A DNA stretch of 62,112 nucleotides, counting the filler, from a bacterium (GTDB taxonomy: Bacteria > JBDRGX01), in assembly GCA_043817485.1 (NCBI GenBank). It is 7 parts of 7 records of this genome, joined end to end, with 100 filler letters (N's around TTAATTAATTAA, not from the genome) between each part and the next. Parts side by side here need not be neighbours in the genome. Positions count along the whole stretch, not along the records: positions 17,141 to 31,363 come from JBDRGX010000125.1; 6 more parts are not named here. One strand, 5' to 3'. Numbering within the stretch: the first letter of the stretch is position 1; each line of letters begins with the position of its first letter. The notes under the pieces were generated by a model that was given only the letters and a program-made list of their open reading frames with translations, searched no databases and was not told the DNA's origin. Positions 1 to 62,112 of this stretch are shown here, piece by piece. A program made the position numbers and the translations under genes.

Positions 1-260
1 AAAAGTAAATCCTATAAACTCAATAAAAAAATAGAAAGTTTTTTAAACCAACGAGAATATGTGAAAATATGTTAATTTTTCAATCTAAAAAATTAACATT
101 TTCACGTAGTAAAAAATTAACATATTGACAAAGTAACAACATACATTTTTTGATTTTATAATTGTTAACCTAATTTTCCTCACATATTATAACTATGTTA
201 GCAAATAATCGAATTTAACATCAAAAAAAATCTACATGTACATTAAAAAATTCATATCAT

Positions 261-340
261 TATAATAATATCACCCTTTCAGGGTTAGAATTTAATGTAA
301 TTATCTATTTGCTACAATAATGTTACCCCTTCGGGGTTAA
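261..340. repeat. Two REP-like hairpin direct repeats, 52-bp period
   Basis: tataataatatcACCCTTTCAGGGTtag (261-288) and tacaataatgttACCCCTTCGGGGTtaa (313-340). Confidence 0.6.
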
Positions 341-617
341 GATTTAATTATCCTAAATCCTTACTTTTAGAATAATTATGTTTCCTGAAAAATAAAAAAA
401 ACATGAATTTTTCTCTTTTATGGTTATAATTTAATTAGAATTATGAAAAGGACTAAATCTCTTTATTTTTAATTAATTTTAAACTTATAGTTATAGAAAT
501 TTGGGAATTCAAATTGCTAAATAGTTTTAATTTATGTTAAAATATTGCAGCATAAAATTTCAATTATCTTAAAAAGCAACATTACATTTCACATTCAAAA
601 ACTGATTTCATTGTTTT

Positions 618-1421
618 CTATTCTTCAATTTCTTTTTTTGCAAATTCTATTGATTTTTTTATTTCTTCAAACCAATTAGAACAATGTTTAATTTCCAAAG
701 TATAATAGCCCTGATAATTTATTTTTTTTAATTTTTTAAAAATATTTTTCCAATCAATATTTCCCTTATTCAAATGTAAATGTTTATCCAAAATACCATC
801 ATTATCTGAAAGATGAATATTAAATATTTTTCCTTGATATTCAGAAATTTCCTTTATAACATTAATATTAGAAATTAAATTTATATGTCCAACATCAACA
901 CAAACACCTAAAAAAGGAGATTTAAATTTATTTATGACATCAAGAAGTTTTTCACTTGTAGTATAAAAAAATACATTAAAAAGATTTTCTAAAGCAATTT
1001 TTTTATTTTTAGAAATAGCATATTCTAAAATTTCTTTTAAACTTATAATACTTTTTTCTTTTTTTTCTTGAAAAGAAGGAATATATTCTGCTTTTTTACT
1101 TCCATGTAAAACTAAAAATTCTCCATTCAAATTAGATAAACAATCTATACTTTTTTTAATCATTGAAACATTTTTTTTTCTTTCTTTTTCATCAAAAGCA
1201 GCAATATCCAAACCATAAGGAGCATGTAAAGAAACTACTTTCAAATCATATTTGTTTAAATCTTTCAACAATTTATTTGTTTCTCTTTTGCTTAAAAAAT
1301 TAAAATGATCTTCAAAATTTCCCCAAATTTCTAAGTTTTTAATAGGAAGATCTGCAATTTTACTAAGATTAGACAAAAGAGAATATTTTTCAATAATATA
1401 AGTAGATAAAGATAATTTCAT
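618..1421 (-). CDS. Sugar phosphate isomerase/epimerase (AP endonuclease 2 / xylose isomerase-like TIM barrel)
   Basis: SLHAP, ALEN, CVDVGH, IHLSDN, DKH, TLEI metal-binding motifs. Confidence 0.85.
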   Translation of the reverse strand: MKLSLSTYIIEKYSLLSNLSKIADLPIKNLEIWGNFEDHFNFLSKRETNKLLKDLNKYDLKVVSLHAPYGLDIAAFDEKERKKNVSMIKKSIDCLSNLNGEFLVLHGSKKAEYIPSFQEKKEKSIISLKEILEYAISKNKKIALENLFNVFFYTTSEKLLDVINKFKSPFLGVCVDVGHINLISNINVIKEISEYQGKIFNIHLSDNDGILDKHLHLNKGNIDWKNIFKKLKKINYQGYYTLEIKHCSNWFEEIKKSIEFAKKEIEE

Positions 1422-2215
1422 TTTTTTATATCCTCCAATTTAATTTCTATTTTTTTATCGTCTTTATCTCTAATTTTTACCATTCCTTTTAAAATATTAT
1501 AATCTATTACTTCACCCGTAATTTCAGCAGTTGAAACAATTTCTCCTTTTTTGGGATATTTTTTATTTTCTTCTTTATAAAAATCATATTCATAAGCCAA
1601 ACAACATTTTAATCTACCACAACAACCTTTTGTTTTTTCAGTATTTATTGCTATATTTTGTTCTTTTGCAAATTTAACAGAAATGGATTTGAATTTTTCT
1701 TTGAAAATTGTGCAACATAAAGATTTCCCACAAACACCATATCCACCAACAAATTTAGATTCATCTCTAATATTAATTTGTTTAAATTCTACTTTTGCTC
1801 GTAAATAATATACAAGATTTTTAATTAAATTACTAAAATCTACTTTTTCTTCTGAAATTGTGATAAAGAAAAAAATAATTTTTTCTTTATCAAAGCTATA
1901 TCTTGCTTTTATTAATTTTATAGGAAAATTCATTTCTTTAATATTTTTTTGACATAAAGCAAAATATTTTTTTTCTTTTTCTTCTATTTCTTCTTTTCTT
2001 TGCATATCTTCTGGCAATGCTTTTCGTATAATAGGCAAAACATCTATAATTTCATCTTCCATTATAATTTTCCCTGCAATAACAACTTTGCCTAATTCTT
2101 TTTCTTGATTAACTTCTACAACACAATATTCACCAAGTTTTAATTCTATCCCAAAAGTATTACAATAAAAAACCTTTTCTTCTTCTTTGAATTTTACTCC
2201 CACTACTTCATACAT
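1418..2215 (-). CDS. PSP1-domain protein (RicT/YaaT family)
   Basis: GGYGVCGKSLCC, GCCGRLKCCLAYE; follows holB as usual. Confidence 0.9.
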   Translation of the reverse strand: MYEVVGVKFKEEEKVFYCNTFGIELKLGEYCVVEVNQEKELGKVVIAGKIIMEDEIIDVLPIIRKALPEDMQRKEEIEEKEKKYFALCQKNIKEMNFPIKLIKARYSFDKEKIIFFFITISEEKVDFSNLIKNLVYYLRAKVEFKQINIRDESKFVGGYGVCGKSLCCTIFKEKFKSISVKFAKEQNIAINTEKTKGCCGRLKCCLAYEYDFYKEENKKYPKKGEIVSTAEITGEVIDYNILKGMVKIRDKDDKKIEIKLEDIKK

Positions 2216-2519
2216 ACAGCATTACTCCTTATATTTAAGAATAAAACTTCTAATATTAAACGCAAATTTATATTGTTTTTAATATCTTCTTTTACTTCCA
2301 AAATTAATTTAATTATATTTTCTATTTTGGAAAATGAAAATACATTTATATTTTCTGAAAAACTATTTTTGATATCTAAATTCATTAAATATTTATTATC
2401 TACATTTTTTTTAAATAATATTAAATCTCTAAACCACCATAATATAGAATCTAATAACAAAATTGCTTCTTCTTTTTCTTTGCAAATTTGTTCTATTTTT
2501 TCTAACAAAAATATTTCAG
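2203..2519 (-). CDS. holB: DNA polymerase III delta' subunit, C-terminal part (cut by contig end)
   Basis: WFRDLIL, NINLRLILEVLFL C-terminal signature; upstream of PSP1 gene. Confidence 0.75.
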
Positions 2520-2620
2520 NNNNNNNNNNNNNNNNNNNNNNNNNNNNNNNNNNNNNNNNNNNNTTAATTAATTAANNNNNNNNNNNNNNNNNNNNNNNNN
2601 NNNNNNNNNNNNNNNNNNNT
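2520..2620. other. Artificial contig linker
   Basis: N-run, TTAATTAATTAA (stops in six frames), N-run. Confidence 0.98.
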
Positions 2621-2642
2621 ATTTTTAAAATGATCATCTATG

Positions 2643-2759
2643 AGACTGTGTCATAACTCTAAATCTAGACATCCATACCATAACATATTGTGGTTTTGTG
2701 GAAACCTACCACTTTATGTTGTAAAACAATTGCCGTGAAATTGAATTATGACACAGTCT
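2643..2759. mobile_element. 117-bp MITE-like element with perfect 14-bp terminal inverted repeats
   Basis: AGACTGTGTCATAA (2643-2656) ... TTATGACACAGTCT (2746-2759). Confidence 0.7.
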
Positions 2760-2760
2760 G

Positions 2761-2930
2761 CATGAATTGCCCCTACCATTAGACAAGAACCAACGTCGTC
2801 ATATCTTGTTACCTAAAATCATTGGCTATTTCAAAATGAACACAACAAAACAAATTAACGATTTCCGAAAAACGCCGGGCGTTTCGGTCTGGCAACGAAA
2901 TTATTATAAACATATTATCAAAAATATTTC
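2761..2930 (+). pseudogene. C-terminal fragment of REP-associated tyrosine transposase (RAYT)
   Basis: HELPL..LLPKIIGYFKMNTTKQIN..VWQRNYYKHIIKN; begins with half REP CATGAATTGCCCCTAC. Confidence 0.8.
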
Positions 2931-2963
2931 GTTACTAATTATGACACATCTATTAGTGGACAC

Positions 2964-5147
2964 TTAAAGATATTCAAAAATAATGGTTGATAGAGGTGGT
3001 AAGGTTAAAGAAATAGAATTATCTCTATGATGCCATTTTACTTCTTCTGAATATACTCCACCAAAATTTCCTTGACCTGATCCTCCATATTCTTTAGCAT
3101 CTGAATTCAATATTTCTTTATAAAAGCCCTTATTTGAAATACCAATTCTATAATTATATCTTATAACTGGAGTAAGGTTATAAACAAATACTAATATTTC
3201 ATTTTTTGATTTTCTTATAAAACTTATAATTCCAGAATCTACATCACTAAAATCTATCCATTCAAATCCTTGATACGAAAAATCTATTTCAAAAAAAGCT
3301 GAATGATTTTTATAAAGACAAAGTAAATCTTTAATATAATTTTTAAATTGTTGATGCATTAAATATTCTAAAAGATGCCAATCAAGACTTTTATCACAAT
3401 TCCATTCAAGCCATTGACCAAATTCATCTCCCATAAATATAAGTTTTTTTCCTGGATGCCCAAACATATATCCATAAAATAATCTAAGATTAGCAAATTT
3501 TTGCCAATAATCACCAGGCATCTTTTCGATCATTGAGCCTTTTCCGTGGACAACCTCATCGTGAGAGATGGGTAAAACAAAATTTTCTGTAAAAGCATAT
3601 AAAAAAGAAAAAGTTAAAAGATTATAACAATATTTACGATAAATTGGATCTTTAGAAAAAAATGACAATTGATCATGCATCCATCCCATATTCCATTTAA
3701 AATCAAATCCTAATCCACCTAAATATACAGGACAAGAAACACCAGGCCAAGCAGTAGATTCTTCAGCCATAGTTAAAATATCAGGATAATAATAATGAAC
3801 TACTTTATTAAATTCTTTTAAAAAAGCAATTGCTTCCAAATTTTCTTTTCCACCAAATTCATTTGGACTCCATTCTCCTTCTTTTCGAGAATAATCAAGA
3901 TATAACATAGAAGCAACAGCATCTACTCTTAATCCATCAATATGATATTTTTCAAACCAAAATAAGGCATTAGAAAGCAAAAAATTTTTAACTTCATTTC
4001 TTGAATAATTAAAAAGGTATGTTCCCCAATCTTTTTGTTCTTTTTTTTTCCAATCATCATAAGTGTATAAATTTGTTCCATCAAAATCAGAAATTCCATA
4101 ATCATCTTTAGGAAAATGAGAAGGAACCCAATCTAAAATAATGCCAATGTTATTTTGATGACACTTATCTACAAAATTCATAAAATCTTGAGGAGTTCCA
4201 AATCTACTTGTCGGAGCAAAATAATTTACTGTTTGATATCCCCAAGAAGCATCAAGAGGATGTTCCATAATGGGAAGTAATTCTATATGAGTAAACCCCA
4301 TTTCTTTTACATAAGGAATTAATTGTTCTGATATTTCTTTATAGGTAAGAAATCCATTTTCTCTTTCGCAAGATCTTTTCCATGAATTTAAATGAACTTC
4401 ATATACTGAAATTGGGTTTTCTCTCCAATTTATTTTTTTTCTATTTTCTAACCATTTTTGATCATTCCATGTATATGTCTTTAAATCACAAACAACAGAA
4501 GCTGTTTTAGGACGAAATTCTGCTTTAAAAGAATAAGGATCTGTTTTAGTTCTAATTTTATTATCTACATGTGAACAAATTGCATATTTATAAACTTCAT
4601 TTTCATCTAAATTGGGAATAAATAATATCCATATTCCAGAATCTCCTAAACAAAGCATAGAATGATGTCCTGGATACCAATGATTAAAATTTCCTACAAC
4701 ACTTACGCCTTTAGCATTTGGAGCCCAAACTACAAATTCAACTCCTTTGATTCCTTCTATTTTTTTAATATGAGCCCCTAATATTTCAAAAGAATTATAA
4801 TTAGTTCCTTCTTTTAAAAGATAGAGATCATAATTAGAAAGTTTTGGAGGATAAGCATAAGGATCATAAAATTTATGAATAAATCCAGATTTGTCTTGAA
4901 AAGAAAATTGGTAAGGAATAATGAAATTCACATCAGAAAATACTATTTCAAAAAAACCTTTATCGTGAATTTTATTTAATTCTATTTTCGGAAGATTTTT
5001 ATCTAATCTATAAATCCAAGATTTAATAGCTAACGGGAAATAACATCTTATATGTAATTTTTCGTTGATTATATGAGGCCCTAAAAAACAAAATGGATTG
5101 TGTTCTTGGCAATTTATAATTTTTTCTAATAATTTTTTATCATACAT
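2964..5147 (-). CDS. glgB: 1,4-alpha-glucan branching enzyme
   Basis: WAPNA, YEVHL, SWGYQ, DWVPSHFP, DGLRVDAVASMLY, AEEST, SHDEVVHGK. Confidence 0.97.
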   Translation of the reverse strand: MYDKKLLEKIINCQEHNPFCFLGPHIINEKLHIRCYFPLAIKSWIYRLDKNLPKIELNKIHDKGFFEIVFSDVNFIIPYQFSFQDKSGFIHKFYDPYAYPPKLSNYDLYLLKEGTNYNSFEILGAHIKKIEGIKGVEFVVWAPNAKGVSVVGNFNHWYPGHHSMLCLGDSGIWILFIPNLDENEVYKYAICSHVDNKIRTKTDPYSFKAEFRPKTASVVCDLKTYTWNDQKWLENRKKINWRENPISVYEVHLNSWKRSCERENGFLTYKEISEQLIPYVKEMGFTHIELLPIMEHPLDASWGYQTVNYFAPTSRFGTPQDFMNFVDKCHQNNIGIILDWVPSHFPKDDYGISDFDGTNLYTYDDWKKKEQKDWGTYLFNYSRNEVKNFLLSNALFWFEKYHIDGLRVDAVASMLYLDYSRKEGEWSPNEFGGKENLEAIAFLKEFNKVVHYYYPDILTMAEESTAWPGVSCPVYLGGLGFDFKWNMGWMHDQLSFFSKDPIYRKYCYNLLTFSFLYAFTENFVLPISHDEVVHGKGSMIEKMPGDYWQKFANLRLFYGYMFGHPGKKLIFMGDEFGQWLEWNCDKSLDWHLLEYLMHQQFKNYIKDLLCLYKNHSAFFEIDFSYQGFEWIDFSDVDSGIISFIRKSKNEILVFVYNLTPVIRYNYRIGISNKGFYKEILNSDAKEYGGSGQGNFGGVYSEEVKWHHRDNSISLTLPPLSTIIFEYL

Positions 5148-5155
5148 ATTTTTAT

Positions 5156-5404
5156 TTATAATAAATTATATTCTTTTTTTATTTCATTTTCTGCTCTTAA
5201 CCAATCTTCAGAATCATATCCATGACTATAATTTTTTTCTATAAAATATTGATAAGACTTTTGAGCAACTTTTTCATAAAATTCTTGTTCAGAAATTATT
5301 TTTTTTTCTTGAGCAATTTTATTTTTTGATATAAATCTACCCTTATCATCTTTAAGTCTAATTACTTTTTTTTCTTGAGCAATTTTATTTTTTTTTACTG
5401 GCAT
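5156..5404 (-). CDS. DUF2934-like small protein with internal KNKIAQEKK duplication
   Basis: VAQKSYQYF..HGYDSEDWLRAENEI motif; upstream of glgB. Confidence 0.75.
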   Translation of the reverse strand: MPVKKNKIAQEKKVIRLKDDKGRFISKNKIAQEKKIISEQEFYEKVAQKSYQYFIEKNYSHGYDSEDWLRAENEIKKEYNLL

Positions 5405-5513
5405 TTTGAACTCTCCTTTGGAAATTTTAAATTATGAATTTAAAATTAAAATTCTTACTTCTGATTTTTATTTAATATTTATTTATTTTGTCAATAAAAA
5501 AAATCAAATATTA

Positions 5514-6029
5514 TTAACTAAGTTCTTGCATAGTAAAAACCGAATTAAAATTACAACCTATGTTTTCAATATTTTCTCGACCGCCTTGTTGTCTATCAAT
5601 AACACAAATTACATTCTGAATTTCTAATCCTAAATTTCGCATTTGATTAATTGATGTACATACTTGTCCAGCAGTAGTAACAACATCTTCTATAACAACT
5701 ATTTTTTCTCCTTTTTGAAAACCACCTTCAACTAAATTACAAGTACCATAATTTTTTGCTATTTTACGAACAAACAAACAAGGCTTATTTGTTTTTAAAG
5801 AAATTATGCTTGCTAAAGGAATTCCTCCTAATTCTAATCCAGCTAATTTATCAAAAAAAGAAGGTAAAAGTTTTTGCATTTCTTGACAAATAGCATCTAA
5901 TAAAATGGGATTGCTTTCGAAACGATATTTATCCCAATAAAAAGAGCTTATTTTCCCAGATCTTAAAAGAAATTGTCCAGTTAAAAATGAAACATTTTTA
6001 ATTTGTTTTATTAATTCAATTTTATTCAC
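5514..6029 (-). CDS. pyrE: Orotate phosphoribosyltransferase
   Basis: FLLRSGKISSFYWDKY, VVIEDVVTTAG PRPP motif. Confidence 0.92.
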   Translation of the reverse strand: MNKIELIKQIKNVSFLTGQFLLRSGKISSFYWDKYRFESNPILLDAICQEMQKLLPSFFDKLAGLELGGIPLASIISLKTNKPCLFVRKIAKNYGTCNLVEGGFQKGEKIVVIEDVVTTAGQVCTSINQMRNLGLEIQNVICVIDRQQGGRENIENIGCNFNSVFTMQELS

Positions 6030-6057
6030 AATATTTCCTTCAACAAATTAAATATAG

Positions 6058-6513
6058 TTATTTTAAATGCGAACACTTTAATTTTCTTTCTATAAAAGCA
6101 TTTAATAAAAGCAATCCAACTCCAATACAAATACAAGAATCAGCAACATTAAAAATAGGCCAAATTCTAAAATCCAAAAAATCTCTTACTTCTCCCAAAA
6201 ATAATCTATCTATCAAATTACCAAAAGCACCGCCAATAATTAAAGAAAAAGCTAATTGAAGTTTGTGATTTTTTTTTGGAATGCTATGATAATAAAAAAA
6301 TATAATGATAATCGTAATAATCGTAAAAAAAACAAGTATATTTTTAAAATTAGAAAATAATCCAAAAGCAACGCCTTTATTTTTAATATAAGTAAAATAA
6401 AAAATATTTTTAATAATTGGAATAGATTCTCCATAAACAAGATTTTTTTCAATAAAGTATTTTGAAACTTGATCTATTATTAAACTTACAAAAATAACTA
6501 ATGAAAAAATCAT
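6058..6513 (-). CDS. lspA: Lipoprotein signal peptidase II
   Basis: DQVSK, NKGVAFG, GNLIDR, VRDF, FNVADS. Confidence 0.96.
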   Translation of the reverse strand: MIFSLVIFVSLIIDQVSKYFIEKNLVYGESIPIIKNIFYFTYIKNKGVAFGLFSNFKNILVFFTIITIIIIFFYYHSIPKKNHKLQLAFSLIIGGAFGNLIDRLFLGEVRDFLDFRIWPIFNVADSCICIGVGLLLLNAFIERKLKCSHLK

Positions 6514-6893
6514 TTTTTTGTTTCCATTTCTTCTTTTTCTTTACATTTTAAGCATAATTTTGCATAAGGAATAACATCTAATCTTTTTTGTTCTATTAAT
6601 TGATTGCATTTTTCACACAATCCATAATTATCTCCATTTTTAATTTTTTCTAATGCTTCATCAATTTCATATAAAACATCAAATTCTGAAGATGCATGAT
6701 TTAACATAAATTCCATATCATAAGAATCTGTTCCCATATCAGACATATGTATTATTTTTCCATCATCATCTTTCAAAGATTTTTTTAAATTATTATCTTC
6801 TAAATGATTTAAAGTATTAACAAATTTCATTTTTAATTTTAATAATTTTTCTTTATAATGTTCTGTATTTTTTTCAATATTTTCTTTTTTCAT
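6510..6893 (-). CDS. TraR/DksA C4 zinc-finger protein
   Basis: HMSDMGTD coiled-coil tip, YGLCEKC...RL..IPYAKLCLKC. Confidence 0.9.
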   Translation of the reverse strand: MKKENIEKNTEHYKEKLLKLKMKFVNTLNHLEDNNLKKSLKDDDGKIIHMSDMGTDSYDMEFMLNHASSEFDVLYEIDEALEKIKNGDNYGLCEKCNQLIEQKRLDVIPYAKLCLKCKEKEEMETKK

Positions 6894-6909
6894 ATATTTA
6901 TTCTCCTTT

Positions 6910-9810
6910 TTAAATATTTTTTTCTTCTAATATAGATAAATTGTTTAAAATATTGCCACATCTTTGACAAACATCATTATATTTTAAATCTTCACCAACA
7001 CTTTTTTTATACATCCAACATCTATTACATTTTTCTCCAAGAGCTTTTTCTACCTTTATTTCAAAATCTTCTTGTTCTATTTCTTTTATTTCTGAAACTT
7101 GAAATTCTGAAACAATAGATATATCTTCTAATATTTGTTCATTTTCCTTTAAGAAATTTTTAATTTCATCATTTTTAGGATATAAAATAATTTTTGCTTC
7201 TAAACTTTGACCAATTTGTTTGTTTTCACGAGATATTTCTAAAGATTTAAGTATTTTTTCTCTAATTTTTAACAAATGAACCCATTTTTCTTGTAAGTTT
7301 TTATCCATTATTTCTTGTTTAATTTTTGGCCATTCTGTTAAATGAATACTAATTGGATCATCTTTCTTTTTAAAAATATATTGCCAAACTTCTTCTGCTG
7401 TATAAGGAAGAAGAGGAGCAATAAGTTTTGCTAATGTAGAAATTATTTTATATAAAACAGTTTGAGCAGATTTTCTTTCTTGAGAATTTGCTATAGAAAC
7501 ATATAATCTATCTTTAAGAACATCTAAATAAAAAGAACTTAAATCTAAAATACAATAATTTTTTATAAAATACATTACTTTATGAAATTCATAATTTTCA
7601 TAAGATGAAGTAGTTTTTTTTATAAGTTCTTGTAATTCCATTAAAGCAAATTTATCAATTTCTTTCATTTCTTGAAAAGGAATTGAATCTGTTTCGGGAT
7701 TAAAATCATACAAATTTCCTAAAATATAACGACAAGTATTTCTTATTTTTCTATAAATTTCAATAATAGATTGTAAGTTTTTTTCAGAAATACAAATATC
7801 TGTTGTAAAATCAACAGAAAAAAAATATAATCGCAAAACATCTGCACCATGTTTTTCAATAATTTCAAGAGGATTAACTACATTTCCTCTTGATTTTGAC
7901 ATTTTTTTCCCTTTTTCATCTAAAATAAGTCCATGAGTGATTACCATTTTATAAGGAGCTTTATTTCGAGAAGCAACACTTGGTAAAAGAGAAGATTGAA
8001 ACCAACCTCTATGTTGATCAGTTGCTTCTAAATATATATCTGCGGGAAATGTCAATTGATCATTTTCTTCTAATACTGCTGCCCAACTTACTCCAGACTC
8101 AAACCAAACATCAACAATATCTAAGTCTTGAATAAATTCTTTTTCTCCACAAGAAGAACAAGTAATATTTGAAGGTAATAAATAAGAAGTATTTTCTTGA
8201 AACCAAAATTCAATCCCTTGTTTTTTAGTTTTTTCAATTGTTTTATTAATTGCTTCTATGTTAATTAATTCTTTTTCACAATTTTTGCAATGAAATACTG
8301 GAATAGGTGTTCCCCAAATTCTTTGTCTTGATAAACAATAGTCTGGTCTTGTTTTTACCATATTAACAATTTTTTCTTCACCCCATGCTGGAATCCATTT
8401 TGATTGATGAATTGCCTCAATCGCTTTTTCTTTTAAATTATTATGATTCAAATTCATAAACCATTGAGATGTAGCTCTAAAAATAATTGGATTATGACAT
8501 CTCCAACAATAAGGATAAGAATGAGAAATATTTTCTGTAAACAGCAATATATTTAGTTGTTTTAATTTTTCAATAATCAATACATTAGTTTTAAAAACAA
8601 ACATTCCTTGAAAATCTTTTACTTCATTCGTAAATTTTCCTTTACTATCAACAGGAACAATAATTGGAAGATTGTATTTTAAAGAAGCTGCATAATCTTC
8701 TTGTCCATGTCCTGGAGCAATATGAACACAACCTGTTCCAACTTCATTGGTGATAAAATTAGCTAATATAACAGAAGAAGTACGATCAACAAGAGGATGT
8801 TGACAAACAACATGTTCTAAATCTTTTCCTTTTATGGTTTTTAAAATTTCTATTGGTTTTGAATTTTTTATCTGGGAGTGCCAAGAATCCTCTGTCTCTT
8901 GAGACAGGGATGAATTGGCACTATTAATAATATATTTTCCTTGCAGAGAAGATCCATCTCCATTTATGCGAGGGAGATTCATTTTTGACAAAAATAATTC
9001 TACTAAATTTTTAGACAAAATCCATTTTTCTTCTCCAATTTTTAAAACTACATATTCAAAATCTGGATGAAGAGCAACAGCAACATTTCCAAATAAAGTC
9101 CAAGGAGTAGTTGTCCAAATAATTATATAAGTATTTTCAATAGGTATTAAATTTTTTCCATCTATTACTTTAAATTTAACATAAATAGAAGGAGAAATAT
9201 GGTCAGAATGCTCTACTTCTGCTTCTGCTAAAGCAGTTTCACAAGTAGCACACCAATGAATTGGTCTTAAGCCCTTAAAAATATATCCTTTTTCAACTAA
9301 TTCTTTAAAAATTTCAAGAATTTTTGCTTCATAATGATAGCTTAAAGTTAAATAAGGATTATCCCATTCTCCTAAAACGCCTAATCTTTTGAATTGAGTT
9401 CTCTGAGTATCAACATATTTTAAAGCATAATCTTTACATTTATTTCTAATTTCTATTCGAGATAATTTATATTTTTCTTCGCCTAATTGTTTTAAAATAA
9501 TATTTTCTATTGGCATTCCGTGACAATCCCATCCAGGAACATAACAAGTATTATAACCAGACATTGTTTTAAATTTAATAATTAGATCTTTAAGACATTT
9601 ATTAAAAGCAGTTCCTAAATGAATATCTCCATTAGGATAGGGAGGACCATCATGAAGAATAAATTTGGGCTTTTCTTTGCTTTTTTCTTTTATTTTTTGA
9701 TATAAAACCCATTCTTCCCACATTTTAAAAATTTCTGGTTCATTTTTAGATAATTGAGCTTTCATTTGAAATTTTGTTTTAGGTAAGTTAAGAGTTGGTG
9801 TATAATTCAC
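6910..9810 (-). CDS. ileS: Isoleucyl-tRNA synthetase with ~35-aa atypical insert
   Basis: HDGPPYPNGDIHLG (HIGH), WTTTPWT, GTGCVHIAPGHG, KMSKS, C-terminal KCNRCW zinc finger. Confidence 0.97.
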   Translation of the reverse strand: MNYTPTLNLPKTKFQMKAQLSKNEPEIFKMWEEWVLYQKIKEKSKEKPKFILHDGPPYPNGDIHLGTAFNKCLKDLIIKFKTMSGYNTCYVPGWDCHGMPIENIILKQLGEEKYKLSRIEIRNKCKDYALKYVDTQRTQFKRLGVLGEWDNPYLTLSYHYEAKILEIFKELVEKGYIFKGLRPIHWCATCETALAEAEVEHSDHISPSIYVKFKVIDGKNLIPIENTYIIIWTTTPWTLFGNVAVALHPDFEYVVLKIGEEKWILSKNLVELFLSKMNLPRINGDGSSLQGKYIINSANSSLSQETEDSWHSQIKNSKPIEILKTIKGKDLEHVVCQHPLVDRTSSVILANFITNEVGTGCVHIAPGHGQEDYAASLKYNLPIIVPVDSKGKFTNEVKDFQGMFVFKTNVLIIEKLKQLNILLFTENISHSYPYCWRCHNPIIFRATSQWFMNLNHNNLKEKAIEAIHQSKWIPAWGEEKIVNMVKTRPDYCLSRQRIWGTPIPVFHCKNCEKELINIEAINKTIEKTKKQGIEFWFQENTSYLLPSNITCSSCGEKEFIQDLDIVDVWFESGVSWAAVLEENDQLTFPADIYLEATDQHRGWFQSSLLPSVASRNKAPYKMVITHGLILDEKGKKMSKSRGNVVNPLEIIEKHGADVLRLYFFSVDFTTDICISEKNLQSIIEIYRKIRNTCRYILGNLYDFNPETDSIPFQEMKEIDKFALMELQELIKKTTSSYENYEFHKVMYFIKNYCILDLSSFYLDVLKDRLYVSIANSQERKSAQTVLYKIISTLAKLIAPLLPYTAEEVWQYIFKKKDDPISIHLTEWPKIKQEIMDKNLQEKWVHLLKIREKILKSLEISRENKQIGQSLEAKIILYPKNDEIKNFLKENEQILEDISIVSEFQVSEIKEIEQEDFEIKVEKALGEKCNRCWMYKKSVGEDLKYNDVCQRCGNILNNLSILEEKNI
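8877..8981 (+). mobile_element. IS200/IS605-like non-autonomous mini-element inserted in frame in ileS
   Basis: GC-richer segment: AGTGCCAA..TTGGCACT enclosing hairpin ATCC-t-CTGTCTC/GAGACAG-GGAT; second imperfect hairpin 8948-8981 ending TTCA; exact ends uncertain. Confidence 0.6.
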
Positions 9811-9828
9811 AATTAAGCCCCCATAAAA

Positions 9829-10642
9829 TTAATATTTTGCTATAAAATTTTTTAATAATTTTGAAAGTTTAGGTTCAGTTTCTTTAGATACTTTTACCAC
9901 TTCTTGAAAATTAAGTGGTTTTAAATTATCTGGTAGACAAATATCTGTAATACAAGAAATTCCTAATACATTTAATCCAATATGTTTAGCAGCAATTACT
10001 TCAGGAACTGTTGACATTCCAACTGCATCTGCTCCAATTAAACGCAAAAATCTATATTCAGCTGCTGTTTCCAAATTAGGACCAGTAACTCCGATATAAA
10101 CTCCTTTTTGAATTTTTATTTTTTCATCTAAAGCTACTTTTTCTATTAAAGTAATTAAATCTTTATTATAAGTATTAAACATATCTGGAAAACGAACACC
10201 TATTTCTTCATCATTAGTACCAATAAGAGGATTTATCCCCATAAAATTTATATGATCTGTAATTACCATTAAATCACCTAAGGAAAACAACGGGTTTAAT
10301 CCACCAGCAGCATTAGAAACAATTAGCGTTTTTACACCCAGGGATTTCATTACATAAATAGGAAAAACTATATCTTTTACACAATAACCTTCATAATAAT
10401 GAAATCTTCCTTGCATAGCAATTACATTTTTATTTTCTATTTTTCCAAAAACTAATTGATTTTGATGAGTTTCTACAGTAGAAGTCAAAAAATATGGAAT
10501 ATCTTTATAAGAAAGCGTTTTTTTTTTCTTTTATTTCATCAGCCAATGATCCTAATCCAGTACCTAAAATAATAGCAATTTCTGGTTTTATATCAATTTG
10601 ATTTATAATATATTCATAAGATTTTTTAATTTTTTCTTTCAT
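9829..10642 (-). pseudogene. punA: Purine nucleoside phosphorylase I with N-terminal frameshifts (possibly sequencing errors)
   Basis: MQGRFHYYEG, NAAGG, GADAVGMSTVPE; upstream KPEIAIILGTGLGSLAD in another frame, shift at T10 run 10518-10527 and a second near 10605-10615. Confidence 0.8.
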
Positions 10643-10653
10643 TATAATCCTTT

Positions 10654-10890
10654 TGTTCCCAAAAAACGAAATATTGGTAGAATCGATTGAAAATTAATAT
10701 ATCATGCCTACGGCATTTGTTATTATGTGAAAATAATTTTTTTTACCGATTATTGTCCCGATGGGACATTTATGGAATAATAATTATTGATAAAGAACAT
10801 AAACTAATTCATTCCGTAGAAACGAGATATTGGTAAAAACGAAACAAATTTGAATGACCAAAATACAAATGTTCAAAACAAAATTCAATT
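10654..10890. repeat. Cluster of degenerate REP-like palindromes plus a heptamer-type dispersed repeat
   Basis: ATGCCTACGGCAT, TGTCCCGATGGGACA, two copies of ..GA(A/G)ATATTGGTA(G/A)AA, then CGAAACAAATTTGAATGACCAAAATACAAATGTTC shared with ~15510, ~48650 and ~54105. Confidence 0.6.
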
Positions 10891-11226
10891 TTATTATTTT
10901 TTTTTAATATCCCATAGGGATATAATATTGGTAAAAAAATATTTATCAAAAAAAACAAAAAGTCAAGAAATTTTTTAAAATTGATATTACTAAATAAAAA
11001 TAACATTTACTTGACAATGATACTTACACTTATAATTAAATATTTGTATAAAATTAAAAAAGCAAAAAAATAAGAAATATTGCTCAGAAAAAATTTTAAA
11101 TTATTTATAAAAAATATAGATAAAGTTAAAAAAGGAATTCTAAAAAAAACAAAAAAAAGTATTTAACTTTTCGATAAGATTTTCTAATATTGATAATAAA
11201 ATCTAAAAAGGAAGGAAAAATAGTAG

Positions 11227-12093
11227 ATGAAAAAATCAAAATTATTCATAACGATTTTAATAGGAGGGAGTTTCCTCTTTTGTATTTTTAGTATAATAGG
11301 ATGTCAAGAGAAGATAGTCCTTAAAAATGGAAATAATAACAAATATTTATCTATAGAAAAAATAAAGAATGAAGGCAAAATTGAGCAGGCATATAAATTA
11401 GACCCCAAAAATCCTGAAATTTTACTCGAGTTAGGAAAAGTCTATAATATGAATGGCGATAAAATACTCCATTATAATGATGAGGCTACTAAAGAAGGGA
11501 GGAAAGGGAAAAAATATAAAGATGATGCACAGCGAATTTTTAAAGAGATAATGAAAAACTCACCAGAATTTGCAGATAATGCACAATATTATTTGGGAGC
11601 ATCTTATTGTGATTCTCAAACAGTATATGATAATAATTACCATCAGGCTATTCAAGAATTTATGGCATTAATACAGGTATATCCTAAGAGTAAATTTTGT
11701 CCAAAGGCGCAATATGGAATAGGGAAGTGTTTTGAAAACCTTAAAAATTATGAAAATGCTATTGAGGAATATAAAAAAGTAATAGAAAAATATCCACAGA
11801 GTGAGGAAAAAATATTGGCTTATCGTTCTATAGGATGGTGCTATGTATGGATAAAAAATTATAAAAATGCACTTACCTATCTTCAAGAGATTGTTGACAA
11901 TTTCCCTAAAACCGAGCATGCAAGATCCGCTCTATTAGATATAGCAGAGATTTATAAAAATAATTTCAAAAATTATAATAAAGCAATAGAGGTATATAGG
12001 GAATATTTACATGATTATGCCAAAACAACAATAGAAGTTGAAACTTATCAAGAAGAAATCAATACACTAAAAGCAAAACTTAAAAATGAATAG
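11227..12093 (+). CDS. TPR-repeat lipoprotein (BamD/CpoB-like repeats)
   Basis: Lipobox-like IIGC; repeated AQYYLG/AQYGIG...YP.S TPR units. Confidence 0.75.
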   Translation: MKKSKLFITILIGGSFLFCIFSIIGCQEKIVLKNGNNNKYLSIEKIKNEGKIEQAYKLDPKNPEILLELGKVYNMNGDKILHYNDEATKEGRKGKKYKDDAQRIFKEIMKNSPEFADNAQYYLGASYCDSQTVYDNNYHQAIQEFMALIQVYPKSKFCPKAQYGIGKCFENLKNYENAIEEYKKVIEKYPQSEEKILAYRSIGWCYVWIKNYKNALTYLQEIVDNFPKTEHARSALLDIAEIYKNNFKNYNKAIEVYREYLHDYAKTTIEVETYQEEINTLKAKLKNE

Positions 12094-12197
12094 TGTTTTT
12101 AAAACCATATTTTTAAAAATTAAGAAAAAAATATTGACTTATTATAAAATTAAAAATAAAAGTTAAAATTAAATTTTAAAAACAAGAGAGGTTTTTT

Positions 12198-12485
12198 TTG
12201 TTTGGGATAAGTGGTGGAGAATTACTTGTTATTTTATTTTTAGGGTTACTTCTTTTTGGTCCTCAAAAAATACCTCAAATAGCTAAAATTGTTGCTAAAA
12301 TACTTAATGATTTAAAAAAATCTACTGATCAAATTAAAAAAGACATTATGGAAAATGAACATTTAAAACAAATTCAAAATAATACTTATGATATAAAAAA
12401 TCAAATAGAAAAAAGTATTTACAAAGAAGAAAAAGAACCATTTATAAATGAAAAAGAATATTTAAAACCAAAAGGAGAAAAATTT
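12198..12485 (+). CDS. Twin-arginine translocase TatA/TatB subunit, open in frame into tpiA
   Basis: MFGISGGELLVILFLGLLLFGPQKIP; no stop before tpiA ATG. Confidence 0.8.
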
Positions 12486-13250
12486 ATGAGAAAAAAAATA
12501 ATAATTGGAAATTGGAAAATGAATAAAAATATAGAAGAATCTTTGAAATTAGTAGAAGAATTAAATCAAGAATTAAAAAATGAAAATGAAATAGATATAG
12601 TAATTTGTCCTCCTTTTACATCTCTTTTAGAAGTAAAGAAAAAATTAGAAAATAGCTTTATTGAATTAGGAGCACAAAATCTTTTTTGGGAAGAAACTGG
12701 AGCTTATACTGGAGAAATTTCTCCAGTAATGTTAAAAGACATTGGTTGTAAATATGTTATTATTGGACATTCAGAAAGAAGAATGTATTTTAATGAAACT
12801 AATGAAATGGTAAATAAAAAAATTAAAGCAGCATTAAAAAAAGATATTATTCCTATTATGTGTGTAGGTGAAAATTTAGAACAAAGAAAAAATAACGAAA
12901 CTTTTTTTGTAATAGAAAAACAACTTGAACAAGGACTTTTAGGCATAGAATTAGAAGATCTGGAAAAAATAATTATTGCTTATGAACCTATTTGGGCAAT
13001 TGGTACTGGAGTAGTAGCAACAATAGAACAAGCCCAAGAAGTTCATTCATTTATTAGAGAAAAATTATCTAAAATAGCTAATTCTTTTATTGCAGAAATA
13101 ATAAGAATTCAATATGGAGGAAGTGTAACTCCAGAAAATATACAAAATTTAATTACTCAAAAAGATATTGATGGAGCATTAGTTGGTGGAGCAAGTTTAA
13201 AATCCACATCTTTTATTTCCATTATTAAAAATACTAAAACAACTTTTTAA
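12486..13250 (+). CDS. tpiA: Triosephosphate isomerase
   Basis: GNWKMN, GAYTGE, IIGHSERR, AYEPIWAIGTG, YGGSV, LVGGASL; own RBS AAGGAG before ATG 12486. Confidence 0.96.
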   Translation: MRKKIIIGNWKMNKNIEESLKLVEELNQELKNENEIDIVICPPFTSLLEVKKKLENSFIELGAQNLFWEETGAYTGEISPVMLKDIGCKYVIIGHSERRMYFNETNEMVNKKIKAALKKDIIPIMCVGENLEQRKNNETFFVIEKQLEQGLLGIELEDLEKIIIAYEPIWAIGTGVVATIEQAQEVHSFIREKLSKIANSFIAEIIRIQYGGSVTPENIQNLITQKDIDGALVGGASLKSTSFISIIKNTKTTF

Positions 13251-13279
13251 AAAATTAAATAATAAGAAAGGAGAATATT

Positions 13280-13474
13280 ATGCCATTACCAAAACGGAAA
13301 CATTCTAAATCAAGAGGTAGAAAAAGAAGAACTCATTATAAACTTTCACCTATATTTCTTGATAAATGTCCTAAATGTGAAGCTGCTAAACTTGCTCATA
13401 GAGTATGTTTAACATGTGGTTTTTACAATGATAAACCAGTGCTTCAAATAAAAACAAAAAAAGAGAAACAATGA
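13280..13474 (+). CDS. rpmF: 50S ribosomal protein L32
   Basis: MPLPKRKHSKSR, CPKC..HRVCLTCGFY. Confidence 0.96.
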   Translation: MPLPKRKHSKSRGRKRRTHYKLSPIFLDKCPKCEAAKLAHRVCLTCGFYNDKPVLQIKTKKEKQ

Positions 13475-14454
13475 AAATAGCAATTGATGTAATGGGAGGA
13501 GATTATGCTCCAAGTTCTGTATTAAACGGAATTTTACAATTAGATTCTTCATTTAAAGATAAAGTAATTTTAGTCGGAGATGAAGTAAAAATAAAAGATA
13601 TTTTGGGAAATAAAAGTACTTCATTTGAAATCATAGACACAAAAGAATTTATTGATATGCATGAATCTCCAACCATAAGTCTGCGAAATAAAAAACAATC
13701 TTCTATTATTATTTGTAATCAATTAGTAAAAAATGGAAAAGCAGATGCTGTAATTAGTGCTGGAAATACTGGTACTTGCATGGCAAGTTCTTATTTAGAA
13801 TTAGGTGTTTTGCCTGGTATTCATAGACCAGTACTTGCTTCTATTTTACCAACTAATAAAAATAATGTTATTCTTTTAGATGTAGGTGCTAATGTTGATA
13901 CAAAATCAAGACATTTATTTCAATTTGCTATTATGGGATATGTTTATGCTAAATATGTTTTAGGAAAAAAAGAACCTAAAATTGGTTTATTAAATATTGG
14001 GGAGGAACCAAATAAAGGAAATAATTTATCTATTCTTACTTATAACTTATTAAAAAATTCTCAACTCCCTTTTATAGGAAATATAGAAGGTCGGGATATT
14101 TTAAAAGGAAAAGTAGATATAATAGTATGTGATGGATTTATTGGAAACATAATTTTAAAATTCACTGAGGGTGTTGTAGAAGTGTTATCTTCTTTATTTA
14201 AAGAAACAATTTCAAAAGGTTTCTTATCTAAATTAGGATTTCTTTTATTATCTAAAAATCTTCGTAATCTTAAGAAAAAATTAGATTATTCTGAATATGG
14301 TGGAGTTCCTTTATTAGGAGTTAATGGAGTTTCCATTATTTCTCATGGATCTTCTTCTCCTAAAGCAATTAAAAATGCTATTATGGTAGCTGAAAAATTT
14401 GTTAATTACAAAATTAATCAACATATTACTGAGGAAATTAAAAAATATGAATAA
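13471..14454 (+). CDS. plsX: Phosphate acyltransferase
   Basis: IAIDVMGGDYAP, SAGNTG, LDVGAN, CDGFIGN, HGSS; rpmF-plsX-fabH order. Confidence 0.96.
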   Translation: MKIAIDVMGGDYAPSSVLNGILQLDSSFKDKVILVGDEVKIKDILGNKSTSFEIIDTKEFIDMHESPTISLRNKKQSSIIICNQLVKNGKADAVISAGNTGTCMASSYLELGVLPGIHRPVLASILPTNKNNVILLDVGANVDTKSRHLFQFAIMGYVYAKYVLGKKEPKIGLLNIGEEPNKGNNLSILTYNLLKNSQLPFIGNIEGRDILKGKVDIIVCDGFIGNIILKFTEGVVEVLSSLFKETISKGFLSKLGFLLLSKNLRNLKKKLDYSEYGGVPLLGVNGVSIISHGSSSPKAIKNAIMVAEKFVNYKINQHITEEIKKYE

Positions 14455-15424
14455 TGTAGGAATTATTGGTATAGGTCATTATGTTCCAGAAAAAATTTTA
14501 ACTAATAATGATTTAGAAAAAATCGTAAATACTACTAATGAATGGATTATGACAAGAACTGGAATTTCAGAAAGAAGAATTGCAGAAGAAAACATACCTA
14601 CTTCGTATCTTGCTACAAAAGCTGCAAACGAAGCTATTCAAAATGCAAATATAAAATCGGAAGAAATAGATCTTATTATTGTTGCTACAATTACTCCCGA
14701 TATGACCTTTCCATCAACTGCTTGTATAGTACAAGCACAAATAGGTGCTTTTAATGCTGCTTGTTTTGATTTACAAGCTGCTTGTTCTGGATTTGTTTTT
14801 GCTTTACATACTGCTGAACAATTTATAGCTAATGGAGTTTATAAAAATATTTTAGTAATTGCTGCAGACAAAATGTCTTCTATTGTTGATTGGCAAGATA
14901 GAAATACTTGTGTTTTATTTGGAGATGGTGCTTGTGCTTGTATTCTTTCGCAAAGTTCATCAAAAAAAATCTTAAAATCTTATTGGAAATCAGATGGAAG
15001 ATTTAAAGACATTGTTTATTTACCAGGAGGTGGTTCTCAAATTCCTCCAAGTCATAAAATGATTGAAGAAAAATTACAATTCATAAAAATGGATGGTAAA
15101 ATACTTTTCAAACATGCTGTTACAAAAATAGAGGAAAGCATTAAAAAAGTAATTTCATTATGCAATCTTTCAATAGATGACATTAGTTTAATTATTCCAC
15201 ATCAAGCAAATATTAGAATAATTGAAGCAATTTATGAAAGATTAAAAGTTCCTAAAGAAAAAGTATTTATTAATTTACATAAATATGGTAATTTAAGTGC
15301 TGCTTCTGTAGGTGTTTGTTTAAGCGAAATATCAAAACAAAATACTTTGAAATCTGGAGATAAAATACTTTTAACTACTGTTGGTGCTGGTTTATCTTGG
15401 GCAAGTATGATAATTGAATGGTAA
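14447..15424 (+). CDS. fabH: Beta-ketoacyl-ACP synthase III
   Basis: TGISERR, AACSGF, FGDGA, HQAN, YGN; ATG 14447 preferred. Confidence 0.96.
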   Translation: MNNVGIIGIGHYVPEKILTNNDLEKIVNTTNEWIMTRTGISERRIAEENIPTSYLATKAANEAIQNANIKSEEIDLIIVATITPDMTFPSTACIVQAQIGAFNAACFDLQAACSGFVFALHTAEQFIANGVYKNILVIAADKMSSIVDWQDRNTCVLFGDGACACILSQSSSKKILKSYWKSDGRFKDIVYLPGGGSQIPPSHKMIEEKLQFIKMDGKILFKHAVTKIEESIKKVISLCNLSIDDISLIIPHQANIRIIEAIYERLKVPKEKVFINLHKYGNLSAASVGVCLSEISKQNTLKSGDKILLTTVGAGLSWASMIIEW

Positions 15425-15456
15425 ATCAAATTATTTATAGCATAATTAATTATTTA

Positions 15457-15702
15457 TACGAAGTTACAATTAAAAAGATAGTAATAAAAAAAATCCGAAT
15501 ATCGAAATTCGAAACAAATATGAATGACAAAAATACGAAACCCAAAACAAATTTTCAATTTTCAATTTAAAATAAATGCAAATGTTTCTACTAATATAAA
15601 TAAAAAAACAAAGATAATTCGTTCCATAGAAATGAGATATTGGTAAAAACAAATATCGAATTTGGTAATTTGCAACATTTTATTTTTGATTGCAACTTGA
15701 TA
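15457..15702. mobile_element. MITE, family A (imperfect 18-bp TIRs, heptamer-repeat and REP-like cargo)
   Basis: TACGAAGTTACAATTAAA ... TTTGATTGCAACTTGATA (14/18 inverted match); internal blocks shared with 54045-54204 and 48541-48707. Confidence 0.65.
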
Positions 15703-15768
15703 TGAATTGTTATCTTTACAAAAATAAAAAAAATTAAAATTATTTAATAAAATCAAAATGGAGGTTTT

Positions 15769-16545
15769 ATGAAAATAGATGATATTATAGTTTCTAAAAG
15801 TATAATAGAAAGTTGGAGTAATTATTTTGTTGATTCTCTTGAATTAGATGTAGCTATTGTTGGAGGTGGACCTGCTGGTCTTACAGCTGGTTATTATTTA
15901 GCAAAAAAAGGATTCAAGGTAGGATTGTATGAAAAAAATTTATCTATTGGCGGTGGTATGTGGGGTGGAGGAATGATGTTTAACAAATGTGTGTTTCAAG
16001 ATGAATCAAAATCTATTCTTGACGAATTTGGAATAAAAACACAGGAATATGAAAAAGGATATTTTATTACAGATTCTATTGAAACAGTTACTACATTATG
16101 TTCTAAAGCTGTACAAGCTGGGTTAAGAGTATTTAATCTTATTTCTGTAGAAGATGTAATGATTCGTGAACAAGCAATTACTGGTTTAGTATTATCATGG
16201 AGTGCAGTTGAAATAGCCAAATTACATGTGGATCCACTTACTATTCGGGCAAAATTTGTAATTGATACTACTGGACATGCTGCTCATGTAGCCAATATAA
16301 TCATAAAAAGAATAGGAAAAAAACTTTTTACAGAAACTGGAAACTTAATAGGTGAAGGTTCAATGTGGGCAGAAGTTGGAGAACAAACTATTGTTCAAAA
16401 TACTAAAGAAATATTTCCTAATGTTTATGTGGCTGGAATGGCTTGCAATGCAGTTTTTGGAGGTCCAAGAATGGGGCCAATCTTTGGTGGAATGCTATTA
16501 TCTGGAAAAAAAATTGCTGAAATATTAATAGAAAAATTAAAATAA
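15769..16545 (+). CDS. thi4: Sulfide-dependent thiazole synthase (Thi4 family)
   Basis: [20 protein letters not shown] (His, non-suicide type), [15 protein letters not shown]. Confidence 0.93.
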
Positions 16546-17040
16546 ACTAAATTCAGATTACTTACAAACTGTGTTACAATTGACAATAAAAATGTTTTTT
16601 GAAAACAGAATAAAACAAAAATCAAAATTATTTTGAAGATAATTTTAAAATTGTTACAAATTTATTATTTTTTAGCAATTTATTTTTCATCAGTATTTTA
16701 ATAAAACAAAATTATGTAATTGCAATATAATCTGTCAATTATAAAAAATGAACTTGTTGCTCAATAAGTCTTTTAACATAATTTTAGTTTGCCAAATTAA
16801 TTTTTTCAGTATATTTACATACAATGAAAAAAGAAATAAAAAAATCAGAAGAAAAAAAGAAAGAACCAGAAGAAACAAGAGAATAATTAAATAGAAATGA
16901 GGTATTGTCAAAAATAATATGAAAGAATATGATAAAAAAAACAGGAAATTTATTTAATTTTTCAGGAGATTTTTTTAAAAAATAAACAAAATTTAATATT
17001 TTCATATTTAGTAAAATTAACAATTTTAAAATAGAAATTT

Positions 17041-17140
17041 NNNNNNNNNNNNNNNNNNNNNNNNNNNNNNNNNNNNNNNNNNNNTTAATTAATTAANNNN
17101 NNNNNNNNNNNNNNNNNNNNNNNNNNNNNNNNNNNNNNNN
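17041..17140. other. Artificial contig linker
   Basis: N-TTAATTAATTAA-N. Confidence 0.98.
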
Positions 17141-17141
17141 T

Positions 17142-17507
17142 ATTTTTTCTTTATTATTATGTGGATTTTGTATAGGAATTTTACAAGGACTAATGGGTGT
17201 TGGTGGTGGCTTTATATTAGTTCCTATTCTAATATATATATTTCATATACCTGCAGCAATTGTTATAGGAACAAGTTTATTTATTATCTGTCCATCAAGT
17301 GCTTTTGGTTCAATAAGTCATATTCTTAAAGGTAATGTTAATTTTATCTTGGTTTTATTAATTCTTTCTGGCTCTATTTTAGGAAGTTTTATTGGCTCTC
17401 AATTAACAGAAAAAATAAGAGGCAAAAAAATTCGTTTCTATTTTATATTTATAATTTTAGTTGGGATAATTATGGTACTTATAAAAATGTTATCTCAATT
17501 AAAATAG
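17142..17507 (+). CDS. TauE/SafE sulfite-exporter family protein, C-terminal part (5' cut by contig end)
   Basis: GLMGVGGGFILVP, GTSL, GSFIGS. Confidence 0.85.
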   Translation: MFSLLLCGFCIGILQGLMGVGGGFILVPILIYIFHIPAAIVIGTSLFIICPSSAFGSISHILKGNVNFILVLLILSGSILGSFIGSQLTEKIRGKKIRFYFIFIILVGIIMVLIKMLSQLK

Positions 17508-17575
17508 TAATATTATATTTTAAAATTGAAATAGTTTGTTGCTTATTATTCGTAAAAAGTTGAAGGAGAAAAAAT

Positions 17576-19060
17576 ATGCCAAATAAAAATGTTATTTTAA
17601 TAACATCTGACCAATTTCGTTGGGATGTTCTTGGTTGTTGTGGGAATAAAGCTATTAAGACTCCTAATTTTGATAAATTAGCAAAACAAGGAGTTATTTT
17701 TACAAATGCTATGAGTTCAAACCCTATTTGTGTTCCTGCAAGAGCAACTATTACAACTGGAAATCATTCTCATAAATGTACTGGGTTTAAATCAAATAGT
17801 GGGAGAATTAAGGATGACCAGATAAAAATAGCAGAATATTTCAATAAATTTGGTTATGAAACATATGCTATGGGGAAACTTCATTATGTGCCTTATTTAA
17901 AAAATCGTTTAGTACATGGTTTTAAAAACTGGTAAATGACAGAATCAGGAAGAATTTTATGGCAAGAGGAATTAACAGGTAAAGATTTAGGTGGAGAAGA
18001 TTATCATTCTTACCTTAAAAAAGTGGGTTTTGAAAATATGGCTCGAGCACATGGAATTGGTAATAATGATGTAAGAGCCACTATATCTCCTGTTCCATTT
18101 GAACATTATGTTGATGTATGGATAATGAACAGGTCTTTATTTTATCTAAAAGAACATTTAAAAAGATATGCTAATAAACCATTCTTTATTTGGATATCTT
18201 TTCCAAAACCACATTCTCCTTATGACTCTCCAGAACCATACCATAAAATGTATAATCCTAAAGAAATTCCAGAACCTTTTGGTAGTATAGATAAACTTGA
18301 AAATAGAAATCCAGAACTTAAATTAAGACCTAATAAATATGGCTGGAATTTACTGTCAAAAGAAGCAATTCAATTATCTCGTGCTAGATACTATAGTTTA
18401 GTAAGTCTTCAGGATTATGTTATAGGAGAACTTCTTAAGTTTTTAAAAGAATATAATTTAAAAAATAATTCTTCTATACTTTTTACTGCTGACCATGGAG
18501 ATATGTTAGGCGATTTTGATCTTTTTTTTAAAGGATTATTACTTAATGGTTCTGTTCGTGTGCCTTTTATAATTTCTTCTCCTTTTTTGAAAAACAATGG
18601 AATTAAACTGGAGCATCTTGTAGGATTAGAAGATGTTTTACCAACCCTTTGTGAATTAGGTGATATTCCTATTCCAGAAAATATTGAAGGTAAAAGTGTA
18701 TTACCTACTATTATAGAATCTAAAAAGAATTTACGAGAAATTTATATTTCTCAATGTCAGGAAGAGCCAAATCAATTATATATGGCATTTGATGGTAAGT
18801 TTAAATATTGTTATGCAGAATGGCATGGAATTGAAGAATTGTATGATTTAAAAAATGATCCTAATGAATTACATAATTTATCCAAAGATAAAAGATATAG
18901 AAACAAACTTTCAGATTTTAAAGATGCTGTTATAGAATGGTGTAAGAAAAATAATGATTATAAAATGTTAAATGAAAAAGGAAAACTTAAAATTTCGGAT
19001 CCAAATTCAAATTTATTTATTAAAGAAACTGCAAAAGTAATGGGTTGGCGTAAATATTAA
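17576..19060 (+). pseudogene. Arylsulfatase-family hydrolase interrupted by one in-frame TAA (17933-17935)
   Basis: SDQFR, CVPARAT, GKLH in first ORF; KPHSPYD, TADHG, ELYDLKNDP in second; same frame. Confidence 0.8.
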
Positions 19061-19162
19061 TTTTAAAAAAAATATAATTAGAATCAGTAAAAAATGCTAA
19101 AGAAAAATGTGAAAAAATAATAAAGCCAAATTTATATTTATAAATTTTATTTTCAATAAATA

Positions 19163-19867
19163 TTAAAGGAGTTTTTTATTTGATATTGAAATTGATTTGT
19201 AAGAAATTATTTTATCTTTAATCGCTTCTATTAAATTAACTATATCCTTTTTATTTTTCACAGATGTTTTAAATATTTTAGCTTTTGGATTTATTTTTTC
19301 TATATTTTTCTCAACTTGCTTAATATTATATTTAAAATATGGAAGTAAATCTGTTTTGGTTATTAAAACCATATCACTATTATAAAATATGGGTGGATAT
19401 TTACTAACTTTATCATCACCTTCAGAAATAGAAGTTATGGAAATTCTTAAATTTTCCCCTAAATCAAATTCAGCTGGACAGACAAGATTTCCTATATTTT
19501 CAATAAACAATATATCTATATTGCTTTGTTTTAATGATTTAAAAGCTAATGAAATCATTCTGGAATTAAGATGACAAGCATTTCCAATATTGTCAGTATT
19601 TATCTGCACAACAGGAATTCCAATTTTTTTGATTCTACAAGCATCTTTATCAGTGGAAAGATCGCCTTCTATTACTGCTATTTTGAAAGTTTTTTTCATC
19701 AATTTTATAAGAGATTCAAGAATAGTTGTTTTTCCACAACCAGGTGATCCCATTATATTTATAACAAAAATATTTTTATCTTTGAACAATTTTCTATTTT
19801 TTTTAGCATCTTTTTCATTTACTTCTAATATATTTTTTGATAAAATAATTTTTTCCATTTGTATCAT
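19163..19867 (-). CDS. hypB: Hydrogenase nickel-insertion GTPase
   Basis: GSPGCGKTT, EGD, ACHL, ENIGNLVCPAEFDLGE, TKTDL. Confidence 0.95.
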   Translation of the reverse strand: MIQMEKIILSKNILEVNEKDAKKNRKLFKDKNIFVINIMGSPGCGKTTILESLIKLMKKTFKIAVIEGDLSTDKDACRIKKIGIPVVQINTDNIGNACHLNSRMISLAFKSLKQSNIDILFIENIGNLVCPAEFDLGENLRISITSISEGDDKVSKYPPIFYNSDMVLITKTDLLPYFKYNIKQVEKNIEKINPKAKIFKTSVKNKKDIVNLIEAIKDKIISYKSISISNKKLL

Positions 19868-19888
19868 ATTAATTCCTTTTTAATATTA

Positions 19889-19908
19889 TGCAGACCATAT
19901 AGTCTGCA
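19889..19908. other. Small hairpin between hypA and hypB
   Basis: TGCAGAC-catata-GTCTGCA. Confidence 0.35.
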
Positions 19909-19910
19909 AT

Positions 19911-20261
19911 TTAATTGTATTCTACACTATCTATAAGAAGTTCATTTCCACATAATAAATTCAAATTTGTACTTCCGCATTTTTTACACAAAAAGTGTAT
20001 GTTAAAAGTATTATTAAAAGTTATATTATTTTTACATTCATTGCATTTCATTTTAACAGGAATAATTTTTATTATTAATTTTGTATTTTCATACTTAGTT
20101 TTTTTTGATAAAATTTCAAACGCAAAATTTAAAGATTCAGGCATAATTGTTTTTAAAATTCCTATTTTTAAATTTATTTTTTTTATTTCAGATATTTTTT
20201 CTTTTTTACATTTTTTATTTAGTATATTTATTAAGCTTTTAACTATTGAAAATTCATGCAA
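19911..20261 (-). CDS. hypA: Hydrogenase nickel chaperone
   Basis: MHE N-terminus, CNEC and CKKCGS, GNEL. Confidence 0.95.
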   Translation of the reverse strand: MHEFSIVKSLINILNKKCKKEKISEIKKINLKIGILKTIMPESLNFAFEILSKKTKYENTKLIIKIIPVKMKCNECKNNITFNNTFNIHFLCKKCGSTNLNLLCGNELLIDSVEYN

Positions 20262-20419
20262 ACTATTCTCCCTCTATATTAAATTTAGCCTTTTAAGTTA
20301 AAAGTATTTGTTTTCAGAATATTAACTAATTTTTTATTTTGAATTCTCACTTTTATGAAAACAAGGGATAGGACAATTACTTTTTTAAAAAAATTACACA
20401 AATTCTATTTTACAGAAGT

Positions 20420-21601
20420 TTAATTAATTCCTAAATCAGTTGGTGCTCTACCAATTGAATATAATAAATCAAGAACATATTTAATTCTTGTTTTTACATT
20501 TTCATTTGCACATACTCGTTCTGGATAAATTTCATAGAGTTCCTTGTATTTTTTGGGAGTTACGTTTATCATAAGAGAATTTGCTCCTGCCATTAATCCA
20601 TTTTTTGCCCCATTATTTTTGTCTATAGTTTCCATAGCAGTGGTTACTACTATTTTACTTTCTGGATATAATATTCTTGTTCTTGCAATTGTATTTAAGC
20701 ACTGTTCTATACTTGGAGTTTTTTCAATAGCAAGTGGAGTATCTTTATGCGGAATAAATGGACCAAAAGAAAACATTTCTGTTTGAAGTTCTGCAGTAAG
20801 ATGTATATCATTTATTATATTATCTTCTGTCTGATCAGGTAACCCAAATAAAAAACCAGTAAGTACAAGAAATCCCATTTTATTTAATTTTTTTATAATG
20901 TTTATTCTATTTTCTAATTTAAAACCAGGTTTTAATTTTTCATATAATTTTTTTTTGCTTGTTTCAAAACGCATAAGCACACCTCTTGCACCTTCATTAT
21001 ATATTTTTTCATATGTAGATATGTCTCTTTCTCCTATGCTTACAACAAGAAGCGTATTGCTTTTTACTCTTATTTTTTTTATTATATTAACAAGTATTTC
21101 ATCTGTATACCAATCATCTTCTCCTGATTGTAATACAAGAGCTTTAAATCCTAATGCATTAACAGCGTAATTTGCAGCAAAAATAATTTCATCCACTGTC
21201 ATTCTATATCTTTTTATATTTTTATTACTTTTTCTTATTCCACAATATAAACAATCATTTTTACAATAATTAGAAAATTCTATTATACCGTGAACACAAC
21301 ATGAATTTCCTGAATGCTGTTGTCTTACTGAATTTGCAATTTGATACAATGTTTTTGGTTCTTGTGCAAGCCTTAAATCAGTTTCTTTTAACTTCAAAAA
21401 AATTTCTTTCCATGTTTTAAGTAATTCCAATGCCTTTTTTTCAGGCACTTTGCTTATAACAAAACCTCCTTGAGCATAAACATATTCACCAGAATTTACT
21501 TCAAAAAATTCATTTCTGGCTTTTCTTAATTCTCCAAAGTAATCAACAATAACAAATTTGCCATTTACTTCTTTTATTTTTCCTGGGATTGAATAGCACA
21601 T
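20420..21601 (-). CDS. Fusion: N-terminal HypC-like domain + HydE-like radical SAM
   Basis: MCYSIPGKI..VDY.G..GEYVYAQGGFVI (HypC pattern); IEFSNYCKNDCLYCGIR, LQSGED, RFETS, GPFIPHKDTPL, AGANSLM.NVTP..Y..LYEIY (HydE pattern). Confidence 0.85.
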   Translation of the reverse strand: MCYSIPGKIKEVNGKFVIVDYFGELRKARNEFFEVNSGEYVYAQGGFVISKVPEKKALELLKTWKEIFLKLKETDLRLAQEPKTLYQIANSVRQQHSGNSCCVHGIIEFSNYCKNDCLYCGIRKSNKNIKRYRMTVDEIIFAANYAVNALGFKALVLQSGEDDWYTDEILVNIIKKIRVKSNTLLVVSIGERDISTYEKIYNEGARGVLMRFETSKKKLYEKLKPGFKLENRINIIKKLNKMGFLVLTGFLFGLPDQTEDNIINDIHLTAELQTEMFSFGPFIPHKDTPLAIEKTPSIEQCLNTIARTRILYPESKIVVTTAMETIDKNNGAKNGLMAGANSLMINVTPKKYKELYEIYPERVCANENVKTRIKYVLDLLYSIGRAPTDLGIN

Positions 21602-21607
21602 GTTTTT

Positions 21608-22996
21608 TTAGATAGATATATCTTTAATGAATATATCTATGCTTCCTTTTTTAATTTTTTTTAAGTATTTTTTTGTTTTATTTGCTATAATAGGATTATC
21701 TATTTTTTCAAGATAATAATTTATAATTTCATAACCCTTTTGGTACAATTTTGGAGATGCAAAATTTTCAAGATATTCAGCAAAAGTTAAAAGTCCATTA
21801 GGTCTGCAAAATTTATGAATTTCACCAGATTTGGAAAGTTTCATAAAATCCTTACCTATTCTACCTGTGCGATAACATGCAGTACAAAAGCTTGGAAGAA
21901 GTTTGTCGTTCAATACATCAAAAATAATTTCTTCTACTTTTCTTTTATCATTAATAACAAATTGAACTCTATCATCTTTTTTTCCATAACCATCTGTAAC
22001 TGTTACTGAACCTGCTGATGTTTGAGAAATACCTATTTTAAAAGCTATTTTTCTTATGTTAGGAGTTTCTCTTGTACTTATAATAAGTCCAGTATAAGGT
22101 ATGGCTAATCTTAAAATAGCAATAAGTTTTAAAAAATCTTGATCCGAAACAAGATATTTAGGTTTATATTTAACTGATGGAGCAGAACAAAATCTAGGAA
22201 CAGATATAGTATGAGGTCCTATTTCACTGATTTTGTCCATATATTGAGCATGTGAAACAAGTCCAAGTATTTCAAATCTCCAGTCATAAAGTCCAAATAA
22301 AACTCCTAACCCTCTGTCATCAAGTCCTGCTTCTAAAGCTCTATTATGAGCTGTAATTTGCCTATTATAATCAGATTTTGGTCCTTTATGTAGTTTTTCG
22401 TATGTTTGGCGATGATAAGTTTCTTGAAATAATTGATAAGTTCCTATATTTGTCTTTTTCAATTTTTTGTAATTATCTACTGTAGTAGCGGCGATATTTA
22501 CATTTATCCTTCTTATATTTCCTTTTTTTGTTTTTACTGAGTATATTGTATCAATAACTTGAACAACATAATCAATATCATTTACTTTTGGATCTTCTCC
22601 AAATTCAAGAAGTACTCTTTTATGCCCCATATTTATAAGTATTTCCACTTGTTTTTTTACTTGCTCAATGGTGATTTTTTTTCTTTTCAATTCCATATTA
22701 CTTATGTGGAAATTACAATATTCACAATCATTTACACAAAAATCAGAAACATAAAGCGGAGCAAAAAGCACTAATCTTTCACCATAAATTTCATTTTTTA
22801 TTTTTGCTGCTACTTCAAAAAGTGCTTGTTCTAATTCCGGTATTTTTAAATTTACCAGATATCCAACATCTTTAAGATTTAATCCTTTTTTGTCTTTTGC
22901 TTTATTTAAAATATCATTTATAATTTCTTTTGAAGGATTTTCAGTTTTTTTTAATAACTCATTTATTTTTAATTCATCAATTATATTTTGATTCAT
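21608..22996 (-). CDS. hydG: [FeFe]-hydrogenase maturase HydG
   Basis: FAPLY, CVNDCEYC, FQETY, GPHTISVPR, STRE, PSFCTACYR-x-FCRPN (Cx2Cx22C). Confidence 0.93.
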   Translation of the reverse strand: MNQNIIDELKINELLKKTENPSKEIINDILNKAKDKKGLNLKDVGYLVNLKIPELEQALFEVAAKIKNEIYGERLVLFAPLYVSDFCVNDCEYCNFHISNMELKRKKITIEQVKKQVEILINMGHKRVLLEFGEDPKVNDIDYVVQVIDTIYSVKTKKGNIRRINVNIAATTVDNYKKLKKTNIGTYQLFQETYHRQTYEKLHKGPKSDYNRQITAHNRALEAGLDDRGLGVLFGLYDWRFEILGLVSHAQYMDKISEIGPHTISVPRFCSAPSVKYKPKYLVSDQDFLKLIAILRLAIPYTGLIISTRETPNIRKIAFKIGISQTSAGSVTVTDGYGKKDDRVQFVINDKRKVEEIIFDVLNDKLLPSFCTACYRTGRIGKDFMKLSKSGEIHKFCRPNGLLTFAEYLENFASPKLYQKGYEIINYYLEKIDNPIIANKTKKYLKKIKKGSIDIFIKDISI

Positions 22997-23006
22997 ATAT
23001 TTTTAT

Positions 23007-23471
23007 TTATTTTTTTTGAAAATTAGAAATAAGTAATTCTACTTTTTTTACCATATTAGGAATTTTTTGTTTTATTAAGTTTGTTAAATTCAAACCAAAT
23101 TCTGTATTAGACGGTTCAATCCCAACAACCATAATATTATACTCATGATTTATTTCAAAAGCAATTTTTAACGTTTCATGAAGAGCCAATCCGTGTGTTG
23201 TAACTCCAGAATCAGCATTTATAAAATTTACATTTTTGGGATTAAATACCTTAATAGTTCCTGGTTTTTTATTCATTTTAACAGCATCTATAATTATAAT
23301 AAATTCATAATCAAAATATTTGATAACATCAAGTCCTGATATATTTTTACATATAAATCTTACATTAGCAAATGTATTTTTTTTTTCAAGATATTCTACT
23401 ACATGTATTCCAATAGCATCATCTTTTCTAAAAATATTTCCTACTCCAATAACAGATATGCCTTTTTTCAT
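23007..23471 (-). CDS. Hydrogenase maturation endopeptidase (HyaD/HycI family)
   Basis: GVGNIFRKDDAIG, IIDAV, THG, GIEP. Confidence 0.92.
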   Translation of the reverse strand: MKKGISVIGVGNIFRKDDAIGIHVVEYLEKKNTFANVRFICKNISGLDVIKYFDYEFIIIIDAVKMNKKPGTIKVFNPKNVNFINADSGVTTHGLALHETLKIAFEINHEYNIMVVGIEPSNTEFGLNLTNLIKQKIPNMVKKVELLISNFQKK

Positions 23472-23474
23472 TTA

Positions 23475-24809
23475 TTAAACAAATTCAACATTAAGATAAT
23501 GACATGAGCAAGAAATACACGGATCATAAGCTCTAATAAGCATTTCTGCTTGAATTGTTATTTCTTCTTTTGACTTATTTAAAATTTCTGGAATCATTTT
23601 TTTCAAATCCATATCGATATTTGCTAAATTTTGGTTTGTTGGAATTACACAATTTGCTTTTTCTATAAGTCCTTTGGTGTCTATTGTATAATCGTGGAAT
23701 AAAATACCCCTTGGTACTTCTACTGCACCAACACCTTTTCCAGGTTTTATTTTAAATGTTTTTTGTTCTTCTATTGTTGGCCAACTTGATACTGCTTCAT
23801 TTGCATTTATTCCATTTATAAGAAAATCTTCTATTATGGAAAGTGTGTCTCTTAAGCAATAAGCAGTTTCTACAACTTGAGCAATAGTATTCATAAATGG
23901 ATTATAACATGGAGATTGTAATCCTAAAGAATCAGCTAAATCAAGTTCTTTTTTTGAAAGTTTTTTATGATTAATATTAAACCTTGCTAAAGATCCTACC
24001 ATATATGAATTTTTTTTATTTTTTGAATGTTTTGAAGTGGAATGTTCTACATAAAATTCATGAACAAAATTAAGATAATCTTTTGGATGGATTACTCCTT
24101 CTTCAGATGAAGCAATATTTCCATCAAGAAAAGCATATTCATCAGAATGTGTTAATGCAATATATTCTGTTTTTCTTTCAAAAGATGGAAGTTTTAAAGT
24201 TTTAACAATTCCAATAACAGTATCTAAATCTTTTTCAAGATTTAGAAGCAATTTTTTCATTTTTTCAAGTTCTTTTTTGGTTGGTATTTTTGTAAAACCT
24301 CTAACACATAAAGTAATAGGATGTGTATGTCTGCCTAATAATAAATCACATAAATCACTACATATTTTTTTCATTTTCAAAGCAAGGATTACAATATCAG
24401 GATGAGTTTTAATAAGCGGAAATACACTTTCTACTCCAAGACAATCAGGTGCAACAAGAAAAAGTACATGAAGTAAATGGCTGTCTAATGTTTCAAGATG
24501 CAATGCAACCTTTCTTAATTTTTTAGTTTGTTCAGTAGGACTAAATCCTATGGCATCTTCTGTTGCTTTTATGGATGCAAGACTATGTCCTGTAGAGCAA
24601 ATACCACATATTCTCGATGTAATATGTTGTACTTCAAACATTGACCTGCCTTTTACCATCACTTCAAAAAATCTCGGAGCTTCTATTACATTTAGATGAC
24701 ATTCTTCAAGTTTGCCGTTTTTTATATTAATTTTAATGTTTCCATGTCCTTCAACTCTTGTAAGATATTCTACATTTATATTTAAATCTTTTTTAAGTTC
24801 CTGACTCAT
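23475..24809 (-). CDS. Group 3b [NiFe]-hydrogenase large (alpha) subunit
   Basis: TRVEGHG, L1 RICGICS, EVPRG, L2 DPCISCSCH plus cleavable tail YLNVEFV; ATG 24809 with GGAGG. Confidence 0.95.
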   Translation of the reverse strand: MSQELKKDLNINVEYLTRVEGHGNIKINIKNGKLEECHLNVIEAPRFFEVMVKGRSMFEVQHITSRICGICSTGHSLASIKATEDAIGFSPTEQTKKLRKVALHLETLDSHLLHVLFLVAPDCLGVESVFPLIKTHPDIVILALKMKKICSDLCDLLLGRHTHPITLCVRGFTKIPTKKELEKMKKLLLNLEKDLDTVIGIVKTLKLPSFERKTEYIALTHSDEYAFLDGNIASSEEGVIHPKDYLNFVHEFYVEHSTSKHSKNKKNSYMVGSLARFNINHKKLSKKELDLADSLGLQSPCYNPFMNTIAQVVETAYCLRDTLSIIEDFLINGINANEAVSSWPTIEEQKTFKIKPGKGVGAVEVPRGILFHDYTIDTKGLIEKANCVIPTNQNLANIDMDLKKMIPEILNKSKEEITIQAEMLIRAYDPCISCSCHYLNVEFV

Positions 24810-25566
24810 TCTTTTCCTCCATCCACATTTTAACTCCTTCATAAATATTGAATTTATCTTTAAGCATTTCTAATGTGAAACCATATTTTTTAAGTATATC
24901 TATTTGTCCTTGTTTATTATAATCTTCAAGTAGTCCTCTGCAATTATAGCATGTATTTCCATTAGACGGACACCATGCATCACATCCGGCTCTAGTTACA
25001 GGACCCATACAAACTTGACCTTTTTCAAATAAACATACATTTTCTTTTAATTTGCATTCAACACAAACAGCATGAGTTGGAATTTTATATGGTACGCCTG
25101 TTAAAAGTCCTTTTAATACTAATGCAAATTCATTGTTATTTGTAGGACATCCATGTACATATGCATCTACTTTAACAACTTGGTCTACTGGTTTAATAGA
25201 GCCTGTTTCTATTTTATCTTTTCTTCCTGGATAAACAATTTCTAATGCATTTTCTATATTATGTTTTTTAATTATTCCATTAATTCCACCTGTACAAGCA
25301 CATGCACCATAAGCTACAAGTATTTTTGCTTTATTTCTTATATCTTTTATTCTTTCTTCATCATGTAGTCTTATTATGGCTCCTTCTATTATTGCAACAT
25401 CATAATTTTCTGACCTTTCATGCATAACTTCTCTAAAATTTACTATGTCAATATGTTCAAGAATATCAAGAAGAGCAGTGTTTAAATAAGTTAATTGAAG
25501 TTGACAACCTTCACAATCTGAAAAATCAAAAAATGCAACTCTAACTTTTTTTTTTATTTCAATCAT
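24793..25566 (-). CDS. Group 3b hydrogenase small (delta) subunit
   Basis: CEGC, GACA, GCP, VCVEC..C..CMGPVTRAGC..CP..CYNCRG. Confidence 0.93.
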   Translation of the reverse strand: MIEIKKKVRVAFFDFSDCEGCQLQLTYLNTALLDILEHIDIVNFREVMHERSENYDVAIIEGAIIRLHDEERIKDIRNKAKILVAYGACACTGGINGIIKKHNIENALEIVYPGRKDKIETGSIKPVDQVVKVDAYVHGCPTNNNEFALVLKGLLTGVPYKIPTHAVCVECKLKENVCLFEKGQVCMGPVTRAGCDAWCPSNGNTCYNCRGLLEDYNKQGQIDILKKYGFTLEMLKDKFNIYEGVKMWMEEKNESGT

Positions 25567-26414
25567 ATTGCTCCTTCTATTTCTTTAATTTTATCGTAAG
25601 AAAATACCGGTCCATCTTGACAACAGTAATAATTATTTATTTGACAATGTCCACATTTTCCAAGTCCACATTTCATATGTCTTTCAAGAGAAAGAAAAAT
25701 TTGATTGTCTGGAATTTTTTTTTCCATAAGCTTAATAATTACAAATTTATACATAATAGGTGGACCACATATTATACAATAAGTTTGTTTTATATCTATA
25801 TCAACTTTGGGAATTAGTTCTGTAATTAATCCTATATTTCCTTTCCAATCAGGAGCAGTTTTATCAACTGTGCATTGAAAATGAATATCTGTGAGTTTTT
25901 CCCATTTTTCTATTTCATCAGTATATAAAAGCTGTTTTGGTTCTTTACAACCAAGGAGTATAACAACTTTACCAAAATCTTTTCTTTTATCTAACACAAA
26001 ATTAATTAATGACCTTAACGGTGCTATTCCAAGTCCTCCAGCTATAAATAATAAATCTTTTCCCTTTAATTCATCAACAGGAAATCCATGTCCAAATGGA
26101 CCTCTTATTCCTATTTTATCTCCTTCTTTTAAGGTATGTAAAACTGATGTAAAATTACCTGCTTTTCTTACACAAATCTCAAAAAATCCCTTTTGAGTAG
26201 GAGAGGAAGAAATAGAGATAGGAGCTTCTCCAACTCCAAATATGGATATTTCAGCAAATTGTCCAGGGGAATGTTCAAGGTTTTTGTTCTCTTCTAATTC
26301 AATTTTAAACCATTTTTCCATAGCAGTCATTTGTTTTATATCAGTAATGATTCCTATTTTTGGAATATAAAGAGATTCCATATTTTTGTATTTTTCTGTT
26401 ATTATATTATTCAT
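25563..26414 (-). CDS. Group 3b hydrogenase gamma subunit (FAD/NAD(P), 2Fe-2S; AsrB-like)
   Basis: PGQF, RGPFG, AGGLGIAPLRS, CGPPIM, ERHMKCGLGKCGHC..CQDGPVF. Confidence 0.93.
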   Translation of the reverse strand: MNNIITEKYKNMESLYIPKIGIITDIKQMTAMEKWFKIELEENKNLEHSPGQFAEISIFGVGEAPISISSSPTQKGFFEICVRKAGNFTSVLHTLKEGDKIGIRGPFGHGFPVDELKGKDLLFIAGGLGIAPLRSLINFVLDKRKDFGKVVILLGCKEPKQLLYTDEIEKWEKLTDIHFQCTVDKTAPDWKGNIGLITELIPKVDIDIKQTYCIICGPPIMYKFVIIKLMEKKIPDNQIFLSLERHMKCGLGKCGHCQINNYYCCQDGPVFSYDKIKEIEGAI

Positions 26415-27448
26415 ATATTTTCCTTTGCTAAAGAGTTAATAGTTTCATATAAATTAATTTTTGCCATACAAGCTCTTGTACAACGTCCACAACCTACACA
26501 AAAATTTCTATTATATTTTTCAACACAATATAAAAATTTTCTGAAAAATCTATGTTGTTGTCGACTTTTTCTTTCTTCTCTGAAATTTTCACCACCAGCA
26601 ACTTCAGCAAAATTTTTCAATTGACATGAATCCCATGTTCTGTATCTTTTTCCTTCTTTTAAATTTAATTCAATGTCATCTTTTACATCAAAACAATAAC
26701 AAGTTGGACATACATTTGTACAATTACCACAGGATACACATTTTTTTCCGATTTCATCCCATAATGTATTTTTTTTTGTTTTACTTAATATTTTTCCTAT
26801 TTCATCATGATTTGGGATAAGATTTTTTTTCCATTTTTCATCTTTTTCCTGTCTATTTTTACTTAATTTATATTCAATGTCTGAAATATCTTTAAAAACA
26901 AATTTATAATTGTTAACAAGATTTTCGCCTTCAGGCGAATTAATCTGAATAGCATATTCTTCCCCAATATCAGTAAGCATAAGGTCATATCCACCCTTTG
27001 GATTATTGGTTCCCATAGTAATGCAGGTTGCATGTTCATCACATGGTTCAAGACATTCAATGCCTATTATTATAATATTTTTTTTTCTTTTAAAAAAAGT
27101 TTTATCAATAGGATTTACTCCACATGCATTATCAAGACATAATATTCCTGCAATATCACATGTATGAGCACCGAAAATAATTAAAGGAGTTTGATCTATA
27201 TTCGATGTTTCTGCTTTTATATTTTCAATTTTAAAAGAAAATAAAGTTTCTTCTTGTGGAAGATAATATTTTTTCAAAGAAAGAATTGGAGGTTTGTGAA
27301 GAAGAATAAGTTCTTCAGGCGAATCAAGAAAATTTATTACATATTGATTTTCTTTTCTTGTTGGACCTGCTATTCTGTACTTGTTTTTTAGAGATTCAAA
27401 CAAATTTTTTATTTTTTGTTTTTCTATAGTATAGTATTTCATAAACAC
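26411..27448 (-). CDS. Group 3b hydrogenase beta subunit (4Fe-4S dicluster; AsrA-like)
   Basis: CVSCGNCTNVCPTCYC, WDSC, CVGCGRCTRAC. Confidence 0.93.
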   Translation of the reverse strand: MFMKYYTIEKQKIKNLFESLKNKYRIAGPTRKENQYVINFLDSPEELILLHKPPILSLKKYYLPQEETLFSFKIENIKAETSNIDQTPLIIFGAHTCDIAGILCLDNACGVNPIDKTFFKRKKNIIIIGIECLEPCDEHATCITMGTNNPKGGYDLMLTDIGEEYAIQINSPEGENLVNNYKFVFKDISDIEYKLSKNRQEKDEKWKKNLIPNHDEIGKILSKTKKNTLWDEIGKKCVSCGNCTNVCPTCYCFDVKDDIELNLKEGKRYRTWDSCQLKNFAEVAGGENFREERKSRQQHRFFRKFLYCVEKYNRNFCVGCGRCTRACMAKINLYETINSLAKENI

Positions 27449-27469
27449 CTTTCACCTTTCACCTTAAAT

Positions 27470-28354
27470 TTATTTTGGGAATGTTTTGTTTTCCTTTTTT
27501 TCTGTGTCTTTTACATAAGTGGTCCAATAAAATAATCCTACAAAAATTGCTCCACCAATAATATTTCCAATTGTTACTGGAATTAAGTTATTTACAAAAA
27601 ACCCTTTCCATGTTAATTTTACTAAATCTAAACCATCAGTTACTAAAGCAGAACCTTTTAAGAAAATTCCTAATGGAATAAAATACATATTAGCAATAGA
27701 GTGCTCAAAACCTAATGCTGCAAATGTCATTATGGGAAAAAATATAGCAAATATTTTTCCTATAACTTGTCTTGAAGCAAGAGCCATCCATATAGCTAAA
27801 CACACAAGCCAATTACATAAAATACCACGAGTTAAACATTCTGTAAAAGTTAATCCAACCTTTGTATTAGCTATTTTAACTGCACTAAGACCTACTGCCA
27901 TATCTCCCATTTTCCAAAGATTTGTTTTATAATAAAGAGCAGCTAAAAGCATAGCACCAATAAAATTAGCTATATAAACAATCATCCATTTATAAAGCAT
28001 TTTTTCAAATCTTAATTTTTTATCTGCTACACTCATTAACATTAAGGTATTGCCAGTAAAAAGTTCTGCACCGCAAATTACTACAAGCATAAGTCCTACA
28101 GAGAATAAAGCACCAGTTATAAATCTTGCTAAACCTAATCCTAAATATTTTGCAACATCATGACCACCTAAAGTCGAAATGCAACCTCCGAAACCAATGT
28201 AAGCACCAGCTAAAATTCCTAAAATAATTATTTTAGCATCAATCATCATTGCTTTTTGTATGCCTACAGTTCTTGTAAGTGTTTCTGCAACAATAGCACC
28301 AGTACGACAATCTACATTTACTACTGGTATTATTGCTGGTTGTTGTTTTTCCAT
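27470..28354 (-). CDS. Formate/nitrite transporter (FNT) family channel
   Basis: LAGAYI, GAELFTGN, LCNWLVC, GFEHSIANM, GNIIGG. Confidence 0.93.
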   Translation of the reverse strand: MEKQQPAIIPVVNVDCRTGAIVAETLTRTVGIQKAMMIDAKIIILGILAGAYIGFGGCISTLGGHDVAKYLGLGLARFITGALFSVGLMLVVICGAELFTGNTLMLMSVADKKLRFEKMLYKWMIVYIANFIGAMLLAALYYKTNLWKMGDMAVGLSAVKIANTKVGLTFTECLTRGILCNWLVCLAIWMALASRQVIGKIFAIFFPIMTFAALGFEHSIANMYFIPLGIFLKGSALVTDGLDLVKLTWKGFFVNNLIPVTIGNIIGGAIFVGLFYWTTYVKDTEKKENKTFPK

Positions 28355-28376
28355 GCTTTTTACTCTTTTCTTTTTT

Positions 28377-28409
28377 TTGTGATAAATATCACTGTGATAT
28401 TTATCACTG
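28377..28409. promoter_or_regulatory. Two overlapping Rex-type operators upstream of the FNT-hydrogenase operon
   Basis: TTGTGATAAATATCACTG and CTGTGATATTTATCACTG; together a 29-bp palindrome GTGATAAATATCAC-t-GTGATATTTATCAC; resembles TTGTGA-N6-TCACAA. Confidence 0.8.
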
Positions 28410-28426
28410 GTTAAAATAAAAAAAAT

Positions 28427-29053
28427 TTATTTTACTACTGAAAAATAACGAAGTGCTTTAATTTCAATTGTTAAATCTACATTTCGTAATGTAATTTCTT
28501 TAGGAACATTTAAAACTACAGGTGCAAAATTTAAAATACTAAAAACACCAGATTCAATTAATTTATCTGCAATCATTTGAGCATTATCATATGAAACAGC
28601 GATAATTCCAATATGAATATTATTTTTTTTAACACTTTCTTTAATATTACTTATATCTTCTACTATAATATTTCCACATAATTTTCCAATTTTATTTTTA
28701 TCTTGATCAAATGCAGCTACGAATTTCAAACCTTCTTGTTCAAATCCTTTATAATTTAAAAGAGCAGATCCTAAATTACCTACACCTACAATAGCAAGAT
28801 TACACATTTTTTTTGCATTAATAATATCTAACAAGTATTTTTTTAAATTTAATACATTGTATCCTTTTCCTGGTTGTCCAAATTTCCCAAAATTAGCTAA
28901 ATCTTTTCTAATTTGAAAAGCATTAATATTTGTTATTTCAGCAAGTTCTTCAGATGAAATATTTATTTTTTCTTGTTCAATTTGTTGAACAATTCTTAAA
29001 TATTGTAAAATTCTTGGAATAACTATTTCAGAAATTTTTTTCTCTTCTAACAT
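28427..29053 (-). CDS. rex: Redox-sensing transcriptional repressor Rex
   Basis: ISSEELA, QIRKDLANFG..G.PGKGY, VGVGNLG, ILNFAP. Confidence 0.95.
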   Translation of the reverse strand: MLEEKKISEIVIPRILQYLRIVQQIEQEKINISSEELAEITNINAFQIRKDLANFGKFGQPGKGYNVLNLKKYLLDIINAKKMCNLAIVGVGNLGSALLNYKGFEQEGLKFVAAFDQDKNKIGKLCGNIIVEDISNIKESVKKNNIHIGIIAVSYDNAQMIADKLIESGVFSILNFAPVVLNVPKEITLRNVDLTIEIKALRYFSVVK

Positions 29054-29076
29054 TTATTTATTCCTTTTTTAAAAAT

Positions 29077-29113
29077 TTGTGATAAATATTACAATTCAAT
29101 AAAAATATGTCAA
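29077..29113 (-). promoter_or_regulatory. rex promoter with Rex box over the -10 element
   Basis: Minus-strand TTGACA (29113-29108), 16 nt, TAATAT; TTGTGATAAATATTACAA at 29077-29094. Confidence 0.75.
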
Positions 29114-29137
29114 GATTTTTTTAAAAATTGTGAAAAA

Positions 29138-30004
29138 TTAAAATATTATTTCTTCTTGTCTTAAAGCATAACAAGAAAAATTTACTGCTACTGGTAAGCC
29201 AGCAATATGAGTAGGAAAAACTTCTATATTAACTCCTAAACAAGTTGTATCTCCACCTATTCCCTGAGGACCTATATTGAGTTCATTAATTTCATTATAA
29301 AGTTCTTCTTCTAATTTTTTTATATGCTTTAAAGGATTAGAAGAATTTAAAGGGCGAAGTAAAGCTTTTTTAGATAAAAAAGCTGCATATTCCATAGTCC
29401 CACCAATGCCAATTCCTAATATAATGGGTGGACAAGGAGAAGCTCCAGCATCTTTAACTGTTTGAATTACAAAATCCTTTATTCCTTGTGTTTCTTGTGA
29501 AGGATTTAATAAAGCAATTTTACTCATATTTTCTGCTCCAAATCCTTTTGGTAAAAGAGTAATTTTAATTTTATCACCCAACACTTGCTCAATATGAATA
29601 ACTGCAGGAGTATTATCGCCAGTATTAATTCTAATTAAAGGATCATTTACAACAGATTTTCTTAAATATCCTTTTATATAGCCCTTTTTTACTCCTTGAT
29701 TTATTGCTTGAGAAATATTTCCTTTTATATACACATTTTCACCTATTTCAACAAATACTGTCATCATTCCAGTATCTTGACATACTGGCATTTTTTCTTT
29801 TTTGGCTAAAGAAATATTTTCTAAAATCATTTCTAAAACTTCTTTTGCTTTTATATTTTTTTCTTTTTTATAAGATTTTTTTAAAGATAAAACTACATCT
29901 TTTCTGATTGAAATATTTGCTTCAATACACTTATTAGATATAGAATCTATTAAATCAATAGCTTTAATTTTTCGAAATGACTTCATATTATTCCTTTTTA
30001 TCAT
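29138..30004 (-). CDS. Fe-S fumarate hydratase / tartrate dehydratase alpha subunit
   Basis: PVCQDTG, NTGDNTPA, KGFGAENMS, PCPP, HIAGLPVAVN.SC. Confidence 0.9.
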   Translation of the reverse strand: MIKRNNMKSFRKIKAIDLIDSISNKCIEANISIRKDVVLSLKKSYKKEKNIKAKEVLEMILENISLAKKEKMPVCQDTGMMTVFVEIGENVYIKGNISQAINQGVKKGYIKGYLRKSVVNDPLIRINTGDNTPAVIHIEQVLGDKIKITLLPKGFGAENMSKIALLNPSQETQGIKDFVIQTVKDAGASPCPPIILGIGIGGTMEYAAFLSKKALLRPLNSSNPLKHIKKLEEELYNEINELNIGPQGIGGDTTCLGVNIEVFPTHIAGLPVAVNFSCYALRQEEIIF

Positions 30005-30088
30005 TTGTTATTGCAAATCTATAGACAAAATAATACAAATTGTTTTATTTCGTTCATAATGATATTATAATAGACATTTTACTAAATT

Positions 30089-31363
30089 TTAAAAAGAAGT
30101 TTTTTTGTTTTTTATCATTTTGCTTAATTCAACAATCCATAAAGAAATACTTGATAATATAATAACAAATATCCAATCAATAAAATTAAGTGATTCTACT
30201 TTAAAAATGGATTTAGTAAATCCAAAACAAACAATTCCTATTTGAAGTAAAGCAGAACCTAAAACTGCATATACTAAATTTTTATTTGTTAAAAATCCAA
30301 GTTTAAATATTGATAAGGTATTGCTTCTACAATTAAATGCATGAAATAATTGTGATCCTGAAAGAACCATAAAAACCATTGTTCTTGCTTTAATTAAAGT
30401 TCCTTTTTCAATAAATAAAATATATCCAAATATCAATAAAGCAGATATTGACATCATTAACCCTAAAATAGATATTTTAATAATAATTTTTTTATTAATA
30501 AATTTTTTTTTAAATTGTTCTGCTGACTTAAACATTAACCCAGGTTCTGCTTTTTCTACTCCAAGTGCAAGTGCTGGCAATCCATCTGTTATAAGATTTA
30601 TCCAAAGTATTTGAATTGGTAAAAGTGGAATTGGCCAACCTAAAATAGAAGAGAAAAACAATAAAAAAAGTTCTCCTATATTACAAGAAAGTAAGTAAAA
30701 AATAAATTTTTTAATATTTTCATATATATTTCTTCCTTCTTCAACTGCTGAAACAATTGATGCAAAATTATCATCTGTAATAACTATATCTGCTGCTTCT
30801 TTTGTTACATCTGTTCCAGTTATTCCCATAGCAATACCTATGTCTGCTTCTTTTAAAGCTGGTGCATCATTGACACCATCACCAGTCATTGCAATTATAG
30901 CATTTCTTTTTTTCCATGCTTTAATAATTCTAAGTTTATGTTCTGCTGAAACTCTTGTAAAAATTTCTATTTTATCTATTTTACAAGCAAGTTCTTCATC
31001 TGATATTTCATCAAGTTCTGTTCCAGTAATAGCAATATAATCTTTTCCTATCATATTAAGTTCTTTTGCTATAGCAATAGCTGTATTTTTATGATCACCA
31101 GTAATCATAACACTTTTAATTCCAGCACTTTTACACAAAGCAAGAGCATTTTTTACTTCTTTTCTAGGGGGATCTATCATTCCTAACATTCCTACAAAAA
31201 TTAAATCTTTTTCAATATCTTCAAATTTATAGTTATGAGGAATTTTATCTAAATAACGAAAACCAAAAGAAAGCATTCTAAGTGAATCATTTGCAAGATT
31301 TTCATTAACTAAACTAATTTTTTCTTTATCTTTTTCTTTAAATGTTTCAATTTTATCGTTATT
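30089..31363 (-). CDS. P-type cation (Ca2+-type) ATPase, C-terminal part (cut by contig end)
   Basis: DPPR, MITGD, TGDGVNDAPAL, QILWINLITDGLPALAL. Confidence 0.93.
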   Translation of the reverse strand, partial: NNDKIETFKEKDKEKISLVNENLANDSLRMLSFGFRYLDKIPHNYKFEDIEKDLIFVGMLGMIDPPRKEVKNALALCKSAGIKSVMITGDHKNTAIAIAKELNMIGKDYIAITGTELDEISDEELACKIDKIEIFTRVSAEHKLRIIKAWKKRNAIIAMTGDGVNDAPALKEADIGIAMGITGTDVTKEAADIVITDDNFASIVSAVEEGRNIYENIKKFIFYLLSCNIGELFLLFFSSILGWPIPLLPIQILWINLITDGLPALALGVEKAEPGLMFKSAEQFKKKFINKKIIIKISILGLMMSISALLIFGYILFIEKGTLIKARTMVFMVLSGSQLFHAFNCRSNTLSIFKLGFLTNKNLVYAVLGSALLQIGIVCFGFTKSIFKVESLNFIDWIFVIILSSISLWIVELSKMIKNKKTSF

Positions 31364-31463
31364 NNNNNNNNNNNNNNNNNNNNNNNNNNNNNNNNNNNNN
31401 NNNNNNNTTAATTAATTAANNNNNNNNNNNNNNNNNNNNNNNNNNNNNNNNNNNNNNNNNNNN
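31364..31463. other. Artificial contig linker
   Basis: N-TTAATTAATTAA-N. Confidence 0.98.
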
Positions 31464-31944
31464 TTTCTAATTTTACATAATAACCAGTAGAAATTAAAAT
31501 AGTCACAAATATAATAATAAAAGTAATAATAATAGATAAACGAGAAACAAAAAGTAAATTTATTTTACTTAAAAAATTTTTTAAAAAATAAATCATAAGA
31601 ATAATAAAAAAGAAAAAACTAATTGTCCAAACAAAATTCATTTCTTGAAATACAAAAGATATCAAAATTGGAGTAAAATTTCCAAAAGTATTAATTCCAA
31701 TAATAATGCGAAATATTGTAATCATAAGCATAGCAAGAGGTATTGTTAATAATATCATAATATATTTTTGAGTTAATAAAGGAAGAGAAAAAAATAACCA
31801 TTTATTTTGGAATGAATCATTTTTAATTTTTTCAGCATAAATTGTTTTTAAATTTTGGTTTATAGAAAAATTAGATATTTTATAAATAGAAATACTAATT
31901 GAAATTATAATAAAACAAATAGCAATAATAATTATTTTTTTCAT
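31464..31944 (-). CDS. Membrane protein, 7TM-transglutaminase-associated type (3' cut by contig end)
   Basis: LLTIP..FRIIIGINTFGNFTPILIS..SRLS. Confidence 0.65.
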
Positions 31945-31969
31945 ATTTTTTTTATTAAGTTTTTGCAAG

Positions 31970-33163
31970 TTATAAAATTAGTAATTCTACTCCTGATTGA
32001 GAAGCAGAAAGATAACCAGTGTATATGATTGCAATTGTATCTTGAGCCAATAAAAGCCCAGATTGTGGCTCTTTATTATACATCAAACATTGAGTAAAAT
32101 CAGTAAATTGTTGAATATATCCATTAAACCAATTTTCATCTGGACTTGGAAAATTCCATCCAGATTTAGTGCCTATTTTTTCTGTAATATAAGCATTTTG
32201 CCATACTTCGGGAAAATCTGCATATGCTTTCAAACTATTATTATGAGAAAAATTACATTGTAATAAGCCATAAGCAGTATAAACTTCTAATCTATTTTGA
32301 ACTCCTCCTACAACATTTTCTGATGCTTCTATTACTGCAATTGAACCATCGTCAAATTTTATTTTCATTAAACAATAATCTTCAATATCTTTATATTCTT
32401 TTCTAATTTTTCCAAAATAATTAGAAGGTAATGTTTTATATAATTTTTCAATACTTGCACTTACTTTAACTGGTCTATATGGTTTTCCAGTTTTTTTGAT
32501 TCCTTCTTGGTATTTTAAATATAAAATTCCACCTAATGGATGACATCCTTTTCCTATAAGTGCTCCACCACCAGATTTTGTCCAATCTCCATAATATTCA
32601 GAATGAGAACCACTATGAGATTCTTCTCCATACATTCTTAAAATTTGGTTATTAACTGAATCTATACTTGCTTGTATTAAAGTATTTATTTTTTGTATGG
32701 CTGGTGCATAAACCCAATTTTCAGCATACATAAATTTTATTTTATTTTTTTTAATTGATTCTGAAATTTCTGTCACATTTTTCATTGCATGTTTTAACAT
32801 AATTTCTCGAGGAACATATTCTCCAATAGGTGTTTTTCCAGTCCAATGTTCTCCAAAATATCCAGTAAGTGGTTTTTCGCAAATTACATTTTTTCCTGCT
32901 TCTGCAGATTGAATAATAAAATCTTTATGTAAGTAATTATCTACACAAATGTCAATAACATCTATTTCTTTATCATTTAACATTTCTTCTAAATTTTCAT
33001 AACATTTTAAATTATATTTATGAGCAAATATTTCTCGAGATTCACGAGATTTAGAAGTAATTCCTTTAACTTTTATATTGCAACCAGGTACTTTTAAATA
33101 TGAATTAAAATGAAAATCAGCTGCAAATTTTGCTCCTACAATACCAATAGTTATTTGTTTCAT
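31970..33163 (-). CDS. Gfo/Idh/MocA family oxidoreductase
   Basis: GIVGAKF, CEKPL, YAENW, GGGALIGKGCHP. Confidence 0.9.
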   Translation of the reverse strand: MKQITIGIVGAKFAADFHFNSYLKVPGCNIKVKGITSKSRESREIFAHKYNLKCYENLEEMLNDKEIDVIDICVDNYLHKDFIIQSAEAGKNVICEKPLTGYFGEHWTGKTPIGEYVPREIMLKHAMKNVTEISESIKKNKIKFMYAENWVYAPAIQKINTLIQASIDSVNNQILRMYGEESHSGSHSEYYGDWTKSGGGALIGKGCHPLGGILYLKYQEGIKKTGKPYRPVKVSASIEKLYKTLPSNYFGKIRKEYKDIEDYCLMKIKFDDGSIAVIEASENVVGGVQNRLEVYTAYGLLQCNFSHNNSLKAYADFPEVWQNAYITEKIGTKSGWNFPSPDENWFNGYIQQFTDFTQCLMYNKEPQSGLLLAQDTIAIIYTGYLSASQSGVELLIL

Positions 33164-33175
33164 TTAATTTCCTAA

Positions 33176-33922
33176 TTATTTATATCCCGTATCATATAAT
33201 TTTTTTAATCCTTTTAAAGTTAAAAAAGAATCATATAATTTAATTGATTTTATTTGTTCTTTTATAAAATTACTATTACCACCAGTAGTAATAATTTTTG
33301 GGGCATAATTTAATTCTTTTTTAATTTGCTTAATAATTTCTTTTATCATTCCTATATACCCAAAAGTAATTCCAGATTGAATACAATGAATAGTATTTTG
33401 TCCAATAATATTATTTATTTTTATTATTTCAACATAAGGAAGTTGAGAAGTTTTTTGATTTAAGCCCTTATTCCAAATTTCCATACCAGCAGAAATAACA
33501 CCACCAATAAATTCCCCTTTTTTATTTATTACATCAAAAGTAATTGCTGTTCCAGCATCAATAATAATTAAAGGTTTCCCATATTGATGTATTCCAGCAA
33601 CACAATTAACTATTCTATCAACACCTAATTTATTTAGGTTTTCATAAAAAATAGGTAAATAAGTAATTTTTGAAGATAAAACTTGTATTGGGTTAATATG
33701 AAAATGTTTTTTTAAAATATTTTCAAATAATGGTATAATTTCTAAAACAACAGAACAAAAAATAATTGCTTTAACAGGTAATTTAATTTTTTCAATTTCT
33801 TTTTTTATTATTTCTTTTTGAGTAGCAAAAGAAATAGTTTTTATTAATTTATCTTTTTCAAAAAATCCTAAAGAAGTGTTAGTATTACCAATATTTAAAG
33901 TTAATAACAAAAAAACCTCCAT
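33176..33922 (-). CDS. coaX: Type III pantothenate kinase
   Basis: NIGNTN, LGVDR, IDAGTAITFD, TGG; true start may be TTG 33910. Confidence 0.9.
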   Translation of the reverse strand: MEVFLLLTLNIGNTNTSLGFFEKDKLIKTISFATQKEIIKKEIEKIKLPVKAIIFCSVVLEIIPLFENILKKHFHINPIQVLSSKITYLPIFYENLNKLGVDRIVNCVAGIHQYGKPLIIIDAGTAITFDVINKKGEFIGGVISAGMEIWNKGLNQKTSQLPYVEIIKINNIIGQNTIHCIQSGITFGYIGMIKEIIKQIKKELNYAPKIITTGGNSNFIKEQIKSIKLYDSFLTLKGLKKLYDTGYK

Positions 33923-33936
33923 GTGTGTATGATAAC

Positions 33937-33960
33937 GGGCAATTCATGAATTGCCCCTAC
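33937..33960. repeat. RAYT-type REP palindrome
   Basis: GGGCAATTCATGAATTGCCCCTAC; right half identical to 2761-2776. Confidence 0.8.
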
Positions 33961-33968
33961 AAATAATG

Positions 33969-33999
33969 GCGTATTGTCAAAAGTATTTTGACAATACGC
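33969..33999. repeat. Perfect 14-bp inverted repeat with 3-nt spacer
   Basis: GCGTATTGTCAAAA-gta-TTTTGACAATACGC. Confidence 0.75.
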
Positions 34000-34056
34000 A
34001 TTAAAATGCTTATTATTAGCAATTATTAAGATTTTATTTGCTTCTCCCCCCTTTTT

Positions 34057-34156
34057 NNNNNNNNNNNNNNNNNNNNNNNNNNNNNNNNNNNNNNNNNNNN
34101 TTAATTAATTAANNNNNNNNNNNNNNNNNNNNNNNNNNNNNNNNNNNNNNNNNNNN
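34057..34156. other. Artificial contig linker
   Basis: N-TTAATTAATTAA-N. Confidence 0.98.
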
Positions 34157-34192
34157 ACCATCACAAACATTGTTTTAAATATTTTGCTCATT
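34157..34192 (-). CDS. First codons of a gene cut by the contig end (MSKIFKTMFVM..., possibly a signal peptide)
   Basis: AAGGAG RBS then ATG; downstream of sigma54 promoter. Confidence 0.45.
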
Positions 34193-34340
34193 GTAATTCT
34201 CCTTTGACATGAAATGTCTTTGACATAAAATGTCTTTTTTCAGAGATTAGATGAGGATGTATCTCTGAATTTAATTTTAATTAATGATTATAAATTGCTT
34301 ACCTCCTTTTTTCTTTTTTGCTCATCTACTTTTAATAATA

Positions 34341-34357
34341 AGCAAAATTCATGCCAA
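34341..34357 (-). promoter_or_regulatory. Sigma54 (-24/-12) promoter
   Basis: Minus strand TTGGCATGAATTTTGCT fits TGGCAC-N5-TTGCW. Confidence 0.75.
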
Positions 34358-34412
34358 TAATAAAAATATGTTTAAAAGCCGTCTATTAAAGAATAGATAT
34401 TTTTCAAAAGAG

Positions 34413-34471
34413 TTTAATATGTACCTAAAAGAACACTTTTTTATTTAATATGTACCTACAAGTACACTTTT
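34413..34471. promoter_or_regulatory. Tandem putative activator-binding sites, 31-bp period
   Basis: TTTAATATGTACCTAAAAGAACACTTTT and TTTAATATGTACCTACAAGTACACTTTT; core TGTAC-N6-GTACA. Confidence 0.65.
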
Positions 34472-35615
34472 AATTAATTATTCGGGGAATATGTTCTGGA
34501 ATTCTTGAAATGATTTCATAACTAATTGTTCCAGATAATGAAGCTAATTGTTCAGCAGTTATTTTTTCTTCTTTTTGATTACCTATTAAAACTACTTCAT
34601 CTTCAATTTTTACATTTTTTACATTAGTTATATCAATTATCATTATATTCATACAAATTCTTCCACGAATAGGGCATCTTTTTCCTTTAACTAAAACATA
34701 TCCAATATTAGAAAGATTTCTGGGATAACCATCATAATAACCAATTGGTAAAATAGCTATTTTTATTTTTGAAGTAGTTTTATAAGTACAACCATATCCA
34801 ATAAAAGAATTTTTAGGGACTTCTTTTATTTGAGCAATTTTTGTTTTCCATGTTAAAATTGGTTTTAATTCTAAATGATTTTTTGGATTTTTGTCTATAT
34901 AGGAAATATATATTTCTTTTGATGGCCAAAGTCCATATAAACTAATACCTATTCTTACTAAATTAAAATATGTTTCTGGAAAAAGAATAGTTGCAGCAGA
35001 ACAAGTAGTATGTTTATAAATAGGATTTAATCCAAAAATTTCTATTTCATTTGACATTTTTAAAAAATTATTGAGTTGAAATTTTGCATAAATATGATTA
35101 GTAGTATCTTCAATATTAGCAAAATGAGTAGAAATTCCTTCTAATTGAAGTAAAGGATTTTTTTTAATAAAATTAAGAATAGATGGTAAATTCTTTTTTA
35201 AAATACCTTGTCTATAAGTACCAGTTTCTAATTTTAAATGAAGATAAGATTTTTTTGAAAGTTTTTCAGAAAAATAAGATAATTTTTCAATAGTTTCTTG
35301 ATTATACACTGTTATTCTAAAATTATTTTTTACTATTTCTTCTAAATAATTAAAAGGAACATATCCCATAATAAGAATTGGTTTTTTAATTTTTTGCTTT
35401 TTCAAAAAAATTGCTTCTTCAATAGAAATTACTCCCAAAAAATCTATATTAGTTTCTTTAATTATTTTTGAAATTGGTAAAAGCCCATGTCCATAAGCAT
35501 TACTTTTTATTACAGATAGTAGTTTAATATTTTTTCCTAAAAGGTTTTTAAATTGGCTAACATTGTCTTTAAAAGCATTTTTATTTATTTCTATCCATGT
35601 TAAATAATTACTCAT
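34470..35615 (-). CDS. alr: Alanine racemase
   Basis: VIKSNAYGHG PLP lysine, STHFA, VRIGISLYG, IGYYDG, GRICM. Confidence 0.96.
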   Translation of the reverse strand: MSNYLTWIEINKNAFKDNVSQFKNLLGKNIKLLSVIKSNAYGHGLLPISKIIKETNIDFLGVISIEEAIFLKKQKIKKPILIMGYVPFNYLEEIVKNNFRITVYNQETIEKLSYFSEKLSKKSYLHLKLETGTYRQGILKKNLPSILNFIKKNPLLQLEGISTHFANIEDTTNHIYAKFQLNNFLKMSNEIEIFGLNPIYKHTTCSAATILFPETYFNLVRIGISLYGLWPSKEIYISYIDKNPKNHLELKPILTWKTKIAQIKEVPKNSFIGYGCTYKTTSKIKIAILPIGYYDGYPRNLSNIGYVLVKGKRCPIRGRICMNIMIIDITNVKNVKIEDEVVLIGNQKEEKITAEQLASLSGTISYEIISRIPEHIPRIIN

Positions 35616-36781
35616 TATTTTACTCCTAAATTTTCAAATAGTTCTTCTACTTTTTTTATTGTTTCATTCAAATTAAATAATTCATTTACTCTTTTAAATC
35701 CAGCATTTCCAAAATTATTTTTCATTTCATTATTTTTCAATAATTCAATTATTTTTTTTGCTAATTTTTTATAATTATTTGGTTCAATCAAAAAACCAGT
35801 TTTATTATCTATAATAATTTCTGAAACTCCTCCAGTATTAAAAGCTATAACTGGAATTTTACAAGCCATTGCTTCAATAATAACTCTTCCAAAATGTTCA
35901 TGAATGCTAGTTAAAGTAAAAATATCAAGAATAGAAATTATTTTAAAAAGATCTTTTTGGTATTCAATGAAAATAACATTTTTTTTAAGATTTAATTTTT
36001 CAATTAGTTCTTGAAGACTTAATTTATAACCTTTTGAATAATAGGGTTCATCTCCTACAATAAGAAATTTTGTATTTGGAATTTCTTTTAATATATGAAA
36101 AGCAGATTTAATAAAATATTCATATCCTTTTATTGGGACTAATTGTCCTATCATTGCGATTACAAAATCATTTTTTTCTATTTCAATTTCTTTACGAATA
36201 TTTATTTTTTCTTGTTCTTCTATTTTTTTTATTTTTTGAAAATTAACACCATTATAAATTACTACTAATTTTGATTTATTTAATAAAAATTTACCTAATC
36301 TTTTTTTAACATCTTCACTTAATACAATAATTTTATTAACAAAAAAGGATAAAAATAAATGTAAAAATATTTTTTCTCTAAAACCATGGATATGCCATAA
36401 ACTTGGAATTTTTGTTAATTTAGATGGTATTAAACTTAAAATTTGGCATCGAAGATTGTTATTATAAATTAAATCGATTTTTTCTTTTTTAATTAAGTTA
36501 TAAATATTTAACATTACTTTACAAATATTTATAAAAAATAAAATAACAGAAATTGGATTGAAAAATTTTACATTTTTTTTTATATTTACATATTCTTTTT
36601 TCATTGGCAAAATAAAAGTTTTAATTTTATTTTCTTCTAATAATCTAATAAATTCTCCATCAAAACAAGAAATAATCAATGGAATATATTTATTAAAATT
36701 AAGATGAGTTACTAAATCTAAAATATATTGTTGAGAACCACCCATTGTAGGATGACTAATGAAAAATAAAATTTTTTTCAT
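35615..36781 (-). CDS. GT4 glycosyltransferase
   Basis: MGGSQ, IYNGV, KGY, EHFGRVIIEAMAC. Confidence 0.9.
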   Translation of the reverse strand: MKKILFFISHPTMGGSQQYILDLVTHLNFNKYIPLIISCFDGEFIRLLEENKIKTFILPMKKEYVNIKKNVKFFNPISVILFFINICKVMLNIYNLIKKEKIDLIYNNNLRCQILSLIPSKLTKIPSLWHIHGFREKIFLHLFLSFFVNKIIVLSEDVKKRLGKFLLNKSKLVVIYNGVNFQKIKKIEEQEKINIRKEIEIEKNDFVIAMIGQLVPIKGYEYFIKSAFHILKEIPNTKFLIVGDEPYYSKGYKLSLQELIEKLNLKKNVIFIEYQKDLFKIISILDIFTLTSIHEHFGRVIIEAMACKIPVIAFNTGGVSEIIIDNKTGFLIEPNNYKKLAKKIIELLKNNEMKNNFGNAGFKRVNELFNLNETIKKVEELFENLGVK

Positions 36782-37950
36782 TTTAATACCAAATATTCTT
36801 TTTCAATTTTTTTTGCAATTTGTGTCCAAGAATAATTATTTACAACAAAATTTCTTAAATCAAAGGACATTTTTTTTTCTTGTTTTAAAAAATTTATGAT
36901 TGTTTCAGATAAACTATTTTTTACAATTAATTTTTCATCAATTTTTTTTAATATTTCTGGAATAGCTCCAATATTAGTCCCTATTACTGGAACTCCACAA
37001 GATAAAGCTTCTAAAATAACTAATCCAAATCCCTCTAATTCTTGCGTAGGAATAATAAATAAATCTGCTATTTGATAATATAAATGAAGATATTCATCTT
37101 TTATAAATCCAGTAAATTTTATTTGATTAGTTAATTTTAAATTTTCAACTATTTTTTGATAATATGATAATGAATTTCCTTTTCCAACAATTACTAAAAA
37201 AGTATTGGGACATTCTTTAGTTATTAATGACATTGCTTTTATTAAATTTTCTATGCCCATACGAGGAACTAATCTTCTTACTGTAAGCAAAATTTTTTTA
37301 TTTTTTGGTAATTGAAGTTTTTGTTTTATAATAGTTTTATCAATAGGTGGTTTAAATTTTTCAATATCAACTCCTCCTGGAATAATTTCAATTTTTTCTT
37401 TTGGACATTGAAATATTTCAGTAAGTTCTTTGAAAGAAAATTCACTTAAACAAATAATTTTATTACTTTTATTTAGACAATATTTTTGTAAATACTTCAT
37501 TATTTGTGGTAAAATTTTTAACCAAATAAAAAAAGTATATTTTATTATTTTAGATTTTTTACAAGATAAAAGAGAAATCCATTCTTTATGCCAACAAGAA
37601 TAAAAATGATAAACTTTTTTAATATTTTTATTGCTTATAATTGCTCCTAATGCAGATTGAGGATGATGTAACACAATCAAATCTATATTTTTAATTGTTG
37701 GTAATTTTTTTTTAACTCCTAAAAAAATAGAAATCCAACAACTTAAAAAATTTGCATTAAAAACATTGTATTTAATTATTTCAATTCCATTATTTCTTTC
37801 ATAAAGTGGTTTTTTAGAATCATATCTACCTGTTAAAATTGTTACCTTGTGTTTCAATTTAACCATTTCTTTTGATACATTTTCAATGTATCTTTCACTA
37901 CCACCCATATTATCTGTAGTATAAGAATTACAAACCATTAAAATATGCAT
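36778..37950 (-). CDS. GT4 glycosyltransferase
   Basis: MGGSE, IPGGVD, VRRLVPRMG, EGFGLVILEALSCG. Confidence 0.9.
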   Translation of the reverse strand: MHILMVCNSYTTDNMGGSERYIENVSKEMVKLKHKVTILTGRYDSKKPLYERNNGIEIIKYNVFNANFLSCWISIFLGVKKKLPTIKNIDLIVLHHPQSALGAIISNKNIKKVYHFYSCWHKEWISLLSCKKSKIIKYTFFIWLKILPQIMKYLQKYCLNKSNKIICLSEFSFKELTEIFQCPKEKIEIIPGGVDIEKFKPPIDKTIIKQKLQLPKNKKILLTVRRLVPRMGIENLIKAMSLITKECPNTFLVIVGKGNSLSYYQKIVENLKLTNQIKFTGFIKDEYLHLYYQIADLFIIPTQELEGFGLVILEALSCGVPVIGTNIGAIPEILKKIDEKLIVKNSLSETIINFLKQEKKMSFDLRNFVVNNYSWTQIAKKIEKEYLVLK

Positions 37951-37951
37951 T

Positions 37952-39079
37952 TTATCCTTCTATTATTTTTTGAAGTTTTTGAATAATTACATTCCAATTA
38001 TATTTTTTTATTATTTCATTCCATTCTTGATTCCAAATACTATTTTTTTCTTTTTTAATTGCATTTACCCAATTTTCTATTTTTCTTTCAGTTAAAACAA
38101 GATGTGGAAAATTCAAATAAACTAATTCTTGCAAAGGAGTTGCGATTACTTTTTTTTGTGAAGCTCCATATTCAAGTACTTTTAAAGGAAAAGCATAATC
38201 AGTAAAAGGTATTTTTATGAATGGTAAAACTCCAAGATCAATTACTTTAAAAAATAAATGAATTTTTTCTGGAGATATATTTTGAGTGAAAATTATATTT
38301 TCATTTGCTAATTTTTCGAATTTTTCAATTTCAGATCCACCTCCTATTATAAACAATCATTTATTTGGTATATCTAATTTATTAAAAACTTCTATTAAAA
38401 AATCCAATCCAGACCATGAACCATGATATCCAATAAAACCAATAACAAATTTTCCTTTTAATTTATATTTTTCTCTAATTCCTTCTAATTCTGTGTTTGA
38501 GAAGTTACTGAATTGAAACAATGAAACTCCATTAGGAATAAGTATTGCATCTTTATTATATTTTTCTTTTATTATTTTAGATAATGAATTAGAAATAGTA
38601 ATTACTTCATTTGATTTTTCAATTTCATTTTTTATAAAATTTTCTATATAATTTTTTGTTTTTGAAATACAAATAGAAGTATGTTCATCCACTAAATCAT
38701 AAATATATTTTACATTTTTTAATTTTGGCGAAGGATAATAATAAGTATTAGCATTTATTACAACATCTATTTTATGTTTTTTAATAAATTTTGTTATTTG
38801 CCAACAATTATATTTTGCCATAAATTTTTGTGGTATATATAAACTTTAAATTTTTACATAAAAAAGATTATCTTTTAAAATAATTAAAGGTTTAAATAAA
38901 AAAAAATGTTTTATTTCATTTAAAATTTTTTTAAATAAAGTTTTAGGGGTAAAAGATAAATAAGGATACCATGTTAAATAATAAACATTGTAATTTTTTT
39001 GTAAAATTTTAGCTATTTCTTGTGATCTTATTTTTATATTTAATAAAGGTGTATGTGGAATTATTAAAATGTTTTTCAA
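37952..39079 (-). pseudogene. GT-B glycosyltransferase with two in-frame stops
   Basis: Three ORFs share one frame (1128 nt) broken by TAA 38846-38848 and TGA 38357-38359; YDLVD, IPNGV, FPLKVLEY motifs. Confidence 0.75.
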
Positions 39080-39100
39080 AAAAACCTCTTTTTTTTGTTA

Positions 39101-39233
39101 TATTAAATTGTATTTAAAAGTAAAACAAATATATAATAAAAATTATAAATTAAAAATTAAAAATTCAGATTTTTTCATTCTGTATTCTGACTTTTAAATT
39201 TATTTGGTATATATCTTTGATTGTAATTTGGTA
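39101..39233. mobile_element. Degenerate MITE, family A
   Basis: Right TIR TTTGATTGTAATTTGGTA (39216-39233); weak left TIR TATTAAATTGTATTTAAA; heptamer-like interior. Confidence 0.4.
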
Positions 39234-39240
39234 TTATAAT

Positions 39241-39340
39241 NNNNNNNNNNNNNNNNNNNNNNNNNNNNNNNNNNNNNNNNNNNNTTAATTAATTAANNNN
39301 NNNNNNNNNNNNNNNNNNNNNNNNNNNNNNNNNNNNNNNN
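39241..39340. other. Artificial contig linker
   Basis: N-TTAATTAATTAA-N. Confidence 0.98.
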
Positions 39341-39373
39341 TTATAATAAAAATATATAACTAAAATTTCTTAT

Positions 39374-39520
39374 TTATTTTCTATGTCTTGATTTTATATT
39401 TGATATAATTACAATTGTTCTATGTAAATCATTTTGCCAATTTATAGGTATATTTTCTCTTTCATCATCCATTATTTTTTCGATATCATTTTGTACTTTA
39501 TTCATTTCTTTAATATTCAT
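39374..39520 (-). CDS. Hypothetical protein, 48 aa (not in ORF track)
   Basis: MNIKEMNKVQ...SRHRK*; AAGGAGTGTG RBS. Confidence 0.55.
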   Translation of the reverse strand: MNIKEMNKVQNDIEKIMDDERENIPINWQNDLHRTIVIISNIKSRHRK

Positions 39521-39544
39521 TTTTTAATCACACTCCTTTTTATT

Positions 39545-39724
39545 TTACCTCATTTTTAATGATCTATTATTATAATATTCTTTTAATAAAAGATAACGTA
39601 AACTATTCAATTGCTCTTTTATTTTATAAGCAATATCACTATTTTTTACATTTATTAGAGTATATTCAATGGTTTTATCTATTTTCGTTCTAATACTTTC
39701 TTGCATTCTTTTTGATAGTTGCAT
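39545..39724 (-). CDS. Hypothetical protein, 59 aa (not in ORF track)
   Basis: MQLSKRMQES...SLKMR*; AAGGA leader. Confidence 0.55.
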   Translation of the reverse strand: MQLSKRMQESIRTKIDKTIEYTLINVKNSDIAYKIKEQLNSLRYLLLKEYYNNRSLKMR

Positions 39725-39752
39725 ATTTATATGTTCACATTCCTTTTTTATT

Positions 39753-39992
39753 TTAATTATAATAATATATTCTTTTTAGTTTATTTTCTATTACTTTTTT
39801 TACTTCATCTATATTGTGCGCCCACACTTCATCTTTTTTAATAATATCGTTCCCAAGATATACCCAAAAAACATATCGGAAATATTTCCCCGATATTTCG
39901 GTTATTTTTGACATTCTTTTAATATTAATAGTAAAAGATAAAGTTGTGGATAGTTTCGTAAAACTTTTTTTAATATATTTTGATGTTGTCAT
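39753..39992 (-). CDS. Hypothetical protein
   Basis: ATG 39992 after GGAGGGT; MTTSKYIKK. Confidence 0.6.
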   Translation of the reverse strand: MTTSKYIKKSFTKLSTTLSFTINIKRMSKITEISGKYFRYVFWVYLGNDIIKKDEVWAHNIDEVKKVIENKLKRIYYYN

Positions 39993-39996
39993 TTTT

Positions 39997-40245
39997 TTAC
40001 CCTCCTTGTTTTCTTTTCCCTTTTTTTGGTTCATTAAGTGGTTTTCCAGTTCTTTTTTGTTCTTTAGCTAATTCTTTCCATCGTTTTTTAAATTGAAGCA
40101 TTTGTACCTCTTGTAATGTTTTATGTTGGGCATACTGCGCATGATCGAAGAATATTTTTATTTTTTTTCCATCAGATTTTCGGTATCTTTTATGAACCTT
40201 ATTACATTGGCTACACCAATACCATTCTTTTCCTTTTATATCCAT
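39997..40245 (-). CDS. Hypothetical basic protein with CxxC-x3-H motif
   Basis: WYWCSQCNKVH; GAGGT RBS. Confidence 0.65.
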   Translation of the reverse strand: MDIKGKEWYWCSQCNKVHKRYRKSDGKKIKIFFDHAQYAQHKTLQEVQMLQFKKRWKELAKEQKRTGKPLNEPKKGKRKQGG

Positions 40246-40267
40246 TTTTATTTACCTCTTTTTTTAT

Positions 40268-40501
40268 TTATATTCTAACCAATCGCATTTTTCCTGTTTT
40301 TTTATTTTTTCTATACATATATGTTCGGTGTGATTTCCATCCAGAACCAAATGGTTCTTTTGCTATTTCTAAATGTGCTTTTACATAAGGAAACCTAGAT
40401 AAATAATTTTCAATCCATCTTTTTCCTTCTTCTTTATTTTGTGGAAATAAAATATATTTTCCATCGAGCATATGATCAAATTTAATTCTATATGTTGTCA
40501 T
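40268..40501 (-). CDS. Hypothetical protein, paralog of 41234-41479
   Basis: MTTYRIKFDH..GKY..PY..K.TG. Confidence 0.7.
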   Translation of the reverse strand: MTTYRIKFDHMLDGKYILFPQNKEEGKRWIENYLSRFPYVKAHLEIAKEPFGSGWKSHRTYMYRKNKKTGKMRLVRI

Positions 40502-40503
40502 AT

Positions 40504-40788
40504 TTATTTACCTCTTTTTTTCTTTTTTCCATATCTATTATTCCTAAATCCTTGCATGAAATTATGTTCTGTAGAATACATATATAACAGAAATCTATTT
40601 TCACCCCAATCGGTTGTTATTCTTTTAATTCGAAAAAACACTTTTTTATTCCATTGGGTATGCATTCTTCGTAGTTTTTCTTTTTCTTTTTTCAATTCCG
40701 GTTTAGTAAAACAGTTGTTTGGAATCACATAAAAATTTTTTTTACCTAAACCACTTATATAAAATTTTTTATAGTTTTCTATTTTCAT
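40504..40788 (-). CDS. Hypothetical basic protein
   Basis: ORF with shared AAACAAATAAAAGAG leader. Confidence 0.6.
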   Translation of the reverse strand: MKIENYKKFYISGLGKKNFYVIPNNCFTKPELKKEKEKLRRMHTQWNKKVFFRIKRITTDWGENRFLLYMYSTEHNFMQGFRNNRYGKKKKRGK

Positions 40789-40831
40789 TTTTTATCTCTT
40801 TTATTTGTTTTTATTTTATTTAAAAATATCT

Positions 40832-41176
40832 TTATAGTCCTTTTTGTTTGTACCCCAATTCTTTTAACTCTTTTTGAATTTCCCCTTTTCTTCTCATATA
40901 TCTTCCTTGTTCTTCTAATAAATCTCTAAGATAAATTTCAGTACTATGTGTTCCAGTCGCTTCTCCTTTATGTTTCTGAGAACGTTTTTCTCCTTCTTCT
41001 TTTGAGGCTCTAATTTTTTTTGAAAGTTGATTATGTTCTTGTATCAATTTTCTCATTTTGTTGGTCAAAATTTGTTTTTGTCCAGTATTTGCTGAAGATT
41101 TATGATCATTGTAAATTTTTGATCCTTTATAATGTTTTCTATTACATTTATTACAATAATAATGTTCTTTTATCAT
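40832..41176 (-). CDS. Hypothetical protein with CxxC-x3-H motif and coiled coil
   Basis: HYYCNKCNRKH..GSKIY.DH; duplicated leader upstream. Confidence 0.65.
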   Translation of the reverse strand: MIKEHYYCNKCNRKHYKGSKIYNDHKSSANTGQKQILTNKMRKLIQEHNQLSKKIRASKEEGEKRSQKHKGEATGTHSTEIYLRDLLEEQGRYMRRKGEIQKELKELGYKQKGL

Positions 41177-41233
41177 ATTTATTTACCTCTTTTTATCATA
41201 TTTATTTACCTCTTTTTATTTTATTTATTTTTA

Positions 41234-41479
41234 TTATTTAATATATAATAGATGGAAATTCCATCTTCCAGTTTTAAAGTTTTTACTATAAGACCATCGT
41301 TCAATTCTTATCCATACTTCTTTATTGCCCATTTTTTCTAATTTATATAATTCCATTATCATATATGGATAATTTTTTAATAGTTTTTTCATCTTTTTTC
41401 TTGCTTCTATTTTTGATTTTGCTATATAAGTATATTTACCACCAATTATATGATCAAATTTAATTTTATATGTTGTCAT
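41234..41479 (-). CDS. Hypothetical protein, paralog of 40268-40501
   Basis: MTTYKIKFDH..GKY..PY..KTG. Confidence 0.7.
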   Translation of the reverse strand: MTTYKIKFDHIIGGKYTYIAKSKIEARKKMKKLLKNYPYMIMELYKLEKMGNKEVWIRIERWSYSKNFKTGRWNFHLLYIK

Positions 41480-41506
41480 ATTTTAAAACCTCTTTTTTAT
41501 TTGTTT

Positions 41507-41965
41507 TTATTTAAATGATCGTTTATACCATCTTTGATAAACGGCATCATTGAACCAGTATGAACCAATCATTTTATTATAACTCATAATTTCGTTCACA
41601 TTTTTAAATCTTTTCTTAATTCCATATCGTCTTCCGATTTCATTTGCAGTAGCTATATAATTTTTTTCAGTATAATTTCGTTTAGCAAATACGAAATCGA
41701 CCCCCCAATTAACCATTTCACCCTTATATTTTATAGGTGGTCTGTTGTATTTATAATCTGTCATACCATCAAACCCTGAACCTTCGAATTTTTTAATTAT
41801 TTTATTTATTTTTGGAATACTGGGACCATCAGTCCATTTTACATCAATTGAGCTCCCTCCGGAATAAGATTCGGATCTAACACTAAAAATAGTATTAGGG
41901 AATTTTTTCTTTAATTCAATTCTAATTAGTTTAGCTACTTCTGTTGTTTTTATATATTTAACCAT
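41507..41965 (-). CDS. LPD29 (large polyvalent protein-associated domain 29)-like protein
   Basis: AKLIR..LKK.FP...FSVRS..YSGGSSIDVKWTDGP..F.G..FDGMTD. Confidence 0.75.
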   Translation of the reverse strand: MVKYIKTTEVAKLIRIELKKKFPNTIFSVRSESYSGGSSIDVKWTDGPSIPKINKIIKKFEGSGFDGMTDYKYNRPPIKYKGEMVNWGVDFVFAKRNYTEKNYIATANEIGRRYGIKKRFKNVNEIMSYNKMIGSYWFNDAVYQRWYKRSFK

Positions 41966-41979
41966 TTTTTAACCACTCC

Positions 41980-42225
41980 TTATAAAAAATAATATTCGTA
42001 TACTAAATATTTTTGATATTTAATTCCTGTTTCTTTTGATTTCCATATTCTTTTAATAACACGAGCTTTGAAACCACAATTTCTTGAAGATTGTGCATAA
42101 GCAATAGCAGTTGATTTTTTATTAAACACGTTTGAGTGACCAAACGATTTATCAAATAATTCATATCTTTTTCCATTAAATATCAAATATTTTGAAAATC
42201 CATGGTATTTTGTTTTTTCTTTCAT
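41980..42225 (-). CDS. Hypothetical protein
   Basis: FNGKRYEL..KSTA..R..GFKARVIK; GAGGT RBS. Confidence 0.65.
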   Translation of the reverse strand: MKEKTKYHGFSKYLIFNGKRYELFDKSFGHSNVFNKKSTAIAYAQSSRNCGFKARVIKRIWKSKETGIKYQKYLVYEYYFL

Positions 42226-42257
42226 TTTTTAAAACCTCTTTTATTTTTTTATTTATT

Positions 42258-42518
42258 TCATAATGTTGTGTGTACTAAAATATCTATTAATTTTTCTGGA
42301 TATGCTTTTTTGAAATATTTTCTAAGGTCGCCTATGTTTTTGGCGAATATTAGTTGACTGGTATGTATTTTATGTTTATTAATATAAATATCTACTGCAT
42401 AACTATTTTCACCATATATACGACCAGCTTTTCTAATGTTTTCTATAATTACTTTATTATTGTTTTTTCCATGAATAATAATTTTAGTTTTTAATTTTTT
42501 TACTATTGGTTTTGTCAT
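42258..42518 (-). CDS. Hypothetical protein
   Basis: ORF with shared GAGGTAAATAA leader. Confidence 0.6.
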   Translation of the reverse strand: MTKPIVKKLKTKIIIHGKNNNKVIIENIRKAGRIYGENSYAVDIYINKHKIHTSQLIFAKNIGDLRKYFKKAYPEKLIDILVHTTL

Positions 42519-42542
42519 TTATTTACCTCTTTTATTTGTTTT

Positions 42543-42746
42543 TTATTTAAAAATATCTTTATATTTTTCTCTTATTATTTTATCGGCTTCAATCGCATCA
42601 TTGGGGAGTTTTTTATAAAATCTAGAATCAATAGCTTTTGCCCAAGCTATTCTCATTTTTTCATTATATTCGGATTTTCTCCCGGTGGGACTATAGATAT
42701 TATTTCCATAATAGTTGAATGCCAAAATTGCGTTTTTCTTTAACAT
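42543..42746 (-). CDS. Hypothetical protein
   Basis: ORF with AAGGAG RBS. Confidence 0.6.
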   Translation of the reverse strand: MLKKNAILAFNYYGNNIYSPTGRKSEYNEKMRIAWAKAIDSRFYKKLPNDAIEADKIIREKYKDIFK

Positions 42747-42761
42747 TTTTTCAAACTCCTT

Positions 42762-43241
42762 TTATTTATAATTTATTAATTTTTTATGTTCAACTGGAAT
42801 TAATATCGCAGTTGTAATATATTTATTTGTTCCTCTCACTTTCCCTATTTGGGCTTTTGCCCCAAGACTCTTATTTTTCACAAACTTTTCAAACATTTTG
42901 CCAGAACAGTTGTTTTTATCTAATGGTATATATTTGAAAGTGTTCCAATCAATATTTTTTTTCTTATATTGAACAAAATTAAGATATTCACGATCATAAT
43001 ATAGTTTACTTCCTAATTCATAAGCAGTGATTCTCCCCATTAGGAGTAATGTTTTATTGGCGCACCATTCAAGGTTTTTATGTATTTTTTCAATAAGTTC
43101 TTTATCTCGTGTATGTTTGAAATGTTTGTCCATACCAAGAATTTTTCTGTTTGCTTGGAGAATTAATACATCAATTTTTTCAATTTCATCATGAATTTCT
43201 TGTATTTCGTTTCTTTTATTGGCATTTGTTATTTTTGCCAT
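42762..43241 (-). CDS. Hypothetical protein
   Basis: 159-aa ORF in array. Confidence 0.65.
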   Translation of the reverse strand: MAKITNANKRNEIQEIHDEIEKIDVLILQANRKILGMDKHFKHTRDKELIEKIHKNLEWCANKTLLLMGRITAYELGSKLYYDREYLNFVQYKKKNIDWNTFKYIPLDKNNCSGKMFEKFVKNKSLGAKAQIGKVRGTNKYITTAILIPVEHKKLINYK

Positions 43242-43272
43242 TTTTAATTTTTCCCTTTTTTATTTAGTTTTT

Positions 43273-43479
43273 TTATATTAAAATATTTATATCTTTTAAT
43301 TCTATACCTAATAATTTTAAAGCACTTCCAATACCTTGGTATTTTCCTTTATAATAATTGTATTGTTCTTTTCCATGATCATCTTTTCGTTCTTTCAATT
43401 TTATAGCATTAATTTTATCATGTTTATATTGTTCAATAAGTTTGTTTCTAATTACTTCTATTTTAAGTTTTTTTGCCAT
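43273..43479 (-). CDS. Hypothetical protein
   Basis: ORF with GAGGT RBS. Confidence 0.6.
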   Translation of the reverse strand: MAKKLKIEVIRNKLIEQYKHDKINAIKLKERKDDHGKEQYNYYKGKYQGIGSALKLLGIELKDINILI

Positions 43480-43494
43480 TTTTTAACCTCTTTT

Positions 43495-43788
43495 TTATTT
43501 TAACAAATCTTTATTTTTATTAGATTGTAATCTATACATTAAAACTTTCATGGAATCCGAAACATCAGATATTTTTCTTGCGATTATTTTGCATTTTTCA
43601 CTATCTTGTTTGAATTTAAATAATTTTGATAAATCATAGAAACCTGAAATTAAACTACGATTTTTTTCTATTTGATTGTTGAGCATATCTCGAACAAAAT
43701 TCATCTTCTCTAAGTCTATCTCTTTAATTGTTTTTTCAGAAAGAGATATGGACTTTTTTAGTTTTTTTGATATATTATCATTTTTCAT
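43495..43788 (-). CDS. Hypothetical protein
   Basis: ORF with GGTGA RBS. Confidence 0.6.
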   Translation of the reverse strand: MKNDNISKKLKKSISLSEKTIKEIDLEKMNFVRDMLNNQIEKNRSLISGFYDLSKLFKFKQDSEKCKIIARKISDVSDSMKVLMYRLQSNKNKDLLK

Positions 43789-43807
43789 TTTCTAATCACC
43801 ATTTTGA

Positions 43808-44320
43808 TTACTTTTTCCAATTATTTCCATAAGGTCTTCTAACACCAGCATGGGCAAATGAATATTGATTTCCACATTTTGGGCATTCAAAATAGAGCCA
43901 TTGTTTTTTCTTGTAATCCCTAACATACCAGCCACTTTCATGTTCGTAATGATTAACCCAACCATTTTGAACTGGTTTTCCACACATACATTTCTTATCA
44001 ATTTTCCATCGACTGATATAGAGTTTAGCTTGTTTGGTATAATCAACAAGTGTGGGGTATTGGTTTTTTTCTTGTTTTCCTCGTTCTTGTGTTTGAGAGA
44101 CATCTATTTTTCTTGAGTGTTTTCTTTCGCAGATCGGTCCTATTCCTTTTTCCATACTTTTTGGATTGGAAAGAGTTCTTCCACAAATTCTACACATTCC
44201 ACTTGGGTCGCCACCAAGCATTTTCATTAATTCGATTTTTGTTTTTCTACTATAACCTTTTATACCATGCCTTTTAGCATGTTGTATTAATTCTTTTTTG
44301 GTCATTTTTGAGATATTCAT
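43808..44320 (-). CDS. Rho-N-like helical domain + DUF6011-like zinc finger + C-terminal zinc ribbon
   Basis: MTKKELIQHAK..GIKGYS..TK.EL; CRICGRTL..PKS...GIGPIC; CMCG...CPKC. Confidence 0.7.
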   Translation of the reverse strand: MNISKMTKKELIQHAKRHGIKGYSRKTKIELMKMLGGDPSGMCRICGRTLSNPKSMEKGIGPICERKHSRKIDVSQTQERGKQEKNQYPTLVDYTKQAKLYISRWKIDKKCMCGKPVQNGWVNHYEHESGWYVRDYKKKQWLYFECPKCGNQYSFAHAGVRRPYGNNWKK

Positions 44321-44342
44321 ATATTTTTTACCTCTTAATTGT

Positions 44343-44442
44343 NNNNNNNNNNNNNNNNNNNNNNNNNNNNNNNNNNNNNNNNNNNNTTAATTAATTAANN
44401 NNNNNNNNNNNNNNNNNNNNNNNNNNNNNNNNNNNNNNNNNN
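44343..44442. other. Artificial contig linker
   Basis: N-TTAATTAATTAA-N. Confidence 0.98.
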
Positions 44443-44509
44443 GGTAATAATATTTTGACATACATTATTTATTTCATTTGCTTTTTATGTAAATAATTTG
44501 CGTTTTTTT

Positions 44510-44788
44510 TTATTTTTCTTTTTTTAAAATTAATAATTTTTTTTCAACTAATTCATTTATAAATTTAATAACATCTTTTTCTATGATTTTTTTGTTAGAA
44601 TTATATTTATGATAAATTTTATCTATAATTTTATTTATAGAAGTTTTTCCATTAGCCATTTTCCAAATCAAACTTCCAATTTCATTAAGAGTATGAAGTA
44701 TATTTTGTTCTGTGTCTAAAATAACAAATTCTTTTTCTATTTGTCTAAAAGCAAGATTAGATGTTTTTTGTATATAATAATTAAGCAT
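44510..44788 (-). CDS. PqqD family / RiPP recognition element protein
   Basis: LHTLNEIGSLIW...NG....II..I...Y......DV..F..EL. Confidence 0.88.
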   Translation of the reverse strand: MLNYYIQKTSNLAFRQIEKEFVILDTEQNILHTLNEIGSLIWKMANGKTSINKIIDKIYHKYNSNKKIIEKDVIKFINELVEKKLLILKKEK

Positions 44789-45566
44789 TTATTGTTTTCC
44801 AAAAAGAATTATCTAAAGTAAAATGTAATTCTTGTAAAGAATGTTTTTTGAGAAATTTGAAACATAAATTAAATAAATTTTTACTTATTAAAGCATTATT
44901 AGAAAAAAACAAAATATTAGACATAAGTTTTTCAATAGATTCTTTATTCTTTATTTTTTTTATAAAATTTTGTTTTGCTTTTTGAAGGGTAAAAATTTTA
45001 TAAAGTTCTGCTTTTTTATTTATTCCACAAATACCTAATTCTCCAAAAAAAGGAGTTCCATATACATAAAAGCGATTTCTGACTTGTTTAATTAAAGAAA
45101 CTTCTTCACTTAAAAGAGTACATTCTGGAGATAATTTAACAATAGTACTTTTTCCAGCTTCTGATTTTCCAGTAAATACAAAAGCTTTATTATCTTTTAT
45201 AATGCTTGAAGCATGAAGTAAAAATCCATTTTTTTCTACTAAAATTAAAGAAAAAAATATTCTTAAAAAAGCATCAAAATTTTGAAATATTTTAATTTGT
45301 GTTATAGTTATTATTTGTTTTTTTAAATCAATCTCTGAATAAAGCCCATATCTCTCAATAATAATTTTATTTTCCAAATAAGATACTTTTACTCCATCTA
45401 TTTTTTTTCCAATTTTTTTTTTCAAAAGTAATATAATTAGATATTTTGGTTTTTTGTTTGATAAAAAATTTTTATATTTTTCTTTAATTAAATTTAAAAA
45501 AACTTTATCTTCACATTGTATTTCTATTCCAATATTTCCTATTTCTATAACTAAATTATTAATCAT
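44781..45566 (-). CDS. HPr-kinase-like P-loop protein of PqqD/radical SAM cassettes
   Basis: GFLLHASSI, FTGKSEAGKST, LSEE, YGTPF; start 45566 preferred because the longer start lies in a MITE end. Confidence 0.7.
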   Translation of the reverse strand: MINNLVIEIGNIGIEIQCEDKVFLNLIKEKYKNFLSNKKPKYLIILLLKKKIGKKIDGVKVSYLENKIIIERYGLYSEIDLKKQIITITQIKIFQNFDAFLRIFFSLILVEKNGFLLHASSIIKDNKAFVFTGKSEAGKSTIVKLSPECTLLSEEVSLIKQVRNRFYVYGTPFFGELGICGINKKAELYKIFTLQKAKQNFIKKIKNKESIEKLMSNILFFSNNALISKNLFNLCFKFLKKHSLQELHFTLDNSFWKTINA

Positions 45567-45588
45567 TAAATTTTTCACATTTATTTTA

Positions 45589-45740
45589 TCCCAAATCATA
45601 TTCAAACGCCTAACTGTGTTGGCTTTTCATGTCCACCGCTGGCGGGGGTGTCCGTTAGGACGGGGGTGGAGAGAATTCTTTAATACATTTTCGTCGCCTC
45701 TTCCTTGTGCCTTTGTTATCATTTTGAATGCAAATTAGTA
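45589..45740. mobile_element. MITE, family A, with GC-rich REP-like cargo
   Basis: TCCCAAATCATATTCAAA ... TTTGAATGCAAATTAGTA; interior TGTCCACCGCTGGCGGGGGTGTCCGTTAGGACGGGGGTGGA. Confidence 0.55.
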
Positions 45741-47178
45741 TTAATCTATATTTGTTTGTAAATATAAAGTTGAAAATCCTCTTTCTAAAAACATAGTAAT
45801 TTCTTTCTTTTTTTTTATTTTCGACAATATTTTTGCATAATCATTTATATTTTGTATGGAAACATTATTTATTTTAATTATTACATCTCCTTCTTGAATT
45901 CCAACTCTATTTGCCCATGCTCCTCCTGTAACTTCAATAACTACTACGCCTTGTGAAGAATAAAATCCATATTTTTTTTTAGTTTCTGAAGAAACTGTTT
46001 TTACTTTCATTCCTAAAAGAGTATTTATATTTGTATTTGTATCTTTTTTTTCTTGAGGAATAATTATATTAGTTATTTCTTTATTATTTCTAATAACAGT
46101 TAAAAGAGTTTTTTTTCCTATTTCTAAATTATTAATAATTTGTTCAAAAGTAGTAATATTAGGTATATTTTTTTTATTTATTTTGATAATTACATCTTTT
46201 ATTTTTAAACCAGATTTTTCAGCTGGAGAATTTTTTGTTATATCACAAATAAGTACTCCTTTTTGAGGAATATTTAAAATTTTTGATATTTCTGGTGTAA
46301 TTTCTTGAATATGAATACCTAAAAAAACTTCTTTTACTTTTTCATAATTTTTTTCATAATTTATAATCTTTTCTACTATTTTTTTAGCAGTATCTATCGG
46401 AATAGCAAAACCAATTCCTTGAGCATTTTGATAAATTGCTGTGTTAATACCTATTACTTCACCCAAAACATTTACTAATGGACCACCACTATTTCCTGGA
46501 TTTATAGAAGCATCTGTTTGAATTAAATTTTCAAATATTTCACTTGTATTTTTTTCTGCTCGAAGACTTCTATTAGTACCACTAATAACACCAACAGTAA
46601 CAGTATTTTCTAATCCAAAAGGATTTCCTATGGCTACAACCCATTCTCCAATCATTAAATCATTTGAATTACCTATTTTGGCTATTGGTAAATTATGTTC
46701 TTTAATTTTTATAACAGCAATATCTCTATTTTTATCTTGTCCAATAATAGTTCCTTTATATTTTTTTCCATTTTTAAAAGTTACAATTATTTCTTCAGCT
46801 CCTCTTATAACATGTTCATTAGTTAAAATATATCCTTTTTTATCAATAACTAATCCAGATCCAAGTACATTTTGTTCATAATTTTGTGGTTCTGGAAACA
46901 TATTAAAAAAATCATCATTAAATGGAAAATAAAATCTATTTTGAATAATTTTTGTAGCACTAATATTTACTACAGCAGGACCAATTTCTTCTACTGCTTG
47001 AACAATAACATTTTTTCGTTCTGATATAATTTTTTTTTTCTACAATTTGTTTTTGTTTAGAAGAAATTATTTTGAAAGGTTTTTTAATTTGTTGAAAAAA
47101 ATTTGTGTGTGTGTGAGTATATTTATAAATTACAAAAATAGATATTCCAATAAATAAAATAACAAAAAATTTTTTCAT
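45741..47178 (-). CDS. Do/DegQ (HtrA) serine protease, 2 PDZ; frameshift at T10 run 47030-47039 (probable error)
   Basis: LGSG, LTNEHV, DIAV, IQTDASINPGNSGGPL; IGPAVVNIS reads in frame upstream of 46901. Confidence 0.88.
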
Positions 47179-47251
47179 TACTTTTTATTATTTTTCCTTT
47201 TAGAGGTTCTACCTCTTTAATTTTTATATTTATTTTTTGAAATATTTATGA

Positions 47252-48418
47252 TTATTTTTCTTTTACTAATAACAATTCTTTTTTTCTTATTTCCCATTCT
47301 TGCCATTCAATTATAATAGAACTTGCTATATAAATAGTAGAATAACTACCTGCAATAATACCTACGACTAAAACAATAGAAAAATCTCTTAAAACTTCTC
47401 CACCAAAAATTAATAATGTTGTTGCTATAAAAAAAGTAGTTAAAGAAGTAATAATTGTACGAGATAAGGTTTCATTTATGCTACGATTTGCTATATTTTT
47501 AAAACTTTCTTTTTTATATAATTTTGAATTTTCTCTGATTCTATCAAAAATAACAATAGTGTCATTTATGGAAAATCCAATTAATGTTAAAATTGCTGCT
47601 ATTACTGGAATACTAATTTCTCTATTTAAAAAAGCAAGTGCTCCTAATGATACTAAAACATCATGAAGTAAAGCAATGTCAGCAGCAACAGCCAAGCGAA
47701 ATTCAAATCGCATTCCTACATAAATAAGAATAGCAATCATTGCAATAATTACTGCTAAAATTGCTTGCCATTGCAACATTTTTCCAATAGCTGGACCAAC
47801 AGATTCTTCTTTTCTAACAATAAATGAACCTAATGAAAATGCTTGTTCAAAATTTATTAACATTTGATTATTTATTTCTGGAATATTTTTTAATTGTGCA
47901 AAATTTTTAAAAATACCTCCATGTGTATCTCTGTATTCTAAAATTTTATTTGATAATTCTTCTGTATTTTTATTTGGAAATAAATTATGTAAAATTAAAG
48001 ATAATGCTTTGTTGTCATAAATATTATTTAAATCAGTTTTTCCTAAATTAGGTTGATCAAAATTTTGTTTAAAAATATTTTTTATTTTGCTTGATACTGT
48101 TTCATTTGTTTGTTTTTCTTGAAGATTTACTTTTTTAACACGAATAAGAAATTCATTTTCTCCTTCTATTTTTTGAATAATGCTATCTCCTAAGTCTATT
48201 TTTGTAAGACAATTTCTTATTTGAACAAGAGATATATTTTTATTAAATTTTACTTCCATTAAAAAACCACCAGCAAAATCTATTCCAAATTTAATTCCTT
48301 GATGCTTAATTGCTGAAATAAATCCTATTAAAATAACTAATAAAGATATTGCAAAAAATATTCTTCTATTTTTTTTATCTAAAAAATTTATATTTGAATT
48401 TTTGAAAATTTGTATCAT
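47252..48418 (-). CDS. secF: Protein translocase SecF with helix-hairpin-helix-like insert
   Basis: FGIDFAGG, VGPAIG, HDV, GFSINDTIVIFDRIREN, RTIITSLTT. Confidence 0.95.
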   Translation of the reverse strand: MIQIFKNSNINFLDKKNRRIFFAISLLVILIGFISAIKHQGIKFGIDFAGGFLMEVKFNKNISLVQIRNCLTKIDLGDSIIQKIEGENEFLIRVKKVNLQEKQTNETVSSKIKNIFKQNFDQPNLGKTDLNNIYDNKALSLILHNLFPNKNTEELSNKILEYRDTHGGIFKNFAQLKNIPEINNQMLINFEQAFSLGSFIVRKEESVGPAIGKMLQWQAILAVIIAMIAILIYVGMRFEFRLAVAADIALLHDVLVSLGALAFLNREISIPVIAAILTLIGFSINDTIVIFDRIRENSKLYKKESFKNIANRSINETLSRTIITSLTTFFIATTLLIFGGEVLRDFSIVLVVGIIAGSYSTIYIASSIIIEWQEWEIRKKELLLVKEK

Positions 48419-48540
48419 TTTTTAAATCTCCTATTGTGAAAAAATTAAGGTTATTTTTAATTTTTGAAGATATGAAATATATAATATGATAAAAAATGTC
48501 AAGAAAAAATATTATGATTTTTGGAAATGCTTAAGTAAAT

Positions 48541-48707
48541 GGAACAAATTATCTTTGTGCTTTATTCATAAATGTTCTATAGAAACAATATATCAGTAGA
48601 AACATTCGTTTTTATTTTAAATTGAAAATTGAAAATTGAAAATTTATTTCGTATTTTGGTCATTCGAATTTGTTTCGTTTTTCAATATTCGGATTTCGGA
48701 TTTTCTT
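48541..48707 (-). repeat. Copy of the dispersed heptamer/REP composite repeat; supplies the 3' end of the upstream CDS
   Basis: Reverse complement reads AAATCCGAAATCCGAATATTGAAAAACGAAACAAATTCGAATGACCAAAATACG..TTTTCAA repeats..AATGTTTCTACT..AAAGATAATTTGTTCC, collinear with 15490-15625. Confidence 0.75.
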
Positions 48708-49211
48708 ATTAAATACAGGTTTTTCAATAATTTCTATTTTTTTTATTTTTTTAATTAAATTTGTTGTAGAATATCCTTTTATGAATTGTATTATTTTTAC
48801 TTCTCCACCAAATTTCTTAACAGTTTCATATTCAATTATTTTTTCTGCGATATAATCTCCACCTTTTATGTGAATATTTGGCTTTAATGTTTTCAACAAT
48901 TTAATAGGGGTAACTTCTGAAAATATAACTATATAATCAATCATACTTAAAGAAGCTAAAATTAAAGATCTGGCTTTTTCTTTTAATATAGGTCTTTGAT
49001 TTCCTTTTATTTTTTTTATTGAGGTATCACTATTTAGTCCTACAATAAGGATATCTCCATATTTTTTTGCTTGCCATAAATATTTAATATGTCCAGGATG
49101 AATAAGATCAAAACAACCATTAGTAGTAACAATTTTTTCCCCATTTTTTTTTAATTTTTCAACAATATTTTTTAATTCTTCAAGAGTTTTTATTTTTTTT
49201 TGATAATCCAT
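48660..49211 (-). CDS. D-glycero-beta-D-manno-heptose 1-phosphate adenylyltransferase (RfaE domain II)
   Basis: TNGCFDLIHPGH, GLNSD, KGGDY, YSTT. Confidence 0.92.
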   Translation of the reverse strand: MDYQKKIKTLEELKNIVEKLKKNGEKIVTTNGCFDLIHPGHIKYLWQAKKYGDILIVGLNSDTSIKKIKGNQRPILKEKARSLILASLSMIDYIVIFSEVTPIKLLKTLKPNIHIKGGDYIAEKIIEYETVKKFGGEVKIIQFIKGYSTTNLIKKIKKIEIIEKPVFNKKIRNPNIEKRNKFE

Positions 49212-49729
49212 TGTGCAGCCTCAAGTAAATTAGAAGCAATATAATTAGGTTTTGTTTTTCCCATATTTTTTTTACCATAACCAGTTAAAACTAAAATAGT
49301 TTTACATCCGATTTTTTCTCCTAATTCAATATCACTTGCTTTATCACCAATTATAAATGAATTTTTAAAACTAATATTAAATTTTTTACAAATTTTTTTT
49401 ATCAATCCTGTATTAGGTTTTCGGCAAAGACAATTTTCATTTGGATGATGGGGACAATAATAAATTCCATCTAAAAAAGTTTTTTCTTTTAAAAGTCTTT
49501 TTTTTATTTCAGAATGAATTTTTTCTAATGTTAATTCTGTTAAAAATCCTCTATTAATTCCAGATTGATTACTTATAACAAAACAAAGAAAATTATTTTT
49601 TTTAAAAATAGAAATGGCTTTTTTAGAACCTTTAATAAATCTTAATTTTTTCAAATCAGAAAGATATTGTTTTTCAACAATTAAAGTTCCATCTCTATCT
49701 AAAAATATAGCTTTTTGTTTTAGTGCCAA
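49190..49729 (-). CDS. gmhB: D,D-heptose 1,7-bisphosphate phosphatase
   Basis: FLDRDGT, SNQSG, CPHHP..C.CRKP, IGDK.SD. Confidence 0.92.
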   Translation of the reverse strand: MALKQKAIFLDRDGTLIVEKQYLSDLKKLRFIKGSKKAISIFKKNNFLCFVISNQSGINRGFLTELTLEKIHSEIKKRLLKEKTFLDGIYYCPHHPNENCLCRKPNTGLIKKICKKFNISFKNSFIIGDKASDIELGEKIGCKTILVLTGYGKKNMGKTKPNYIASNLLEAAQWIIKKK

Positions 49730-49738
49730 AAAATTCTC

Positions 49739-50338
49739 CTATATTTCAGTTCTGCCTTGAAAAGATTTAGATAGTGTTGCATAATCAGAATATTCAATTT
49801 CGCCTCCAATTGGTATTCCTCGAGCAATACGGCTAATTTTTATGTCAAAAGGTTTTAGTATTTTTAAAAGATAATTAGCAGTAAATTCTCCTTCACTATC
49901 TGGATTAGTAGCAATAATAATTTCTTTAGGTTTGTGTTCTTTGACTCTTTGCAATAAAGAATCAATTTTTAAATCAGAAATGTCAATTCCTTCTAATGGA
50001 GAAATAACACCCATTAAAACATGATATACTCCATTATATCCTTTTGAAGATTCTATTGCCATTAAGTCATTAGAAGATTCTACAACACATATTATAGAAT
50101 TTTCTCTTTGAGGATTTTGGCAAATATTGCAAATTTCTTGTTCTGTAATATGAAAACATATTTTACAATATTTTATTTTTTGTTTTATTATAATAATGGA
50201 GTCTATTAGTTTATTTATTTCTTTATATGGAGTTTTTAAAAGATAAAATGCTAATCTACGAGCTGTTTTTTTGCCAATTCCTGGCATTTTAGATATTTCA
50301 TTTATTAAAATTTCCATAGAATTATAATTATAGTTCAA
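49739..50338 (-). CDS. recR: Recombination protein RecR
   Basis: MPGIGKKTARRLA, C4 zinc finger, YHVLMG, EGEFTA, RIARGIP.G. Confidence 0.96.
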   Translation of the reverse strand: MNYNYNSMEILINEISKMPGIGKKTARRLAFYLLKTPYKEINKLIDSIIIIKQKIKYCKICFHITEQEICNICQNPQRENSIICVVESSNDLMAIESSKGYNGVYHVLMGVISPLEGIDISDLKIDSLLQRVKEHKPKEIIIATNPDSEGEFTANYLLKILKPFDIKISRIARGIPIGGEIEYSDYATLSKSFQGRTEI

Positions 50339-50603
50339 AATATACCCCTTTTTTATGATTTTTATAAAAATAAGTTATGTAAAAATAACAAAAATTAAAA
50401 AATTTGTCAAAAAAAAATTAGAAATAATAATTTTAAGCTTTGTTAAATATTGTTATTATTTGCATTTGTAATATTTGTATATTTCTACATCAGTGTTTTA
50501 AAATACTTGACATTATTAAAAAAATGATTAAATAATTATAACATTTTTCTAAATATTATTAAAAAAAATAAAAAAGTAATTAAATTGATATGGAGGTGTA
50601 ATT

Positions 50604-52034
50604 ATTAAATATAGTTTAATTCTACCTTTTTTAATATTTTTTACTTCTTATATAAAATCTACAGATTTAATAAGAAAACCATCTGTTGCTGGATTATTTT
50701 ATCCTGAAAAAGAAAAAGAATTAAAAAAAATGATTAATTCTTTTTTAGAGAAAACAAATGTGTCTTTAATAAAAGAAGATATTTTTGCTTTAATTTCTCC
50801 TCATGCGGGATATATTTATTCTGGAGAAATTGCAGCTTTTAATTATAAAATTTTGCAAGAAAAAAAACCAGAAATTGTTATTTTAATTGGACCTTCTCAT
50901 CAAGCTTTACTTAAAGGAATAAGTATTTATGAAAAAGGAAAATTTAAAACTCCTTTAGGAGAAGTAGAAATAGATGAGGAATTAGCAGAAAAAATAAAAA
51001 ATTATCATAAAATTATTTATAATGATCCAATTGCTCATATAAAAGAACATTCATTAGAAGTTCAACTTCCTTTTTTACAAGTAGTTTTGAAAAAATTTAA
51101 AATTGTTCCTATTTTGATAAATGAGCCTTCATTAGAAATGTGTAATATTTTGGCAGATGCTATTATAAACAATTTTGGCAATAAAAAAGTAGTGTTAATA
51201 GCAAGCACAGATCTTTCTCATTATCATTCTTATAATAAATCTTGTGAATTAGATGAAAAAGCAATTTCTATTATAAAAGAATTAGATGCTGCAAAATTAC
51301 TTGAAAGTGTTAAAAATAATGAATGTGAATTATGTGGATTAGCTTCTGTTTTAACAACTATTATTGCGAGTAAAAAAATGAAATGTAATGAAGTTTCTTT
51401 ACTTAAATATGCTAATTCTGGAGATACATCTGGAGATAAATCAAAAGTAGTAGGTTATTGTTCTATGGCAATTTATAATTCTAATGAAGAAGCAAATTTT
51501 TTAAATGAAGAAGAAAAAAAAGAATTACTTAATCTTGCTCGAAAAAGTATAGAAGAGTATTTTAATGAAAAAGAAAAAAAAATATCTAATTCTCAAAATA
51601 AAAAATTTGAGGAAAAAAAAGGAATTTTTGTTACTATTCATAAAAAAGGAAAATTAAGAGGTTGTATTGGTTATGTTTTTCCTTATAAAGATCTTTGGAC
51701 ATCAGTCTCTGAAATGGCTATACATAGTGCTTTTAATGATTCACGATTTCCTTCAATAAAAAAAGAAGAATTGAATGATTTAGAAATAGAAATTTCAGTT
51801 TTATCTTCTTTAAAAAAAATAGAAAATATAGATGAAATTAAAATAGGAGTGCATGGTTTATATATAAAAAAAGATTATTATTCTGGACTTTTATTACCTC
51901 AAGTAGCTACAGAATATAATTGGACAAAAAAAGAATTTTTAGAAAATGTATGCTTGAAAGCAAATCTTTCTATTACGAGTTGGAAAGAAAGTGAAATTTA
52001 TATTTTTTCAGCTCAAATTTTTAGTGAGAAATAA
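50604..52034 (+). CDS. AmmeMemoRadiSam protein B (MEMO1) + protein A (AMMECR1) fusion
   Basis: RKPSVAGLFYP upstream of ATG 50730, PHAGY.YSG, EHSLEVQLPF, STDLSH, LRGCIG, LLPQV; likely ATT start. Confidence 0.88.
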   Translation: MKYSLILPFLIFFTSYIKSTDLIRKPSVAGLFYPEKEKELKKMINSFLEKTNVSLIKEDIFALISPHAGYIYSGEIAAFNYKILQEKKPEIVILIGPSHQALLKGISIYEKGKFKTPLGEVEIDEELAEKIKNYHKIIYNDPIAHIKEHSLEVQLPFLQVVLKKFKIVPILINEPSLEMCNILADAIINNFGNKKVVLIASTDLSHYHSYNKSCELDEKAISIIKELDAAKLLESVKNNECELCGLASVLTTIIASKKMKCNEVSLLKYANSGDTSGDKSKVVGYCSMAIYNSNEEANFLNEEEKKELLNLARKSIEEYFNEKEKKISNSQNKKFEEKKGIFVTIHKKGKLRGCIGYVFPYKDLWTSVSEMAIHSAFNDSRFPSIKKEELNDLEIEISVLSSLKKIENIDEIKIGVHGLYIKKDYYSGLLLPQVATEYNWTKKEFLENVCLKANLSITSWKESEIYIFSAQIFSEK

Positions 52035-52543
52035 TGATTAAAAAAATATTTTGTTTAATTTTTTTGATAGGATGTTTAAGTTGTAAATCTCAAAATACAA
52101 ATTATTTAAATAATGTTTTTAATAAAATGGAATTAAAAGCAGATTATAATTTGGCTGGTGTTGTAATCAAAAATAATGGAGATCCAAACGAAGATTGGGA
52201 ATTACAATCTAATAAGCTTTTTATTTTTGAAAAAGAAGATGTTGCTTATTTAGAAAATGTTAAAATAATATTTCGAACACAAGGTTCTACTTTAAATGCA
52301 AAAGAAGCAAAGTTTTTTTTAGAAAATGAAAATTTTATTTTTAAAAAAAATGTTTGTGTAGTTTCTAATGAAGGAGTTAAATTAAAAACAGAATTACTTG
52401 AATGGGATTCAAAAAATAAAAAATTTACTACAGATAAAAATGTTAAAATAATATCAAAAAAAGGCGATATTATTTTAGGAAAAGGAATAGAAGCAGATAT
52501 GGGGCTTAAAGTTTTTAAAATAAAAGAACTTAAGTTTAATTAA
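52034..52543 (+). CDS. lptC: LPS export periplasmic protein LptC
   Basis: LKTELLEWD..F.TD..V.I..G.G.EAD; precedes lptA-lptB. Confidence 0.75.
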   Translation: MIKKIFCLIFLIGCLSCKSQNTNYLNNVFNKMELKADYNLAGVVIKNNGDPNEDWELQSNKLFIFEKEDVAYLENVKIIFRTQGSTLNAKEAKFFLENENFIFKKNVCVVSNEGVKLKTELLEWDSKNKKFTTDKNVKIISKKGDIILGKGIEADMGLKVFKIKELKFN

Positions 52544-52631
52544 AGATTGTGATATTACTAAAAAAATTAATATGTTAATTTGTGAATGATTTATTAATAG
52601 AGAATTTGAGTTTTTATAAAATTACAAAAAA

Positions 52632-53291
52632 ATGGAGGTTTTTTTGAATATTAAAAATTTATTTTTTGTTTTTTGTTTTCTTATATTATCTTTTTGTTTA
52701 ATAAAAGCAGAAGAAAAAAAAGAAGAAAAAATTTATTTAAGTGCTGATAATGCTGAATATTATTATGATGAAAAAGCAGAATTAACTACTTTTTTACAAG
52801 GAAATGTATTTTGTAAAAGTGGTGAAACAGAATTTTATGCTGATGAAGCAAAAGTTTATAAAAAAGGTGAAACAGTATTTCTTCAAAAAAATATAAAAAT
52901 TATTGATAAAAAAAGAAATTTTACATTATTTGGGAATGAAGCTTTTTATGAAAAAACAAAAAAATACATTAAAGTAATAGGTCCTTCAAAACTTATTTCT
53001 GATGATATGGAAGTTAAAGGAGAAATAATAGAAATTTTTGGTGAAGAAAAAATAGCCAAAATACAAGGAATAGTTGATTTTACCAAAAAAGAAATTAAAG
53101 CACAAGCAAGTTCAGCAATATATTATGATGTAGATAGGAAAATTGAATTTATTGATAATGCTAAAATATGGAAAGAAAAAGAATTAGAAATTATTGGTAA
53201 AAAAATAACTTATTATTTGGATAATAAAAAACTTATAATAGAAGGAGAGGTAAAAGCAAATATTATTCCAAAACAAGAGGAAAAAAAATAA
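52632..53291 (+). CDS. lptA: LptA/OstA family protein
   Basis: Signal peptide, LSAD, GNV, G..ITY beta-jellyroll pattern; TTG 52644 may be the start. Confidence 0.7.
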   Translation: MEVFLNIKNLFFVFCFLILSFCLIKAEEKKEEKIYLSADNAEYYYDEKAELTTFLQGNVFCKSGETEFYADEAKVYKKGETVFLQKNIKIIDKKRNFTLFGNEAFYEKTKKYIKVIGPSKLISDDMEVKGEIIEIFGEEKIAKIQGIVDFTKKEIKAQASSAIYYDVDRKIEFIDNAKIWKEKELEIIGKKITYYLDNKKLIIEGEVKANIIPKQEEKK

Positions 53292-54025
53292 TGAAAACAT
53301 TGATTACAAATGAATTAGTTAAAATATATAAAAAAAGAAAAGTAGTTAATGAAGTAAGTTTTCAAGTTAAGCAAGGAGAAATAATAGGACTTTTAGGTCC
53401 TAATGGAGCTGGTAAGACTACTACTTTTTATATGATTGTAGGATTAGTAAAACCAGATAATGGAAAAATTTTTATACAAAATGATGAGAAAAAAGAGGAT
53501 ATTACTAGATTACCAATGTATCAAAGAGCAAAAAAAGGAATTGGTTATCTTTCTCAAGATAGTTCAGTTTTTCGCAATTTAACTGTTGAAGAAAATATAA
53601 AAGCTATTTTAGAAGTATTAAATTTAAGTAAAGCACAACAAAAAGAAAAATTAGATTTTTTATTAAAAGAATTTGGGATAGAGCATATTGTTAAAAACAA
53701 AGCATATTCTTTATCTGGAGGTGAAAGAAGACGAGTAGAAGTTTGTCGTACTTTAGCAACTGAGCCTTTATTTATTCTTTTAGATGAACCTTTTTCTGGG
53801 ATTGATCCTATTACTGTTGAAGATATTCAATCTATTATTATTCAATTAAAAAATAATGGTTTTGGTATTATTATTACAGATCATAATGTTAGAGAAATTC
53901 TTAAAATTGTAGATAGAGCTTATATAATTCAAGATGGAAAAATTTTTGCATCAGGATTACCAAAAGAAATAGAAGAAAATTCATTAGTAAGAAAAAATTA
54001 CTTAGGAGAAAATTTTAAAATATAA
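53291..54025 (+). CDS. lptB: LPS export ABC ATPase
   Basis: GPNGAGKTT, LSGGERRRVE, LLDEPF.GIDP, ITDHNVRE, YLGENF. Confidence 0.96.
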   Translation: MKTLITNELVKIYKKRKVVNEVSFQVKQGEIIGLLGPNGAGKTTTFYMIVGLVKPDNGKIFIQNDEKKEDITRLPMYQRAKKGIGYLSQDSSVFRNLTVEENIKAILEVLNLSKAQQKEKLDFLLKEFGIEHIVKNKAYSLSGGERRRVEVCRTLATEPLFILLDEPFSGIDPITVEDIQSIIIQLKNNGFGIIITDHNVREILKIVDRAYIIQDGKIFASGLPKEIEENSLVRKNYLGENFKI

Positions 54026-54044
54026 AGGAAACATTTATATTTGA

Positions 54045-54204
54045 TACTAAGTTACAAAAAGAGTAGTAATAATTAAAAATTCGAAATCCGAATATCTAAA
54101 TCCAAAACAAATTTTAATGACAAAAATACAAATGTTCGAAACAAAGAAAAACGAATATCGAATATGGTAATTTACAACATTTTATTTCTGATTGCAAATT
54201 GGTA
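54045..54204. mobile_element. MITE, family A
   Basis: TACTAAGTTACAAAAAGA ... TCTGATTGCAAATTGGTA; interior homologous to 15457-15702. Confidence 0.65.
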
Positions 54205-54230
54205 TTAAAAGATTTTTAAGGGAATTTATT

Positions 54231-55685
54231 ATGGAACAAAAATTATCTCAAAAATTAGTTCAAACGCAAAAACTTATAATAACTCCACAACTTCTACAAT
54301 CACTCAAAATAATGCAAATATCTCGATTGGAATTAGTAGATTTAATTCATCAAGAAATGCAAGAAAATCCAGTTTTAGAAGAAAGAGAAAAAACATTTGA
54401 ATCTACAAACGAATTTGTAAATGAATTTGCAAAAACAGAAGAAACAGAAGAAAAAGATGAATCAATTTCTGAAGAAAAAGAAAATTTACCAGATGTTGAT
54501 TTTGATTGGGTGGAAGATTTTTCTTTTACAGAAAAGGAGAATTTTTCTCAAGATAAAGGAATGCTTGAAAAAAATTTTTTAGAAAATATTTCAGATTCTC
54601 TTCCTTCATTACAAGAAACTTTATTATGGCAACTTCGATTAACATCTAAAAATGATATTGATTGGAAAATTGGAGAAGAAATTATTGGAAATATTGATGA
54701 TAATGGTTATTTGAATAATAGTTTAGAAGAAATTAGTGAAAAATTAAATTTAGATATTGAAAAAGTTTATGATGTTCTTTTGTTAATTCAAACATTTGAT
54801 CCGATTGGAGTAGGAGCAAGAAATTTAAGAGAAAGTCTACTTATTCAAAAAAGAGATTTAAATATAGATAATCCATTACTTGGAAGAATTATTTTAAATT
54901 GTTATGATAAAATAACTTCTGACTCTTATTCGGAAATAGCAGGTTTGTTAAACACTACTATTTCTGAAGTAAAAGAAGCTATAGAAATAATTGCAAAGTT
55001 AGAACCATATCCAGGGTTAAAATATAATAATGAAAAACCTAAATATATAATTCCTGATATTTTAATTGAAAAAATAGAAGATACATATGAAATTATTTTT
55101 AATACAGAAGGAATTCCTCCTTTAAAAATAAATACATATTATAAAAAAATATTAGCAGAAAAAAATGAAATTGAATTAGAATTTTGTAAGTATATTCAAA
55201 ATAAAATTAGAAGAGCAAAAGAAATTATTAAAAGCATTGAACAAAGAAAAAGTACTATTTATAAAATTGCCCAAAGTATTTTTTTTAAACAAGAAGAGTT
55301 TTTAGAAAAAGGGATTCAATATCTTAAGCCCCTTAATCTTCAACAAATTGCTGAGATGATTGGTATGCATATTTCAACTATAAGTAGAGCTGTAACTGAT
55401 AAATATGTTCAAACCCCACAAGGAGTATTTGAATTAAAGTATTTTTTTTCATCAGGAATAAAACAAGAAGGGATGCAAAGTTCTTCTATTAGTATAAAAG
55501 AAATGATGAAAGAAATTATAAATGAAGAAAATGTTTATAAGCCCTATACAGATAATGAAATAGTAGAAATTTTTAAAAAAAAAGAAATTAATATAGCTCG
55601 AAGAACAATTGTTAAATATAGAGAAGATATGGGAATTTTATCTTCAAATAAGAGAAAAAGAAAAAATGGAAATTATTGCAACTAA
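54231..55685 (+). CDS. rpoN: RNA polymerase sigma-54 factor
   Basis: [29 protein letters not shown], RpoN box [10 protein letters not shown]. Confidence 0.96.
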
Positions 55686-56106
55686 TAGAAAAGCTAAATT
55701 TGATTATTATTTTATAGAAATTTATGAAGCTGGAATTGTTTTAACAGGATGTGAAATAAAATCTGTTAGAGAAAAAAAAATAAATTTTAAAGATAGTTTT
55801 GCTCAAATTAAAAATAATCAAGTTTATTTATATAATTTACATATTAGTCCTTATGAAAAAGGAAATAGATTTAATTTAGAAGCTACAAGAGTTAGAAAAT
55901 TATTGTTAAAAAAAAAAGAAATAAAATATATTTTTGGACAAGTATGTCAAAAAGGACTTACATTAATACCTATTGAAATATATTTAAAAAGAAATTTAGC
56001 AAAGGTAAAATTAGCATTAGCAAAAGGTAAAAAAACATATGATAAAAGAGAAACAATAAAAAAAAGAGATGTAGAAAGAGAGTTAAAAAGAATGTATAAA
56101 AAATAA
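55666..56106 (+). CDS. smpB: SsrA-binding protein
   Basis: [33 protein letters not shown]. Confidence 0.96.
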
Positions 56107-56199
56107 AGTTTTTCTTGACAATTTTAAAAATATAAAACAAACATTTTTTTAAAATAAATTTAGAATTTTATTGTATTTTTTTAATTGGGGGGCATTGTT

Positions 56200-57687
56200 A
56201 TGATAAAATTAAAAAAACTTTTATTAATAATAGTTTTTTTAAGCATATTTTTAATTAATTTTGGATTATCTATTACTTCTACTGTTAATTGGTTAAGATG
56301 GGGTTCTTCTGCACGATTATTTGGAACTGGAGAAAGTGGAACTGCTTTAATTGATGATGTATCAAGTACTTATTGGAATCCAGCTGGTCTTGCTCACATT
56401 GAAAATCCGCAAATGTCTTTTATTTATGTAGAAACACCTTTAGGAGAGGCTGGATATAATTATTCATATTTTTCTTATGCTCATCCAATAACAATATTTG
56501 GACAAAAATGTATTATGGGTGAATCTATTTATTATATGGGAATAGATACACATTTAACACCTAATACAGTTGAAGAATGTGAAGAATTAATAAGACAAAC
56601 TGGAAATCCACAAATAGGAGTAATAAAATATGTAGATACTTGCGGTACTTTTGGATTTGGTTGGCAAATAAAAGAAAAATTGTTAGCTGGAATAAGTTAT
56701 AAACTAATTTATAGTGATACTTGGGCTACTTATGATGAAAAAATAGTAAAAAATTTTAATATAGATAGAAGAAAGAATGTTCATAGAAATCAAGCATTTT
56801 CATGGGCTTTTGATTTGGGAGTAGTTTATAAAATTACAGATGAAATAAAATTTCCATTTGTAAATTATTCTATTAAAAATATGCGATTTGCACCAGTTTT
56901 AAAAAATATAGGACCAGATTTAGAAAGAAAATCTTCTACTACACCAGGCAAAGTAACAGCTGATCCTTTACCACATCAATTAATTTTTGGGATAGGATGT
57001 GATCTTTATGATCAAGGAGTTCATAGAATTACTTTTACAGCAGATCCTTATTTTTTAGTAGGAAAATCTTTTAAAGTAGTTAATAGTACTTATGTAGAAT
57101 GGAAAAGTAAATATGAAACAGAAAATGGGAAAGTAGTTTATAATAAATATAACAATGTTTTGTGGAATGAAAAAAATCAAACAAAAGGGAAAATTACTTA
57201 TGAACAATTTAATGAATTACAAGAAAGAAGACAAGAAAAACATTGGCCTTATGACAGATGGCAAAAAAGAGAAAATGCTGGGTATCAAGATGGAAATAAT
57301 GTAGAAATAATTAATGATAATAATGTTAATAATCCAAAATCAGGAGAAGAAGGAGATATACAAATAAAAAATTGGGAAAAAAGTAATAATAAAAAAATCT
57401 CTAAATTTCCAGAAATTTGTATTGCTACTACTGAAAGTACACGAGATGCTTTATTTAATGTTAATTTTGGATTAGAATATTGTTATGGAGATATTTTAAG
57501 TTTAAGAATAGGAAGAATGGCACGATTAATAGAATCTTCTTTAGTAGATCCATCTTTTAAAAATACTTTTACTGCTGGAATTGGTGTAAAATTAAAAAAA
57601 TATGTTCTTGATTATGCTTATTTGCCTTGGGGTAGTGGAGAACAAAAAACTCATATTTTTTCTATTAAAATTTTATTTGAAGGATAA
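56200..57687 (+). CDS. PorV/PorQ-like outer membrane beta-barrel with long insertions
   Basis: SARLFGTGE, YWNPAGL, FDLG, KNIG, GLEY..LR.G, TAGIG..DYAY. Confidence 0.75.
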   Translation: MIKLKKLLLIIVFLSIFLINFGLSITSTVNWLRWGSSARLFGTGESGTALIDDVSSTYWNPAGLAHIENPQMSFIYVETPLGEAGYNYSYFSYAHPITIFGQKCIMGESIYYMGIDTHLTPNTVEECEELIRQTGNPQIGVIKYVDTCGTFGFGWQIKEKLLAGISYKLIYSDTWATYDEKIVKNFNIDRRKNVHRNQAFSWAFDLGVVYKITDEIKFPFVNYSIKNMRFAPVLKNIGPDLERKSSTTPGKVTADPLPHQLIFGIGCDLYDQGVHRITFTADPYFLVGKSFKVVNSTYVEWKSKYETENGKVVYNKYNNVLWNEKNQTKGKITYEQFNELQERRQEKHWPYDRWQKRENAGYQDGNNVEIINDNNVNNPKSGEEGDIQIKNWEKSNNKKISKFPEICIATTESTRDALFNVNFGLEYCYGDILSLRIGRMARLIESSLVDPSFKNTFTAGIGVKLKKYVLDYAYLPWGSGEQKTHIFSIKILFEG

Positions 57688-57767
57688 TTAAAAGTTTAAA
57701 AGATTGGTTATGTTTTAAAATTGATTTTATTGAAAAATTAAAAATAATTCAAAGAAAGGTAATATTT

Positions 57768-58112
57768 TTGCAAAAAAAAAGAAAAAATAATCAAATTTTT
57801 TTTTTATTATTTTTTAGTATACTTGCATTACTTTTATATTTATTTGGTTTTTCTAAAAATGGATATTGGGAAAAATATAAATTATCGCAACAAATAAAAA
57901 CAATAAAAAAAGAAATAAAAATTATTGAAGAAAATAATTTAAAATTAAAAAAAGAAATTAGTACTTTGAAAAATAATAACGATTATATTGAAGAAATAGC
58001 GAGGCAAGAATTAAAAATGATTAAACCAGGAGAAATTGTTTATAAAATAAATTTTGAAAATGTAGAAAAGAAAAACAAAAATCAAAGGAAAAATACAAAT
58101 GAGAAAAAATAA
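57768..58112 (+). CDS. Septum formation initiator (FtsB/DivIC)
   Basis: TM helix, coiled coil, YIEEIARQELKMIKPGE. Confidence 0.88.
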   Translation: MQKKRKNNQIFFLLFFSILALLLYLFGFSKNGYWEKYKLSQQIKTIKKEIKIIEENNLKLKKEISTLKNNNDYIEEIARQELKMIKPGEIVYKINFENVEKKNKNQRKNTNEKK

Positions 58113-58737
58113 ATATGTGTTTTTATTTTTATTTTTAATTACTTTTTGTTTTGCTAATGAAGAAAAAATTCTTCAACAAGGTGATGTACTTAAAATAATA
58201 ATAGAAGAATATAGCGAAAATCCAATTGTTTCAACAATTAATTCTGAAAATATAATAATTATACCTATAATTGGAAAAATAAAAGCTACTGGAATAACAA
58301 TTATTGAATTAAAAAAACAAATAGAAACTTCTTTGTCTACCTATCTTAAAAATCCAAAAGTAATTATTAGCTTAGAAGAGGATATATCTTGCAAAATACT
58401 TATTTTAGGAGAAATATCGAAGCCAGGGGTATATCCATTTAGAGAGCAAGAAAATTTTTTAAGAATTATTGCTACAGTAGGTGGTTTTACACCAAATGCA
58501 AATTCAAAAAAAGTAAAAATAATTAGGGGAGTAAAAGGAAATTCTCAAGTAATTAAAATAAATATGGAAGATTTTTTAAATACAGGAAATTATTCTTTAC
58601 TACCTAAATTAGAAAAAGAAGATATTATTATTGTTCCACCAAAATCTTCAATTAGTCTGTGGAGAAAAACAATGACATTTCTTACTGATGCATTTATAAT
58701 TCATACTTTTCTTAAAATATTAGGTGTTTTAAAATAA
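58099..58737 (+). CDS. Polysaccharide export / SLBB protein (Wza-like)
   Basis: GDVL, PIIGKI.A.G, GEISKPGVY, GGFT, DIIIVP. Confidence 0.85.
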   Translation: MRKNKYVFLFLFLITFCFANEEKILQQGDVLKIIIEEYSENPIVSTINSENIIIIPIIGKIKATGITIIELKKQIETSLSTYLKNPKVIISLEEDISCKILILGEISKPGVYPFREQENFLRIIATVGGFTPNANSKKVKIIRGVKGNSQVIKINMEDFLNTGNYSLLPKLEKEDIIIVPPKSSISLWRKTMTFLTDAFIIHTFLKILGVLK

Positions 58738-58802
58738 TTTCAAAAAAAGTTGACAAAGTTTATATTTAAGTTATTTATTTTTTTTTAAAAGGAGATGATA
58801 TA

Positions 58803-59279
58803 ATGAAAAAAATAGCTTTATTAATAGGAATTTTATTTTTTTTTAGTTTAATTTATGGAGAAGAAGAAATTGTAGAAAAACAAGAAGTATATTTAAGTGG
58901 ACAAGTGCTTATTCCAGGTTTATACCAAATTTGTCAAGAAAAACAATTAGTTAAGGGATTTTTATTAATGGGTGGAGAAATTGTGTGTTTAACTACAGGA
59001 ATAATGGCTTATTCTAATAGTGAGAAACTTTTTAAAAAATATAATGATTTAAAACAAGGTAATTCTGCAGAATGGGATAAAAAATATAATGATTATAAAA
59101 GTTCATATAAAACAATGCAAATGTTATTTATTGGAGCAGGTGCTTTTTATGCAATAAATTTTATAGATGCTTTAATTCATTTTAAGAAAACTGTAGCATG
59201 TAATCAAAATTTACAAAATAAAATAGTTTTTAATTATAATTTACAAAAAATAAAAGTGGGATATAAACAAGAATTTTAA
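58803..59279 (+). CDS. Hypothetical exported/membrane protein
   Basis: Signal peptide, IPGLYQ..KG, YAINFIDA. Confidence 0.65.
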   Translation: MKKIALLIGILFFFSLIYGEEEIVEKQEVYLSGQVLIPGLYQICQEKQLVKGFLLMGGEIVCLTTGIMAYSNSEKLFKKYNDLKQGNSAEWDKKYNDYKSSYKTMQMLFIGAGAFYAINFIDALIHFKKTVACNQNLQNKIVFNYNLQKIKVGYKQEF

Positions 59280-59294
59280 CTTTAGGAGAAAAGA

Positions 59295-60635
59295 ATGAAA
59301 CAATATAGATTTTTTATTTATTTATTAATAGGTCTTTTTTTATTTTCTTGTTCCCTAAAAAAAAGAAATAATATTTTTGATCCTAAAAAAGAGGAAGTTA
59401 AATCTCAAGTAGAAATTGAAACTGGTAGTACAGGTAGAATTAATAATACTACACCTATTTTAAAATTAACATCTCCTTGGGAAAAAACAGATGATGTTTT
59501 TATAAAAATGATTGGAAGTGATAGAGAATTAACTAATTCTGAATTAAAAGGAGAAAATTCTTTTTTTAATAAAGTTCCTAATTGGTATCATTTTATAAAA
59601 ACAATTCAATTTAATTCTTCTTTTTGTCCAATTCCTTCTTTAACAAATGAAGAAAAGCAAAAAGGTGGAGCATTAAGATATATTTATGTTTTGTTTAAAG
59701 GGCCATTACCACAAGATGAAAAAATTGTTTATAATACTGTTATTTTGGATCAAATTGTGCAATTTGAATTTTCAATAGAAGTACCTGCTACTGCTAAAAA
59801 AGAAAATGATACATTTGTTGTAGGTTTAGACGATAAAATTATTTTCAAATTAAAATTAAAAGAAGAAGTTTTAACAGTAGGAAAACCAAAATTTAATAAT
59901 ATAGAATTTCCTTGGAATGTAGAAAGTAGAAAAGAAAATGATGGTTGGGTTTATGAATCTTGGTATACTATTGTAAATAAACCAATTAAAATAAGTAAAA
60001 CTGGAATAAAAGATAGTATTGATACAATAGGTACTGCAAAAAGAATAGATGCAAATATTATGAAAAATTTTTATTTACATGAAGCAAAAAGAGCATATGT
60101 ATCTATTATAGATAAATCTGGGAATGAAGTTGCTGATTATACAGATAAAATTAAATATGCTCAATCTGCAAATCAAGTAATAATTAAAACAAGATATATT
60201 TGTGATACAGAAATAGTTATAATTGATAATAATACTTTACCAAATGATTATCCTTGTTATTTTTTTAATGATATTTGTGTAGGAATAGAAAATGGAACTA
60301 CTTCTCCTATTTTGACTATTCCAAGTAATGCTAAAATTTATTTTGGAGTAAAAAATGTACAATGGTCATCTGATAATTTGGCTTTAGATTATTCTTTATG
60401 TTCTTTAAAAGTACTTAAAGGTGCTTTAAAATCTTATTCATCAACTTTTAGCACTAATTATATTAGTTTAGATGGTTGGAAAACTGAAAAAGAATTACCA
60501 AAATGGGAAGGTATTTATTTTGGAAAAGAAACAGAATTAAGTGAATTAAAAGGATGTACTTTTACAAATTACAACATTAATCCTTATTCTTTTTATAATA
60601 ACGAAGTTATTCAAAAAGTAAAAATTACAGAATAA
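59295..60635 (+). CDS. Hypothetical lipoprotein
   Basis: Lipobox LFSC, NIFDP, C-terminal WEGIYF. Confidence 0.7.
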   Translation: MKQYRFFIYLLIGLFLFSCSLKKRNNIFDPKKEEVKSQVEIETGSTGRINNTTPILKLTSPWEKTDDVFIKMIGSDRELTNSELKGENSFFNKVPNWYHFIKTIQFNSSFCPIPSLTNEEKQKGGALRYIYVLFKGPLPQDEKIVYNTVILDQIVQFEFSIEVPATAKKENDTFVVGLDDKIIFKLKLKEEVLTVGKPKFNNIEFPWNVESRKENDGWVYESWYTIVNKPIKISKTGIKDSIDTIGTAKRIDANIMKNFYLHEAKRAYVSIIDKSGNEVADYTDKIKYAQSANQVIIKTRYICDTEIVIIDNNTLPNDYPCYFFNDICVGIENGTTSPILTIPSNAKIYFGVKNVQWSSDNLALDYSLCSLKVLKGALKSYSSTFSTNYISLDGWKTEKELPKWEGIYFGKETELSELKGCTFTNYNINPYSFYNNEVIQKVKITE

Positions 60636-60690
60636 ATCTATGATAGATAAATTTTTTTGCAACTTATTTAATTAAATTTGTTTAAAATTA

Positions 60691-60731
60691 AAAAACAGAA
60701 AGTGGTTTTTTATCCATTTTCTGTTTTTTTT
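60691..60731 (+). terminator. Intrinsic terminator-like hairpin
   Basis: AAAAACAGAAAGTGG / CCATTTTCTGTTTTT with T tail. Confidence 0.6.
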
Positions 60732-60844
60732 ATAGTATTATTGTGTTTGTAAATATAAGTAAATTTTATAAATTGTTATTGACATTCAAAATAATATCTG
60801 AAGATATTATTTTGAACAATTTTTTATATAAAGGAGAATGTGTT

Positions 60845-61915
60845 GTGCTATTAACAAATTTTCAAAAGTTTCGAAAACAAATTAATAGTTTTGATTTACA
60901 AATAATGGAATTATTAAATAAACGAATGGAAATAGTGAAAGAAATTAATAAAATTAAAAAGAAAAATAAAATGGATTATTATGATCCTAAAAGAGAAAAA
61001 GAAATTGTTAATTCTCTTATTAAATTGAATAAAGGATTTTTACCAAATAATACTTTGAAAAATATATATCAGGAAATTTTTTTTGCAGCTCGTTCTTTAG
61101 ATGAACAGATTAATATTGCTTATTGGGGGCCTGAAGGTACTTTCACTCATATGGCAGCTATTAAACAATTTGGAATTAATAGTAATTTTGTTTCTATGAA
61201 ATCAATAAAAAATGTTTTTGAATCTGTTGCTCAAGAGTATGTTAAATTTGGAGTAGTTCCTATTGAAAATTCTACAGAAGGAATAATTAATTATACATTA
61301 GATATGTTCGTAGATATAGATTTAAAAATTTGGGCAGAAATAAAATTGGAAATTCATCAACATCTTTTATCAAAATTTGAAAAAAGTGATATTAAAAGAA
61401 TATATTCTCAACCTTATGCTATTGCTCAAACACGAGAATGGATAGAAAAAAACTTTAATAATTCTCAAATAATTGAAGTTGCTACTACAGCAGTAGCAAC
61501 TAAAATTGCTTCAGAAGAAGAAGGTAGTGCTGCTATTGGGAGTGAACTTGCATCTAAAATTTATAAATTAAATATAGTATCAAAAAATATAGAAGACAAT
61601 CCTAATAATGCTACAAGATTTTTAATAATTAGTAAAGAATTTAATAAAAATAAAACTAAAAATAATAAAACTTCTATAATGGTTTTGATTAAAGATAAAG
61701 TAGGTGCTTTATATGAAATGTTAAAATTATTTGCTGATAATAATATTAATCTTACAAAAATAGAATCTCGTCCTTCAAAATTAAAACAATGGGAATATTA
61801 TTTTTTCATAGATTTTTGTGGTTATTATAAAGAAAAAAAAATTAAAAAAGTTTTAGAAGAATTAAAAAAAAATTGTTTATTATTAAAAATATTAGGTTCT
61901 TATTCAATATTATAA
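60845..61915 (+). CDS. pheA: Chorismate mutase / prephenate dehydratase
   Basis: R.QI..D..LLN.R, GPEGTFT, PIENSTEG, NATRF, LTKIESRP; GTG after AAGGAG. Confidence 0.95.
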   Translation: MLLTNFQKFRKQINSFDLQIMELLNKRMEIVKEINKIKKKNKMDYYDPKREKEIVNSLIKLNKGFLPNNTLKNIYQEIFFAARSLDEQINIAYWGPEGTFTHMAAIKQFGINSNFVSMKSIKNVFESVAQEYVKFGVVPIENSTEGIINYTLDMFVDIDLKIWAEIKLEIHQHLLSKFEKSDIKRIYSQPYAIAQTREWIEKNFNNSQIIEVATTAVATKIASEEEGSAAIGSELASKIYKLNIVSKNIEDNPNNATRFLIISKEFNKNKTKNNKTSIMVLIKDKVGALYEMLKLFADNNINLTKIESRPSKLKQWEYYFFIDFCGYYKEKKIKKVLEELKKNCLLLKILGSYSIL

Positions 61916-61919
61916 TATT

Positions 61920-62112
61920 ATGAAAATTTATTTTAAAAAAATTGCTATAATTGGTGTAGGATTAATAGGTGGTTCTATTGCTTTAAGTTTAAAAAAAAAT
62001 GGTAATGTTGAAAAAATTATTGGAATTGATTGTAAAATATCTTTATTGCAAAAAGCTTATAAACTTGGAGTAATAGATGAGTTTTCTCTTGATTGTGAAA
62101 AAGCAGTTAAAG
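61920..62112 (+). CDS. tyrA: Prephenate dehydrogenase, N-terminal part (window end)
   Basis: IAIIGVGLIGGSIALSL; directly after pheA. Confidence 0.85.
   Translation, partial: MKIYFKKIAIIGVGLIGGSIALSLKKNGNVEKIIGIDCKISLLQKAYKLGVIDEFSLDCEKAVK

Follow-up and report, generated by a model that had tools for sequence, protein, structure and literature searches.

The Hyp system for the maturation of [NiFe] hydrogenases consists of HypA to HypF and an endopeptidase. [NiFe] sites carry one CO and two CN ligands, and the cyanide is derived from carbamoyl phosphate. To our knowledge, every [NiFe] hydrogenase needs HypC, HypD, HypE, and HypF, and we know of no established CO source for the Hyp pathway under anaerobic conditions. 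In a second system, HydE and HydG cooperate with the scaffold HydF in the maturation of the [FeFe] hydrogenase HydA. HmdB, a HydE-like radical SAM protein linked to the cofactor of [Fe]-hydrogenase, represents a use of such a protein outside of [FeFe] maturation. Closest to the case described here is the [NiFe] operon of “Ca. [quoted passage not shown] This passing mention in one 2026 preprint was all that a literature search for a description of the pathway proposed below returned.

The operon analyzed here shares with that of “Ca. Centrionella anaeramoebae” the [NiFe] genes, a protease, HypA, HypB, and the fusion, but not the ankyrin gene located within the latter; the preprint terms its set a “full maturation machinery,” and its main text contains neither “hydg” nor “hypd” (bioRxiv 10.64898/2026.04.11.717937). 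In common with the Hyp system, the operon encodes HypA, HypB, and a C-terminal endopeptidase as well as a HypC-type domain that has retained the essential Cys2, and the large subunit possesses both CxxC pairs and a cleavable tail, as in Hyp-matured enzymes. In contrast to the Hyp system, the window encodes no HypD, HypE, or HypF, none of the three was found in 37 out of 38 related genomes, and HypC is fused to a radical SAM enzyme. As in the HydE/HydF/HydG system, a HydG is present whose score, length, and two cluster motifs are canonical, but the scaffold HydF and the target HydA are missing. The fusion also differs from HmdB, reaching only 84.3 bits on TIGR03957 with its cut-off of 320.9.

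The gene cluster and its hydrogenase

“The window” refers to the whole stretch of 62,112 nucleotides that was analyzed. It is composed of several contigs, joined at paired 44-N spacers, so that sequence outside of the contig with the operon is hardly informative on linkage. A nine-gene [NiFe] hydrogenase and maturation cluster is located on the minus strand of a single 14.2-kb contig piece (17141-31363). The order beta-gamma-delta-alpha, protease, hydG, hypC::hydE, hypA, hypB had been claimed in an earlier note, and the nine genes were found at these places (Table 1). The gaps from alpha to the endopeptidase, to HydG, and to the fusion, given there as 3 to 10 nt, were measured as 3, 10, and 6 nt; beta and gamma as well as gamma and delta overlap by 4 nt each, and hypA and hypB are preceded by 158 and 43 nt, respectively. 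The same note had described the borders as unrelated genes, a sulfatase on one side and a fumarase and an ATPase on the other. The sulfatase does adjoin the cluster, but genes for a FocA-type transporter and a Rex-type repressor precede the fumarase on the same strand, and the “ATPase,” like a TauE fragment, is a contig end because the contig of the operon spans only the 14.2 kb mentioned above.

Table 1. Genes of the hydrogenase and maturation cluster and of its upstream context
Feature	Position	Strand	Supporting matches and remarks
Beta subunit, 4Fe-4S dicluster, ShyB/HydB/AsrA-like	26411..27448	-	PF17179 107.8 bits; NF040829 ShyB 207 bits, under equivalog cut-off
Gamma subunit, FAD/NAD(P)-binding, 2Fe-2S	25563..26414	-	PF00175, PF10418, PF00970; NF006220 283.7 bits
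Delta (small) subunit	24793..25566	-	PF01058 89.4 bits; NF040836 sulfhydrogenase HydD 170.7 bits
[NiFe] large subunit alpha	23475..24842	-	PF00374; top match NF040832, 258.7 bits
Maturation endopeptidase	23007..23471	-	PF01750 67.9 bits; TIGR00072 106.1 bits; GNxxxxDD, D, and H motifs
HydG, radical SAM tyrosine lyase type	21608..22996	-	TIGR03955 517.9 bits; PDB 4wcx 481 bits
HypC::HydE fusion	20420..21601	-	PF01455 and TIGR03956; matches to PDB 2z1c (HypC) and 3cix (HydE)
HypA nickel metallochaperone, TTG start	19911..20261	-	PF01155 107 bits
HypB nickel GTPase	19163..19867	-	TIGR00073 249.7 bits, cut-off 121
FocA-type formate/nitrite transporter, upstream context	27470..28354	-	PF01226 267.7 bits; candidate operon member
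Rex-type redox repressor, upstream context	28427..29053	-	PF06971 and PF02629; candidate operon member

The hydrogenase is predicted to be a four-subunit, NAD(P)-linked enzyme of the group-3b type. All four subunits possess the expected domains, and the large subunit displays the L1 and L2 motifs (RxCGxCxxxH and DPCxxCxxH) in the form of RICGICSTGH and DPCISCSCH, followed by a 7-residue C-terminal tail. The Cys and His residues of these motifs are invariant in 16 fusion-linked large subunits. Top NCBIfam matches of all four subunits were sulfhydrogenase (3b) models, albeit with scores far under the equivalog cut-offs; alpha scored 141.7 bits with VhuA compared to the value in Table 1. HypA starts with MHE when TTG is read as Met and contains two CxxC pairs, and HypB harbors a GSPGCGKT P-loop, a CH motif, and ENIGNLVCP.

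A decaying remnant that no longer yields an active enzyme is very improbable as an explanation of the cluster. The adjacent sulfatase gene is indeed broken by an in-frame stop codon, but the nine frames of the cluster are open with all catalytic and metal-binding motifs intact, and several phyla share the same gene set at 50-70% identity. Reassigned stop codons were considered as the cause of truncated neighboring genes and rejected: the truncations are contig ends at the N spacers, and TAA, TGA, and TAG each terminate clear genes. An Rfam search of the window yielded nothing, a promoter scan of this DNA with 25% GC gave 76 sites with 73 expected, and terminator-like matches in the window were situated within genes. 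Relatives of the isoleucyl-tRNA synthetase (IleRS) included one at 82% identity, with the next at 53% or less.

A HypC domain joined to a variant HydE

The fusion protein starts with MCYSIPG and is composed of a HypC domain (residues 1-68, 21601-21398), a linker helix at about residues 54-79, and a HydE radical SAM barrel (residues 83-387, 21355-20441). Residues 1-64 matched PF01455 with 47.2 bits (cut-off 28.5) and PDB 2z1c with an E value of 1.4e-13, whereas residues 79-381 matched TIGR03956 with 278 bits (cut-off 254.6). The HydE domain, which scored 247 bits with the Thermotoga maritima protein, contains the SAM motif CKNDCLYC (CX3CX2C), and an AF2 model of the fusion reached a pLDDT of 90.3 and a pTM of 0.90.

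This fusion represents a large family, which forms one clade of HydE. The best 120 database matches, taken from 90%-identity clusters, all contained PF01455 and PF04055 at 58-72% identity. In a HydE-domain tree of 90 rows, a branch with 100% SH-aLRT support separated 40 unfused from 50 fused-clade rows. Among the latter, 47 started with MC..[ILMV]P, and the other three were a mis-called start, a contig edge, and one unclear case. In database entries, the fusion appears as “[FeFe] hydrogenase H-cluster radical SAM maturase HydE” or “biotin synthase.”

The 50 fused and 40 unfused rows were compared at positions mapped to T. maritima HydE. R54 is His in 50/50 fused and Arg in 40/40 unfused proteins; R155, Arg in all 40 unfused, is Gly in 46 and Ala in 4 of the fused ones; T134, Thr in 37/40 unfused proteins, is replaced by Phe, Ile, or Val; and position 52 is Cys in 50/50 fused but in 0/40 unfused rows. 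G226 and A267 are likewise changed in a fixed manner. A Cys-x-His pair was gained on the same strand as the replaced arginine, and Cys2, Cys102, and His104 of the fusion are invariant across the clade. M224, M291, L157, V105, R159, and T269 were kept, with the two methionines (M276 and M344 in the window) present in 49/50 and 48/50 fused rows, respectively. A QM/MM study of T. maritima HydE reports that M224 and M291 hold Fe(I) intermediates and that R54, T134, and R155 contact, in this one enzyme, the CN ligands of two iron units before dimerization (PMC11826987).

The HypC domain is altered on the side of its usual partner. Cys2 is present in 47/47 fused proteins, but the column of the HypD-interface His, which aligns to Gln44 of the window, contains His in 0/47 and instead Gln (27), Ala (10), Thr (5), Val (3), or Ile (2). 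A His residue one column earlier occurs in 2/47. This conserved HypC residue (H51 in Escherichia coli, H44 in T. kodakarensis) is reported to matter for HypD binding (PMC9002611).

Maturation genes in fusion-bearing genomes

The presence of HypDEF, HydF, and HydA was evaluated for the window and for related genomes, all of them MAGs with a requested completeness of 85%. The earlier note had stated that the locus is without hypD, hypE, hypF, hydF, and hydA, and a profile search of the 22 window ORFs of at least 300 amino acids indeed gave no match to any of these families. None of the five was found in any of the five nearest relatives (0/5 each), which the note had proposed to search with HMMs. 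Among 38 genomes with the fusion, matches over the family cut-off numbered one each for HypD, HypE, and HypF, none for HydF, and three for HydA. As the same 38 genomes included 25 with HydG and 32 with a large-subunit homologue, these gaps are not due to incompleteness. A full hypCDEF set together with hydA and hydF in genomes carrying the same operon, named in the note as a finding that would speak against its reading, was thus not what these genomes contained. HydF profile matches did occur in 38/38 genomes; they were rejected as ordinary GTPases, because they covered only positions of about 3-180 with at most 97 bits at a cut-off of 325. Similarly, weak HypE and HypF matches, far under the cut-offs, were assigned to AIR-synthase-type, acylphosphatase, YrdC, and Kae1-type domains.

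The note had also proposed to test for an anti-correlation of hydG next to group 3b large subunits with hypDEF. Of 301 sampled Elusimicrobiota genomes, 11 contained the fusion, 11/11 of these also a large subunit, and 0/11 HypD, while HypD was present in 104/106 other carriers of a large subunit (Fisher p = 9e-14, with related genomes treated as independent). In 381 CPR genomes, a HydE-like gene was found in 13 (12 with fused-length ORFs) and HypD in 19, with both in none. The anti-correlation and the gene absences in the relatives support the hybrid pathway suggested in the note.

These distributions bear on the possibility that HypD, HypE, and HypF are encoded elsewhere, with HydG and HypC::HydE being accessory, for instance, as an anaerobic CO source feeding a normal HypCD scaffold, for which the lack of a known CO source in the Hyp pathway would leave room. 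One fusion genome (G017), the source of all three Hyp matches above, does possess a hypF-hypE-hypD cluster, and since the tests covered the window and relatives, another contig of the source organism could carry hypDEF; both points also speak against the pathway proposed below. Nevertheless, such an accessory role appears quite unlikely, given HypD in 1/38, 0/11, and 0/13 members of the three fusion-type sets compared to 104/106 other [NiFe] carriers of the same phylum, and given the loss of the His residue at the HypD interface of the HypC domain.

Alternatively, HydG and HydE may serve an [FeFe] hydrogenase encoded elsewhere, so that their place in a [NiFe] operon would be incidental. Both HydG and the fusion score over the equivalog cut-offs that NCBIfam sets for [FeFe] maturases, in agreement with the database name of the fusion. 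This explanation is hardly credible when HydA and HydF are as rare as outlined above, HydE forms one polypeptide with a [NiFe] chaperone domain, the clade has lost R54 and R155, which the HydE study connects with the di-iron product, and an association with [NiFe] subunits is seen repeatedly in different phyla. The surroundings of the fusion, up to a distance of 8 kb, were surveyed in 50 loci, many of them truncated at contig ends; they contained the small subunit in 22 cases, the large one in 20, beta in 14, and gamma in 10. Locus L094 has a gene order identical to that in the window, and in locus L004 the same maturation module is located behind an Hdr/Mvh-type 3c hydrogenase. The neighborhood search around the fusion revealed no further conserved maturation gene; recurring small proteins were a short endopeptidase of about 125 amino acids and an 85-residue HypA.

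HydG of the fusion loci is, as judged by its sequence, canonical. The window protein exceeds the TIGR03955 cut-off of 312 bits by far, covers positions 10-467 of 470 of the profile, and matches PDB 4wcx over nearly its full length. Its N-terminal CX3CX2C SAM cluster and C-terminal CX2CX22C auxiliary cluster motifs are present, the latter in 35/35 HydGs compared. In the alignment, both classes shared 77 invariant columns, and no more than 4 positions were specific to the clade. The invariant H249 aligns with the His at chain position 266 of 4wcx, and His265 of T. italicus HydG is, we assume, the ligand of the extra “dangler” iron. The known HydG product is described as carrying two CO and one CN (PMC11826987).

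In ten CPR genomes with the fusion and a large subunit, HydG was not detected, even at an E value of 1e-3. HydG is therefore not a universal partner, and another source of CO and CN may exist. This indicates a further possibility, that the radical SAM domain of the fusion has acquired a new function, acting on the large subunit or the iron unit, with CO and CN coming from some other source and HydG being dispensable or otherwise employed. The remodeled pocket of the fused clade would agree with such a role. It is, however, unlikely, because HydG adjoins the fusion in 24/49 loci other than that of the window, 20/24 of these linked HydGs fall into a single clade that parallels the fusion, all HydG cluster motifs are kept, and so are the SAM motif and the Fe(I)-binding methionines of HydE.

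A candidate route to the iron unit and its meaning

The favored reading, to which a probability of about 70% may be assigned, is that HydG and HypC::HydE take the place of HypCDEF, both in the synthesis of the Fe-CO-CN unit and in its delivery. HydG would cleave tyrosine by SAM radical chemistry and load CO and CN on the extra iron of its C-terminal cluster, yielding an Fe-(Cys)-CO-CN synthon. The HydE domain would bind this synthon and strip off the cysteine by radical chemistry, which fits the retained SAM cluster motif and the two Fe(I)-holding methionines. The product may stay a single-iron unit because of the changes of R54 to His and R155 to Gly and the invariant Cys-x-His on the same strand, a suggestion that relies on residue roles computed for a single enzyme. 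Cys2 of the HypC domain, tethered via a helix of about 25 residues, could then take the Fe(CO)x(CN)y unit, and this domain, its HypD-contacting His lost, would place it in the large subunit. The predicted complex of the large subunit with residues 1-80 of the HypC domain scored 0.11 at a mark of 0.32. HypA and HypB would subsequently insert nickel, and the endopeptidase would finally cut off the 7-residue tail. The finished site may be either Fe(CN)2(CO) or Fe(CO)2(CN), a different CO:CN ratio having been considered in the earlier note as well. Against this pathway speak the ten CPR genomes without HydG and the ligand ratio, two CO and one CN in the HydG product versus one CO and two CN in the [NiFe] site.

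In a broader reading, to which the gene patterns lend slightly better than even odds, HypCDEF would not be universal, and a second, radical SAM route would exist in uncultivated bacteria and archaea, with CPR, Elusimicrobiota, Planctomycetota, Omnitrophota, Margulisiibacteriota, and DPANN-type archaea as its probable taxa. CO and CN would be derived from tyrosine via HydG, and the HypC-tethered HydE variant would convert the synthon into a single-iron Fe(CO)x(CN)y unit, which the large subunit would receive directly and without a scaffold protein. The two maturation pathways, for [FeFe] and for [NiFe] hydrogenases, would be related by descent, and the site may have two CO and one CN.

The reading also bears on annotation. 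HydG and the fusion are now named [FeFe] maturases, the fusion also “biotin synthase,” so that surveys would infer an [FeFe] hydrogenase capacity that is absent and call [NiFe] operons incomplete. If the proposed route is true, a tyrosine origin of both ligands would overturn the universal need for HypCDEF and would answer the question of the CO source for these organisms. The fused clade would represent a natural experiment on steering HydE chemistry from a di-iron to a mono-iron product, and heterologous production may profit from the gene set as a compact maturation cassette. With two genes in place of four, CPR bacteria with their reduced genomes and DPANN-type archaea would be able to afford [NiFe] hydrogenases.

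Operon in the window and its setting

Nine open frames on the minus strand were named by matches to Pfam and NCBIfam profiles. Their frames, profile scores and motifs bore out the gene order described in the earlier note, from the beta, gamma, delta and alpha subunits of a group-3b-type hydrogenase through a protease, HydG, a HypC::HydE fusion and HypA to HypB; the three gaps between alpha and the fusion measure 3, 10, and 6 nt.

Features of the window and of one comparison locus, with positions, strands and profile matches.
Feature	Position	Strand	Properties
Paired 44-N runs, 12 bases between	2520-2619, 17041-17140, 31364-31463, 34057-34156, 39241-39340, 44343-44442		
Contig piece with the operon	17141-31363		14,223 bases
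Sulfatase	17576-19060	+	convergent; in-frame TAA at 17933-17935, ATG immediately after
Operon	27448 to 19163	-	nine open frames
beta		-	4Fe-4S dicluster; best matches ShyB and HydB, beta subunits of sulfhydrogenases
gamma		-	FAD/NAD(P)-binding and 2Fe-2S domain
delta		-	NuoB-type small subunit
alpha		-	[NiFe] large subunit
Maturation endopeptidase		-	Pfam/NCBIfam match
HydG	21608-22996	-	TIGR03955, 517.9 bits (cut-off 312)
HypC::HydE fusion, 393 aa	20420-21601	-	HypC residues 1-64, PF01455, 47.2 bits (cut-off 28.5); HydE residues 79-381, TIGR03956, 278 bits (cut-off 254.6)
HypA		-	Pfam/NCBIfam match
HypB		-	TIGR00073, 249.7 bits
FocA-type formate/nitrite transporter and Rex-type NADH-sensing repressor	27470-29053	-	directly upstream of beta
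Frame of 500 aa	56185-57687	+	no Pfam match at E 1e-5
Frame of 446 aa	59295-60635	+	no Pfam match at E 1e-5
Locus L004, Elusimicrobiaceae MAG	L004:611-12605	+	QmoC/HdrA/MvhD/VhuG/VhuA-type genes, group 3c

In the translations, alpha contained RICGICSTGH and DPCISCSCH, the latter followed by seven residues; HydG contained CX3CX2C and, at the C-terminus, CX2CX22C; and the fusion started with MCYSIPG and also contained CKNDCLYC. HypA possessed two CxxC motifs and an MHE start, provided that TTG is read as Met, HypB a P-loop and a CH motif, and the protease GNxxxxDD, a D and an H. HydG aligned almost over its full length with the solved HydG of T. italicus (481 bits), the HydE part of the fusion matched T. 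maritima HydE with 247 bits, and its HypC part could be aligned with T. kodakarensis HypC. A confident AlphaFold2 model of the fusion, with 25 family members as input (pLDDT 90.3, pTM 0.90), placed a HypC beta-barrel at residues 1-52 and a single long helix at 54-79 before the radical SAM barrel.

The six paired N runs divide the window, which is thus a chain of separate contigs, and gene neighborhood across these points is no real linkage. The operon is located on one 14.2-kb contig, and the fragments of TauE and of a P-type ATPase at its ends were cut by the contig and are not decayed. The claim that a convergent sulfatase and fumarase/ATPase genes bound the locus was correct in part: the sulfatase and the fumarase were seen, but the fumarase gene follows only after the intervening focA/rex pair, and the ATPase is the contig-end fragment. 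FocA and Rex upstream of the hydrogenase genes are a hint of regulation by redox state and of a connection with formate. The sulfatase, in frames of 119 aa and 374 aa, could be either a pseudogene or a gene in two pieces. The isoleucyl-tRNA synthetase in the window had one relative at 82% identity, the next being at 53% or below. No match to HypD, HypE, HypF, HydF, or HydA was present among the 22 open frames of at least 300 aa in the whole window, a result of little weight because the window is only a set of contigs out of a larger bin.

The fusion family and the genes linked to it

Scanning one genome for each species with the fusion as query yielded 80 loci, and in 36 of them the match began at query residue 1. 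The titles of these 36 named Planctomycetota, Elusimicrobiota, Margulisiibacteriota, several CPR phyla, Woesearchaeota, "Methanosarcinales" MAGs, and one unclassified archaeon. All of the 120 best protein-database matches (58-72% identity) carried both Pfam domains, under the names "[FeFe] hydrogenase H-cluster radical SAM maturase HydE," "radical SAM protein," or "biotin synthase." One Omnitrophota match lay on a contig of 2.16 Mb. In a tree of the HydE domain only (90 rows, quick IQ-TREE run, LG+G4, SH-aLRT support only), a branch with 100% support separated 40 unfused rows from the 50 others, the fused clade. The HypC signature stood at the start of 47 of these 50; the remaining three were a mis-called start (L009), a protein cut at a contig end (L045), and one ambiguous case (L028). 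Together, the fused proteins make up a large family that arose once and is linked to [NiFe] genes.

Linkage was counted within 8 kb of the fusion at 50 loci, many of them truncated. The small subunit was found at 22 of the 50, the large subunit at 20, beta at 14, and gamma at 10. With the window left out, HydG shared the locus with the fusion in 24 of 49. Twenty of these 24 linked HydG proteins belonged to one clade with 99% support, and the other four were archaeal. Locus L094 repeated the order of the window from beta to the fusion. In L004, the group 3c hydrogenase was followed by genes for an FrhD-type protease, HydG, the fusion, HypA, and, at the usual place of HypB, an Mrp/ApbC-type ATPase. 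This position behind a 3c enzyme indicates that the module serves more than one group-3 hydrogenase. No extra conserved gene without an assigned function was found beside the fusion in the neighborhoods of these loci. At nine loci, mostly with CPR titles (L019, L020, L024, L027, L028, L029, L033, L039, and L045), the large subunit had no cleavable tail and stopped right at the His that closes DPCxxCxxH, and at four of them (L019, L033, L039, and L045) HypA was 85-95 aa long.

Occurrence of HypD, HypE and HypF in genomes with the fusion

Whole genomes were searched for 38 of the 80 loci, comprising the 36 with matches from residue 1 plus L028 and L045; L017 and L034, both later recognized as fused, are left out of this set. 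One genome flagged as unpublished (G012, locus L012) contributes one of the 38 and a single row of the tree; none of the claims depends on it alone. HypD, HypE, and HypF scored over their family cut-offs in one genome each, HydF in none, HydA in three, and HydG in 25, while a homolog of the large subunit of the window was present in 32 (E ≤ 1e-10). Every HMM recovered its own family in control genomes carrying it. [quoted passage not shown] The lone HypD, HypE, and HypF matches came from the same genome, G017, which possesses both systems, a hypF-hypE-hypD cluster on the single contig C194 (L081, L082, L084) and the fusion at L018. It also encodes two large subunits, and therefore each maturation route may serve one enzyme. 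G008, G010, G011, and G013 (e.g., L083) encode, away from the fusion, a protein of about 355 aa that resembles HypE but scored 88-103 bits, far below the cut-off of 251.6; the loci of these genomes, two of which are titled only "uncultured bacterium," fall within the clade of Margulisiibacteriota on the HydE tree.

A second set of 301 genomes was sampled from the phylum of G004, Elusimicrobiota by title. A HydE match was present in 177, HypD in 108, and the large subunit (PF00374) in 117. Eleven genomes carried the fusion: ten at first count, with G198 added, and with G042 confirmed by tblastn. All 11 possessed a large subunit. The anti-correlation of fusion and HypD that the earlier note had proposed to look for was found in this set: HypD occurred in none of the 11 but in 104 of the 106 other large-subunit genomes, the exceptions being G041 and G251. 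Fisher's test gave p = 9e-14 for this split (3e-12 for the earlier one of 10 versus 107), in both cases with related genomes counted as independent. Among 381 sampled CPR genomes, the third set, 13 had a HydE-type match, 12 of them in frames of 424-496 aa, the length of fused proteins, and one (G366) being doubtful. HypD was found in 19 genomes, with zero overlap, which is not significant alone, since this set was scored without large subunits. In the five nearest relatives on the tree (G051, G140, G106, G110, and G142), HypD, HypE, HypF, HydF, and HydA were found in none. The reading that HydG and HypC::HydE act in place of HypD, HypE, and HypF hence withstood the search for hypDEF, hydF, and hydA in relatives able to contradict it.

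Residue changes and the proposed maturation route

Positions were mapped by alignment to T. maritima HydE in the 50 fused-clade and 40 unfused rows.

Residues of the HydE domain that differ between fused-clade and unfused rows (T. maritima numbering).
Position	Fused clade	Unfused
52	Cys 50/50	Tyr 32, His 6, Phe 2
R54	His 50/50	Arg 40/40
T134	Phe 35, Ile 6, Val 4	Thr 37/40
R155	Gly 46, Ala 4	Arg 40/40
G226	Ser 47, Thr 3	Gly 40/40
A267	Val 47	Ala 36/40

Common to both groups were M224, M291, L157, V105, R159, and T269. In QM/MM calculations on HydE, two Fe(I)(CO)2(CN)(SH) units, held by M291 and M224, dimerize in a small cavity, with the CN ligands of both units contacted by R54, T134, R155, and T269 (PMC11826987). 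The fused enzymes therefore kept what radical chemistry needs, together with the methionines that hold iron, but lost both arginines of the dimer pocket. They gained Cys102 and His104 (numbering of the window fusion), which should point to the same side because they are two residues apart on a modeled beta-strand, 100-110. This pattern suggests that the product of the fused enzymes may be a mono-iron species held by Cys and His.

In the HypC domain, Cys2 and Pro6 were present in 47 of 47 fused proteins. The conserved histidine of free HypC aligned with Gln44 and was found at this column in none of the 47, although two had a His one column before it. The residue, H51 in E. coli and H44 in T. 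kodakarensis, is part of the HypC-HypD interface, and its mutation weakened HypD binding and lowered activity (PMC9002611). Its loss is consistent with a chaperone that has given up contact with HypD. Fusion-linked and canonical HydG differed very little: 77 columns were invariant and four positions were clade specific. Among the four is residue 252, three past the invariant His249; it was His in nine of nine canonical proteins, whereas 88% of the 24 linked to the fusion had Tyr, and it may tune the extra-iron site.

Ten CPR genomes with the fusion and a large subunit possessed no HydG (G018, G020, G024, G026, G029, G030, G031, G032, G037, and G038, with loci L019, L021, L026, L028, L032, L033, L035, L036, L045, and L057); the HydG model matched only the fusion there, and HypD, HypE, and HypF were not found in them either. 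Because the ten cluster on the tree, the absence of HydG is apparently a real loss in some CPR lines. These lines do not fit the proposed route, in which HydG would supply CO and CN. Three genomes of the CPR type, G029, G032, and G038 (L088-L091), encode [FeFe] catalytic domains (280-294 bits) without HydF and HydG, which resemble reported maturase-less [FeFe] enzymes (PMC11216029). Two further points sit badly with the route: G017 has both systems, and the synthon described for HydG carries two CO and one CN (PMC11826987), whereas a [NiFe] site has one CO and two CN.

No published account of the pathway was found, with subscription journals outside the search, so an earlier description may exist. 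The sole mention found was a passing one of the fusion, in a preprint of 2026 about a symbiont from the Legionellales, the main text of which names neither HydG nor HypD; its supplements may list such genes (10.64898/2026.04.11.717937). A 2024 survey of archaeal [FeFe] hydrogenases in Cell screened archaea for HydE, HydF, and HydG and reported incomplete sets; HypC and HypD are absent from its main text, and here, too, the supplements may list them (PMC11216029).

The module probably, at odds of roughly 7 in 10, replaces HypCDEF in the assembly of the [NiFe] cofactor. The operon in the window is one member of this widespread and mis-annotated module.

Follow-up and report, generated by a model that had tools for sequence, protein, structure and literature searches.

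A HypC::HydE fusion encoded among [NiFe] hydrogenase genes: probable sign of an undescribed route to an iron-carbonyl-cyanide centre

Described maturation systems and the operon in the window

The [NiFe] and [FeFe] hydrogenases are a textbook case of convergent active sites that are served by unrelated maturation machineries. Chlamydomonas joins HydE with the acceptor of its product in a single protein, HydEF. In the classical route to the [NiFe] site, set out in PMC11565642, the Fe(CN)2CO unit reaches the large subunit on Cys2 of HypC, and HypX has been described as an aerobic route to the CO ligand of these enzymes (PMC6802093). For HydE of T. maritima, the cavity in which two Fe(I) units dimerise is placed between M291 and M224, with R54, T134, R155 and T269 contacting the CN ligands of the two units (PMC11826987). 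The literature that we searched held no description of a HypC-HydE fusion or of [NiFe] maturation dependent on HydG or HydE. A survey of HydEFG and archaeal [FeFe] hydrogenases (PMC11216029) mentions neither HypC nor HypD in its main text, and its supplementary tables may list some of the archaeal HydE and HydG considered here.

Here we describe a gene that joins HypC, which carries iron for [NiFe] hydrogenases, to a HydE-like radical SAM barrel, of a kind that ordinarily serves [FeFe] hydrogenases alone. The gene lies within a [NiFe] hydrogenase operon and probably marks an undescribed way of building the iron-carbonyl-cyanide centre. It lies in a bacterial DNA stretch of 62,112 nucleotides, filler included (assembly GCA_043817485.1), which we refer to as the window. 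Based on gene content and sequence comparison, we consider it reasonably probable that HydG and the fusion replace HypC, HypD, HypE and HypF in maturing a group-3b-like [NiFe] hydrogenase. The operon comprises a Rex-like regulator, a formate/nitrite transporter, four [NiFe] hydrogenase subunits, an endopeptidase, HydG, the fusion, HypA and HypB, and the genes other than the fusion are as follows.

28427..29053, minus strand: Rex-like redox-sensing regulator, with which the cluster begins (Pfam Put_DNA-bind_N and CoA_binding)
27470..28354, minus strand: formate/nitrite transporter family protein (Pfam Form_Nir_trans, 267.7 bits)
26411..27448, minus strand: hydrogenase beta-type subunit, 4Fe-4S dicluster (Pfam Fer4_22, 107.8 bits)
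25563..26414, minus strand: hydrogenase gamma-type subunit, FAD/NAD-binding and 2Fe-2S (Pfam FAD_binding_6, NAD_binding_1 and DHODB_Fe-S_bind)
24793..25566, minus strand: [NiFe] hydrogenase small (delta-type) subunit (Pfam Oxidored_q6, 89.4 bits)
23475..24842, minus strand: [NiFe] hydrogenase large subunit, group-3b-like (Pfam NiFeSe_Hases, 107.9 bits)
23007..23471, minus strand: hydrogenase maturation endopeptidase (Pfam HycI, 67.9 bits; TIGR00072, 106.1 against a cut-off of 47.45)
21608..22996, minus strand: HydG, tyrosine lyase producing CO and CN at a dangler iron (TIGR03955, 517.9 bits against a cut-off of 312.15)
19911..20261, minus strand: HypA nickel metallochaperone (Pfam HypA, 107 bits; TIGR00100, 88.0, just under the cut-off of 88.1)
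19163..19867, minus strand: HypB nickel GTPase (TIGR00073, 249.7 bits against a cut-off of 121.2)

The Rex-like regulator gene is 72 nt upstream of the next gene, and the best minus-strand promoter-like site (29113-29086) falls just upstream of it, in a promoter and terminator scan of positions 18900-29400 whose counts were not above those of shuffled sequence. Rfam gave no matches on the window. Pfam domains identify an alpha-beta-gamma-delta set of four hydrogenase subunits. Group membership of the large subunit is given as "-like", having been assigned from the NCBIfam models that come closest: sulfhydrogenase HydA, at 258.7 bits, and ShyA, at 255.7 bits, each of which remains far under its cut-off. 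This subunit retains the four cysteines, the EAPRG arginine and the PT threonine, and extends seven residues past the final histidine; the motifs RICGxCxxxH, EAPRG, PT and DPCxxCxxH were invariant in all 17 large subunits aligned.

HydG of this operon is canonical in sequence. Cysteines of both cluster motifs (C87/C91/C94, CX3CX2C; C371/C374/C397, CX2CX22C) were invariant in 29 of 29 HydG sequences, among 81 columns unchanged across both gene contexts. No residue separated HydG encoded beside fusions (18 sequences) from HydG beside unfused HydE (11 sequences), and the former did not group as one clade, requiring three changes on the HydG tree.

The fusion protein and its two domains

The only long frame at 20420-21601 on the minus strand encodes the fusion, and its features are listed below.

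20420..21601, minus strand: HypC::HydE fusion gene, 393 codons plus stop, ATG start
21368..21601, minus strand: HypC domain with C-terminal helix, residues 1-78 (Pfam HupF_HypC over residues 1-64; structure model)
21596-21598, minus strand: codon of Cys2 in the HypC domain
21470-21472, minus strand: codon of Gln44 in the HypC domain
20423..21367, minus strand: HydE-like radical SAM barrel, residues 79-393 (TIGR03956 over residues 79-381; Foldseek match to 3cix)
21296-21298, minus strand: codon of the family-specific Cys102 in the barrel
21290-21292, minus strand: codon of the family-specific His104 in the barrel
21242-21265, minus strand: CX3CX2C motif of the barrel (C113-C120)

Translation from the first ATG, 6 nt past the HydG stop codon, gives a 393-residue protein that begins MCYSIPGK, contains each of the motifs that an earlier note had quoted for it (CKNDCLYC, GPFIPHKDTPL and GANSLMINVTP) and passes from its HypC part to its HydE part without a break; the HypC::HydE observation made for this frame is thus confirmed. 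An AlphaFold2 model built with 65 fused homologues as input was of high confidence (mean pLDDT 94.0, pTM 0.91) and connects the HypC barrel with the HydE barrel by a single helix (residues 54-78). M1, C2 and Q44 were invariant in all 65 window-type fused sequences, as were C113, C117 and C120 of the radical SAM motif among fused sequences.

The N-terminus scored as HypC, with Pfam HupF_HypC (PF01455) at 47.2 bits against a cut-off of 28.5 and residues 1-64 covering positions 1-65 of the 65-position profile. Among solved structures, the first 80 residues matched HypC of T. kodakarensis (2z1c, E 1.4e-13). Like HypC, HybG and HupF of the HypCDEF pathway, the fusion starts with Met-Cys and continues into a small beta-barrel (modelled strands at residues 7-52) and then a C-terminal helix (54-78), and like classical HypC it has HypA, HypB and an endopeptidase as companions in a [NiFe] hydrogenase operon. 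It differs from classical HypC in being covalently attached to a radical SAM barrel, in falling under the cut-off of the stricter NCBIfam HypC model (TIGR00074, 34.1 against 48), and in that a HypD partner was not found at profile cut-off in 30 of 31 related fusion genomes. A further difference is the replacement of the conserved histidine, H51 in E. coli, by Gln44: "aQggf" in the fusion aligns with "vHtgf" or "vHvgf" in 2z1c, 3vyr, 3d3r and E. coli HypC (2ot2). The earlier note was therefore right that Cys2 is kept and the histidine replaced. However, its suggestion that loss of the histidine fits loss of HypD does not follow, as the histidine was retained in all seven stand-alone CPR HypC proteins retrieved, each from a genome without HypD over the cut-off. 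Neither His nor Gln occupied this column in any of 20 distinct CPR-type fusions, and nine CPR genomes encode a separate, His-bearing HypC beside the large subunit or the fusion; the fusion is the sole HypC-family match in 14 non-CPR genomes (G001-G014). Uncontrolled complex prediction that paired the HypC domain (residues 1-80) with the large subunit gave scores of 0.01 and 0.00, where the mark is 0.32.

The remainder of the protein is a HydE domain with an intact catalytic core. Pfam places Radical_SAM at residues 107-267 and BATS at 282-360, and the NCBIfam HydE model (TIGR03956) matches residues 79-381 at 278 bits (cut-off 254.6), while its sister models were all under their cut-offs: PylB at 146.3 (348.2), BioB at 94.5 (225) and HmdB at 84.3 (320.9). 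HydE of T. maritima (3cix) aligned with residues 83-387 at E 2.7e-72, compared with 5.8e-26 for PylB and 6.9e-06 for BioB, and a Foldseek search with the model likewise ranked 3cix (E 1.2e-33, TM 0.84 on target) ahead of PylB (6.9e-23). Profile scores, structure matches and the tree described below all group the barrel with HydE rather than with BioB or PylB. With HydE of T. maritima (3cix, 7o1o) the barrel shares the fold and the CX3CX2C motif, and HydG is its neighbouring gene. Whereas HydEF joins HydE to the [FeFe] scaffold HydF, this fusion pairs it with HypC, a chaperone of [NiFe] hydrogenases.

Several cavity positions, numbered on T. maritima HydE (Tm) through an alignment of the fusion to 3cix, distinguish the fused forms. 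Where all 40 canonical, unfused HydE carry [Y/H/F]-x-Arg, each of the 41 fused domains has Cys-x-His, the residues involved being Tm H52 (Cys in 41/41 fused) and Tm R54 (His in 41/41 fused, Arg in 40/40 unfused). Tm R155 is Gly in 38 of 41 fused domains and Arg in all 40 unfused, and Tm T134 is Phe, Tyr or Ile in 39 of 41 fused domains and Val in the fusion of the window, whose residues at Tm R54, T134, R155 and T269 are H104, V186, G207 and T321. Tm G226 is also replaced by Ser and P292 by a hydrophobic residue. The fusion lacks two of the three auxiliary-cluster cysteines, and the short form in the window is missing the first ~24 positions of the HydE profile. The equivalents of Tm M224, M291, L157 and R159 are kept in fused forms, together with those of T268/T269 in this barrel. 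The earlier note had spoken of a HydE-processed iron carbonyl-cyanide; read as the work of a plain HydE, as in [FeFe] maturation, this is not supported, the cavity being remodelled and the domain lying outside the canonical HydE clade.

That placement comes from a tree of 83 rows, in which a branch with an SH-aLRT of 100 separates the full set of 40 unfused HydE from every fused form. PylB gave no sequence over the cut-off in the five genomes searched for an outgroup, and BioB was used instead. In this quick-search tree, with its long BioB outgroup branch drawn from two genomes, the fused forms branch below canonical HydE, a topology under which the [FeFe] maturase could have descended from a [NiFe]-linked ancestor.

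Spread, gene context and maturation genes of fusion carriers

The fusion is not unique to this assembly. Homologs with the same architecture (PF01455 plus PF04055) made up 120 of 120 relatives among the matches listed, at 58-72% identity and from independent sources, and HupF_HypC was over its cut-off in all ten further fused proteins scanned. Fused forms occupied 40 of 80 genomic loci in several bacterial and archaeal phyla, with a range that takes in bins labelled Omnitrophota, Elusimicrobiota and Planctomycetota, Margulisiibacteriota and CPR bacteria, and, in archaea, bins labelled Woesearchaeota and Methanosarcinales. An assembly chimera or a decaying gene, which the unusual architecture alone might bring to mind, is rejected as hardly credible given this shared architecture across many loci, the invariant catalytic motifs and Cys2, and the high-confidence structure model. 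Of the three outcomes that the earlier note had named as refuting, an N-terminus that does not score as HypC, a fusion unique to this assembly and a barrel that groups with BioB/PylB, none was observed.

The gene context of the fusion points to [NiFe] maturation. Genes for a [NiFe] large or small subunit occurred within 21 of 40 fused loci and within none of 40 unfused HydE loci, in support of the proposal in the earlier note of a fusion that connects both maturation systems and acts on behalf of the [NiFe] large subunit. HypA and HypB were found near the fusion at none of the 40 other loci by single-sequence phmmer (E 1e-5), a search that was probably too insensitive because these proteins are short and divergent.

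We next consider the gene content of 31 fusion-bearing genomes, counted as matches over curated cut-offs; all are metagenome bins of unknown completeness and relatives of the genome in the window, which is itself outside the set. A [NiFe] large subunit was present in all 31. HypD, HypE and HypF were each present in one, in every case the same genome (G015), HydF in none, and the [FeFe] hydrogenase HydA in two, which also supports the link to [NiFe] maturation. Within the window, HypD, HypE, HypF, HydF and HydA had no match in the 50 ORFs scanned out of 64 of at least 100 aa, and HypD, HypE and HypF of G015, used as queries, found nothing in its six-frame translation. For the CPR phylum the absence of HypDEF is not diagnostic, because, of 401 genomes sampled evenly from it, 79 encoded a large subunit and 55 of these had neither HypD nor HydG.

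These counts bear on whether the fusion could be an ordinary H-cluster maturase for an [FeFe] hydrogenase encoded elsewhere in the genome, its HypC domain and operon position being incidental. The HydE and HydG models (TIGR03956 and TIGR03955) are both over cut-off, two fusion genomes do encode HydA, and relatives appear at NCBI under the name "[FeFe] hydrogenase H-cluster radical SAM maturase HydE". Even so, we regard this explanation as very improbable: HydF, missing from every fusion genome, reached its cut-off in 28 of the 31 genomes that encode unfused HydE; fused forms, unlike HydE, occur without HydA in 29 of 31 genomes; and they are embedded in [NiFe] operons, lie outside the canonical clade and have lost the R54 and R155 that all unfused HydE share.

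Alternatively, HydG and the fusion may be accessories to a classical HypCDEF set encoded elsewhere in the genome of the window; one possible division of labour would leave cyanide to HypE and HypF and have HydG and the fusion provide the CO ligand, whose anaerobic source is unsettled. The large-subunit pocket looks canonical, the genome counts come from relatives, and G015 combines the fusion with HypC, HypD, HypE and HypF. However, the Hyp set of G015 could have a client of its own in another large subunit of that genome, a second one of classical type (589.7 bits), and the near-absence of HypD, HypE and HypF contrasts with a large subunit in every fusion genome. We therefore judge an accessory role to be improbable.

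The part played by HydG is less uniform. HydG was over cut-off in 22 of the 31 fusion genomes; among the other nine, two (G005 and G011) have C-terminal HydG fragments and seven, all CPR, have no trace. A same-strand HydG gene no more than 120 nt from the fusion occurs at 17 of 40 fused loci. Three CPR operons (L019, L033 and L045) place the fusion among hydrogenase genes, in the order beta-gamma-fusion-small-large or fusion-small-large, without HydG, while their sister L024 has it, and the fusion may for this reason work without HydG. The HydE-like domain could then be a radical SAM enzyme that HypC directs to either the large subunit or an iron donor, performing, for example, sulfur or iron chemistry, with HydG as a frequent but dispensable neighbour. 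The departures from canonical HydE at positions that contact CN ligands and the extra His-bearing HypC of nine CPR genomes would also suit such an enzyme. Against it stand the frequency and closeness of HydG (6 nt in the window), the retention of the substrate-side residues R159, M224 and M291 and of the SAM cluster, and the lack of another evident client for HydG, since fusion genomes are without HydF and rarely have HydA. A HydG-independent function thus appears unlikely, and we return to joint maturation by HydG and the fusion.

A proposed route and its implications

Maturation by HydG and the fusion could proceed as follows. As it does in [FeFe] maturation, HydG would split tyrosine and use its dangler iron to assemble an iron carbonyl-cyanide cysteinate, and the HydE-like barrel would take up this complex and remove the cysteine by SAM radical chemistry. 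M224 and M291, the methionine pair by which T. maritima HydE holds its Fe(I) intermediates, are kept, whereas other residues stand in for the polar ones that would cradle a second iron unit during dimerisation, and the family-invariant Cys-x-His pair lines the cavity; from the replacement and the Cys-x-His pair we propose that the product would stay mononuclear. It would then be transferred to Cys2 of the attached HypC domain, which would bind the apo large subunit. We infer that the iron unit would be handed over from the fusion to the large subunit at this point, after which HypA and HypB would insert nickel and the endopeptidase would trim the C-terminus. Ligand stoichiometry counts against this reading: the HydG product has two CO and one CN, and the [NiFe] site has one CO and two CN.

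Whether the fusion defines a third, HypCDEF-independent [NiFe] route, with CO and CN from tyrosine, a barrel converted from making an Fe2 dimer to making a mononuclear unit, and the Cys-x-His pair as relay to Cys2, seems to us an even call. Like HypX, the fusion system would be an alternative enzymatic source of a diatomic ligand for the [NiFe] site. However, HypX supplements HypCDEF and provides CO only, whereas HydG and the fusion appear to replace HypDEF and would provide both CO and CN from tyrosine.

Relatives of the fusion carry public labels, [FeFe] H-cluster maturase or biotin synthase, that mislead metabolic reconstructions, an annotation error that is corrected here. The compact maturation set (HydG, the fusion, HypA, HypB and the protease) could serve heterologous hydrogenase production. 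If the proposed route is true, an [FeFe]-type, tyrosine-derived iron synthon that feeds a [NiFe] enzyme would break the separation of the two machineries, and fusion-bearing lineages would have a defined anaerobic source of the CO ligand. It would also account for maturation in many uncultured bacteria and archaea that have [NiFe] hydrogenases and no HypDEF.

A conserved HypC–HydE fusion protein

The HypC::HydE gene (hereafter the fusion) is one 393-codon frame at 20420–21601 on the minus strand, starting MCYSIPGK, and its ATG follows the upstream gene's stop codon by 6 nt. Residues 1–64 matched the Pfam HupF_HypC model over its full profile length (47.2 bits, cut-off 28.5), and the strict HypC model TIGR00074 scored 34.1, under its cut-off of 48. 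Among solved structures, the N-terminal 80 residues matched Thermococcus kodakarensis HypC (2z1c, E = 1.4e-13), and Gln44 occupied the column of the conserved His in alignments to 2z1c, 3d3r and Escherichia coli HypC (2ot2). Radical_SAM (residues 107–267) and BATS (282–360) domains followed, and residues 79–381 exceeded the cut-off of the NCBIfam HydE equivalog TIGR03956 (278 bits, cut-off 254.6). Scores for the sister families PylB (146.3), BioB (94.5) and HmdB (84.3) were all far under their cut-offs. The remainder of the protein likewise matched solved structures of Thermotoga maritima (Tm) HydE (E = 2.7e-72) ahead of PylB (5.8e-26) and BioB (6.9e-06). In an AlphaFold2 model built with 65 fused homologues (pLDDT 94.0, pTM 0.91), a continuous helix (residues 54–78) joined the two barrels, and Foldseek ranked T. 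maritima HydE first (E = 1.2e-33), then PylB, HydG, ThiH and BioB. The earlier note had described a HypC domain, with Gln for His, running into a HydE-type barrel, and was right in every detail checked.

That note had also considered an assembly chimera, which the relatives exclude. All of the best 120 relatives listed from a search of 5.8 billion proteins carried PF01455 and PF04055; the window's own protein aside, these were 375–415 aa long with 58–72% identity, and came from NCBI, JGI, ENA and Logan. Named relatives among them were labelled Elusimicrobiota, Omnitrophota, Planctomycetota, Firestonebacteria, Desantisbacteria or Poribacteria. The fused form also accounted for 40 of the 80 loci kept from a scan of species-representative genomes, including Margulisiibacteriota, many CPR groups, and bins labelled Woesearchaeota and Methanosarcinales. 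A script called 38 of these by an MC..[ILV]P start ahead of the HydE domain; L028 and L045 were assigned by hand because their N-termini were masked or cut. HupF_HypC was over cut-off (46–63 bits) in all of another ten fused proteins, nine of CPR type and one archaeal. In the short architecture (~392 aa), that of the window, the opening ~24 positions of the HydE profile are missing; a longer one (~420–450 aa) keeps them. Annotations of the 120 relatives read '[FeFe] hydrogenase H-cluster radical SAM maturase HydE', 'biotin synthase' or 'radical SAM protein'. The fusion is real, conserved and widespread, and it is mis-named in public records.

The hydrogenase operon and its host

Operon genes run from 29053 down to 19163, all on the minus strand, either overlapping or separated by small gaps.

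Gene order of the hydrogenase operon (all minus strand)
1: 28427–29053, Rex-like regulator
2: formate/nitrite transporter
3–6: beta, gamma, delta and alpha subunits of a group-3b-like [NiFe] hydrogenase
7: maturation endopeptidase
8: HydG (TIGR03955, 517.9 bits, cut-off 312.15)
9: 20420–21601, HypC::HydE fusion
10–11: HypA, HypB

The Rex-like redox regulator heading the cluster suggests NADH/NAD-responsive control. No HypD, HypE, HypF, HydF or [FeFe] hydrogenase was detected among the 50 of 64 window ORFs (≥100 aa) scanned by Pfam, and HypD, HypE and HypF proteins of G015, a fusion carrier, had no match in the six-frame translation of the window.

Databases cover the host lineage very thinly: for its isoleucyl-tRNA synthetase (6910–9810, minus strand), a single relative reaches 82% identity and the following one 53%. 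The lineage is AT-rich (GC ~0.25), and the window's LptA/LptC, LptB-like and sigma-54 genes suggest a diderm bacterium. Elsewhere, a sulfatase gene (17576–19060, plus strand) comprises two adjoining frames split by a TAA at 17933–17935 with an ATG directly after; it would be a pseudogene or else a gene in two pieces. A single frame at 12198–13250 (plus strand) joins a TatA/B/E-like segment (residues 4–49) to triosephosphate isomerase (100–345), and may be a true fusion or have its start codon called too far upstream. The stretch 38357–45605 (minus strand) holds short frames with few family matches, LPD29 and DUF6011 among them; its first part falls in the lowest-GC interval of the window (38001–40000, 0.186), and it is possibly a mobile-element remnant.

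Maturation genes in fusion-carrying genomes

Counts at fused loci are lower bounds, since many loci stop at contig edges: HydG was present in at least 17 of 40 (always same-stranded and no more than 120 nt away) and in 11 of 40 unfused HydE loci, and genes for a [NiFe] large or small subunit occurred in at least 21 of 40 fused loci versus none of 40 unfused. Large subunits near fusions were of more than one type, those of CPR and archaeal loci being 3b-like. L004 and L006 encode a 481–482 aa type whose C-terminal end is not DPCxxCxxH, and the Margulisiibacteriota-type loci L005 and L011 a weakly matching type of ~400 aa. Nine CPR large subunits (L019, L020, L024, L027, L028, L029, L033, L039, L045) stop exactly at the DPCxxCxxH His; lacking any C-terminal extension, they would not require a maturation endopeptidase. 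Among CPR operons, L019 and L033 read beta-gamma-fusion-small-large without HydG, and L045, cut at the contig start, fusion-small-large without HydG; HydG is retained, following the fusion, in their sister operon L024.

Curated family models were run on the 31 genomes behind fused loci; without G010, flagged as unpublished, every denominator drops by one and the outcome is unchanged.

Families over cut-off in fusion genomes
[NiFe] large subunit: 31/31
HydG: 22/31
HypD: 1/31
HypE: 1/31
HypF: 1/31
HydF: 0/31
[FeFe] HydA: 2/31

Control genomes gave the expected outcome in all family searches. A check of sensitivity on similar bins, 31 genomes with unfused HydE, had HydF over cut-off in 28. In G015, the sole carrier of HypD, HypE and HypF, a classical HypC lies beside these genes, and the genome encodes a second large subunit, of the classical kind (589.7 bits). 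In the 14 non-CPR carriers (G001–G014) the fusion is the only HypC-family member. Nine CPR genomes (G017, G018, G021, G022, G024, G026, G027, G029, G031) have an additional free HypC of 76–90 aa adjoining the large subunit or the fusion (L092, L094–L099). HydG was not over cut-off in nine of the 31 genomes; G005 and G011 have C-terminal HydG fragments, and seven CPR genomes none at all. The CPR genomes G027 and G031 carry [FeFe] HydA-type genes (279.6–294.3 bits) with the fusion, and no HydF or HydG over cut-off.

In an even sample of 401 genomes from the CPR phylum of G018, 79 had a large subunit, 19 HypD (17 with a large subunit) and 8 HydG (7 with a large subunit); none of the 401 had HypD and HydG together. 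Neither was over cut-off in 55 of the 79. Fifteen of these were chosen for long contigs; in 12, a stand-alone HypC was all that exceeded the cut-off near the large subunit, and none had the fusion. CPR genomes thus commonly lack HypDEF, fusion or not. The absence argument weighs mainly for the 14 non-CPR genomes.

Active-site residues and a candidate maturation route

A HydE tree of 83 rows (41 fused, 40 unfused, 2 BioB; IQ-TREE quick mode, LG+G4, SH-aLRT support only) placed all 40 unfused HydE, a sample limited to sequences retrieved by the query's patterns, on one side of a branch (support 100). CPR-type fusions formed a clade (99) sister to unfused HydE (97), and window-type and archaeal fusions fell outside both; the root is uncertain owing to the long BioB branch (2.26). 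The basal branch of the canonical clade consists of three unfused HydE (L025, L031, L038): two, each adjoining HydG, are from bins labelled Methanosarcinales, and the third is from one labelled Omnitrophota. They keep the canonical Arg at Tm R54.

HydE cavity columns, mapped to Tm numbers via the window–T. maritima alignment
C102 (Tm H52): fused Cys 41/41; unfused Tyr 32, His 6, Phe 2 of 40
H104 (Tm R54): fused His 41/41; unfused Arg 40/40
A154 (Tm T103): fused Leu 19, Ala 17, Ile 3, Thr 1 of 41; unfused Thr 40/40
V186 (Tm T134): fused Phe 33, Tyr 4, Ile 2, Val 1 of 41; unfused Thr 37/40
G207 (Tm R155): fused Gly 38, Ala 3 of 41; unfused Arg 40/40
S278 (Tm G226): fused Ser 38/41; unfused Gly 40/40
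V319 (Tm A267): fused Val 39/41; unfused Ala 36/40
I345 (Tm P292): fused Phe, Ile or Leu 39/41; unfused Pro 38/40

Both groups share the SAM-cluster cysteines and R211 (R159), L209 (L157), M276 (M224), M344 (M291) and T321 (T269). QM/MM work on canonical HydE places two Fe(I)(CO)2(CN)(SH) units on M291 and M224, dimerising in the cavity between, with CN ligands contacted by R54, T134, R155 and T269 (PMC11826987, section 3.4). The fused family replaces three of these four CN-contacting residues (R54, T134 and R155). Its Cys-x-His pair sits on the same strand, and we infer from strand geometry that it faces the lumen. The fused barrel would still process the HydG product and would no longer make the dimer.

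Across 65 window-type fusions (56 hand-chosen from the best 120 relatives, plus nine locus translations), M1, C2, I5, P6, Q44 and G46 were invariant, and in 20 distinct CPR-type fused domains the His column held Ala, Thr, Val or Ile. The His has thus become a fixed Gln in one fused lineage and is lost in the other. His51 of E. coli HypC has a role in binding iron and CO2. His is present in the classical HypC of G015 and, as 'LMHDGRAL', in seven of seven stand-alone CPR HypC recovered from the nine genomes. Free HypC proteins keep it in genomes without HypD over cut-off, which is at odds with the suggestion that loss of this His fits loss of HypD, at least as a simple rule. According to PMC11565642, Fe(CN)2CO is held by HypC Cys2 and HypD Cys41, and HypC on its own takes it onward to the large subunit. 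The co-occurrence of His-less fused HypC and a free HypC in nine CPR genomes, with the His kept in all seven free forms recovered, suggests a two-step hand-over.

HydG and the large subunit both appear canonical. An alignment of 29 HydG sequences, 18 of them neighbouring fusions and 11 neighbouring unfused HydE, had 81 invariant columns, both cluster motifs included; no residue set the two contexts apart, nor did the HydG tree separate them. The 17 aligned 3b-like large subunits kept RICGxCxxxH, EAPRG, PT and DPCxxCxxH. The large-subunit Arg (EAPRG) and Thr (PT) hydrogen-bond the two cyanides. A canonical pocket should hold Fe(CO)(CN)2. The known HydG product, [Fe(Cys)(CO)2(CN)] (PMC11826987), carries two CO and one CN, a mismatch with that site.

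No paper on a HypC-HydE fusion or HydG/HydE-dependent [NiFe] maturation was found in the open full-text literature searched, in which the exact term 'HypC-HydE' had no matches; the main text of an archaeal HydEFG survey does not mention HypC or HypD (PMC11216029). The HydG-less CPR cases limit our confidence. The best-supported reading of these gene contents and residue patterns, which we somewhat favour, is that the fusion operon would provide a hybrid, HypDEF-independent route of [NiFe] hydrogenase maturation.
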